NCBI RefSeq assembly: GCF_000012925.1
Contig: NC_007517.1
Span: 1,170,001-1,202,000 of the forward strand
DNA length: 32,000 nt
Source of the DNA: Geobacter metallireducens GS-15
GTDB taxonomy: Bacteria > Desulfobacterota > Desulfuromonadia > Geobacterales > Geobacteraceae
Reading direction: 5' to 3'
The position numbers were made by a program, and so were the translations under genes. Positions 1 through 32,000 of the stretch are shown piece by piece. Numbering within the stretch: the first letter of the stretch is position 1; every line of letters starts with the position of its first letter. The notes under the pieces are model-generated. The model was given only the letters and a program-made list of their open reading frames with translations. It ran no database searches and was not told the DNA's origin.

Positions 1-2
1 TT

Positions 3-1187
3 GTCGCCAGCATTATCGACGGCGCCTACAACGAGGCGGATCTCAGCTTTGTCCAGCATCTGGCCGACCAGCTCTCCATCAGCATCCAGAACGCCCGGCT
101 CTACAAGCAGGTCTCGCGGGCCAAGAAGGAGTGGGAGGAGACCTTCCTGGCGGTTACCGACCCGATTTTCCTGGTTGACACCGACTACAACGTCCTGCTT
201 CACAACAACCGGCTTTCTCCGGCAATGAGCGGGTTCTGGAACCAGGCGGTGAGCAACAAGTGCTTTGCCAGGCTCCACGGCCGCACCCATCCCTGCGAGA
301 ACTGCCCCATCAAGGAGGTCCAGCGGACCGGCAAGCCGGTTTTCCAGCGCTGGCAGACCGACGCGGGGCTGCTCCTCGATATTTCCTACTACCCGGTGTT
401 CAACGAAGAGAAGCAGCTGTCGGCCGTGACGATCATCATCAAGGATGTCACCGACAAGACCAAGATGGAGGCGCAGCTGGTCCAGACGGCAAAGCTGGCG
501 GCCCTCGGAGAGATGGCGGCCGGGGTGGCCCACGAGCTGAACAGCCCCATGACCGTCATCATCGGCACGGCGCAGCTGCTCCTCAGGGAGCTCCAGCAGG
601 ATGCCCAGTACGACCGGGCCGAGGTGCTGGAAGACATAGTCAATTCGGGCCTGCGCTGCAAGCGGATCATCCAGAACCTGCTGACCTTCTCCCGGCAGAA
701 TCAGCCGCCGGTAACGGACATCGACTTGAATGTCGAGGTGGAGCGGGTTCTGAGCATGATCCAGTACCAGATCAACCGGAACCAGATCAAAATTGTCGAG
801 CAGCTTGCCCCTTTCCTGCCGCGGCTTACCGCCAACGGCTCCCAGATCCAGCAGGTGCTGACCAACCTGCTGATCAACGCCCGGGATGCACTCGGCGAGG
901 TCGACCGCAAGGAGAAGGTCATTACGGTGGCGACGGCGCTGCTGGTGAGGGACCGGAAGAAGTGGGCCGTCCTCAGTGTGAGAGACAACGGCACCGGCAT
1001 CGCCCCGGAGAACCTGTCGAAGATTTTTACCCCCTTTTACACGAGCAAGGAGGCGACCAAGGGGACCGGCCTCGGCCTCTCGGTCAGCCTGGGGATTGCC
1101 GAGTCCCATAATGGCACCATCGAGGTGGAGAGCCGCCTTGGGGAGGGGAGCACCTTTTCGCTGCTCCTCCCCATAGAGCATCAGTGA
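3..1187 (+). CDS. Sensor histidine kinase (end of GAF, PAS, HisKA, HATPase_c), 5'-partial at window edge
   Basis: Frame 3 is open from base 3 (VASIIDGAYNEADLSFVQHLADQLSISIQNARLYKQ, a GAF C-terminus) and runs straight into the 225..1187 ORF. H-box AGVAHELNSPMTVI. N/G boxes NLLINARDA, DNGTGI, GTGLGLSVS. Confidence 0.85.
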   Translation, partial: VASIIDGAYNEADLSFVQHLADQLSISIQNARLYKQVSRAKKEWEETFLAVTDPIFLVDTDYNVLLHNNRLSPAMSGFWNQAVSNKCFARLHGRTHPCENCPIKEVQRTGKPVFQRWQTDAGLLLDISYYPVFNEEKQLSAVTIIIKDVTDKTKMEAQLVQTAKLAALGEMAAGVAHELNSPMTVIIGTAQLLLRELQQDAQYDRAEVLEDIVNSGLRCKRIIQNLLTFSRQNQPPVTDIDLNVEVERVLSMIQYQINRNQIKIVEQLAPFLPRLTANGSQIQQVLTNLLINARDALGEVDRKEKVITVATALLVRDRKKWAVLSVRDNGTGIAPENLSKIFTPFYTSKEATKGTGLGLSVSLGIAESHNGTIEVESRLGEGSTFSLLLPIEHQ

Positions 1188-1209
1188 GAAGATCACAGCC
1201 GGAGCGAAA

Positions 1210-2736
1210 ATGTCACAGATCAAGGTATTGATTATCGATGACGAGGCGGATGTCTGCACCTTTTTCCGCCGCCTGCTGACCAGAAAAGGGTATGACGTCG
1301 TCACGGCGTCAAAGGAGCCTGAGGCGATGCGGGCCATCGAAGAGCACCGCTTCACCGTGGCCATGGTGGATCTGAAGCTGCCGGATACCGACGGCCTGAC
1401 CCTCCTTCAGGCGATCAAGGCCCGGCAGCCCGCCTGCGAAGTCATCATCATGACCGGCTACAGCACCATCAAGACGGCAGTCGCGGCCATGCAGCTGGGG
1501 GCCTACGAGTACCTGGAAAAGCCCTTCGACGACATCGACGAAATCGAGGCCCTGATCGAGAAGGCCGCCAGCCACGGGTTCAACCTCCAGCAGGGGAGCG
1601 CCGCCGCCGAGGAGTGGGCCGAGGTGGCCCGGGCCGTCGGTTTCCAGGTGGGGGCATCCTTGGGCATGAGGCGGCTCGTATCCGTGGCCCACAAGATCGC
1701 CGGCAAGAATGTCACCGTGCTGATCCAGGGGAGCACCGGCACCGGGAAAGAGGTCCTGGCCCGCTTTATCCATTCCGCATCGGGACGGGCGGATCAGGCG
1801 TTCATCCCGGTCAACTGCGGCGCCCTGCCGGAGAACCTCCTGGAAAGCGAGCTCTTCGGCCACGAGAAAGGGGCCTTCACCGGCGCGGCCCAGCCCCGTC
1901 GCGGCATCTTCGAACTGGCCAACCGCGGCACCCTGTTCCTCGATGAAATCGGCGATGCCAGCCCGCAAATCCAGGTGAAACTGCTGCGGGTGCTGGAAAC
2001 CGGCGAATTCATGCGGGTAGGGGGTGAAAAACCCATCAAGACCGACGTGAGGGTGATCGCCGCCACCAACGTGGACCTGGAGCAGGCCATCCGGGAGAAG
2101 ACGTTCCGCGAGGACCTCTACTACCGGCTCAACGTGGTCCGGCTCGAAATCCCGCCGCTCCGCTCCCGTTCCGAGGACATCCCCCAGCTGGCGGAGCACT
2201 TTGTCCGTCAGCTCAACGCAGCGCTGCGGATTTCACCCCCGGCGCTGCGCCTTCTGCAGGGGTACGGATGGCCGGGCAATATCCGCCAGCTTGCCAACGT
2301 CATCCGGCGCGCCGTGGTCATGTGCAGCGGTGACACCATCCTCCCCGAGCATCTCGAAAGCACCCTTCTGAACAGCGCAGCCTTGGCCGGCGACACCTTT
2401 TCCCCCGTGTCCTCGCAGGCCGGGGAGGGGGCTGTCTCCCTCTCCCCGGAGCGGCTCTGGCGAACCGACGTCAGCGTAGAGGAGTTGCGGAAGCTGGGTG
2501 CCGATGAGCTGAAGCGGATGCTCGATTCCCTGCGGGCACTGGAGGGGAGGCTGATCACAGCCATGGGAGAAGGGGGCGGGGCTGCGCGGCGGTGTCTCAA
2601 GGATACCGAGGAGGAAACCATCAGGCAGGCACTGGAACAGTACCGGTGGAACATCACCGAGACGGCGAAGGTCCTGGGCATCGGCAGGAACACCCTCTAC
2701 CGCAAGATCAAGCAGTACGGGCTGGGGAGTTCCTGA
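1210..2736 (+). CDS. Sigma-54-dependent response regulator (REC + AAA+ + Fis-type HTH), NtrC family
   Basis: REC domain (IDDEADV, MVDLKLPDTDG). Walker A GSTGTGKE, GAFTGA sigma-54 contact loop, Walker B LFLDEIGD, C-terminal HTH TAKVLGIGRNTLYRKIKQYG. Starts 23 nt after the kinase. Confidence 0.92.
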   Translation: MSQIKVLIIDDEADVCTFFRRLLTRKGYDVVTASKEPEAMRAIEEHRFTVAMVDLKLPDTDGLTLLQAIKARQPACEVIIMTGYSTIKTAVAAMQLGAYEYLEKPFDDIDEIEALIEKAASHGFNLQQGSAAAEEWAEVARAVGFQVGASLGMRRLVSVAHKIAGKNVTVLIQGSTGTGKEVLARFIHSASGRADQAFIPVNCGALPENLLESELFGHEKGAFTGAAQPRRGIFELANRGTLFLDEIGDASPQIQVKLLRVLETGEFMRVGGEKPIKTDVRVIAATNVDLEQAIREKTFREDLYYRLNVVRLEIPPLRSRSEDIPQLAEHFVRQLNAALRISPPALRLLQGYGWPGNIRQLANVIRRAVVMCSGDTILPEHLESTLLNSAALAGDTFSPVSSQAGEGAVSLSPERLWRTDVSVEELRKLGADELKRMLDSLRALEGRLITAMGEGGGAARRCLKDTEEETIRQALEQYRWNITETAKVLGIGRNTLYRKIKQYGLGSS

Positions 2737-2792
2737 GTGGTCGGCGGCGGGTGTGCGAAGTTGCGGGAAGAGGAGGCGGGCGGGTCCGGGCG

Positions 2793-3014
2793 CTACAGAA
2801 GCATCCGGATTTCGATGAACGGCGTCTCCGGCTTGCGCCGATGGTTTATGAATTCATTGTACTCAGTCAGATAATCGAGCCAGAGGTCGGCGTCGACGAC
2901 TCCATCCCGAAGCCACGGCGGCTGCTTCAATGCGGCCACAGCGGTCATGTCATCACGCAGTTCGGTGGAAGCTGCAGCCTTCTTCAATTCTTCACGAGCC
3001 TTCGGGCTGAGCAT
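2793..3014 (-). CDS. Small hypothetical protein (73 aa), overlaps the 3' end of the upstream nucleotidyltransferase gene
   Basis: ORF only. 23-nt overlap with 2992..3552 suggests co-translation. No motif recognised. Confidence 0.4.
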   Translation of the reverse strand: MLSPKAREELKKAAASTELRDDMTAVAALKQPPWLRDGVVDADLWLDYLTEYNEFINHRRKPETPFIEIRMLL

Positions 3015-3552
3015 GGTAGTTCCTCTCCAATTCCCTGAATAAGTCGTTCATCTCGAACAGCGAGAAATAGTCACCAATAAGTGACCAGTCAAGGGTCGAA
3101 GCATGTAGCGCCATGAGGGCCTCAATGTCGGCCAGATCCATTGCCCGGCGGCGTTCATCGTTGGCCATGGCCTGAACCTTGAGCCCGATCAGGTCATCGG
3201 GCCGGGCTACCTTCATCGAAAGCATTCCCCCGAAAATATCCATGTCAACGGCTCGCTCAAGCATGGCGCGCGACGCCTCCCGGAAGGCATGCAGAATGTC
3301 GATGCCGCCGAGGGGGGCCTGTGGTGCCGTGTAGTGGGAGACGTTTTCCGATTCGTAGGTTCGATTGTAGCCCATGTCCCTCAGAATCCGGTCAACTTTT
3401 TCCATGTCGTCTCGAAGGACAAGGAAGTCAAGGTCGGCGGTGGAGCGGTCAATTCCCCAGAGGCCCAGGGCAAAACCGCCGATGAGGGCGTACCGGATGC
3501 CCTGATCGTCGAAGGATGAGAGGAGTTTGTCGAGTACGCTTTTGAAGTCCAT
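2992..3552 (-). CDS. Minimal Pol-beta-superfamily nucleotidyltransferase-fold protein (possible toxin-antitoxin/AbiE-like component)
   Basis: N-terminal IGGFALGLWGIDRSTADLDFLV fits the hG[GS]-x(9-13)-Dh[DE]h NTase signature. 186 aa, lower-GC gene wedged between two regulatory operons. Confidence 0.55.
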   Translation of the reverse strand: MDFKSVLDKLLSSFDDQGIRYALIGGFALGLWGIDRSTADLDFLVLRDDMEKVDRILRDMGYNRTYESENVSHYTAPQAPLGGIDILHAFREASRAMLERAVDMDIFGGMLSMKVARPDDLIGLKVQAMANDERRRAMDLADIEALMALHASTLDWSLIGDYFSLFEMNDLFRELERNYHAQPEGS

Positions 3553-3595
3553 GATGTATTGTCCTTAATGTTCTGCTTCAAGCCCTATCAGGCAG

Positions 3596-5617
3596 TTAAG
3601 TCCCTTGTCTGATGCTTACGTCAGTCGTCCCCCCCTGCTTCAGCGGCAGCACCACCCGGAAGGTGCTCCCCGTCCCCGCCGTGCTCTCCACCTGGATATT
3701 CCCCCCGTGATCCCTGACGATGCCGTAGGAAACCGCGAGGCCGAGGCCGGTCCCGTCGTTGCGGGTGGTGAAGAAGGGGCTGAAGATGTTCCTGAGGTTT
3801 TCGGGGGGGATGCCGGCCCCCGTGTCCTCCACGGCAACGGTACAGGTCCCGGCTTCGCTGTCCCGGGAGGTGCCCACCGTGAGAGTTCCCCCCTCCTTCA
3901 TGGCCTGGATGGCGTTGAGGATGAGGTTGGTGAAGACCTGGCGGAGCTGGTCGCCGTCTCCTTCCAGAAGGGGGATGTCGGCGGCGTAGTCCCGTCGGAT
4001 GTCGATGCCGGCAAGGGGAATCTGGTGCCCCACCTGCTTGAGGATCTCATCCAGGAGCCTGTTGACCTCCACCGTTCCCAGTTCCTTCTTCTGCTGGCGG
4101 GCGAACTTGAGGAGGCTCCCCACGATCCGCTCCACCCGTCCCGTCTGCTGGGCGATGGTGTCCACCTCCTCCCGGCTCGGGTCGTCCTCGGGGATCGCCA
4201 TCTGGAGCAGCTCCGTGTTCCCCCGGATGATCGCCAGGGGGTTGTTGATCTCGTGGGCCACGCCGGCGGCCAGCATGCCGATGTCGGCCAGCTTTGCCGC
4301 CCTGACCAGGTCCTCCTGGGTCTTCACAAGAAGGAGGTTCTTTTCCTCCAGCTGGGCCGTGCGGTCCAGCACCTTCTGCTCCAGGTCCCGGTTCAGCTTC
4401 CGGATGTCCTCCTCCCGCTGGGCGAGGGTTCTGGTCATCTGGGCGAACTCCCCTGCCAGGTCGCCGATCTCGTCGCGGGTCTGGATGGTTATGGCACTGT
4501 CGCGTTCGCCGGCGGTGATCCGGCGGGCTGCGTTTTCCAGTTCCTTGATGGGGCGGGCGAGGCGCGAGGCGATGAAGCTCGAAATGGCCAGCCCGATGAG
4601 GGAGCCGCAGAGGAGGACCACCCCGAAGATGAGGGATATCTCCCGTTTCATCTCCAGGAAGGGGCGTTCCATGACCCCCACGTAGAGGGATCCCACCGGC
4701 TTCCCCTGGAGGTTCAGGATCGGCTCGTAGGCGGAGTAGTACCAGTCGTTCACCACAAAGGCCCGTCCCACCCATTTCTCGCGGGCCAGGAGGACCCGGT
4801 TGTAGACCTCCTCCGAGAGCCTCGTGCCGATGGCCCGCCGTTCCGGCGAAAGGAGGACGTTGGTGGCTATCCGCAAGTCCCCCAGGAAGATGGTGGCGGT
4901 TCCCACGTCCTCCCCCTGGTAGCTCACCGCTTCGAAGACGATCTTCTTGATCCGGTCCACCAGGGTGTTGTTGCCGTTGAGGAGAACTCCTCCGTAGAGG
5001 GCACCCGCGACCGTCCCGGCCTGGTCCCGCACCGGCACCGATACCACCATGGCCATGCCGGAGCGCTCCACGGACTCGTCCCGCTGGCGGGCGTGGAGGG
5101 TGGGGAGGATCTGGATGGACGCCTTGGCGGCCAGCTCTTTCCCTTCTTTCACCAGTTCCCCGGGGGGGATCACCTCGGTGCCGGCGATGTGCTCGCCCTG
5201 CAACGCCCGGGAGACGATCTGGTCGTTGATCTTGCTGTCGCCGAAGGCCCCGTGGTTGCTGGCCCGGAAGACGACCCGGCCCGACCGGTCCACGGCGGTG
5301 AGGAAGTCGAGCCCTTCGCTGGCCATCCGCGGTGAGAGGAGGTTGTTGAGGGTCGCGCGGTCCCCCTGGGAGATAATCATGGAGGTGAAGGGGTTGGTGG
5401 CGGTGAACTTGACCACGTCCCGGATGTGGTCAAGTTCGCTCTGGTAGACGGCCCGGGCCGAGTTCAGGTCGGTGCGGACCTTTTCCTGGGCCTGGGTCAC
5501 GATCCGGGAGTTGATGATGGAGATGCCGATGACCCAGCAGATGACCGAGGCCACGAAGAGGGGGATGAGGGTGGCGAAGGTGAGCTTGAGGCGGATGGGG
5601 AAGCGCTTCGGTCCCAT
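3596..5617 (-). CDS. Membrane sensor histidine kinase (periplasmic Cache-like sensor, HAMP, HisKA, HATPase_c)
   Basis: Two TM segments flank a ~290 aa extracytoplasmic region. HAMP (ARPIKELENAARRITAGE...IGDLAGEF), H-box AGVAHEINNPLAII, G boxes DTGAGI, GTGLGLAVS. Start ATG directly abuts the stop of the upstream regulator gene (TGAATG). Confidence 0.88.
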   Translation of the reverse strand: MGPKRFPIRLKLTFATLIPLFVASVICWVIGISIINSRIVTQAQEKVRTDLNSARAVYQSELDHIRDVVKFTATNPFTSMIISQGDRATLNNLLSPRMASEGLDFLTAVDRSGRVVFRASNHGAFGDSKINDQIVSRALQGEHIAGTEVIPPGELVKEGKELAAKASIQILPTLHARQRDESVERSGMAMVVSVPVRDQAGTVAGALYGGVLLNGNNTLVDRIKKIVFEAVSYQGEDVGTATIFLGDLRIATNVLLSPERRAIGTRLSEEVYNRVLLAREKWVGRAFVVNDWYYSAYEPILNLQGKPVGSLYVGVMERPFLEMKREISLIFGVVLLCGSLIGLAISSFIASRLARPIKELENAARRITAGERDSAITIQTRDEIGDLAGEFAQMTRTLAQREEDIRKLNRDLEQKVLDRTAQLEEKNLLLVKTQEDLVRAAKLADIGMLAAGVAHEINNPLAIIRGNTELLQMAIPEDDPSREEVDTIAQQTGRVERIVGSLLKFARQQKKELGTVEVNRLLDEILKQVGHQIPLAGIDIRRDYAADIPLLEGDGDQLRQVFTNLILNAIQAMKEGGTLTVGTSRDSEAGTCTVAVEDTGAGIPPENLRNIFSPFFTTRNDGTGLGLAVSYGIVRDHGGNIQVESTAGTGSTFRVVLPLKQGGTTDVSIRQGT

Positions 5618-7006
5618 TCAGTCGTCCAGGGTTCCGGAGATCCCTTGGCCGGGGATGGCGAGGGCATACTCCACGATCTTGCGGTCGAGGGTCTTGCGGG
5701 AGATGCCGAGGATCTCCGCCGTGCGGCTCTTGTGGAAGCCTGTCTGGCGCAAGACCCGCTCGATGTGCTCCCGCTCCATCTCCTCCAGGGAAACGAGCAG
5801 GTTGTCCGGCCGGAGAAGTGGCGCATCCTCCCGGGGGCGGATGGGGAGGACTTCGGGAGTGACCAGGTCGCCCCGGGTGAGGATGGCGGCCCGCTCGACG
5901 ACGTTTTCCAGCTCCCGCACGTTGCCGGGCCAGCGGTACCCCTGGAGGGACTGGAGCGCCTCGGGCGTGAACCCGCGGATATTCTTCCGGATGCGGCGGG
6001 CATACTTGGCAAGGAAGTGCATGGCCAGGGGCTCGATGTCCTCGCGCCGCTCCCGCAGAGGGGGGAGGGCGATGGTGATGACGTTGAGCCGGTAGTAGAG
6101 GTCCTCCCGGAATCGTCCGGCCGCGACCTCCTTGGCCAGATCCTTGTTGGTGGCGGCCACGAAGCGGATGTCGACGCTCTTGGGCTTGGTGGCCCCCACG
6201 GGGATGAACTCCCGCTCCTGGATGACCCGCAGCAGCTTCGCCTGAACCGCGGCGGAGACATCGCCGATCTCGTCCAGGAAGAGGGTGCCGCCGTCGGCCT
6301 CCTCCAGGAGCCCCTTCTGGGTGGTGATGGCGCCGGTGAAGGCACCGCGCACGTGGCCGAAGAGCTGGCTCTCCAGGAGCGTGTCAGACAGGGCCGCACA
6401 GTTGATGGAGAGAAAGCGCCGCCCCTTGCGCTGGCTGTTCACGTGGATCGCGCCCGCGATAAGCTCCTTGCCGGTACCCGATTCGCCGAGGACCAGGATG
6501 TTGGCGTCGCTGCCGGCCACCTGGACCGTGAGGTCGTAGACCTCCCGGAACTTCGCGCTGGTGAAGACGATGTTGTCGGGGATGTCGGGGCGGGAGAGCT
6601 CCTCCTTCAGCACCCGGTTCTCCTTCATGAGGAGGTCCAGTTGGAGGGCGTTCTCCATGAGGCCGAGGATCTTCTCCTTGGGGAACGGCTTGGTGACGTA
6701 GTCGTAGGCCCCCAGCTTGATCGCCTCCACGGCCGCGTCGATGGTGCCGAAGGCGGTCATCACCACCACCGGCATGGCCGGCCGGAGCTTCTTCACCCGC
6801 TTCAGCACCTCGATCCCGTCCATGTCCGGCATCCGCACGTCCTGAAGGAGGATGTCGGCATCACCCTCCGTTCCCCCCTCAATACGTGCCAGAAGGCTCG
6901 TTCCGTCGGCAAAGGTTTCCACATCGTACTCCTTGGCCAGGAACATCTTCTGGAGGTAGCGCCTGATCCCTTCCTCGTCGTCGCAAATGAGAATGCGTGC
7001 TTTCAT
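5618..7006 (-). CDS. Sigma-54-dependent response regulator (REC + AAA+ + HTH)
   Basis: REC (ILICDDEEGI, LQDVRMPDMDG), GESGTGKE, GAFTGA, LFLDEIGD, HTH TAEILGISRKTLDRKI. Divergent from the formate dehydrogenase operon. Confidence 0.92.
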   Translation of the reverse strand: MKARILICDDEEGIRRYLQKMFLAKEYDVETFADGTSLLARIEGGTEGDADILLQDVRMPDMDGIEVLKRVKKLRPAMPVVVMTAFGTIDAAVEAIKLGAYDYVTKPFPKEKILGLMENALQLDLLMKENRVLKEELSRPDIPDNIVFTSAKFREVYDLTVQVAGSDANILVLGESGTGKELIAGAIHVNSQRKGRRFLSINCAALSDTLLESQLFGHVRGAFTGAITTQKGLLEEADGGTLFLDEIGDVSAAVQAKLLRVIQEREFIPVGATKPKSVDIRFVAATNKDLAKEVAAGRFREDLYYRLNVITIALPPLRERREDIEPLAMHFLAKYARRIRKNIRGFTPEALQSLQGYRWPGNVRELENVVERAAILTRGDLVTPEVLPIRPREDAPLLRPDNLLVSLEEMEREHIERVLRQTGFHKSRTAEILGISRKTLDRKIVEYALAIPGQGISGTLDD

Positions 7007-7197
7007 GATGATTTTCCGTGCCCGCCGATGCCGTTCGTTTCATTAGTTTTTAGTATGTCTACATGGACAAAATGATACAGACGCGGCCAGGATTCCGCAA
7101 GACAAGATTCCACACGGTATGTTCCTGTTGCCGTGAAAAATCTGTGAATTCCAATTATTCCAGTGTGTTGTCGATAATGTAGACGTGTAAACGGTAT

Positions 7198-7212
7198 TGG
7201 CACGGAGGTTGC
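7198..7212 (+). promoter_or_regulatory. Sigma-54 (-24/-12) promoter upstream of fdnG
   Basis: TGGCAC-GGAGG-TTGC (7198-7203 / 7209-7212) matches the TGGCAC-N5-TTGC consensus exactly. It lies 72 nt upstream of the fdnG ATG and next to a divergently encoded sigma-54 activator. Confidence 0.7.
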
Positions 7213-7218
7213 CCTTGT

Positions 7219-7250
7219 GAGCCCGTTGTCACATTCAACGCAACGGGCTC
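7219..7250 (+). promoter_or_regulatory. Perfect 10-bp stem-loop in the predicted fdnG 5' leader
   Basis: GAGCCCGTTG (7219-7228) / CAACGGGCTC (7241-7250) with a 12-nt loop. Located between the sigma-54 promoter and the fdnG start. Confidence 0.4.
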
Positions 7251-7283
7251 CATGGCCCGATCTCTTCGAAGGGGGTTTGTGAA

Positions 7284-10200
7284 ATGGGAATTTCACGCAG
7301 GCAGTTTCTGCAGCGGGGGGCACTGGCCGGCGCGGCCATCGCGCTCTCCGGCAAGCCGGGGGAGGCGAGCGTCGATGCTCCCGAGCTCCGGACCAAGGGG
7401 CTGAAGACCACGACCACCATCTGTCCGTTCTGCTCGGTTGGGTGCGGCCTGATCGTCCACACCAAGGACGGCAGGGTGGTGAACGCCGAAGGTGACCCGC
7501 AGCACCCGATCAACCAGGGGGCGCTCTGTCCCAAGGGGGGCGCGCTCTTCCAGATCGCCAACAACGAGAACCGGCTCCAGAAGGTGAAGTACCGGGCGCC
7601 CGGCTCCGACACATGGGAAGAGAAGAGCTGGGACTGGGCCCTTGACCGGATCGCCCAGCGGATGAAGGAAACCCGCGACAAGTCCTTCAAGAAGACTGAG
7701 CTCAACAAGAAGGACAACAAAGAGTACGTGGTGAACCGCACCGATGGCATGGCCTTCTTCGGCGGCGCCGGTCTTGATAACGAAGAGTGCTACCTCTGGA
7801 CCAAATTCGCCCGCGCCATGGGGGTGGGGCAGCTCGAACACCAGGCCCGACTTTGACACTCGTCAACGGTCGCCGGTCTGGCGGCTTCATTCGGTCGTGG
7901 TGCCATGACCAACCATTGGATTGACCTGAAGAACTCCGACGTAATCCTGGCCATCGGCTGCAACCCGGCCGAGAACCACCCTGTTTCGTTCAAGTGGATC
8001 GAGCAGGCGCTCGACAGCGGCGCCAAGCTCATTGCCGTCGATCCGCGCTATACACGCACGGCCTCCAAGTCGGACATCTACGCCCAGATCCGTCCGGGGA
8101 CCGACATCGCCTTCCTGGGGGGGATAATCAACTTCGCCCTCCAGAACAACATGATCCACGAGGAGTACGTCCGCGAGTACACCAACGCCACGTTCATCGT
8201 CTCGGAGCAGTTCGACTTCCAGGACGGCATGTTCTGCGCCTTCGACGATCAGGAGAAGACCTACGACCTCAAGTCCTGGGCCTACGCCACCACCGCCGAC
8301 GGCAAGCCCAAGCGGGACATGGGCATGAAGGATCCCAAGTCCGTCTACCAACTCCTGAAGAACCACTACCGGCGCTATGATGTGGACACCGTCTGCGCCA
8401 TCACCGGCACGAAAAAGGAAGACTACCTCAAGGTGGCCAAGGCGTTCTGCGGCACCGGTCGCGCCGACAAGGCGGGGACCATCCTCTACGCCATGGGGAT
8501 CACCCAGTCGACCCACGGCAGCCAGAACGTCCGGGCCGTGGCGCTCCTCCAGATGCTGCTGGGGAACATCGGCATCGCCGGCGGCGGCGTGAACGCCTTG
8601 CGGGGCGAGTCCAACGTCCAGGGCTCCACCGACTACGGGCTCCTCTTCCACATCCTCCCCGGCTACCTCAAGTCGCCGGAGTTCGACAACGTGGACCTGA
8701 AGGCCTACAACGAGAAGTGGACCCCCAAGACCAAGGACCCCAAGAGCGCCAACTGGTGGGGGAACACCCCCAAGTACATCACGAGCCTCCTCAAGGCCTG
8801 GTACGGCGAGAACGCCACGGCCGAGAACGACTTCTGCTACGACTACCTCCCCAAGCGGTCGGGGAACTACTCCTACGTGAAGATCATGGAGAAGATGGGG
8901 AAGGGAGAACTGGAAGGGCTCGTCTGCATGGGGATGAACCCGGCCGTGGGGGGCCCCGATTCCGGCAAGGCCCGGGAGGCCCTTGGCAAGCTCAAGTGGC
9001 TCGTCACCGCCGACCTCTGGGAGACCGAGAGCTCCATCTTCTGGAAGCGTCCCGGCGTCGACCCGAAGTCGATCCAGACCGAGGTCTTCATGTTGCCGGC
9101 CGCCTCCTCCATCGAGAAGGAAGGCTCCATCTCCAACTCGGGCCGCTGGGCCCAGTGGCGCTACGCCGCCGTCCACCCGCTGGGTGATTCCCGCAGCGAC
9201 CTCCACATCATCGACGAGTTCTACAAGCGGGTGAAGGCCCTCTACCTGAAGCAGGGGGGCGCGTTCCCCGAGCCGATCACCAAGCTCTCCTGGAGCTACG
9301 GCACCGGCCACGAGCCCGACGTCCATATGGTGGCCAGGGAGATCAACGGCTACTTCACCAAGGACATGACCATCGTCGACAAGGACAAGACCCTGGAGTT
9401 CAAGAAGGGGGATCAGGTCCCGATGTTCAAGTACCTCCAGGACGACGGCTCCACCGTCTCCGGCTGCTGGATCTACTGCGGCTCCTACACCAAGGACGGC
9501 AACCAGATGGCCCGCCGGGACGCCTCCGACCCCACCGGCCTCGGCCTCTTCCCCAAGTGGTCCTGGTGCTGGCCGGTGAACCGCCGGATCATCTACAACC
9601 GCGCCTCCGTCAACCCGGCCGGTGAGCCGTTTAACCCCAAGCGCCCGGTCATCGCCTGGGACGCGCTGGAGAAGAAGTGGAAGGGGGATGTCCCCGACGG
9701 TCCCTGGCCCCCCATGAAGGACGACAAGGAAGGGAAGTACCCCTTCATCATGCTCCCCGAGGGACATGGCCGCCTCTACGCCCTCGACATGAAGGACGGG
9801 CCGTTCCCCGAGCACTACGAGCCAGTGGAGAGTCCGGCCAGGAACCTCCTCTCCAAGGTGCAGAGCAACCCGGTCGTCAAGGTGCCGAAGAACGTGTCGA
9901 GCGATACCGCCAAGTTCCCCTACGTCGGCACCACCTACCGGGTGACCGAGCACTGGCAGGCCGGTGCCATGACCAGGAGCCTCCCGTGGCTCGTGGAACT
10001 GGTTCCCGACATGTTCGTGGAACTCTCCGAGACCCTGGCCCAGCGGAAGGGGATCAAGCAGGGGGACACGGTGAAGGTCACCACCGAGCGGGGCTCCATC
10101 GAAGCGGTGGCCCTTGTCACCAGCCGCCTCAAGCCCTTCAACGTCCAGGGGCGGATGATCGAGCAGGTGGGGATGCCGTGGCACTTCGGCTACGCGGGAC

Positions 10201-10316
10201 TCGCCAAGGGGGACAGCGGTAACGTCCTCACCCCCACCGTTGGGTGCGCCAACACCGGCATTCCGGAGTTCAAGGCGTTCCTCTGCAACATCGAGAAAGG
10301 GGGTAAGCGGGCATGA
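7284..10316 (+). CDS. fdnG: Formate dehydrogenase catalytic (alpha) subunit, molybdopterin, Tat-exported, selenocysteine at TGA 7854..7856
   Basis: ORFs 7284..7856 and 7905..10316 share a frame. Reading through the TGA gives EHQARL-U-HSSTVAGLAASFGRGAMTNHW, the conserved Sec active-site context. Twin-arginine signal MGISRRQFLQRGALAGAAIA. N-terminal Cys cluster TTTICPFCSVGCG. Confidence 0.93.
7857..7895 (+). promoter_or_regulatory. Bacterial SECIS element directing Sec insertion at the fdnG UGA
   Basis: Hairpin GUCGCC-GGUCU-GGCGGC (7869..7885). The GGUCU apical loop begins 21 nt after the U of UGA, the same loop sequence and spacing as the E. coli fdhF SECIS (GGUUGCAGGUCUGCACC). Confidence 0.7.
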
Positions 10317-11146
10317 GCTCCTCGACCATCGACTACGGCAAGACCAAGACGTTCCTCATCGACACCACCAAGTGCACCGGCTGCCGCGGCTGCCAGGTTG
10401 CCTGCAAGCAGTGGAACCAGCTGAAGGGTGAGAAGACCACGTTCTTCACCGGCGAAGGGTACCAGAACCCGCCCCAGATGTCCGAATTCACCTTCACCCG
10501 GGTGAAGTTCAAGGACTACGAGAAGCACGGGCAGAACGAGTTCGCCTTCTACAAGGAGATGTGCATGCACTGCAACGACCCCGCATGCGCCTCCGTCTGT
10601 CCCGTCGGCGCCTTCCACAAAACGCCGGAAGGGCCTGTCATCTACAACGCCAAGAAGTGCATCGGCTGCCGCTTTTGCATGGTGGCCTGCCCCTTCGGCG
10701 TTCCCAAGTACGAGTGGAGCAAGGCGTTTCCCTTGGTGAAGAAGTGCACCGGCTGCTACAGCCGGGTTAAGAACGGCCTTCACCCCGCCTGCGCCACCGC
10801 CTGCCCCACCGCCATCACCTACGGCAGCCGGGACGAGATGCTGAAAGAGGCGGAGAAGCGGATGGCCGCCAAGCCCGACCGCTACTTCAAGGTGGTCTAC
10901 GGCAAGGAGGAGGCCGGCGGCACCAGCGTCCTCTATCTGACCCAGCAGCCCCTGGACGAACTGGGCTTCCGGCCGGTCACCAAGCGGCCGCTCCCTTCCT
11001 ACACCTGGCAGGCCCTGCGGTTCGTGCCGGGGATCTTCCTCACCGTTGGCGGCACCCTGTCGCTGGTCACCTGGTTCCAGCACCGCAAGGACCGGGTGAG
11101 GCGCGAGGAAGAGGAACGGAACAGCCGGAAGGAGGGGAACCAATGA
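10313..11146 (+). CDS. fdnH: Formate dehydrogenase iron-sulfur (beta) subunit, 4x[4Fe-4S], C-terminal TM anchor
   Basis: Four Cys clusters (CTGCRGCQVAC, CMHCNDPACASVCP, CIGCRFCMVACP, CTGC...CATACP). ATGA overlap with fdnG. Hydrophobic C-terminal helix FVPGIFLTVGGTLSLVTWF. Confidence 0.9.
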   Translation: MSSSTIDYGKTKTFLIDTTKCTGCRGCQVACKQWNQLKGEKTTFFTGEGYQNPPQMSEFTFTRVKFKDYEKHGQNEFAFYKEMCMHCNDPACASVCPVGAFHKTPEGPVIYNAKKCIGCRFCMVACPFGVPKYEWSKAFPLVKKCTGCYSRVKNGLHPACATACPTAITYGSRDEMLKEAEKRMAAKPDRYFKVVYGKEEAGGTSVLYLTQQPLDELGFRPVTKRPLPSYTWQALRFVPGIFLTVGGTLSLVTWFQHRKDRVRREEEERNSRKEGNQ

Positions 11147-12348
11147 CCGCGGCACGCATTGTCATGAATGAAATCAAAGGGTACCATCGCTTCATCAAGT
11201 TTCTGATGGTCCTCGTGGGGGGGGCGGCTTTGGCCTCCGCTGTCCGCTTCATCTTCGGCCTCGGGGCCACCACCAACCTGAATGACCTCTACCCGTGGGG
11301 ACTCTGGATCTCCTTCGACGTGGTCACCGCCGTCCCCCTGGCGGCCGGCGCCTTCACTATCGGCATCGTGGCCCACGTCTTCCACATCAAGAAGCTGGAG
11401 CCCCTGGTCCGGCCGGCCATCGTCACCGGCTTCCTGGGCTACTCCCTGGTCTGCGTGGGCCTGCTCCTCGACCTGGGGCAGCCCCAGCGGGGCCCCTACG
11501 TCCTCTTCAACTGGAACGTCCACTCCCCCATGTTCGAGGTCTCCATGTGTGTCATGGCGTACACCACGGTCCTCTTCCTGGAGTTCCTCCACCCGGTGAG
11601 CGAGCGGTTTGGCTGGCACATCCCGCTGCGGCTCCTCCGGACCCTGGAGCTGCCGTTCGCCATCCTGGCGGCCATGATCTCCACGCTCCACCAGTCGACC
11701 CTGGGGACCTTCTTCCTCATCGCCGTCGACAAGCTCCACAACCTCTGGTACAATCCGCTCCTGCCGCTTCAGTTCTGGCTTTCCGCCATCTTCACCGGCC
11801 TCTCCATCGTTATCTTCGAGGCGAGCCTCGTGCACAAGTACATGGGGCAGCCCGACGAGTCCGACCTGCTGGCCACGCTGACGAAGATCATCCCCTGGAT
11901 CATGGGGGTCTACATGCTGGTGAAGGTCTATGCCCTGGCGTCCCTCTCCCACGGACCCCTCTTCGACCGACCGGTCCTGACGGCCCTCTTTGCGGTTGAG
12001 GTGATCGTGGGGCTCCTGATTCCGTTCGGCATGTTCCTCACGAAACGGATCAGGACCGACAAGCAGATGCAGCTTCGGGCCGCTTCCTTTGTCATCGCCG
12101 GCCTCGTGCTGAACCGCTTCAACGTCTCCATGTTCGCCATGCACCAGCCCGGCCAGCCGGCATATTTCCCGAATTTCATCGAATCGGTGGTAACCATCGG
12201 CATCATCGCGGCCCACATCCTCTTCTTCGTGCTCGTGGCCAAGTACTTCCCCATCTTCGAGCACCACCCCGAGGCCACCGACTACACCATCCCCGACCGC
12301 TTCCGCAAGATCGAGAAGCATGGGCATGGGGTGGCGAGCGAGGCGTAG
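11143..12348 (+). CDS. NrfD/PsrC-type polytopic membrane subunit of the formate dehydrogenase complex
   Basis: 401 aa with about 10 hydrophobic segments and no obvious heme-ligand pairs. ATGA overlap with fdnH. The position is that of the quinone-interacting subunit of CISM enzymes. Confidence 0.8.
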   Translation: MTAARIVMNEIKGYHRFIKFLMVLVGGAALASAVRFIFGLGATTNLNDLYPWGLWISFDVVTAVPLAAGAFTIGIVAHVFHIKKLEPLVRPAIVTGFLGYSLVCVGLLLDLGQPQRGPYVLFNWNVHSPMFEVSMCVMAYTTVLFLEFLHPVSERFGWHIPLRLLRTLELPFAILAAMISTLHQSTLGTFFLIAVDKLHNLWYNPLLPLQFWLSAIFTGLSIVIFEASLVHKYMGQPDESDLLATLTKIIPWIMGVYMLVKVYALASLSHGPLFDRPVLTALFAVEVIVGLLIPFGMFLTKRIRTDKQMQLRAASFVIAGLVLNRFNVSMFAMHQPGQPAYFPNFIESVVTIGIIAAHILFFVLVAKYFPIFEHHPEATDYTIPDRFRKIEKHGHGVASEA

Positions 12349-12354
12349 GTTTCC

Positions 12355-13794
12355 ATGAAAACCATCCACATCTACACCAACGGCCGTTTCGAAGAAAAAC
12401 AGTCGGGCATCGTCCGGGAATTCCCCCTGGTGCTCCACGTGAACGGCCGGGAGATCGCGACGCTGATCTCTTCTCCCCACGATCTCCGGTTTCTCGTTGC
12501 AGGGTTCCTTCGCAACCAGGGGTTCGTGGAGCGGGCCGAGGATTTCCACATGCTGGCCGTCTGCGACGACTTCGGCATCGCCAACGCGCGGATCAGGGGC
12601 GAGCTGCCGGAGCGGCTGAAGCCGGTCCTCACCAGCGGCTGCGGCACGGGGGTCACCTTTACCCTGGAGACCCCGAAAATCCCTCCTCCCCTGGCCCTGC
12701 CTGCTATCACCACCGACGCCGTGTTTCGCCTCATGGAGGAGCTGGCGCGGCGGGCCGACAACTACCGGAGCCACGGCGGCATCCACTCCGCGGCCGTGGG
12801 GGACGGGGAGGGGAACCTCCTCCTCTTCGCCGAGGACATCGGCCGCCACAACACCCTTGACCGGATCGCCGGCGAGGCCCTCTTCAAGGGGATCGACCTG
12901 GCCGGGACAATCCTTGTCACCTCGGGGCGGGTCTCCACCGAAATGGCTGCCAAGTGCGCCAGGCTCGGAATAGCGCTCATCGCCTCCCGCACCTCCGCCA
13001 CCGACATGGCGGTGAAGATGTGCGACGAGGCGGGGATTCCCCTCATCGGTTATGTCCGGGGAGGGAAGTTCACGGTGTATGCCCACCACGAGCGGCTGGC
13101 GATGGCGCCACCCGTGGGGGCGATTCATGAACTGCCCCTACCTGCGTCCGCACAGGGGAGGCGCATTCCCGGCATCACCGGCGTCATCCTCGCCGGCGGG
13201 CAGTCGCGCCGCATGGGGAGCAACAAGGCGCTCCTTCCCTACAAGGGGGGGCGCTTCATCGAGGCCATCCATCGGCAGCTGGCCGAGATCTTCGACGAGG
13301 TGCTCCTCGTCACCAACAACCCGGAGCAGTATGATTTTCTCCCCTGCCGGAAAGTGGCCGACATCCACCCGGGGATGGGGGCACTGGCCGGCATCCATGC
13401 GGGGCTGCACCACGCCGCCAACCCTGCCGCCTTCATGGTCGCCTGCGACATGCCGTACCTGAACAGCGACCTGATCCGGCATCTGGCCACCCTGGCCGAC
13501 CCGGGCGGGGTCCTCATTCCCGAAAGCCCGGCGGGGCTGGAACCGCTCCATGCGGTCTACGGCAAAGGGTGCCTTGCCGCCATCGAGACAACGCTCCTGT
13601 CGGGCGAACGGCGGATTGTTTCGTTCTTCGGCCGGACCAACGTCAACCGGGTCAACGCCGAGCAGGTGGCCCTCTTCGATCCGGACTACGCCACCTTCAG
13701 CAACATCAATACCCCCGTGGACTATTACCGGCTTCGGGATGGCGAGCGGGACGAACTCGACGCCGCTCTCGGCGCCGACCGCATCGCGGGGTGA
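12355..13794 (+). CDS. fdhD: Fusion protein: FdhD-like sulfurtransferase (N) + MobA molybdenum cofactor guanylyltransferase (C)
   Basis: N-terminal ~245 aa has FdhD features (LTSGCGTG, SHGGIHSAA, RHNTLDR, TSGRVSTEM). The C-terminal part starts GVILAGGQSRRMGSNKALLPYKG (MobA P-loop-like motif). The linker is encoded by a REP palindrome (see repeat 13117..13138). Confidence 0.85.
   Translation: MKTIHIYTNGRFEEKQSGIVREFPLVLHVNGREIATLISSPHDLRFLVAGFLRNQGFVERAEDFHMLAVCDDFGIANARIRGELPERLKPVLTSGCGTGVTFTLETPKIPPPLALPAITTDAVFRLMEELARRADNYRSHGGIHSAAVGDGEGNLLLFAEDIGRHNTLDRIAGEALFKGIDLAGTILVTSGRVSTEMAAKCARLGIALIASRTSATDMAVKMCDEAGIPLIGYVRGGKFTVYAHHERLAMAPPVGAIHELPLPASAQGRRIPGITGVILAGGQSRRMGSNKALLPYKGGRFIEAIHRQLAEIFDEVLLVTNNPEQYDFLPCRKVADIHPGMGALAGIHAGLHHAANPAAFMVACDMPYLNSDLIRHLATLADPGGVLIPESPAGLEPLHAVYGKGCLAAIETTLLSGERRIVSFFGRTNVNRVNAEQVALFDPDYATFSNINTPVDYYRLRDGERDELDAALGADRIAG
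13117..13138. repeat. REP-like palindrome inside the fdhD-mobA linker
   Basis: GGGGCGATTCATGAACTGCCCC is 20/22 identical to the core of the 28-nt palindrome found at 19900 and 20314. In frame it encodes GAIHELPL. Confidence 0.6.
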
Positions 13795-13844
13795 TACAAT
13801 ACTCTGCGTCGATACTCTAATTTGCCACTAAAGGAGATTCACCC

Positions 13845-14027
13845 ATGTTCGGATTCGGAATGCCAGAAATGATAATCGTCCTCGTCATTGCCCTTGTTGT
13901 CTTTGGCCCTGCCAAGCTCCCCCAGTTGGGACAGTCCCTGGGAGCCGGCATCAGGAACTTCAAAAAGGCAACGCTGGAAGAGCCGGAGCAGATCGCGACC
14001 AAGGATAAGGAGGAGGGTGCCGCCTGA
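13845..14027 (+). CDS. tatA: Twin-arginine translocase subunit TatA/E
   Basis: MFGFGMPEMIIVLVIALVVFGPAKLPQLGQSLGAGIRNFKKA is the canonical TatA TM helix plus amphipathic helix. AAGGAG RBS 8 nt upstream. Confidence 0.88.
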   Translation: MFGFGMPEMIIVLVIALVVFGPAKLPQLGQSLGAGIRNFKKATLEEPEQIATKDKEEGAA

Positions 14028-14053
14028 CCCGCACTCGATACCCCAGACGAGCG

Positions 14054-14088
14054 AAAACCCGCCCCCGATAGAGGAGTCGGGTTTTTTT
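14054..14088 (+). terminator. Rho-independent terminator after tatA
   Basis: AAAACCCG...CGGGTTTTTTT: a GC stem (14058-14061 / 14078-14081 plus flanking pairs) followed by a T7 run. Confidence 0.6.
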
Positions 14089-14265
14089 ATGTGTATTGCT
14101 GATTAGCGTCAGTCTTCCCCTTGGCGGTTACATAGTCCCCTTTCCCCGTCCAAACCATCACTTATCAGCAGGAGAACATATTGTGACTTGTTTTGTCGCA
14201 ATTGTAGGTTAGGATGGGTTCACTGTTTTTGATTTGAGTGTCCGGCGGTGTTCCTGGAGGGGAAG

Positions 14266-16434
14266 ATGAGAGAACGACCGGTGGCCCATCTGGCGGAAGA
14301 TGGGCGGGTTCATGGGCTTGAGGAGCATCTGTGCGGGACGGCGTATTTTGCCGCAGCTTTTGCCGGAGAGTTTGGGTGTGCAGGGTGGGGGAGGCTTGCC
14401 GGAATCTGGCATGACCTCGGGAAATATTCTCATGAATTCCAACGCTACATACTGGACGATGGGCCACGAACCGATCATTCATCTGCCGGGGCGTTGTATG
14501 CCGTCCAACGGCTTGGGAAACTCGGGAGAGTCATAGCCTACCTTGTGGCCGGTCATCATGCCGGTCTCCTTGACTGGGCTGACAATACTGGCTCTAATCT
14601 GGAACGACGTCTTACCTCAACCGATTTGTTAGCCCGCGTGGTCCTCTCGGAACTCCCTCCCAATCTGCTTGAACAGCAAATTCCAGCCGAACGCCCGAAA
14701 CCGCCAGCCACCGACCTGACAGCTTCACTCTGGCTGCGAATGCTGTTTTCCTGCCTCGTGGATGCCGATTTTCTCGATACCGAAGCGTTTTTCAATCCTG
14801 CACCGGTCGGCCAACGTAGCCGTTTCCCGACAATCGAAGAACTACTTCCCCTGTTCGATGCCTATATGGCCGACAAACAGGCCACCGCCTTTGATACTCC
14901 CGTCAACAGGCTGCGCGCTGAAATCCTTCGCCAATCCGTTGGTAAGGCTTTTCACTCACCGGGGTTTTTCTCCCTCACCGTTCCAACCGGCGGCGGCAAG
15001 ACCCTCTCGTCAATGGCTTTCGCCCTCAACCATGCCCGCGCCCACGGCAAGCGCCGCATCATTTACGTCATCCCCTATACCAGCATTATCGAACAGACCG
15101 CCGATCAGTTCCGGGAGGTATTCGGTGATTCGGTCGTGGAACACCACAGCAACGTGGCCCGTCAGGACAGTGACGAGGAAGGACAGCGCCTGCGCCTGGC
15201 GTCTGAAAACTGGGATGCACCGGTCATCGTCACCACCTCGGTTCAGTTCTTCGAATCGCTCTTTGCCAGCCGCACCAGCCGGTGCCGCAAGCTGCACAAC
15301 ATCGTCAACAGTGTGGTGGTCCTCGACGAGGCCCAACTACTCCCTCCGGATTTCCTTAATCCGATTCTCGAAGCCCTCAAGGAGTTGCAGAAGAACTACG
15401 GGACCACGGTAGTCATTTGTACGGCTACCCAGCCGGCCCTTGGTCCGCATCAATCGGCGAACTTCGACTTCAAGGGGATTCCCGAGATAACGGAAATTAT
15501 GGACGATCCGGCGAAGCTCCATGTGAAGCTCAAGAGGACTCGTATCCATAAACTGCGTGACCTTGCCCCGGTTTCATGGGATGAGCTTGCCGAGGAGCTT
15601 GAGTGGCAGGATTCAGCTCTCTGCATCGTCAACCGCCGCGACGATGCCCGCACGCTGTGGGAAAAGATGCCGAAGGGGACGATTCATCTCTCCGCGCTCA
15701 TGTGCGGAGCCCATCGGGCACGGAAGATCGCCGAGATCAAGGAGCGGCTCAGGAACAGGGAACCGACCCGTGTCATCAGCACCCAGCTGGTGGAAGCGGG
15801 GGTGGACGTGGATTTCCCTATTGTTTATCGGGCTGCGGCCGGCCTCGACTCAATTGCCCAGGCAGCCGGGCGGTGCAATAGGGAGGGGCTGCTGGAATGG
15901 GGGGAAGTATTCGTCTTTACCCCACCGTCAAAAATCCCGGCGGGGCACCTTCAGCAGGCGGCGGGGATCGGCATGCGGCTTCTGGCCGAAGCAGAAAGTG
16001 ACCCGTTGTCCATGGAGCGATTTGAGGCCTTTTTCAGGGAGTTCTACTGGATGCGCGGCGACCGCCTTGACCGTGAAAATATCATCGGCCTGTTGCGGAA
16101 CGATGTGGGGTTGCGATTCAGCTTCCGCACCGCGGCCAGAAAGTTTCAGCTTATTGACGAGAGTGCCCAGGCGCCGGTGATCGTCCAATTCGAGAATGAC
16201 GAACTGCTGTCTCTGCTGGAACGCCAGGGACCGGAGCGCTGGCTGCTGCGAAAACTTCAACGTTCGGTGGTCAACCTGCCGCGCTACCTGCACAATCGTT
16301 TGTTGTCTGAAGGGGCAATCCGGGAAAGGTGTCCCGGTATCTTCGTGCAGGCACATGGCGCCCTGTATCACCCTGATCTCGGTTTCTGTCCGGATAAGTC
16401 GATCGTGTACGAGCCTGACGAATTAATCGGATGA
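14266..16434 (+). CDS. cas3: Cas3 HD nuclease / SF2 helicase (type I)
   Basis: HD domain (HLCGTA..., GIWHDLGKYSHEFQ, VAGHHAGL). Helicase motifs (TVPTGGGKT, VVLDEAQ, CTATQP, STQLVEAGVDVDF, AGRCNREG). ATG 14266 is preferred over GTG 14248 because GGAGGGG lies 3-9 nt upstream. Confidence 0.9.
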   Translation: MRERPVAHLAEDGRVHGLEEHLCGTAYFAAAFAGEFGCAGWGRLAGIWHDLGKYSHEFQRYILDDGPRTDHSSAGALYAVQRLGKLGRVIAYLVAGHHAGLLDWADNTGSNLERRLTSTDLLARVVLSELPPNLLEQQIPAERPKPPATDLTASLWLRMLFSCLVDADFLDTEAFFNPAPVGQRSRFPTIEELLPLFDAYMADKQATAFDTPVNRLRAEILRQSVGKAFHSPGFFSLTVPTGGGKTLSSMAFALNHARAHGKRRIIYVIPYTSIIEQTADQFREVFGDSVVEHHSNVARQDSDEEGQRLRLASENWDAPVIVTTSVQFFESLFASRTSRCRKLHNIVNSVVVLDEAQLLPPDFLNPILEALKELQKNYGTTVVICTATQPALGPHQSANFDFKGIPEITEIMDDPAKLHVKLKRTRIHKLRDLAPVSWDELAEELEWQDSALCIVNRRDDARTLWEKMPKGTIHLSALMCGAHRARKIAEIKERLRNREPTRVISTQLVEAGVDVDFPIVYRAAAGLDSIAQAAGRCNREGLLEWGEVFVFTPPSKIPAGHLQQAAGIGMRLLAEAESDPLSMERFEAFFREFYWMRGDRLDRENIIGLLRNDVGLRFSFRTAARKFQLIDESAQAPVIVQFENDELLSLLERQGPERWLLRKLQRSVVNLPRYLHNRLLSEGAIRERCPGIFVQAHGALYHPDLGFCPDKSIVYEPDELIG

Positions 16435-16437
16435 GAC

Positions 16438-16465
16438 TTGACAATTATTTCAGTTTAGATAAAAG
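16438..16465 (+). promoter_or_regulatory. Sigma-70-type promoter candidate for the psi-array and cas5-cas8c-cas7
   Basis: TTGACA (16438-16443), 16 nt, TAAAAG (16460-16465). It begins 4 nt after the cas3 stop. Confidence 0.5.
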
Positions 16466-16564
16466 GTAAAACAGATTCCAGTAAATGGAAAAGGATTGAA
16501 ACAGTTTCGAAAACAGGTGGCAAAGTGAAAGCGCCCGCCTCAGTGGGCGGGCGCAGTAGTCTCC
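16466..16564 (+). ncRNA. crRNA-like mini-array (psiR1 - 25-nt psiS - psiR2), candidate cas-regulating RNA
   Basis: psiR1 16466-16502 keeps GTA and the terminal 11 nt AGGATTGAAAC of the array repeat. psiS 16503-16527 is AGTTTCGAAAACAGGTGGCAAAGTG. psiR2 16528-16564 keeps AGCGCCCGCCT/GGCGGGCG (stem intact, loop changed) and loses the 3' 11 nt. Confidence 0.6.
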
Positions 16565-16582
16565 GCGAAAGGAGGGAAATGT

Positions 16583-17266
16583 ATGGATATGGCATCCACC
16601 AAAAGCCGGATGCTGCGCCTCAAGGTCTGGGGCGACAACGCCTGCTTCACTCGGCCCGAAATGAAGGTGGAGCGGGTCTCCTATGATGTCATGACCCCAT
16701 CGGCGGCGAGGGGCGTTCTGGAGGCGATTCTCTGGAAACCGGCCATCCGATGGCAGGTGGACCGGATCGACGTGCTGAAGCCGATCCGCTGGGAGTCGGT
16801 GCGGCGCAACGAAGTGGGGAGCGTCATGTCTCCACGAACTAATGGGCTGTTCATCGAGGAACAGCGCCAGCAGCGGGCCGGCCTGTTCCTGCGGGATGTC
16901 GCTTATACCATCCACGCTTGGTTCGAGATGACCGTGCCGCCAGACGAAAGGAACAACGTCATCAAGTTCCAGGAAATGTTCATCTGTCGGGCATCCAAGG
17001 GAAAATGCTTCAACCAGCCGTACCTGGGGACACGGGAGTTCTCTGCCGGCTTCGAGCTAATTCCCCACGACCAATCCCTGCCGGAGCCGATTGTCGAGAC
17101 GCGCGACCTCGGTTTCATGCTCTACGATCTCTGCCACGACACCAGCAGGGATGAGGGGCACGTCCATACCTGCACCGACGGTTGCCGCCCTTCGTTCTTC
17201 CGGGCAGCTTTGAAGGATGGCAGAATGATGGTTCCGGCCCGTGACAGCGAGGAGGTGCGGCGATGA
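16583..17266 (+). CDS. cas5: Cas5c/Cas5d (type I-C crRNA endonuclease subunit)
   Basis: MLRLKVWGDNACFTRPEMKVERVSYDVMTPSAARGVLEAILWKP is the hallmark Cas5d N-terminus. AAGGAGG RBS. Confidence 0.92.
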   Translation: MDMASTKSRMLRLKVWGDNACFTRPEMKVERVSYDVMTPSAARGVLEAILWKPAIRWQVDRIDVLKPIRWESVRRNEVGSVMSPRTNGLFIEEQRQQRAGLFLRDVAYTIHAWFEMTVPPDERNNVIKFQEMFICRASKGKCFNQPYLGTREFSAGFELIPHDQSLPEPIVETRDLGFMLYDLCHDTSRDEGHVHTCTDGCRPSFFRAALKDGRMMVPARDSEEVRR

Positions 17267-19023
17267 TACTGCAGGCGTTGCATGGCCTTTATGTTCGTAA
17301 ACAGGATGAACTGCCGCCGGAAGGATTCGAGCAAAAGGAAATCCCTTTTCTGATTGTCCTCAATGGTGACGGAACCTTCGGCGACTTTCAGGATACGAGG
17401 AACAGGTCGGGAAAGAAACTGATCGCGCGTCAGTTCAGGGTGCCCAAGGACAGCGGTAGATCGGGGAAAAACGCATGGCAGAGCGCCAACCTGCTCTGGG
17501 ACCATTACGGCTATGTCCTTTGCTGGCCCAAATCGGATTCGGATGCCGACAAGGAGATGGCGCGGAAGCAGCACGGAACATTCGTTGAGAGGGTTGGAGA
17601 GCTTGCCGCTGCGTATCCTCAAGATAAAGGCGTTCAGGCGGTCATGCGCTTTTTGAAATCCGACGAGAGAGAAAAGTTACTTGAACATCCTGCGTGGGAG
17701 GAATGTCGGAAAATTCCAGGCTGTAATCTGAGCTTCAGGTTGTCCGATGAGTTAAGCCTTGTCTGTGAAAGCGATAACGTCAGGGAATTCGTCGCGAAAT
17801 CGTCCGCACAGGACGACGATGAAGATGACTCGACAACGGGGGACGTGGAAGGGATATGCCTCGTAACCGGCGAAAGTGCCACCGTGGCTCGACTGCATCC
17901 GCGAACGCCGATCATTGGGGCGAAGAGCAACGCGAAAATTGTCTCCTTTCAGAAAAACATGGGGTTCGACTCCTATGGCCGGCAGCAAAGCTACAACGCG
18001 CCGACCAGCAAGGGCGCCGCCTTTGCCTACACCACCGCCCTTAACCATCTGCTGGCCAAGGAATCAAGACAGAAACTGCTGATTGGCAGCGACACCATGG
18101 TTTTCTGGGCTGGTGAAAAGCACCGTGTCGAAGATCTTTTCGCCGATCTTTTCGGCGAACCGGCCAAGGAAAACCTCGATCAAACAACCCAGGCGATCCG
18201 TTCCCTCTACACCGCTCCACAAGCCGGCACACCGCCCCTCGACCACGATCTCACCCCGTTCTTCGTCCTCGGCCTTGCCCCCAACGCGGCCCGCATTGCC
18301 GTCCGTTTCTGGCACGCCGGAACGGTCGGCGAAACCGCCCGCCATATTCGACAGCACTTCGATGACTGCGCCGTCGTTCACGGCCCCAATCAGCCGGAAT
18401 ACCTTTCCCTTTTCCGGTTGCTGGTTTCCACGGCAATGCAGGGGAAGTCAGAGAACATCCCACCGAATCTGGCCGGCGACCTCATGAAATCGATTCTGGC
18501 GGGAACGCCCTATCCCCAGTCTTTGCTTTCGGCGGCGATTCGGCGCTGTCGTGCCGAGCGCGAAATCACCTACCCCCGCGTGTCTGTCATAAAGGCCGTA
18601 TTGGCGCGGGGAACAAGATACTACACATCAAACGAACAGGAGGTCGGCATGGCACTCGATGTAACCAATACCAATCCGGGCTATCGGCTCGGGCGGCTTT
18701 TCGCCGTACTGGAGAAGATCCAGGAAGAGGCAAGCCCCGGCATCAATGCCACCATCCGTGACCGCTTCTACGGCGCGGCTTCGGGAACGCCGGTGGCAGC
18801 ATTCCCGCACCTGATGAAGCTGAAGAACCACCATCTGGCAAAGCTCGAAAACCGGGGCCGGGCGGTCAATCTGGAAAAGATCGTCGGCGAAATCATGGAT
18901 GGTCTTGATGATTTTCCGACTCACCTGAGTCTCCAGGACCAGGGGCGCTTTGCTGTTGGCTACTATCATCAGCGCCAGGATTTTTTCAAAAAGAACGAAA
19001 CCACAACCAACGTGAATCCATAG
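17263..19023 (+). CDS. cas8c: Cas8c (Csd1) large subunit, type I-C
   Basis: 586 aa, ATGA-coupled to cas5. The position between cas5 and cas7 and its size are typical of Csd1. N-terminus MILQALHGLY.... Confidence 0.85.
   Translation: MILQALHGLYVRKQDELPPEGFEQKEIPFLIVLNGDGTFGDFQDTRNRSGKKLIARQFRVPKDSGRSGKNAWQSANLLWDHYGYVLCWPKSDSDADKEMARKQHGTFVERVGELAAAYPQDKGVQAVMRFLKSDEREKLLEHPAWEECRKIPGCNLSFRLSDELSLVCESDNVREFVAKSSAQDDDEDDSTTGDVEGICLVTGESATVARLHPRTPIIGAKSNAKIVSFQKNMGFDSYGRQQSYNAPTSKGAAFAYTTALNHLLAKESRQKLLIGSDTMVFWAGEKHRVEDLFADLFGEPAKENLDQTTQAIRSLYTAPQAGTPPLDHDLTPFFVLGLAPNAARIAVRFWHAGTVGETARHIRQHFDDCAVVHGPNQPEYLSLFRLLVSTAMQGKSENIPPNLAGDLMKSILAGTPYPQSLLSAAIRRCRAEREITYPRVSVIKAVLARGTRYYTSNEQEVGMALDVTNTNPGYRLGRLFAVLEKIQEEASPGINATIRDRFYGAASGTPVAAFPHLMKLKNHHLAKLENRGRAVNLEKIVGEIMDGLDDFPTHLSLQDQGRFAVGYYHQRQDFFKKNETTTNVNP
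18649..19023 (+). CDS. cas11c: Candidate internally translated small subunit Cas11c (124 aa, in frame within cas8c 3' end)
   Basis: A perfect AGGAGG (18638-18643) lies 5 nt upstream of in-frame ATG 18649. The product would be the C-terminal 124 aa of Cas8c, the size range expected for a Cas11-type small subunit. Confidence 0.5.
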   Translation: MALDVTNTNPGYRLGRLFAVLEKIQEEASPGINATIRDRFYGAASGTPVAAFPHLMKLKNHHLAKLENRGRAVNLEKIVGEIMDGLDDFPTHLSLQDQGRFAVGYYHQRQDFFKKNETTTNVNP

Positions 19024-19029
19024 GAGGAG

Positions 19030-19890
19030 ATGACCATGACCATTCAGAACCGCTATGACTTTGTACTGTTTTTCGACGTGAAGGACGGCAACCCCAACGG
19101 CGACCCTGACGCCGGCAACCTTCCCCGCATTGATCCGGAAACCGGCCATGGGCTGGTGACGGACGTCTGCCTGAAGCGGAAAGTGCGGAACTACGTTCAA
19201 TTGGATAAGGAGCTGTCGCAGGGGTATGACATCTTTGTCAAAGAGAAGGCGATTCTCAACAACCTGATTGATGAGGCCCACGAACAGGAAAACGTAAAGG
19301 CAAAGGAAAAGGGTGAAAAAACCGAGGCCGCTCGGCAGTTCATGTGTGGCAAATACTTCGACGTTCGGACTTTTGGTGCGGTCATGTCCACCGGCAAGAA
19401 CGCAGGCCAGGTTCGTGGCCCGGTCCAGTTGACCTTTGCCCGCAGCGTCGACCAGATCGTGCCGCTGGAGCACAGCATCACCCGCATGGCAGTGGCAACT
19501 CCTGCCGAGGCTGAGAAGCAGGATGGGGATAACCGCACCATGGGACGCAAATTTACCGTCCCCTATGCCCTCTATCGTTGCCACGGCTTCATTTCTGCAC
19601 CGCTGGCGGCCCAGACCGGTTTCAGCGAGGAAGACCTTGAACTTTTCTGGCAGTCATTGGTCAACATGTTCGAACACGATCGCTCGGCGGCCCGCGGCCA
19701 GATGTCGGCCCGCAAGCTGATCGTCTTCAAGCATGACTCTAAAATGGGGAACGCTCCGGCACACCACCTCTTTGATCTGGTCTCTGCCGAGGCATCAGAG
19801 ACGCCAGTCCGCAGCTTCGATCAGTACGATATCTGTGTGCCCACTCAGGAGAATATGCCGACAGGTGTGACGGTCGTCGAGAAGTTGTAA
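19030..19890 (+). CDS. cas7: Cas7c (Csd2) backbone subunit, type I-C
   Basis: [49 protein letters not shown] is the conserved Csd2 N-terminus. The true start may be ATG 19036, which has better spacing to GGAGGA at 19023-19028. Confidence 0.9.
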
Positions 19891-19899
19891 TGTTCTCTC

Positions 19900-20011
19900 G
19901 TAGGGGCAATTCATGAATTGCCCCTACACACCTACGGACATGCTGTAAATTGCCCCTATGCATCATCGACATACCAACCAATAACCTGGGCGAACACAGA
20001 TTCGCCCCTAC
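19900..20011. repeat. REP cluster 5' of the RAYT gene
   Basis: Perfect 28-nt palindrome GTAGGGGCAATTCATGAATTGCCCCTAC (19900-19927). Half-site TAAATTGCCCCTA (19947-19958). Second-class palindrome GGGCGAA-cacaga-TTCGCCC-CTAC (19988-20011). Confidence 0.75.
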
Positions 20012-20025
20012 GAATGACGAATTGA

Positions 20026-20565
20026 ATGACCTATAATCCCGATATTCACCATCGCCGTTCCATCCGCCTGCGGGAATATGATTATTCCTCAGGCGGTGTG
20101 TATTTCGTGACGATGTGTGTCCAAGGGCGTGAATGTCTGTTCGGCGGGGTGGTCGATGGGGTCATGCAGTTGAACGAGGCGGGGCGGATGGTGGTGGGAA
20201 CATGGCACGGGTTGGCGGAGCGGTTTCCCAACATGACGACGGACGAATTCATCGTCATGCCGAACCATGTTCACGGGATCATGGTGGTTCAAGAAAATGA
20301 AATTGGTGGTGGTGTAGGGGCAATTCATGAATTGCCCCTACAGGTGGCTCGTCGAAATATGGTGATCCCGAAAATAATCGGCTATTTCAAGATGAATACC
20401 GCTAAACAGATCAACATAATGCGCGGCAGTGCAGGCATTCCCGTATGGCAGCGCAATTATTACGAACGGGTTATCCGAGATGAAAGGGAATTTACCAGCA
20501 TCCGGGAATACATCCGTTGCAATCTCCTGAAATGGGCCGATGACGAAGAAAACCCAGACCCTTAG
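20026..20565 (+). CDS. REP-associated tyrosine transposase (RAYT, IS200/IS605-like Y1 HUH family)
   Basis: HUH motif MPNHVHGIM. C-terminal WQRNYYERVIRDEREF tyrosine motif. ~180 aa and flanked by REPs. Confidence 0.8.
   Translation: MTYNPDIHHRRSIRLREYDYSSGGVYFVTMCVQGRECLFGGVVDGVMQLNEAGRMVVGTWHGLAERFPNMTTDEFIVMPNHVHGIMVVQENEIGGGVGAIHELPLQVARRNMVIPKIIGYFKMNTAKQINIMRGSAGIPVWQRNYYERVIRDEREFTSIREYIRCNLLKWADDEENPDP
20314..20341. repeat. REP palindrome embedded in frame in the RAYT coding sequence
   Basis: 28/28 identical to 19900-19927. It encodes VGAIHELPLQ between the HUH and Tyr motifs. Confidence 0.75.
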
Positions 20566-21906
20566 CAGGCCGTTGAAAAACTCCTTCATTTCCAGGGCAA
20601 TCCCCTTCAAGGAGATCATTTTAGGCCGATAGTTGCATTGATCTCGCCCTATTCGTTCTTTGAAACTTTGCTTTTTACCTTGATTTGGCCTTTTCGGGCG
20701 GGCTTTGCCACCAAGAGTCGCATTATTCCCCTGATTATGCCGTTTTCGTCCCGAGATTGCGCAGCCGGACCAGATTGTATGCCGCAATGGCCATGGTGAA
20801 GTACCAGTCGACTTTCGCTATTCCCCGATGCCGGGTCTTGCGGAGATTGCCGACAGTCTTGAGCCAGCCGAAGGCCTCTTCGATCCGCTTGCGAATCCTC
20901 AGGCTGGTTTTGTAGCCTTCGTGGCGGGTAGTCCTGCCATCGATGGCTGAGCGGCGGTTAGCGGTGTTCTGAGCAATGTGAGGGGTTACCTTGAGTGCTC
21001 GCAGATCTTTGACGCACTCTTTGGTGTCGTAGCCCTTGTCGCCGCCCATGGTGATCCGCTTGTTACCGGCGACGTCTGCGATCATCTCGACTGCGGTATC
21101 CCGCTCAGCGGTACCGGTTGCGTGGGTGATTCTGGCATCGACGATGATCCCGTTGCGGTTCTCCATGAGAGCGTGCCCGTGGTAACTGAGCTTCGCCTCT
21201 TTGCCCGAGCTTCTCCTGGCAATCCGCGCATCCGGATCGGTGGTGGAGGCATGGGTGTCGTTTTTGAGCTTTTCGCCGTGGAAATCACGCTCCGTGTTAC
21301 GACCCACTGGAGGCTTTGGTCCATCCTTGGGCCGAAAGCTCTTGATAGAAGCCCACGCCTCGATGAGGGTGCCGTCAACGCTGAAGTGCTCGTCGGACAA
21401 CAGCTTTGCCCTTCGGGCCTGCTCAACTACTTTTGCCAAGAGCAGCCGTGCCACGTCGGTATCGATCAACCGCTCCAGGTTGGTGGAAAACGAGGAGTGG
21501 TCCCAGACCTTCTCGTCCAGGGCCAATCCCACAAACCAGCGGAACAGGATGCTGTAGCTGATCTGCTCCACCAGCAGACGGTTACTCCTGATGGTGTACA
21601 GCGCCTGAAGCAGAAGTGCTTTAAGCAACTGCTCAGGAGGAATCGAGGGCCGGCCGGTGTGGGAGTACATGGCCTCGAATTGCGGGCTGAGCTCTGCAAG
21701 GGCCTTATCCACCATCGCCCTGATCGACCGCAAGGGGTGGTCCTTCGGGACGTACGACTCAGGGGAGAGATAACAGAACAGAGCTTCGGTTTTTGTCTCG
21801 GCGCCGCGCATAACTTTTCTCCTGTAAATTCAGATTGTTACGCGTAAAAATATAGCACAGTTCGCTAACTTATTGAATCAAAAAGGTTTAGTTTTTCAAC
21901 AACCTG
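20566..21906 (-). mobile_element. IS5-family insertion sequence (1341 bp) with 17-bp terminal inverted repeats and 4-bp TTAG target duplication
   Basis: Left end CAGGCCGTTGAAAAACT (20566-20582). Reverse complement of the right end CAGGTTGTTGAAAAACT (21890-21906), 15/17 identical. TTAG at 20562-20565 and 21907-21910. Confidence 0.85.
20735..21811 (-). CDS. IS5-family DDE transposase
   Basis: 358 aa. The N-terminal region (FCYLSPESYVPKDHPLRSIR...PSIPPEQLLKALLLQALYTIRSNRLLVEQISYSILFRWFVGL) is typical of IS5/IS1182-type transposases. The C-terminal part is a DDE domain. Confidence 0.9.
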   Translation of the reverse strand: MRGAETKTEALFCYLSPESYVPKDHPLRSIRAMVDKALAELSPQFEAMYSHTGRPSIPPEQLLKALLLQALYTIRSNRLLVEQISYSILFRWFVGLALDEKVWDHSSFSTNLERLIDTDVARLLLAKVVEQARRAKLLSDEHFSVDGTLIEAWASIKSFRPKDGPKPPVGRNTERDFHGEKLKNDTHASTTDPDARIARRSSGKEAKLSYHGHALMENRNGIIVDARITHATGTAERDTAVEMIADVAGNKRITMGGDKGYDTKECVKDLRALKVTPHIAQNTANRRSAIDGRTTRHEGYKTSLRIRKRIEEAFGWLKTVGNLRKTRHRGIAKVDWYFTMAIAAYNLVRLRNLGTKTA

Positions 21907-21907
21907 T

Positions 21908-21973
21908 TAGGGGCAATTCACGCATTGCCCTAATGATGACACAACGATTGGGCAATTCATGAATTGCCCCTAC
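21908..21973. repeat. REP pair 3' of the RAYT unit (separated from it by the IS)
   Basis: TAGGGGCAATTCACGCATTGCCCTA (21908-21932, degenerate) and TTGGGCAATTCATGAATTGCCCCTAC (21948-21973). Confidence 0.7.
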
Positions 21974-21983
21974 AAGGATTGTT

Positions 21984-22598
21984 ATGAACGAACCCACCGA
22001 CCCCATCATGATCTCCGCCCTGGAGCATTACAGCTACTGCCCGCGTCAGTGCGCCCTGATCCACGTGGAGCAGGTGTGGGGCGAAAATCTCTACACCATG
22101 CGCGGCCGCGACGTGCATGAGAACGTGGATATGGAGTCGTCCCATGACGTTGCGGGCATCCGCTACGAGCGGGCGCTCCCCCTCTGGTCGAAACGGCTTA
22201 ACCTTATTGGCAAGGCCGATCTGGTGGAATTTCACGGTGAAACTCCCTATCCGGTGGAGTACAAATCGGGCAGGCACCGGGACGGCCGCCATGAGGCGCT
22301 GCAACTCTGTGCCCAAGCCATCTGCCTCGAAGAGATGTTCGGGGTTGCGGTGGAGAAGGGAGCGCTCTTCTGGCATGGTTCGCGGGAGAGGAGGGAAGTT
22401 GTTTTTACCGACGTAATACGGGAGCACGTAGAGAAAGCGGCAGAAGGTGTCTTTGCACTGATTGCGCAATCCACCGTCCCGCCGCCGGTGAACGACAAGC
22501 GCTGCACCCATTGCTCACTGAAGGAATCATGTCTTCCCGCCGTCGTTGCCGAGAAGGACAGAAGCCGCAGGGTGGCGCGGGAATTGTTTGAAATTTGA
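21984..22598 (+). CDS. cas4: Cas4 RecB-like nuclease with 4-Cys cluster
   Basis: ISALEHYSYCPRQCAL at the N-terminus, central D..EYK motif (DLVEF...VEYKSG), C-terminal CTHCSLKESC. Confidence 0.88.
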   Translation: MNEPTDPIMISALEHYSYCPRQCALIHVEQVWGENLYTMRGRDVHENVDMESSHDVAGIRYERALPLWSKRLNLIGKADLVEFHGETPYPVEYKSGRHRDGRHEALQLCAQAICLEEMFGVAVEKGALFWHGSRERREVVFTDVIREHVEKAAEGVFALIAQSTVPPPVNDKRCTHCSLKESCLPAVVAEKDRSRRVARELFEI

Positions 22599-22608
22599 GG
22601 GGGGATGG

Positions 22609-23445
22609 ATGGAAACGAAGTTGGTTGTTTTTCAGAGTAAGGAGATTAGGCGCCTACTGGTGGATAATGTCTGGTTCTTTGCCGTTGTTGATGTGATAGC
22701 CGCATTGACGGACAGCGACAAGCCCCGCGACTACTGGTATCGCATGAAAAAGCGGGAACTTGATGCCAGTGGAATCGAGTTGTCGACATTTTGTCGACAA
22801 CTGAAACTGGAGTCTTCGGATGGGAAAAAATATCTGACGGAGATGGCCAGCACCGAAGGCCTTTTCCGCATCATCCAGTCCATCCCGTCTCCCAAGGCCG
22901 AGCCCTTCAAACGCTGGCTGGCAAAGGTTGGCTACGAGCGGGTCCAGGAGATCGAAGACCCCGAACTGGCCACGAAGCGCATCCGCGAGTTGTACAAGGC
23001 CAAGGGATATTCAGAAGCCTGGGTCGAGAAGCGGATGCGTGGCATCGCCATTCGGGCGGAGCTGACGGAGGAGTGGAAAAACCGGGGAGTGAAGGGGGAG
23101 CCTGAGTACGCCATCCTTACCGCCGAAATCTCCAAGGCCGCCTTCGGCATGACCCCCGGCGAGTACAAGCAGTTCAAGGGGCTCGGACGTGAGAACCTGC
23201 GGGACCACATGACCGACCTGGAGCTGATCTTCTCGATGCTGGGGGAGGCGGCCACGACGGAGATTGCACGCAAGCAGGATGCTCAAGGCTTTCCCGAAAA
23301 CAAGGTGGCGGCCCACAAGGGGGGGCGGATTGCCGGCGAGGCACGGGAAAAGCTGGAGGTGGAAACCGGCGAACGGGTGGTGACGTCAGAAAATTTCCTG
23401 GTGGAACCAGAAAGTCGCAAGCGGCTGAAAGGGAAAAAGCCATGA
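22609..23445 (+). CDS. Bro-N domain / DinD-like (antirepressor-type) protein inserted between cas4 and cas1
   Basis: N-terminus VVFQSKEIRRLLVDNVWFFAVVDVIAALTDSDKPRDYWYRMK fits the Bro-N pattern (F..g..iR....g..WF.a.Dv..aL). ATG 22609 is preferred over 22546 (GAGGGGGG RBS, begins 10 nt after the cas4 stop). Its stop overlaps the cas1 ATG (ATGA). Confidence 0.8.
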   Translation: METKLVVFQSKEIRRLLVDNVWFFAVVDVIAALTDSDKPRDYWYRMKKRELDASGIELSTFCRQLKLESSDGKKYLTEMASTEGLFRIIQSIPSPKAEPFKRWLAKVGYERVQEIEDPELATKRIRELYKAKGYSEAWVEKRMRGIAIRAELTEEWKNRGVKGEPEYAILTAEISKAAFGMTPGEYKQFKGLGRENLRDHMTDLELIFSMLGEAATTEIARKQDAQGFPENKVAAHKGGRIAGEAREKLEVETGERVVTSENFLVEPESRKRLKGKKP

Positions 23446-24476
23446 AACAGATCCTCAACACCCTCTACGTCATGACCCAGGGGGCCTATGTCTGCCTCGA
23501 CCACGAAACGGTGAAGGTGGAGGTGAAGGGCGCACTCCAGATGCAGGTGCCGCTTCACCATCTGGGGGCCATCGTCACCATGGGGAACGTCATGATGAGT
23601 CCCTTCATCATGGCGCGTTGTGCCGAGGACGGCCGGGCGCTGGTGATCCTCGACCGTAACGGCAAGTTCAAGTGCCGCGTCGTCGGCAAGACCAGCGGCA
23701 ACGTGCTCCTGCGCCAGACCCAGTACGAGGCGGTGCGGGATAGGGAGCGCTCCGCGGCAATCGCCCGGAACATGGTGGCGGGGAAGGTTAAGAATGCCCG
23801 CCAGATCCTCATGCGGGGAGCGCGCGAAACCACCGACGCTGATGAAAGCGCCGTCCTGCGAAAAGCGGGCGACACCCTGGCCGATGCGCTCTTCCATCTC
23901 AAGGACGCGACGGATATCGACCATGTGCGCGGATTGGAGGGGGAGGCGGCCAACGCCTATTTCCAGGTGTTCGACCGGATGGTGAAGGAAGAGGAGCGCC
24001 CGGCCTTCAGGATGAACGGCCGCAACCGCCGGCCTCCGCTCGATCCCATGAACGCACTTCTCTCCTTCCTCTATACGCTGCTTCTCAACGACTGCATCAG
24101 CGCCGTAGAAGGAGTGGGGCTCGATTCCCAGATGGGCTTTCTTCATGTCCTACGTCCGGGGCGGCCTTCCCTCGGGCTCGACATCATGGAAGAATTCCGA
24201 GCGGTGCTGGCGGACCGGCTGGCCCTTACCCTCATCAACCGGAAGCAGATCACTGAAAAACATTTCGAGGTGCGGCCCGGCGGGGCCACCTATCTGGACG
24301 ATGCGGGCCGGAAGGAAGTCATCATGGCCTATCAGAAGCGGAAACAGGATGAATTTCACCATCCGGTCCTCGACCAGAAAGTTCCCTTCGGGCTCTTACC
24401 CCACGTTCAAGCCCGGCTGCTGGCCCGGCATCTGCGGGGGGACCTGGAGCAGTACACGCCGGTGCTCTATTCATAG
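23442..24476 (+). CDS. cas1: Cas1 integrase (type I-C)
   Basis: 344 aa, MKQILNTLYVMTQGAYVCLDHETVKV. Conserved NALLSFLYTLL, GLDSQMGFLH and D..EEFR motifs. Confidence 0.93.
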   Translation: MKQILNTLYVMTQGAYVCLDHETVKVEVKGALQMQVPLHHLGAIVTMGNVMMSPFIMARCAEDGRALVILDRNGKFKCRVVGKTSGNVLLRQTQYEAVRDRERSAAIARNMVAGKVKNARQILMRGARETTDADESAVLRKAGDTLADALFHLKDATDIDHVRGLEGEAANAYFQVFDRMVKEEERPAFRMNGRNRRPPLDPMNALLSFLYTLLLNDCISAVEGVGLDSQMGFLHVLRPGRPSLGLDIMEEFRAVLADRLALTLINRKQITEKHFEVRPGGATYLDDAGRKEVIMAYQKRKQDEFHHPVLDQKVPFGLLPHVQARLLARHLRGDLEQYTPVLYS

Positions 24477-24489
24477 AAATTCCCCCCGG

Positions 24490-24563
24490 CCCCCCTTTCG
24501 CAAAGGGGGGAGTTACAGGCGGGGCGGGGATGAATTGCGAGTTCCCCTTTATGAAAGGGGGAT
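24490..24563. repeat. Two G/C-capped hairpin palindromes (miniature repeat element) between cas1 and cas2
   Basis: CCCCCCTTT-CGC-AAAGGGGGG (24490-24510) and CCCCTTT-ATG-AAAGGGG (24544-24560), each followed by a G-rich tail (GAGTTACAGGCGGGG / GATAGAGGGGGAT). Confidence 0.55.
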
Positions 24564-24576
24564 AGAGGGGGATTTG

Positions 24577-24870
24577 ATGTGGGTAGTTGTCTGCTATGAC
24601 GTGAACACCGAAACCAGAGAGGGTCGCCGGCGACTGCGACGGGTGGCCCAGGCGTGCAAGAACTATGGCCAGCGGGTCCAGAAGTCGGTGTTTGAATGTC
24701 AGGTCAATGAGATGAAGTTTGAGGATCTGCGGCGAAAATTGCTTCGGGAAATCAACAAGGAACAGGACAACCTCCGCTTCTATCGCCTGACAGAGCCCCG
24801 GGAGAACCATGTGGAAACCCATGGACTCACGCGAACGATCTTCTTTGATGATGAGCCGTTGATCGTTTGA
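24577..24870 (+). CDS. cas2: Cas2
   Basis: MWVVVCYDVNTETREGRRRLRRVAQACKNYGQRVQKSVFEC is the canonical Cas2 ferredoxin-fold N-terminus. 97 aa. The 24145 upstream extension in the ORF track overlaps cas1 out of frame. Confidence 0.9.
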   Translation: MWVVVCYDVNTETREGRRRLRRVAQACKNYGQRVQKSVFECQVNEMKFEDLRRKLLREINKEQDNLRFYRLTEPRENHVETHGLTRTIFFDDEPLIV

Positions 24871-25047
24871 GCCGCGAACCTGGTGTTCCTTCAGAAACAC
24901 GGGATGTTCGCGGACGGGTAACACGGTGACATTTCGAGGGATAAGGAGGGTGAGGGATTTTAGGGAATACCTTAGCGGCCTTTTTCTGCCGGATTCGCGG
25001 AAATGGGCATGCAACTGTTTGAAAACTGTCACTAAAAAGATGTGGCA
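24871..25047 (+). promoter_or_regulatory. CRISPR leader
   Basis: 177-bp non-coding stretch between cas2 and repeat 1, with an A-rich end (ACTAAAAAGATGTGGCA). It starts with an imperfect hairpin CCGCGAAC...GTTCGCGG (24872-24913). Confidence 0.6.
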
Positions 25048-25947
25048 GTAGCGCCCGCCTACATAGGCGGGCGAGGATTGAAACACTATGCGCTCCACTT
25101 TGGCCCTGATGTTGGCCGTGTAGCGCCCGCCTACATAGGCGGGCGAGGATTGAAACCGCCAAATCCGCCGCGCTCCACTCCCGGCAGAAGTTGTCGTAGC
25201 GCCCGCCTACATAGGCGGGCGAGGATTGAAACCAAGTCCGACTTGAAGATTTGTACTGTCGGCGCCGTAGCGCCCGCCTACATAGGCGGGCGAGGATTGA
25301 AACACCATCACCCCAGGGATCGGCACGGCCCGCATCGGTAGCGCCCGCCTACATAGGCGGGCGAGGATTGAAACTTGGTGCCCCAGGAAGAGTGGAAACC
25401 GCTGATCAGCGTCCGGTAGCGCCCGCCTACATAGGCGGGCGAGGATTGAAACTCGACCAACACCCCCGGCACGGTCATGTCGAAGGGTAGCGCCCGCCTA
25501 CATAGGCGGGCGAGGATTGAAACGACACCGGCCTCGACGGGTGGGACGCCGCCGCCTGTAGCGCCCGCCTACATAGGCGGGCGAGGATTGAAACGGGAGG
25601 GACGGTGATATCGTGCAGGGAATACCAAGTAGCGCCCGCCTACATAGGCGGGCGAGGATTGAAACACCTGATGCTGCCCCTGCGGTCTGCCGTGCGCGGG
25701 TAGCGCCCGCCTACGCAGGCGGGCGAGGATTGAAACAGGTCATTGGACCGGGCGAAGATGCGGCCCTGAGTAGCGCCCGCCTACGCAGGCGGGCGAGGAT
25801 TGAAACGGAATCAGTTCGCCGCGTTTTGTCCGAAGGTTAGTAGCGCCCGCCTACGCAGGCGGGCGAGGATTGAAACACACAGCCTCTCAATATACCGATA
25901 TCTCCTATTTGTAGCGTCCGCCTACGTAGGCCGGTGAAGCAACAGAG
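25048..25947 (+). CRISPR. CRISPR array: 12 intact 37-nt repeats + 1 degenerate terminal repeat, 12 spacers
   Basis: Repeat GTAGCGCCCGCCTACATAGGCGGGCGAGGATTGAAAC. Starts at 25048, 25120, 25196, 25267, 25338, 25416, 25487, 25558, 25629, 25700, 25770, 25840, and degenerate at 25911. Repeats 10-12 have loop TACGCA. The ATTGAAAC 3' end is typical of type I-C. Spacer lengths are 35, 39, 34, 34, 41, 34, 34, 34, 34, 33, 33, 34. Confidence 0.97.
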
Positions 25948-25961
25948 GGTGAGGTTACGGG

Positions 25962-26051
25962 CTACCGGAAGATGATTCCCCCAATGCAGACACAACAGAG
26001 GGCAACGAAAAACATGAGCACCGAAACGACGGCAATGGCTTTGGCCAGCAT
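25962..26051 (-). CDS. Candidate 29-aa hydrophobic micropeptide (below ORF-track cutoff)
   Basis: Hand translation: MLAKAIAVVSVLMFFVALCCVCIGGIIFR*. GAGG lies 8 nt upstream of the ATG. An AT-rich divergent promoter region (26065-26130) is shared with the nitroreductase gene. Confidence 0.3.
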   Translation of the reverse strand: MLAKAIAVVSVLMFFVALCCVCIGGIIFR

Positions 26052-26144
26052 GGGAATGACCTCATAACATTTTTCTTAGTTAATCGGTGCGTAACAGCAA
26101 AACTTTAATTTATTTTACGTGTAGTTAGCCAGCTGGCGAGGAGG

Positions 26145-26654
26145 ATGGAGATGGAGGTTCTGGAGGCAATCTACGGACGCCGCAGCGTGCGGCAGTATAC
26201 CAGCGAGCCGGTGACGCGGGAGGAAGTTCTGGAGATCGTCCAGGCAGGTTCCTGGGCGCCGTCGGGGCTCAACAATCAGCCGTGGCGGTTTGCCATTGTG
26301 TCCGACGACGAAAAGCGCCGGGCGCTGGCGGGGTTTACGAAGTACCGGCACATCCTGGAAGGGGCGCCGGTCTCCATTGCGGTCTTCTGCGACCGGGCCG
26401 CCATGTACAACGACACAAAGGACCACCAGTCTGTCGGGGCGTGCCTCCAGAACATGCTTCTGGCAGCCCATGCCCTGGGGCTTGGGGCCGTGTGGCTCGG
26501 GGAGATTCTGAAGAGCGCGGACAAGGTGCGGGAACTGCTGGCATTGCCGGAGAGCCTGGAGCTTATGGCGGTAGTGGCAGTGGGGCGGCCGGCGGAATTC
26601 ACCCGCACGGGCGATAGGAAGGATCTCGACGAACTGATCGTTGGGGAATATTGA
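26145..26654 (+). CDS. Nitroreductase-family flavoprotein
   Basis: LEAIYGRRSVRQYTSEPVTREEVLEIVQAGSWAPSGLNNQPWRFAIV is the classic nitroreductase N-terminus. 169 aa. Confidence 0.85.
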   Translation: MEMEVLEAIYGRRSVRQYTSEPVTREEVLEIVQAGSWAPSGLNNQPWRFAIVSDDEKRRALAGFTKYRHILEGAPVSIAVFCDRAAMYNDTKDHQSVGACLQNMLLAAHALGLGAVWLGEILKSADKVRELLALPESLELMAVVAVGRPAEFTRTGDRKDLDELIVGEY

Positions 26655-26660
26655 TCTGCT

Positions 26661-27752
26661 TCACACCCTGAAGGCCCGGTTCCCCTGCGACTCTAGCCAG
26701 CCGAAGAGTCGTCGAGGCATCTCGCCCAGGGGCGCCACCTCGTCAACCCCGCCTCGCGCTATGGCCTCTTTGGGCATCCCGAAGACCACACAGCTTTTTT
26801 CGTCCTGAGCGAAGGTGTAGGCGCCGGCTTCGCGCATCTCCAGCATGCCGGCGGCGCCGTCGTCTCCCATGCCGGTCATGATGATGCCGACGGCATTCCT
26901 GCCGGCGCGGTTGGCTGCCGAACGGAAGAGGACGTCCACCGACGGCCGGTGGCGGCTGACCGGCGGGCCGTCGGAGAGCTCCACCACGTAGTTGGCTCCG
27001 CTGCGGGCGAGGAGAAGGTGCCGGTTTCCCGGAGCGACATAGGCGTGGCCCGGGAGGATTCGTTCACCGTGCTCCGCCTCCTTGACGCTGATCCTGCAGA
27101 GGCTGTTCAGTCGCTGGGCAAAGGTGCGGGTGAAAGCCTCGGGCATGTGCTGGGTGATGAGGATGCCGGGAGAGTCGGCGGGCATGGCGACGAGGAACGA
27201 TTTCAGGGCCTCGGTGCCGCCGGTGGAGGCGCCGATGACGATGATCTTCTCGGTAGAGGAGAAGGTCCGGTGTTCCATCGGCAGCACTGCGTCGGCGGTA
27301 TTCTTTCGCTCCACGGAGAGGTGGACGTGGGGGGGCTGCCGTACCCTGGCTTTGGCGGCGACCCGGAGCTTGTCGGTGATCTCTCGGGCGTATTCCTGCA
27401 TGCCCCGGCTGATGTCGATCTTCGGCTTGGTGACGAAGTCGACGGCCCCCAGCTCCAGTGCCCGAAGAGTCAGGAATGAGCTTTTTTCGGTGAGTGACGA
27501 GACCATGAGCACCGGCATGGGGCGAAGGCGCATCAGCTTTTCCAGGAAGACCAGCCCGTCCATCCGGGGCATTTCCACGTCGAGGGTCAGAACGTCCGGG
27601 TTGAGCGCCTTGATCTTTTCCCGGGCCACCAGGGGGTCGGGCGCCACTCCCACCACCTCCATATCGGTCTGGCTGTTGATGATGTCCGTCAGCAGGCTTC
27701 GGATGAGGGCCGAGTCATCGACGATGAGAACTTTGATGGGCTGCGTGCTCAT
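26661..27752 (-). CDS. cheB: Chemotaxis response regulator protein-glutamate methylesterase CheB
   Basis: [21 protein letters not shown] (REC). Methylesterase domain ([26 protein letters not shown]). Start ATG 27752; the 589-aa ORF in the track is an out-of-frame upstream extension across cheD. Confidence 0.9.
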
Positions 27753-28285
27753 GACGATTCTCCGATAAACAGCGAGTCGATGCTGCCGGTCCTGATCTGC
27801 CTGACAAAGGCACGGCCGGTTGCCGGGGCGAAGTAGACCTTGCGCGGGTAGATGTCCCCCACATCCACCGCCGTTACCGGTATCTCGCGCTCTTCCAGGT
27901 AACGGAGGGCGAATTCGGCGTTGCGCTCCCCCACGTCGGTTACTCCGTTGATGACCCTGCCGGCGCCGAAGACCTTCGCCTCCAGGTAGGGGAGCCTCCC
28001 TCCCAGCTGGATCAGGTGATCGATCAGCAGCTCCATGGCGTGGGTGCCGTAGCGGGGTGAAGGGGATTCGTCGGTGCCTGCCTCGCCCGGAAGCATGTAG
28101 TGGTTCATGCCGCCGATGCCGCTCAGCCGGTCGCGGATGCAGACCGAGACACAGGAGCCGAGTACCGTGACGATCATGGTGTCGCTGTCGGTGGCGTGGT
28201 ATTCGCCCGGAAGGATCTTCACTGCCTGCTTGTTGAAGGTCCGGTCGTAATAGGAGTTTTTCGCGAAGTATCTGCCGGTGTGCAT
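27749..28285 (-). CDS. cheD: Chemoreceptor glutamine deamidase CheD
   Basis: [29 protein letters not shown] and MNHYMLPG motifs. Start at MHTGRYF (28285), 20 nt after the cheR stop. ATGA-type overlap with cheB. Confidence 0.85.
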
Positions 28286-28305
28286 GAACTTTTCCCTGGT
28301 GCCGG

Positions 28306-29208
28306 TTACGACCGGAGGCCGGTGGGGAGGGGGGCGCCATCCCGAACGGCGTAGACCGTCTTGCCGCGGACCTGGAAGAGGTCGGCGGCGTGGTGGAAAC
28401 TCTCCGAGTGGCCGGCGAAGAGGAGCCCACCGGGGTGGAGCAGGGGAACGAATTTCTTCAGGATGCCGTACTGGGTCTCCTTGTCGAAGTAGATCATCAC
28501 GTTGCGGCAGAAGATGGCGTCGAACCGCTCCCGCATGGGCCACTGCGGGTCCAGCAGGTTCAACTGCCGGAAGGTGATGATCTTTTGCGCCTCGGGCCTG
28601 ACCCGGGCAAGGCCAGCGTTCTTCCCGTCCCCCCTGAGGAAGAACCGCCTCACCTGCTCCCGGGGAAGGCGCTCGATCCGGTCGAGGCGGTAGATTCCCT
28701 GACGGGCCCGGTCAAGGACGCTGGTGTCGATGTCCGTGGCCAGAATCCGCACCGGCGGGGTAAAGGTGCCGAACTGCTCCACCACGGTCATGGCGATGGA
28801 GTAAGGCTCTTCGCCGGTGGAGGCGGCGCAGCACCAGATGGAGAGCTGCCGCCGGCCGCCGAGCCCCTTCAGGTGGTCAGCCAGGATCGGGAAGTGATGG
28901 GGCTCCCGGAAGAAGGAAGTGAGGTTGGTGGTGAGGGCGTTGACGAACGCCTCCCGCTCCTGCCGGTCGCCGCTTTCCACGATGCGGAGGTAATCGTCAA
29001 AGGAGGTGAGCCCCCTGACCCGCAGGCGGCGCGCCAGGCGGCCGTAGACCAGATCACGCTTGACCGGGCTGAGGGCGATCCCCGCGGTGCGGTAGATGAG
29101 CTCCCGCACCCGGGCGAAGTCGCCGTCGGTAAAGCGGAACTCGCGGAGATCCCTCGGGGGGAAATCCGCGTCGGTTCCTGTCAGCGGTGCAATGTCGTGG
29201 TTGGGCAT
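28306..29208 (-). CDS. cheR: Chemotaxis protein methyltransferase CheR
   Basis: [21 protein letters not shown] (N-terminal helical domain). [16 protein letters not shown]-binding [27 protein letters not shown]. Confidence 0.9.
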
Positions 29209-29217
29209 CGTGCCTCT

Positions 29218-30981
29218 CTAAAACTCCTTCCAGTCGTCGTCATACCCCACGGCCTTGGGCAACTCGGCCTCGTGGTGTTCAGGAGCTGCCGGCTTGTGGT
29301 AGCCATTGGCGGCCTTCGCCTTGGGAGCGGCCTTGGCGGCCGGGGTGTTCCGGGCACTGGGCGCCACCCTGGCTGCGGGCTTGCGCTCCGTCTTCGGGGC
29401 GGCCCCGGTATCGGCGCGTCCGCCGTCGGCCAGCTTGAAGCGGCTCACGGTGGAGACCATGGAACGGGCCTGGTCCTCCAGGGCCTCGGCGGCCGCAGCG
29501 GCCTCCTCCACCAGGGCAGCGTTCTGCTGGGTCACGTCGTCCATCTGGGTGATGGCGGTGTTCACCTGCTCGATGCCGCTGGACTGCTCGATGGAGGCGG
29601 CGGAGATCTCGGCCATGATATCGGCTACCCGCTTGATGCTGGTGACGATCTCGCGGGTGGTCTCCCCGGCCTCTTCCACCAGGCGGCTGCCGTCCTCCAC
29701 CTTGGCCACCGAGTCCTCGATGAGGCTCTTGATCTCCTTGGCCGCGGCGGCGCTGCGCTGGGCAAGGTTGCGCACCTCGCCCGCCACCACGGCAAAGCCG
29801 CGCCCCTGTTCGCCGGCCCGGGCCGCTTCCACCGCCGCATTGAGGGCGAGGATGTTGGTCTGGAAGGCGATGCCGTCGATGACGCCGATGATGTCGGAGA
29901 TCTTGCGGGAGCTGTCGGTGATGGCCCCCATGGTGTTCACCACCCGGCCGATGACCTCGCCGCCGCGCTCCGCCACCTCGCTGGCGGTCACGGCCAGCTT
30001 GTTGGCCTGCTGGGCGTTGTCGGCGTTCTGCTTCACGGTGGAGGTGAGCTCTTCCATGCTCGATGCGGTCTCCTCCAGGGCCGAGGCCTGCTCCTCGGTG
30101 CGCTGGGAGAGGTCGGCGTTGCCGGCGGAGATCTGCTCGGTGGCGCTGGCGATGGAGTCGGCGCCGGTGCGGACTTCGGCCACGATGTGGGAGAGGCTGT
30201 CGTTCATCTCCCGCAGCGACCGGAGCAGTTGGCCGGTCTCGTCCTCGCTGGAGGCCTCGATGGCGGCGGTCAGGTCACCGGCGGCGATATGCTCCGAGGC
30301 GGTGATCGCTTCGCCCAGGGCCATCCTGATGCGGCGTGCCACGAAGTAGGCGAAGGTGAAGATCACCAGGGCGCAGATGAGGGTGGCGACGATGATCTGG
30401 ATCTTCATGGTCATCACTTCCTTCTGCACGTCATCCACGTAGATGCCGCTTCCCACGACCCAGCCCCACTCCTTGACCAGCTGGACATGGGAGATCTTGG
30501 GGCTCGGCGCCGTGGCGCCCGGCTTCGGCCACTGGTACTCCACCTCCCCTTTACCCTGCTCCCTGGCGACCTTTGCCATTTCCACAAAGAATGCCTTACC
30601 CGTGGGATCCTTGAGGTCGTCGAGTTTTTTCCCTTCCAGTTCCGGCTTTATGGGATGCATCACCATGACCGGCTCCACGGTGTTGATCCAGAAATATTCA
30701 TTTCCGTCATACCGGAGCTTGCGAATGTTGTCGATGGCCCGTTTCCTGGCCTCGGCTTCGGTCAGTTCCCCGCTTTTTACCTTCTCCTGGTACCCACCGA
30801 TCAGGGTGACAACGGTATCGACGGTGCTCCCCACCATGTCCTTTTTTTCGGCCATGAGCTTCTTCTCCACCAGGGGAAGCACATAGAACATGATGCCCGA
30901 AACGATGAGCACGATGGTTGCCACCGAGATGGCGAGGATTTTGGAGAGAATCTTCCAGTCTTTGAATGCTTTGATTTTCAT
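29218..30981 (-). CDS. Methyl-accepting chemotaxis protein with single-Cache (sCache_2-like) sensor and HAMP
   Basis: Periplasmic [11 protein letters not shown]...HP.KPELEGK...EYQWPKPG motif set. Signalling domain with [27 protein letters not shown] and the hairpin tip [27 protein letters not shown] 30981 (GGAAGGTG RBS) is preferred over 31020, which would overlap cheW. Confidence 0.9.
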
Positions 30982-31009
30982 AGGTTCACCTTCCTTTGAG
31001 GATTCTTGA

Positions 31010-31480
31010 TCAGGCTGCACTGTCCATGAGCTGCATCTCGCTGCTGCTCAGGAGCTTCTCGATGTCCATGAGGATGAGCATCTGGCCGTTCACGGTGCCG
31101 AGGCCGGTCAGGTAGCGGGTATCCAGGGCCGACCCCATCTCCGGGGCCGGCCTGATCTGCTCCGGCTCCAGGGCCACCACGTCGGAGACGCCGTCCACCA
31201 CCATGCCGATGACCCGGTTCAGCACGTTCATGATGATGACCACGGTGAATTCGTCGTAGGTGGGGGTGCCGAGGTTGAATCTGATCCGCATGTCGACGAT
31301 GGGGACGATAACCCCCCGCAGGTTGATGACCCCCTTGAGGAATTCGGGGGAGTTGGCGATGCGGGTTACGGCGTCATAGCCCCGGATCTCCTGCACCTTC
31401 AGGATATCGATGCCGTACTCCTCTGCTCCGAGGGTGAAGGTGAGGTATTCATGGGGGATGGTTCTTTCAGGCGTATCCAT
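31010..31480 (-). CDS. cheW: Chemotaxis coupling protein CheW
   Basis: 156 aa. [24 protein letters not shown]...[15 protein letters not shown] is the CheW fold signature. Confidence 0.9.
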
Positions 31481-31506
31481 AGTTGTGTATATCCTCCTGA
31501 CTGTAT

Positions 31507-32000
31507 TTATCTCATCCGGAGCAGGGCATGGACGTCCAGGATCAGCGCCACCCGCCCGTCCCCGAGGATTGTCGCGCCCGCCGTTCCCTCAACCTTGCGG
31601 TAGTTGGCCTCAAGGCTCTTGATGACCACTTGGTGCTCGTCCAGGAGGGCGTCCACCAACAGCGCCGCCTTCTCTCCTTCCACATCCACCAGTACGGTGA
31701 TTCCCTCTTCGGGCCGCGTGACCGATGTCTCCAGGCTGAAGAGTTCGTGGAGCGGCAGAAGGGGGAGGTATTCCCCCCGCACGTGGACGACGGTCCTGCC
31801 GTTGACCGACTTGATCTCCTCCGGCTTCGGCTGGAGGGATTCGATGATGGCGTTCAGGGGGATGATGAACTTCTCGCCCCCCACCGCCACGGAGAGGCCA
31901 TCGAGGATCGCCAGGGTCAGGGGGAGGCTGATGGTGACGCGGGTTCCGGAGCCCGGCTCCGACGAGACCTGCACCCGTCCGCTCAGGGCCTGCACGTTCC
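31507..32000 (-). CDS. cheA: Chemotaxis histidine kinase CheA, C-terminal part (5' end beyond window)
   Basis: End of HATPase_c ([21 protein letters not shown]) followed by the CheW-like P5 domain. The frame stays open to the window edge. Confidence 0.85.

Follow-up and report, generated by a model that had tools for sequence, protein, structure and literature searches.

Autorepression of CRISPR effectors by CreR RNAs has been tested for type I-B, I-E and V-A systems, and type I-C creA-like/creR elements were reported in 2023 on the basis of a manual search (Liu et al., Fig. S7; bioRxiv 10.1101/2023.03.10.532045). In the survey of Shmakov et al., 7 % of 1206 I-C loci carry a mini-array (PMC10120712). 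A 2024 preprint then validated, by sRNA-seq and reporter assays, I-C crlRNAs encoded directly before cas5c; in those tested, cleavage falls between a hairpin and the 11-nt handle that follows it, and repression of their promoters ranges from 5- to 60-fold (bioRxiv 10.1101/2024.12.27.630466). Their hallmarks are a Cascade-dependent species of about 48-57 nt and promoter repression that needs both Cascade and the seed. Such crlRNAs, found mostly in Neisseria and made from solitary repeat units (SRUs) or mini-arrays, repress Nezha, Gabija and 'CRISIS' defence genes, the known I-C architecture running from cas3 through a TTC-flanked target with its promoter and cargo defence or toxin genes to the SRU and cas5c (bioRxiv 10.1101/2024.12.27.630466). 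The Gabija-type crlRNA, which has both psiR1 and psiR2, is 57 nt long, of which 11 nt are the 5' handle and 21 nt the 3' handle (bioRxiv 10.1101/2024.12.27.630466), which by our arithmetic leaves a 25-nt guide, the same length as the guide-like segment (psiS) described below.

A regulatory crRNA-like RNA of type I-C is thus of an already described kind, predicted in 2023 and validated in 2024, to which the Geobacter element would add a cargo-less case. We consider it probable (roughly 0.7) that the gap between cas3 and cas5c of Geobacter metallireducens holds a degenerate mini-CRISPR encoding a CreR/crlRNA-type crRNA-like RNA for the type I-C system of this bacterium.

The type I-C locus of G. 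metallireducens

The window, i.e. the whole stretch of 32,000 nucleotides from G. metallireducens GS-15 that was analysed, encodes an intact type I-C CRISPR system, with these main features:

14248-16434, + strand: cas3 (HD nuclease plus helicase), with matches to NCBIfam cas3_core and cas3_HD
16583-17266, + strand: cas5c, NCBIfam equivalog above cutoff, ATG at 16583
17263-19023, + strand: cas8c, NCBIfam equivalog above cutoff
19030-19890, + strand: cas7, NCBIfam equivalog above cutoff
25048-25945, + strand: CRISPR array, 12 full repeats and a degenerate terminal repeat at about 25912, Rfam CRISPR-DR9

Cas5c of the window resembles the Neisseria lactamica protein (PDB 8g9t; E = 4e-63). A terminator-like site of tatA lies at 14064-14090, upstream of cas3, and cas3 is therefore taken as the start of the transcription unit. 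The element is housed within this chromosomal cas operon, where the synteny FdhD/MobA-TatA-cas3 is conserved. The 12 full copies of the 37-nt array repeat, GTAGCGCCCGCCTACATAGGCGGGCGAGGATTGAAAC, span 25048-25876 on the + strand and, by their coordinates, leave spacers of 33-41 nt; the repeat consensus agrees with that of the published G. metallireducens CRISPR3 (PMC2700814). Elsewhere at the locus, IS/transposase insertions between cas7 and cas4 mark other rearrangements.

Anatomy of the element

The mini-array lies wholly within the cas3-cas5c gap, cas3 ending at 16434, the element occupying 16438-16564 and cas5c starting at its ATG at 16583. An earlier, sequence-only reading had described a repeat-spacer-repeat unit here, and upon re-reading of the window all of its sequence statements, including the coordinates, proved correct. 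The parts of the unit, together with the ribosome-binding site that follows it, are:

16466-16502, + strand: psiR1, degenerate, aligned in register to the 37 nt of the array repeat and still starting with its GTA
16503-16527, + strand: psiS, the 25-nt guide AGTTTCGAAAACAGGTGGCAAAGTG
16528-16564, + strand: psiR2, AAA-GCGCCCGCC-TCAGTG-GGCGGGCG-CAGTAGTCTCC, with the exact repeat stem and an altered loop
16570-16575, + strand: AGGAGG, the Shine-Dalgarno sequence of cas5c, conserved in relatives that do not have the insert

Within psiR1, the GC stem of the repeat is replaced by a 5-bp hairpin, TTCCA-GTAAA-TGGAA (16476-16490), which is weak (-4.5 kcal/mol, z = -1.8; 12 of 200 shuffles fold equally well or better), and the 3' end (16492-16502) is the exact 11-nt 5'-handle segment AGGATTGAAAC. 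Since one nucleotide separates hairpin from handle, the hairpin ends 12 nt, not 11, before psiS. The reverse holds for psiR2, whose stem-loop (16531-16554; -22.9 kcal/mol, z = -5.1) has a stem identical to that of the array repeat, while its 3' 11 nt (CAGTAGTCTCC) have diverged. As Cas5c recognises the base of the stem and the downstream handle nucleotides but tolerates changes in the loop and 5' overhang (PMC8524198), the pattern of retention in psiR1 and psiR2 is the one to be expected. Directly 3' of the psiR2 stem the sequence reads CAG, against AGG in the array repeat, and one characterised Cas5c is sensitive at just that trinucleotide (PMC8524198), so 3' maturation may differ from that of the array.

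The claim that psiR1 keeps the handle half of the repeat and psiR2 the stem half is borne out by counts over the window. Outside the array there is exactly one exact copy of the 11-nt handle (with one-mismatch sites included, the window has 14 against 0.38 expected) and one copy of the stem GCGCCCGCC-N6-GGCGGGCG (0.07 expected), and the extra handle and extra stem stand in the right order, strand and register, spaced by 25 nt. Even at E <= 1, Rfam CRISPR-DR9 detects neither psiR1 nor psiR2, a sign of how far both have degenerated, and a search of 16300-16700 against Rfam families gave no credible match.

The psiR2 stem-loop was rejected as a terminator on the + strand, there being no T-run after the stem; it is flagged as a terminator on the - strand only, where nothing convergent is evident. 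With no terminator between cas3 and cas5c, a polycistronic precursor is plausible, and the strong stem-loop sits 16 nt before the cas5c Shine-Dalgarno sequence. Both points would suit an RNA-processing or uncoupling site, at which Cas5c cleavage would part the cas3 message from that of cas5c-cas8c-cas7 or stabilize the cas5c mRNA at its 5' end, any main regulatory target of the RNA lying elsewhere in the genome; the target scan described below covered 32 kb of a 4-Mb genome. We regard this as very improbable, for it leaves unexplained a TTC-flanked seed match 51 nt upstream that recurs in other loci, and relatives get by with a cas3-cas5 junction of 23 nt that contains nothing of the kind.

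The guide and its match upstream

The sequence-only reading had also pointed to a partial copy of psiS, flanked by the type I-C PAM, upstream of the mini-array. This match was reproduced and is far beyond chance:

16449-16451, + strand: PAM 5'-TTC-3', on the non-target strand, which has the psiS sequence
16452-16467, + strand: protospacer-like target AGTTTAGATAAAAGGT, matching psiS at 13 of 16 positions

The PAM begins 15 nt 3' of the cas3 stop codon, and the PAM-to-guide distance is 51 nt. Guide and target agree at positions 1-5, 7-8, 10-11 and 13-16 and differ at positions 6, 9 and 12; beyond position 16 the pairing collapses (3/9 matched at positions 17-25), the footprint of the 25-nt guide on the target extending, if drawn out in full, to 16476. 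On both strands of the 32-kb window, no other TTC-flanked site has 11 or more of 16 matches to psiS. When the guide is shuffled, 13/16 matches at a TTC site are reached in 4-6 of 20,000 trials (Monte Carlo P ~2e-4), and 13/14 matches outside positions 6 and 12 in none (0/20000; P < 5e-5).

A sceptic might see in all this a non-functional relic, in which a decayed repeat-spacer-repeat and a local duplication, with A/T-rich segments that look alike by chance, exert no RNA-guided regulation. The region is indeed A-rich (44 % A), a few identities (ATT...C) stand just 5' of both segments, as a duplicated repeat-spacer unit might show, the element is species-specific, and a promoter scan calls nothing. 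Yet none of 50,000 random guides of local composition equalled the observed match (13/14 when positions 6 and 12 are set aside), only the functionally required halves of the repeats are kept, and kept exactly, and a duplication would decay evenly, whereas positions 6 and 12 account for two of the three mismatches in the window (P = 0.025 when the window is taken by itself). With the recurrence of the same pattern in other loci, set out next, the relic becomes a decidedly unlikely reading.

The same rule in other type I-C loci

Because the element is absent from close relatives and invariant in the G. metallireducens assemblies recovered, neither its conservation nor covariation between psiS and target can be demonstrated, and a class-level analysis across independent I-C loci was substituted. 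In 160 I-C loci plus the window, a TGAAAC/G handle was sought that is followed by a guide matching a nearby site, with all 64 flanking trinucleotides allowed. The scan returned five guide-target pairs, four of them flanked by TTC (background 2.1 %, P = 1e-6), whereas 40 decoy handles gave 49 pairs, only one of which has TTC. Relaxing the threshold to 12/14 added locus L042, for five TTC pairs in total, the window included.

The guide sequences of these five pairs are unrelated. Positions 6 and 12 are mismatched in 9 of the 10 cells, against 3 of 70 for the other positions among 1-16 (Fisher P = 9e-9), and positions 17-25 are matched at 27 %, which is random. In other words, L034, L040, L042 and L058 all show a TTC PAM, pairing over ~16-17 nt, free positions 6 and 12, and randomness beyond 17. 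That four unrelated I-C loci follow one rule with unrelated guides speaks strongly against a plain duplication, as does a flank that is exactly the I-C PAM. Ranked by strength, the match in the window comes fourth among the five, as it has an additional mismatch at position 9.

The layouts vary around this common rule. Most like the window is L058, from an unrelated lineage, which runs from target through psiR1, psiS, hairpin and Shine-Dalgarno sequence to cas5 and is likewise cargo-less. L040 and L042 share a layout with different guide-target pairs and, unlike the window, have a small hydrophobic ORF behind the target; their alignment is too divergent for a column-wise count of covariation. 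The PAM-to-guide distance is 77-83 nt in L040, L042 and L058 versus 51 nt in the window. With four independent I-C loci and the anatomy of the tested crlRNAs in agreement, the proposal first made from the window, that a crRNA-like RNA would steer Cascade to its own presumed promoter, stands as the best-supported reading.

Putative promoter, transcription and the region before cas5c

Two hexamers frame and overlap the target:

16438-16443, + strand: TTGACA, candidate -35, read from the sequence, with a presumed promoter function
16460-16465, + strand: TAAAAG, candidate weak -10, inside the target and 16 nt after TTGACA

As first described, both hexamers are present where they were placed. The promoter that they were said to form did not fare as well, since a scan of 16000-17000 for sigma-70 consensus promoters called no site; TAAAAG does not have the usual T at position 6 of a -10. 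The target thus has a perfect TTGACA upstream of it and a weak TAAAAG within it, and lies 116 nt upstream of the cas5c ATG. That TTGACA/TAAAAG might drive both the RNA and cas5c-cas8c-cas7 is something we infer only, and read-through transcription from cas3 is an equally possible alternative to a promoter in the insert. Among the I-C loci compared, support from the promoter scan was mixed.

On the + strand, the interval from target to cas5c contains no complete ORF of 20 aa or more, and its only ATG-initiated frame is four codons long. A CreTA toxin-antitoxin reading was rejected, as the interval has no ORF, toxin candidate or RNA-toxin cassette; the element is standalone, with no associated toxin gene.

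Origin of the element

Alignment with four relatives, G. grbiciae (L170), a Logan contig (L171), G. argillaceus (L001) and a MAG (L002), delimits the segment that sets G. metallireducens apart:

16423-16563, + strand: insertion or replacement of ~125-140 bp, which carries the putative promoter, target and mini-array and rewrites the last 3-4 cas3 codons

The insert is absent in all four, which have ~23-25 nt between cas3 stop and cas5 start. The G. grbiciae locus is syntenic, with the same flanking genes and cas order, and its Cas8c falls in the same 90 %-identity cluster. Among the assemblies of the species recovered there is no variation: the nine contigs fetched from Logan that encode an identical Cas5c (23 contigs were read, and 70 blocks of the index contain the protein) all agree exactly with the window over 16400-16600, and over their whole length they are 99.98-100 % identical to it. 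Covariation between psiS and target was therefore sought without result, the nine G. metallireducens contigs being invariant and the closest other genomes having no insert. By these alignments, the element is a species-specific insertion.

As to its source, a blastn-short search with 16420-16570 as query, run over the remainder of the window and every locus fetched, matched the host array repeats and nothing else. A degenerate handle-plus-seed pattern had 0 matches in IMG/VR, distant blastn gave only a chance 39-nt match (E = 0.1) among INPHARED phages and none among PLSDB plasmids, and the prefix of one array spacer, compared with IMG/VR for protospacer evidence on the PAM, had 0 matches. A viral RNA anti-CRISPR (Racr/Cracr) was rejected, given the chromosomal cas operon and the lack of similar sequence in IMG/VR, INPHARED and PLSDB.

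The insert might also be the scar of a lost cargo module, in which the cargo was deleted and target and SRU were joined; Cascade may still bind, and autoregulation would be a by-product. What speaks for this is that the layout equals that of CRISIS, Nezha and Gabija minus the cargo, that the locus is otherwise rearranged by the insertions between cas7 and cas4, and that the 51 nt from PAM to guide are shorter than the spacing in L040, L042 and L058 and too short for the reported 37-46 bp target-to-TSS spacing of cargo promoters, as would fit a truncated promoter region. No close relative examined, however, has cargo or an SRU at this position, so that gain followed by loss is the less simple account, needing two events where one suffices. 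Moreover, the handle and stem are intact and exact and the PAM-proximal match is intact, pointing either to selection that is still at work or to an element that arose very recently, and L058, of an unrelated lineage, is cargo-less in the same way. A lost cargo is thus unlikely, and even as a scar the element would autoregulate.

The fullest version of the preferred reading, of a crRNA-like RNA acting on its own locus, is one that we put forward tentatively and at slightly less than even odds. In it, the element is a newborn, cargo-less I-C CreR acting in a feedback loop with a single promoter; its RNA, as 5' leader of the Cascade operon, would be cut out by Cas5c made from that very transcript. 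The element would have arisen by one species-specific insertion of ~130 bp that split a tight cas3-cas5c operon, and it would control Cascade but not Cas3, sensing crRNA load and anti-CRISPR activity.

Proposed mechanism

Rightward transcription would start from a promoter in the AT-rich insert (TTGACA-16 nt-TAAAAG, start near 16472) or arrive by read-through from cas3. Going by the known specificity of Cas5c, a cut at the base of the psiR1 hairpin would yield the 11-nt handle AGGAUUGAAAC and the GC hairpin of psiR2 would furnish the 3' handle, for a predicted RNA of ~62 nt that extends from 16492 to ~16553/16554; cleavage at psiR2 is the less certain, since the nucleotides after its stem have diverged. 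Cascade (Cas5c-Cas8c-Cas7-Cas11c) loaded with this RNA could then recognise the TTC at 16449-16451, a binding event proposed from an observed sequence relationship, and guide positions 1-5, 7-8, 10-11 and 13-16 would pair with the bottom strand. Since pairing ends at position 16 of a 25-nt guide, only a partial R-loop would be possible, and Cas3 would therefore probably not be licensed.

Seated on the -35/-10 spacer, Cascade would act as a repressor or roadblock. The feedback would be negative for the RNA itself and for cas5c-cas8c-cas7 (16583-19890), the presumed regulatory output downstream of the element, but not for cas3. By analogy with tested CreR systems, repression might be relieved when array crRNAs compete for Cascade subunits or when anti-CRISPRs inactivate Cascade; the array would be the source of the competing crRNAs. 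The crRNA-like guide pairs with the template strand. In type I-E repression, this orientation blocks an elongating polymerase less well, so repression here would depend on the site being a real promoter.

Significance

If confirmed, the element would provide a tested case of CreR-type I-C autorepression; in the literature consulted, I-C self-regulation is only predicted and tested I-C crlRNAs control cargo genes. Its host is a genetically tractable model organism, and G. metallireducens and the element-less G. grbiciae would, if the reading is true, form a natural pair for weighing the cost and benefit of Cascade autorepression. The element would likewise be a dated example of the birth of a circuit, whether de novo from a host repeat or via loss of a guarded cargo. 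The rule that emerges for annotation, i.e. a TTC PAM, three 5-nt pairing segments, free positions 6 and 12, nothing beyond 17 and a guide that is sometimes shortened, could catch elements missed by repeat finders and Rfam, and could also steer the design of non-cutting I-C repressor guides.

Comparison with known systems

One likeness is to tracr-L of Streptococcus pyogenes type II-A, another natural guide of short complementarity with which an effector represses its own operon promoter; that system, however, is class 2 (Cas9), derives from tracrRNA and has other PAM and guide rules. CreTA shares with the proposed RNA the use of a crRNA-like RNA that guides Cascade to a promoter via partial complementarity, but places a toxin gene under the Cascade-repressed promoter, and the Geobacter element has none. 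Also alike are the CreR RNAs, the study of which by Liu et al. reportedly appeared in Cell Host & Microbe (2023) as well. Common to both are a mini-CRISPR of the cas locus that is degenerate but retains the nucleotides of the 5' handle in psiR1 and those of the 3' handle in psiR2, a psiS partly complementary to a PAM-flanked site at the effector promoter (putative here), the absence of a toxin gene and, by analogy, the predicted sensing of crRNA load and anti-CRISPR attack. The difference is that the Geobacter RNA gene belongs to the operon that it would repress, as its 5' leader, and is presumably driven by the repressed promoter.

The mini-arrays of Shmakov et al. are also made of repeat-like elements between cas genes; the seed of their spacers is conserved, the sixth position is mismatched, and the spacers match effector promoters next to the cognate PAM (PMC10120712). 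The targets described, however, are in I-E and I-F1 (cas8), I-D (cas10d) and I-B (cas6) rather than I-C (PMC10120712). Mini-arrays of I-F1 also run in the opposite direction to cas3, with which the Geobacter RNA gene is co-directional.

Among the closest known systems are the I-C crlRNAs (bioRxiv 10.1101/2024.12.27.630466), with which the element shares its location after cas3 and directly ahead of cas5c; a psiR hairpin, weak here, with the conserved 11-nt handle behind it; another hairpin 3' of the guide; PAM-proximal complementarity of ~16 bp that tolerates mismatches at position 6 (and 12) and distally; and a 5'-TTC PAM (crlRNAs also accept TTA) at an upstream, same-strand promoter target, putative in Geobacter. 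The 3' handle of the Gabija-type crlRNA is 21 nt, against 26 nt predicted for Geobacter from its 37-nt repeat, and the crlRNAs, which have been tested, come mostly from Neisseria rather than from a Geobacter. Another difference lies in the cargo genes that separate target and SRU in the crlRNA loci; Geobacter has none, so that only the RNA itself and cas5c-cas8c-cas7 lie downstream of the targeted site. As judged from its anatomy, the element would work as the I-C crlRNAs do but is not a cargo regulator of the CRISIS type.

The type I-C locus and its embedded mini-array

[quoted passage not shown] Its Cas5c has exactly the sequence of ABB31305.1/WP_004513241.1, and its Cas8c that of ABB31306.1.

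14248-16434, + strand: cas3
16583-17266, + strand: cas5c
17263-19023, + strand: cas8c
19030-19890, + strand: cas7
21984-22598: cas4
23442-24476: cas1
inside ORF 24145-24870: cas2 (Cas2 domain at ORF residues 145-224)
25048-25876, + strand: CRISPR array, 12 full 37-nt repeats

The array repeat, GTAGCGCCCGCCTACATAGGCGGGCGAGGATTGAAAC, separates spacers of 33-41 nt and has the same consensus as the published CRISPR3 repeat of G. metallireducens (PMC2700814). In the last three full repeats a TACGCA loop replaces TACATA (25700-25945), and a strongly degenerate repeat, GTAGCGTCCGCCTACGTAGGCCGGTGAAGCAACAG, closes the array at ~25912; both are consistent with leader-proximal repeats lying at the cas2 side. 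The effector genes are split from the adaptation genes by a ~2.1-kb insertion between cas7 and cas4 (19890-21984), a gap that measures ~90 nt in G. grbiciae. This insertion carries an ORF resembling REP-associated tyrosine transposases (20026-20565; its NCBIfam score of 57 bits falls short of the cutoff, 80) and, on the minus strand, an IS5-like DDE transposase (20735-21811; DUF772 + DDE_Tnp_1). Between cas4 and cas1 is an ORF of 299 aa that encodes a Bro-N domain (22546-23445), and since a homologous 288-aa Bro-N gene occupies the equivalent position in G. grbiciae (L170, 7340-8206), it is a conserved non-cas gene within the adaptation module.

The element of interest lies in the cas3-cas5c gap, on the + strand, and consists of a pseudo-repeat (psiR1), a guide (psiS) and a second pseudo-repeat (psiR2); on re-reading of the sequence, every coordinate and string in the sequence-only reading proved correct. 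Outside the array, the window contains one copy of the 11-nt handle, AGGATTGAAAC (16492-16502), and one of the repeat stem, GCGCCCGCC-N6-GGCGGGCG (16531-16553). Both are on the array strand and in the correct order, with the pseudo-repeats 25 nt apart (psiS, 16503-16527). psiR1 is indeed a degenerate repeat and keeps the register of the full 37-nt repeat (GTA at 16466-16468, handle at positions 27-37), with a 5-bp hairpin, marginal as a predicted fold, in place of the GC stem. psiR2, as had also been read, retains the stem around a changed loop, and its handle is gone. Rfam CRISPR-DR9 matched neither pseudo-repeat even at E <= 1, while finding all 12 array repeats. The nucleotides 3' of the psiR2 stem have diverged from the array repeat, and 3' maturation of the RNA may therefore be non-canonical; such 3' ends are reported for I-C crRNA-like RNAs (crlRNAs) (bioRxiv 10.1101/2024.12.27.630466).

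The guide and its target

Behind a TTC at 16449-16451, psiS matches its upstream target at 13 of the 16 PAM-proximal positions; the exceptions are 6, 9 and 12. Beyond position 16 pairing collapses, with 3/9 positions matching. Across both strands of the 32 kb, no other site behind a TTC matches psiS at >=11/16. Among 20000 shuffles of the guide, 4-6 attained 13/16; with positions 6 and 12 disregarded, 13/14 was attained by 0/20000 shuffled guides and by 0/50000 guides of local A-rich composition. The mini-array and its TTC-flanked self-match, as first observed, are confirmed by sequence re-check and guide controls, and the accompanying interpretation, a crRNA-like RNA that would steer Cascade to its own putative promoter, is supported.

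The same pairing rule in independent I-C loci

A scan of 160 loci fetched by Cas5c similarity, plus the window, sought a 16-nt guide, preceded by a TGAAAC/G handle, that matched a site <=600 nt away, allowing any trinucleotide flank and requiring positions 1-5 to be identical and >=13/14 matches when 6 and 12 were ignored. Five guide-target pairs were obtained, four with a TTC flank (window, L034, L040 and L058), which against a TTC background of 2.1 % gives P = 1e-6; decoy handles (n=40) yielded 49 pairs, one with TTC. A slightly relaxed threshold added L042, bringing the TTC pairs to five, with guides unrelated in sequence to one another. Across these five, mismatches occupy 9/10 cells at positions 6 and 12 vs 3/70 at the other positions of 1-16 (Fisher P = 9e-9), and positions 17-25 match at 27 %, as at random. 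A simple decaying duplication is incompatible with this segmented pattern, which is the signature of Cascade recognition, where the guide pairs in blocks of 5 nt and each sixth base is flipped out.

L058 has the layout of the window (target, psiR1, psiS, hairpin, SD, cas5). In L040 and L042, the module is divergent from cas5 and a small ORF lies behind the target. The psiR1 of L040, like that of the window, bears a small hairpin beside the handle, the two being unrelated in sequence; a comparable hairpin is seen by eye in L042 and is absent from its predicted fold. The small ORFs, located between the TTC target and cas5, are conserved, hydrophobic and of ~39 aa (L040 2854-2973 (+), MDWKQWREIRLLCTELSATRFFALWLVLVILAISLFFGR; L042 ~2839-2970 (+), MDWPKIIRELRLLTTQLQTDRFYALYLLLGLMVFAYLTR), and the L040 target abuts a promoter-like TTGACG-17 nt-TATTTT of its ORF. 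Possibly, they represent a Cascade-guarded small toxin (CreTA-like) in I-C.

In L034 (370-720), the mini-array is immediately 5' of cas3 (handle 649-658, cas3 ATG 778), and its TTC target, 286 nt further upstream, matches at 14/14 positions outside 6 and 12; the whole cas3-cas5 operon would fall under its RNA. L030, from an uncultured Geobacter sp., has two or three degenerate repeats directly 3' of cas7 (6260-6645), in each of which GAGGATTGAAAC comes after a small hairpin that differs from the others; the spacer is short, ~29 nt, and a TTC-flanked target was not found within its 6.6-kb locus. L009 has a complete I-C-type repeat, GTCGCTCCCTGTGTGGGAGTGTGGATTGAAAC, at ~1370-1407. It lies ~0.8 kb 5' of cas5, in a stretch expected to code for cas3; the repeat may be solitary, or the locus may have been rearranged.

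Presence in relatives and origin

The stretch 16400-16600 is identical in all nine fetched contigs encoding the identical Cas5c, and the element is absent from the nearest other genomes, namely G. grbiciae, one Logan contig, G. argillaceus and one Geobacteraceae MAG. The G. grbiciae locus is syntenic (FdhD/MobA, TatA, cas3, cas5...), with a Cas8c in the same 90 % cluster. In these four relatives, ~23-25 nt separate the cas3 stop from the cas5c start. Given that the nearest relatives have no such element, it is a lineage-specific insertion or replacement of ~125-140 bp. In the window, cas3 ends TTA ATC GGA TGA (16423-16434), and relatives keep a conserved CTG ATG TAT/TGC TGA (alignment A1); from these differing last codons, the insertion that carried the mini-array also replaced the cas3 3' end.

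Proposed mechanism

Retained repeat halves, a PAM, a segmented seed match and a place in front of cas5c can all be read directly from the DNA; for the Geobacter element, the transcript and its maturation, like the promoter and the repression, are predicted. Transcription would start from TTGACA-16 nt-TAAAAG or read through from cas3; a promoter scan calls none at this candidate site, whose -10 is poor, and a terminator scan found none between cas3 and the element or cas5c. Cas5c cleaves the repeat hairpin at its 3' base and recognizes the cut site and the downstream 11-nt handle, tolerating loop and 5' overhang changes (PMC8524198). The PAM of N. lactamica I-C Cascade is 5'-TTY, and the G. metallireducens Cas5c aligns with that of this complex at E = 4e-63. 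Cas5c would release an RNA of ~62 nt. Cascade carrying this RNA would bind 16452-16467, within the -35/-10 spacer. Repression would then hit the RNA itself and cas5c-cas8c-cas7, sparing cas3, and would be relieved by array crRNAs competing for Cascade subunits or by anti-CRISPRs inactivating Cascade, both of which have been shown to relieve repression by the Cas-regulating RNA (CreR) of I-B, I-E and V-A systems (bioRxiv 10.1101/2023.03.10.532045).

Comparison with known systems

The concept of Cas-regulating crRNA-like RNAs was already established by CreA/CreR (bioRxiv 10.1101/2023.03.10.532045) and by regulatory mini-arrays, the latter present in 7 % of I-C loci (PMC10120712); I-C creA-like elements were reported in 2023 from a manual search, untested there (bioRxiv 10.1101/2023.03.10.532045). 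Experimentally tested I-C crlRNAs, encoded directly 5' of cas5c, came with a 2024 preprint, in which they are cut 3' of the hairpin and 5' of the 11-nt handle, have 16-bp complementarity with a position-6 mismatch and a TTC PAM, and repress the promoters of Nezha, Gabija and eight 'CRISIS' cargo systems 5-60-fold (bioRxiv 10.1101/2024.12.27.630466). A term search for autoregulation in that preprint gave no match. The psiR1+psiR2 variant described there yields an RNA of 57 nt, in which handles of 11 nt (5') and 21 nt (3') leave a guide of 25 nt. The Geobacter element shares this anatomy, down to the 25-nt guide. Unlike CRISIS-class crlRNAs, it is cargo-less, with 51 nt from PAM to psiS and no + strand ORF of >=20 aa contained in that interval. 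Of moderate interest are its putative cargo-less self-loop encoded in a leader, a very recent birth for which G. grbiciae is a natural comparator without the element, and a clean three-segment pairing rule common to unrelated I-C loci. With the same anatomy and no cargo, the Geobacter element resembles the crlRNAs in its predicted working, falls outside the cargo-defined CRISIS class and probably fits the definition of a CreR.

Follow-up and report, generated by a model that had tools for sequence, protein, structure and literature searches.

PDC-S13 is a phage defence candidate of PADLOC; the genes from which it was derived were all embedded in BREX, DISARM, or type I restriction systems, and CRISPR is mentioned nowhere in the paper describing it (Payne et al., bioRxiv 10.1101/2024.01.29.577857). 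The E. coli gene dinD is LexA-regulated (PMC6590174), and its SOS-induced product DinD inhibits postsynaptic RecA filaments (Uranga et al. 2011, as cited in PMC4457935). Induced by damage, DdrC of Deinococcus radiodurans forms a homodimer that traps nicks or double-strand ends in pairs (PMC11347143). Here we describe a gene of Geobacter metallireducens GS-15 that encodes a 278-aa protein of the PDC-S13 family with a Bro-N domain, a DinD-like C-terminal domain and a DdrC-like predicted fold. As identified by its open reading frame and translation, the gene occupies positions 22609..23445 on the plus strand of the window, i.e. the whole stretch of 32,000 nt that was analysed, and is located between cas4 and cas1 of a type I-C CRISPR locus. 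Because its close relatives lie immediately upstream of acquisition genes in many unrelated I-B, I-C, and I-E systems, we consider it a probable, hitherto unrecognised accessory gene of CRISPR. In the literature, no report was found that links Bro-N, DinD, or PDC-S13 genes to cas4-cas1; a prior listing in the supplementary tables of the survey of CRISPR-linked genes by Shmakov et al. is possible.

The host locus contains a type I-C effector module (14248..19890), in which Pfam matches identified cas3 (14248-16434), cas5c (16583-17266), cas8c (17263-19023), and cas7 (19030-19890), all on the plus strand. An insertion (19900..21974) separates this module from the adaptation module and comprises REP palindromes at 19900, 20314, 21907, and 21946 found by repeat analysis, a RAYT-like gene on the plus strand (20026-20565; NF047646, 57 bits), and an IS5 transposase gene on the minus strand (20735-21811; NF033581, 293 bits). 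At the same site, G. grbiciae has only a REP pair in a gap of 90 nt. The adaptation module on the plus strand consists of cas4 (21984..22598, 204 aa; PF01930, 93.9 bits; TIGR00372, 125 bits), the 278-aa gene, type I-C cas1 (23442..24476, 344 aa; TIGR03640, 524.6 bits over the full length), and cas2 (24577..24870, 97 aa), whose translation is 100% identical to the G. grbiciae Cas2 that bears PF09827. Repeat analysis placed a CRISPR array of 13 repeats of 37 nt, the last of them degenerate, at 25048..25947 on the plus strand; counted from the cas2 side, the spacers are 35, 39, 34, 34, 41, 34, 34, 34, 34, 33, 33, and 34 nt long. No phage genes were found in the neighbourhood of the 278-aa gene.

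The open reading frame extends from an ATG at 22609 to a TGA at 23443-23445 and is separated by 10 nt from cas4, which ends with a TGA at 22596-22598. A Shine-Dalgarno-like G-run, GAGGGGGG (22597..22604, plus strand), overlaps the cas4 stop codon and is positioned 4 nt 5' of the ATG; by sequence comparison, a canonical GGAGG occupies this position in loci L001, L002, L004, L005, and L007. At the distal end, the stop codon overlaps the cas1 start codon in the sequence ATGA (23442..23445, plus strand), an arrangement indicative of translational coupling that is kept in the window, in L001, L002, L004, L005, L006, and L007, and in the I-E locus L013. Across the junctions, a 4-nt overlap or a gap of at most 8 nt to the downstream adaptation gene is conserved. 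Since an identical 278-aa product is on record for G. metallireducens and homologues number more than 8000, the gene is real. No terminator-like site was found on the plus strand between cas4 and cas2, which is compatible with a single cas4-to-cas2 transcript but falls short of proving it, and no sigma-70-like promoter for the adaptation module was detected across 19.8-25.1 kb. A preliminary description of this DNA had reported an open reading frame filling the cas4-cas1 gap, with its own ribosome-binding site and an ATGA overlap, and had regarded the gene as an integral part of the cas4-cas1-cas2 unit; all these elements are present, and the gene is indeed a co-oriented and tightly coupled member of that unit.

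Profile searches predict two domains. A Bro-N domain of alpha/beta type, as had been proposed for the N-terminus, covers residues 12-106 (22642..22926, plus strand) and matches PF02498 with 39.2 bits against a gathering threshold of 25.6 bits, spanning model positions 1-92 of 96; strands and helices of the structural model fall at residues 15-89. It is followed by an all-helical domain at residues 107-262 (22927..23394, plus strand), which is common to E. coli DinD according to reciprocal HMM matches: DinD matches the subfamily HMM of the window's protein at 2.2e-16 over DinD residues 122-250, and conversely, residues 134-234 of the window's protein match the DinD-type HMM at 2.8e-5. A direct hhalign comparison of the C-terminal domain with DinD gave E=0.003, and within this domain, which is present in 3354 clusters at 50% identity, the motif KGL...RDHM.DLEL is conserved. 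The designation 'DinD-like' thus applies to the C-terminal domain at profile level; over the full length, the resemblance was not significant by BLASTP (E=0.6). The strongest family assignment was obtained with the PDC-S13 HMM PDLC04920 (E=2.6e-119), which aligned residues 3-271 to model positions 5-274 of 286 and hence the full length; phrog_15286 matched at E=8e-96. Of 59 invariant residues, 15 are Lys/Arg and 10 are aromatic. NCBIfam contained no matching family, and PDB sequences were matched neither by the single protein nor, with E values up to 10 allowed, by the family profile. Pfam yielded Bro-N only and no KilA-C/Ant domain, and matches to PHROG Ant families were weak (E 2e-4 or worse), the strongest being confined to the Bro-N region. 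No recombinase or nuclease domain was found in the protein. Judged from these profiles, the product is a predicted two-domain DNA-binding protein consisting of Bro-N followed by the helical domain common to DinD.

A confident AF2 model of the full-length protein (pLDDT 86) had as its sole significant PDB fold matches six DdrC chains (E 2.6e-7 to 7e-6, probability 1.0, TM 0.41-0.51, ~240 aligned columns). The N-terminal domain of DdrC alone matched the model weakly (E=0.86), and a model of the C-terminal domain by itself was of low quality (pLDDT 64), its DdrC matches being non-significant. In a viral structure library, the only matches were of low TM and confined to the Bro-N N-terminal domain. 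The kinship to DdrC suggested by the model is restricted to the level of the fold.

All 11 sampled homologues with at least 80% identity are located at adaptation-module junctions, directly upstream of adaptation genes. The slots occupied are cas4|X|cas1 and cas7|X|cas4 in I-C loci and cas6e|X|cas1 in I-E loci, and a copy of 50% identity resides at cas4|X|cas1b of an Arcobacter type I-B locus. Among 80 species-level loci, adaptation genes follow the homologue directly in 16-17, and of ~11 I-C loci picked by Cas1 similarity, 3-4 carry the gene or its remnant. The gene was never found within the effector module or after cas2, either in the 11 close homologues or in the species-level loci. The chance of a random gene adjoining cas1 is, by our estimate, below ~1 in 1000. 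With dozens of loci in three subtypes (I-B, I-C, I-E), the arrangement is clearly not peculiar to this strain, a possibility that the preliminary description had kept in view. The co-location with cas genes is recurrent and non-random across independent lineages and subtypes, and by these sequence comparisons, the clade of the window's gene is bound to the 5' flank of the adaptation modules, where it is co-translated with Cas4 and/or Cas1.

The history of the gene conflicts with that of Cas1. Cas1 of L007 is 95% identical to that of the window, but its Bro protein only 80%; L023 and L009 (Cas1 89%) carry the gene in different slots, as do L005 and L066 (Cas1 85%); and the I-E copies, whose Cas1e proteins are ~82% identical to each other, interleave with the I-C copies. 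This conflict indicates repeated re-placement of the gene, and we infer at least eight independent placements beside adaptation genes. Together with the three slots, it rules out that the gene was inserted once in an ancestor and inherited vertically thereafter. Purifying selection on the gene is strong and equal to that on cas1, with equally low dN/dS values of 0.02-0.07 at a dS that matches that of cas1 and exceeds 1. The arrays beside the gene reach 42-82 repeats, and strong purifying selection and such large, regular arrays argue against a harmful parasite.

The gene is dispensable, since sister loci lack it and one retains only a remnant. In the I-C loci L088, L089, L091, L101, and L102, cas4 abuts cas1 without the gene, in keeping with the canonical order stated earlier for type I-C; in L098 the gene has been lost and a degraded remnant is all that is kept. 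Unrelated cargo was found at these CRISPR junctions as well, namely RhuM, 23S-rRNA-IVP, and VapC/MazE, HigB-like, and YoeB-like toxin-antitoxin genes. RhuM of L087 occupies exactly the cas4|X|cas1 slot of the window, likewise with an ATGA overlap; no homology to the gene was detected (hhalign probability 0.9%). The cas4-cas1 junction and the effector-adaptation junction act as hotspots for cargo, and since they collect unrelated cargo, permissiveness of the junction could explain part of the pattern. Distant relatives (62-70% identity) occur in type III, type IIG, or DISARM-like restriction operons or in non-defence contexts, and tight coupling to the downstream gene is also seen among them (16/41 cases). 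The dispensability, the other cargo at the junction, and the distant members inside restriction-modification operons had not been foreseen. The family was found in 4 of 50,697 phage records, all of them short unannotated contigs, which rules out a phage origin; an origin typical of phages, as stated earlier for proteins of this kind, is true of the Bro-N domain, but not of the family. It is also rare in plasmid records (22/72,556).

Of the three roles that had been put forward for the gene, i.e. acquisition accessory, regulator, and element perturbing Cas4-Cas1 stoichiometry, the first suits the comparative data best. In the reading we prefer, to which we assign a probability of about 0.45, the protein would be a generic DNA-lesion- or DNA-end-binding helper of acquisition, dispensable and co-translated with Cas4/Cas1. 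PDC-S13 members are found inserted singly in the operons of immune systems that target DNA, and the protein would bind DNA lesions or ends rather than a particular Cas protein; it may aid acquisition by holding or marking the broken DNA from which Cas4-Cas1-Cas2 makes prespacers, and more distant relatives may act likewise on restriction-enzyme breaks. An action on DNA instead of on a specific Cas partner is suggested because no alignment column was found that separates I-C-embedded from I-E-embedded copies and because Geobacter and archaeal copies are 62-70% identical. A more far-reaching version, which we regard as unlikely, would make the clade a genuine Cas accessory, a DdrC-like nick or end sensor handing broken DNA to Cas4-Cas1-Cas2 (I-B, I-C) or Cas1-Cas2 (I-E) and thereby linking breakage to prespacer selection; relatives in restriction-modification operons would do likewise at restriction breaks, and DinD and DdrC would be solitary damage-induced members of one ancient break-binding superfamily. 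Somewhat doubtful, yet to be taken seriously, is the view that the gene is an autonomous embedded passenger, a stand-alone defence gene or selfish PDC-S13 cargo that borrows transcription at permissive immune-operon junctions and travels with a mobile adaptation module, having no role in acquisition. The very definition of PDC-S13 by embedding in BREX, DISARM, and type I restriction systems is in line with this view, as are the members inside type III, type IIG, and DISARM-like operons, the RhuM, 23S-IVP, and toxin-antitoxin genes at the same junctions, the variable presence between close relatives including the degraded remnant, and the replacement of the allele within a conserved cas4/cas1 frame. 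Moreover, just two residue positions distinguish CRISPR-embedded copies from others, and tight downstream coupling is a habit of the whole family. A mere passenger would, however, not be expected to sit at adaptation junctions in 11/11 close homologues, in two subtypes with non-homologous flanks, to avoid the effector module and the position after cas2, and to recur in a deep I-B instance of 50% identity. Neither a recombinase or nuclease domain nor flanking repeats were found that would account for targeted insertion, and purifying selection has equalled that on cas1 over a dS of more than 1.

Control of the adaptation genes by a Bro-N regulator, perhaps damage-responsive like SOS-regulated dinD, is improbable. 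Bro-N is a DNA-binding domain that occurs in phage regulators, the weak Ant-type PHROG matches point the same way, and E. coli dinD is under LexA (PMC6590174). Furthermore, the IS5/RAYT insertion cuts the adaptation module of the window off from the effector operon, and separate control could therefore be useful. An identity of 62-70% across bacterial phyla and archaea, and of at least 80% between copies in I-C and in I-E hosts whose upstream DNA is unrelated, is nevertheless ill-suited to an operator-binding protein and makes a sequence-specific regulator unlikely. In the junction comparison no conserved motif was seen upstream of the gene, which, in addition, lies inside the operon and is translationally coupled rather than divergently transcribed. 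No support was found for an SOS link: with a Geobacter-type consensus (GGTTN2CN4GN3ACC, at most one mismatch), no LexA box was detected at 14-25 kb, and elsewhere in the window this consensus gave 4 matches compared to 9.2 expected by chance. Still less probable is that separation of cas4 from cas1 by the gene alters stoichiometry or coupling and so degrades Cas4-dependent prespacer trimming. An excess of long spacers was indeed observed, as the earlier proposal of a stoichiometry-perturbing element would have it: spacers of at least 38 nt accounted for 7/124 in cas4|Bro|cas1 arrays vs 1/207 in arrays that are Bro-less or of the cas7|Bro|cas4 type (pooled Fisher p=0.005; per-array Mann-Whitney p=0.019 at a 37-nt cut-off), with arrays that are not independent, and the newest five spacers of the window include those of 39 and 41 nt. 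The excess is weak, however. Cas1 identity among the window, L001, L002, and L086 is 94-99%, and a lineage effect on spacer length is therefore possible; L092 has the gene but lacks long spacers, more than 90% of the spacers in cas4|Bro|cas1 arrays measure 33-36 nt, and in I-E arrays adjoining the gene the spacers uniformly measure 32 nt. The very low dN/dS together with repeated independent gain argues that the arrangement is selected rather than merely tolerated.

How CRISPR systems choose and capture spacer DNA is only partly understood and depends on DNA breaks and host repair nucleases. A conserved, predicted DNA-binding protein whose translation is coupled to that of Cas1 or Cas4 in three subtypes of type I, and which has a DNA-break sensor as its sole structural relative, is a testable candidate for linking breaks to acquisition. 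Our findings extend the principle of 'guilt by embedding', so far applied to restriction-type systems, to the adaptation modules of CRISPR, and they may provide a context for DinD of E. coli and DdrC of Deinococcus, both orphan proteins. Even if the gene were only a passenger, it would still mark the mobility of adaptation modules and correct a widespread 'prophage antirepressor' annotation.

Compared with the known systems, the window's protein matches the HMM of PDC-S13 over the full length, and both are single co-oriented genes inside a multi-gene immune operon. In contrast to the described PDC-S13 hosts, the host here is a CRISPR adaptation module, and a whole clade is bound to that position. 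E. coli DinD (PcsA), with 274 aa, has a similar two-domain layout and a C-terminal domain homologous at profile level, including the motif KGL...DHM..EL, and PADLOC puts both proteins in PDC-S13. The N-terminal domain of DinD, however, matches PDC-S05, whereas that of the window's protein is Bro-N and matches PDC-S04; only the C-terminal domains cross-match; dinD is a solitary LexA-regulated chromosomal gene, while the window's gene is part of a cas operon and has no LexA box of the Geobacter-type consensus nearby. D. radiodurans DdrC (PDB 7QVB, 7UDI, 8U0G), the sole significant structural match, resembles the model in its layout, in which ~100 residues at the N-terminus form an alpha/beta domain for DNA recognition and ~130-160 residues at the C-terminus a helical domain, and each of the two proteins is tied to DNA damage via relatives. 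It differs in that identity amounts to 14-16%, no sequence-profile match was found and TM reaches only 0.41-0.51, and DdrC is described as Deinococcus-specific and has no association with immune systems. Phage Bro/Ant antirepressors have Bro-N (PF02498) in common with the window's protein, which is why databases use the names 'prophage antirepressor' and 'BRO family protein' for it; the phage proteins carry a KilA-C or ANT C-terminal domain, for which the window's protein has no match, and its family is essentially absent from phage genomes. Finally, the gene resembles other adaptation-module cargo such as RhuM and the four-helix-bundle 23S-rRNA-IVP in being sporadic, dispensable, and lodged between core cas genes, but the positional fidelity of the Bro/DinD-C clade, with 11/11 close homologues and three subtypes, is far stronger.

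The window contains a complete type I-C CRISPR-Cas locus, in which an effector module of cas3 (14248-16434), cas5c (16583-17266), cas8c (17263-19023) and cas7 (19030-19890) is followed by an adaptation module of cas4 (21984-22598), a 278-aa ORF (22609-23445, the Bro gene), cas1 (23442-24476) and cas2 (24577-24870), and by a CRISPR array of 13 repeats (25048-25947). A database protein recorded for Geobacter metallireducens is identical to the ORF product. The ORF starts 10 nt downstream of the cas4 stop codon and is preceded by the G-run GAGGGGGG (22597-22604), and its TGA overlaps the cas1 start codon as ATGA; all sequence features given in the preliminary description are thus present. No terminator-like sites were found on the plus strand from cas4 to cas2. 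The two modules are split by an insertion of approximately 2.1 kb (19900-21974), which carries a RAYT-like tyrosine transposase gene on the plus strand (20026-20565), a minus-strand gene for an IS5-family transposase (20735-21811) and the REP palindrome GTAGGGGCAATTCATGAATTGCCCCTAC in four copies (at 19900, 20314, 21907 and 21946), one of them within the RAYT ORF. The corresponding cas7-cas4 gap of G. grbiciae measures 90 nt and holds a REP pair only. The adaptation module of the window probably needs a promoter of its own; none was detected for it.

Ten homologues 80-97% identical to the window protein were combined with the window into a set of eleven loci (L numbers designate homologous or comparison loci from other genomes and metagenomes). 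In 11/11 loci the Bro gene occupies a junction of the adaptation module: between cas4 and cas1 of type I-C systems in seven (the window, G. grbiciae, two metagenome lineages, Desulforhopalus, L127 and L128), between cas7 and cas4-cas1 of type I-C systems in two (L121 and L129), and downstream of cas6e and upstream of cas1e of type I-E systems in two (L123 and L125). A species-level scan was performed on one genome per species, and the best 80 loci (62-88% identity) were taken; these belonged to Desulfobacterota, Planctomycetota, candidate-phyla-radiation bacteria, Gammaproteobacteria, Chlamydiota, Bacteroidota and several archaeal phyla. Among these 80, the gene lies between cas4 and cas1 in 4, between cas7 and cas4 in 5, and between cas6e and cas1e of type I-E in 5, including Bacteroidota (Marinifilum) and Bacteriovoracaceae genomes. 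It is followed by only a cas1e remnant in 2, and 1 locus is ambiguous; no CRISPR arrays were present in the remaining loci. According to the RefSeq annotation of the Arcobacter cloacae plasmid pACLO, a homologue of just 50% identity separates cas4 from cas1b of a type I-B system. In a converse survey, Cas1 similarity was the sole criterion for choosing loci. Three independent lineages (L086, L097 and the L092 group) carry Bro; L088, L089, L091, L101 and L102 lack it, with cas4 abutting cas1. In a fourth lineage, the seemingly 'empty' cas4-cas1 junction of L098 (1747-1893) retains a degraded stretch of approximately 60-100 nt that matches the 3' end of Bro and is interrupted by stop codons, indicating secondary loss of the gene. 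Occurrence in this strain only, which the preliminary description named as refuting, is contradicted by these copies beside adaptation genes of types I-C, I-E and I-B.

Several of these loci display further peculiarities. L050 (921-8033) and L065 (7001-7880) contain an intact Bro gene followed by an N-terminal cas1e remnant only; the pair lies directly downstream of an 81-repeat array with a different repeat in L050 and upstream of a type I-C cas3 in L065. Effector-side genes are fragmented in L125 (cse1, cas7) and L127 (cas8c, cas7, cas4) and Bro and cas2 are intact, with cas1 shortened in L125 and full-length in L127; here the module seems to outlast the interference genes. In two archaeal loci and one from Smithella (L015:7001-7237, L082:7001-7246 and L080:4247-4726), a partial second Bro copy of about 85 to 160 aa, 44-54% identical, directly precedes the full-length copy. 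A DUF559 (Vsr-like endonuclease) region and Cas4 are called as a single 331-aa product in L002 (6994-7989), whose Cas1 is 96% identical to that of the window; this product may reflect a gene fusion or a wrongly called start codon. The pACLO locus (L116) encodes an unannotated 'ATP-binding protein' (419 aa, 4230-5489) between cas3 and cas4.

Overall, Bro and Cas1 identities were correlated (Spearman 0.74), but some loci conflict sharply with this trend. Cas1 and Cas4 of L007 are 95% and 88% identical to those of the window and its Bro just 80%, and this Bro is closest to copies of other loci, an I-E locus included. Bro occupies different slots in L023 and L009 (Cas1 89% identical) and in L005 and L066 (85%). 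Copies embedded in I-E loci are interspersed among those embedded in I-C loci, and the Cas1e proteins are mutually about 82% identical. From these comparisons we infer that Bro was placed or replaced independently at least eight times, always directly 5' of cas1 or cas4-cas1. Within the clade of the window, dN/dS was 0.02-0.07 for Bro, 0.03-0.08 for cas1 and 0.08-0.24 for cas4, and the synonymous divergence of Bro and cas1 agreed (e.g. 1.40 versus 1.49), indicating long co-residence of both genes under strong constraint. Copies from Geobacter, candidate-phyla-radiation bacteria, Chlamydiota, Nanoarchaeota, Woesearchaeota and Methanoperedens share 62-70% identity (L005-L084). Among non-essential proteins of this length (278 aa), such identity is unusually high, and it implies that horizontal transfer has been frequent and constraint very strong. 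Seven I-C loci and the I-E locus L013 retain the 4-nt stop/start overlap with cas1, and most other Bro junctions have a gap of at most 8 nt or an overlap. Variants of 287-288 aa (L001:8830-8866; also L004, L007, L086 and L097) have an additional 30 nt near the 3' end, missing from the window, L002 and L005, that contain an inverted repeat (CCCCCC...GGGGGG) right before the cas1 start codon and could modulate translational coupling to cas1.

The protein contains a Bro-N domain at residues 12-106 (PF02498, 39.2 bits, exceeding the cut-off) and matches over its full length the PADLOC model PDLC04920 of PDC-S13 (E=2.6e-119), as well as PHROG 15286, which has no assigned function. PDC-S13 is one of 145 candidate phage defence families defined by embedding within BREX, DISARM or type I restriction operons, in a study that does not mention CRISPR (bioRxiv 10.1101/2024.01.29.577857). 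Database names of the 'prophage antirepressor' type are due to the Bro-N domain. An origin as a phage gene was ruled out: only 4 of 50,697 phage records matched the family, all short unannotated contigs with at most 54% identity, and no KilA-C/ANT domain was found by Pfam. Among plasmids, 22 of 72,556 matched. The earlier designation 'DinD-like' holds for the C-terminal domain: residues 122-250 of E. coli DinD match PDLC04920 (2.2e-16), residues 134-234 of the Bro protein match the DinD-type model (2.8e-5), and both share a KGL...DHM..EL region (hhalign E=0.003). It does not hold for the N-terminal domains, which fall in different models; DinD is the prototype of a sister PDC-S13 model, and pairwise BLASTP between the two proteins gave no significant match. 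Used as sole query, the C-terminal domain retrieved 3354 clusters at 50% identity, most of which are roughly 280-aa proteins sharing this domain layout. A confident AlphaFold model from 85 sequences (pLDDT 86.3) predicts an alpha/beta N-terminal and an all-helical C-terminal domain. In the PDB, its significant fold matches were confined to six DdrC chains from Deinococcus radiodurans (E 2.6e-7 to 7e-6, probability 1.0; about 240 columns, 14-16% identity, TM 0.41-0.51). DdrC is a damage-induced homodimer that captures pairs of nicks or double-strand ends, its N-terminal domain recognizing lesions and its helical C-terminal domain binding DNA (PMC11347143). The link between the predicted Bro structure and DdrC is at fold level only: no PDB sequence matched the family profile, the DdrC N-terminal domain alone matched weakly (E=0.86), and the model of the Bro C-terminal domain alone was too poor for a domain-level comparison. 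The Bro protein is basic (pI 9.0), and its 59 invariant residues include 15 Lys/Arg and 10 aromatic residues.

Beside Bro, arrays are regular and large: I-E arrays reach 82 repeats, with spacers nearly all of 32 nt, and I-C arrays reach 42 repeats, indicating that the insertion of Bro does not disable acquisition. Spacers of at least 38 nt were more frequent in cas4|Bro|cas1 arrays (7/124) than in other arrays (1/207; pooled Fisher p=0.005; per-array Mann-Whitney with a 37-nt cut-off, p=0.019), an excess that we regard as a lead and not a result, since the arrays cluster by phylogeny and long spacers are missing from one array with Bro. The five newest spacers of the window include 39 and 41 nt, the older ones measuring 33-34 nt. 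Its three oldest intact repeats (25700, 25770 and 25840) read ...CCTACGCAGG... and the nine newer ones ...CCTACATAGG...; the last repeat (25911) is degenerate.

The Bro protein looks biochemically alike in whichever system hosts it. Copies at least 80% identical accompany both Cas1c and Cas1e, themselves only distantly related, suggesting a target common to all hosts rather than a particular Cas partner; most plausibly, this target would be DNA lesions or ends. We tentatively favor, at a probability of roughly 0.45, that Bro is a dispensable helper that binds DNA breaks or ends and is co-translated with Cas4 and Cas1. Such a protein would hold or mark broken DNA, the source of prespacers. A sequence-specific regulator is argued against by the high conservation across phyla while the upstream DNA of each host is unrelated, and no Geobacter-type LexA box was found near the locus.

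Under the main rival reading, which is somewhat less probable, Bro would be autonomous, an embedded gene of defensive or selfish nature that rides on a mobile adaptation module. In its favor, the gene is dispensable and was lost in one lineage, and the same junctions host other cargo. The cas4-cas1 slot of L087, whose Cas1 is 93% identical to that of the window, is occupied by a full-length RhuM-family gene (2976-4004; PF13310, 383 bits) with an ATGA overlap onto cas1, and truncated RhuM genes adjoin Bro in two further loci (L092:2889-3374 and L010:6437-6997), accompanied by toxin-antitoxin genes. The toxin-antitoxin genes at these junctions are of the VapC (PIN)/MazE, HigB-like/HTH and YoeB-like types. 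Genes for 23S-rRNA-IVP four-helix bundles (PF05635; L090:3528-3899, L121:7535-7942 and L123:5913-6419) occupy differing slots (cas4|IVP|cas1, cas1|IVP|cas2 and Bro|IVP|cas1e) and seem to be a second small gene family attracted to adaptation modules. More distant Bro family members reside between mod and res of type III restriction operons, between SNF2/PLD helicase and type IIG enzyme genes, beside DrmD-like genes or in contexts without defence genes. In these other loci, too, coupling to the downstream gene is often tight, with 16/41 same-strand neighbors lying within 20 nt. No alignment column separates I-C-embedded from I-E-embedded copies, and only two positions, K237 and T253, are enriched in CRISPR-embedded ones.

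Both the gene family and the embedding phenomenon are already known. We found no report of an association between Bro and adaptation modules in the literature, a search that did not extend to the supplementary tables published with the main survey of genes linked to CRISPR. As far as found, the linkage of a whole clade to CRISPR adaptation modules of three subtypes, the repeated re-placement beside adaptation genes and the predicted DdrC-like fold appear to be new.
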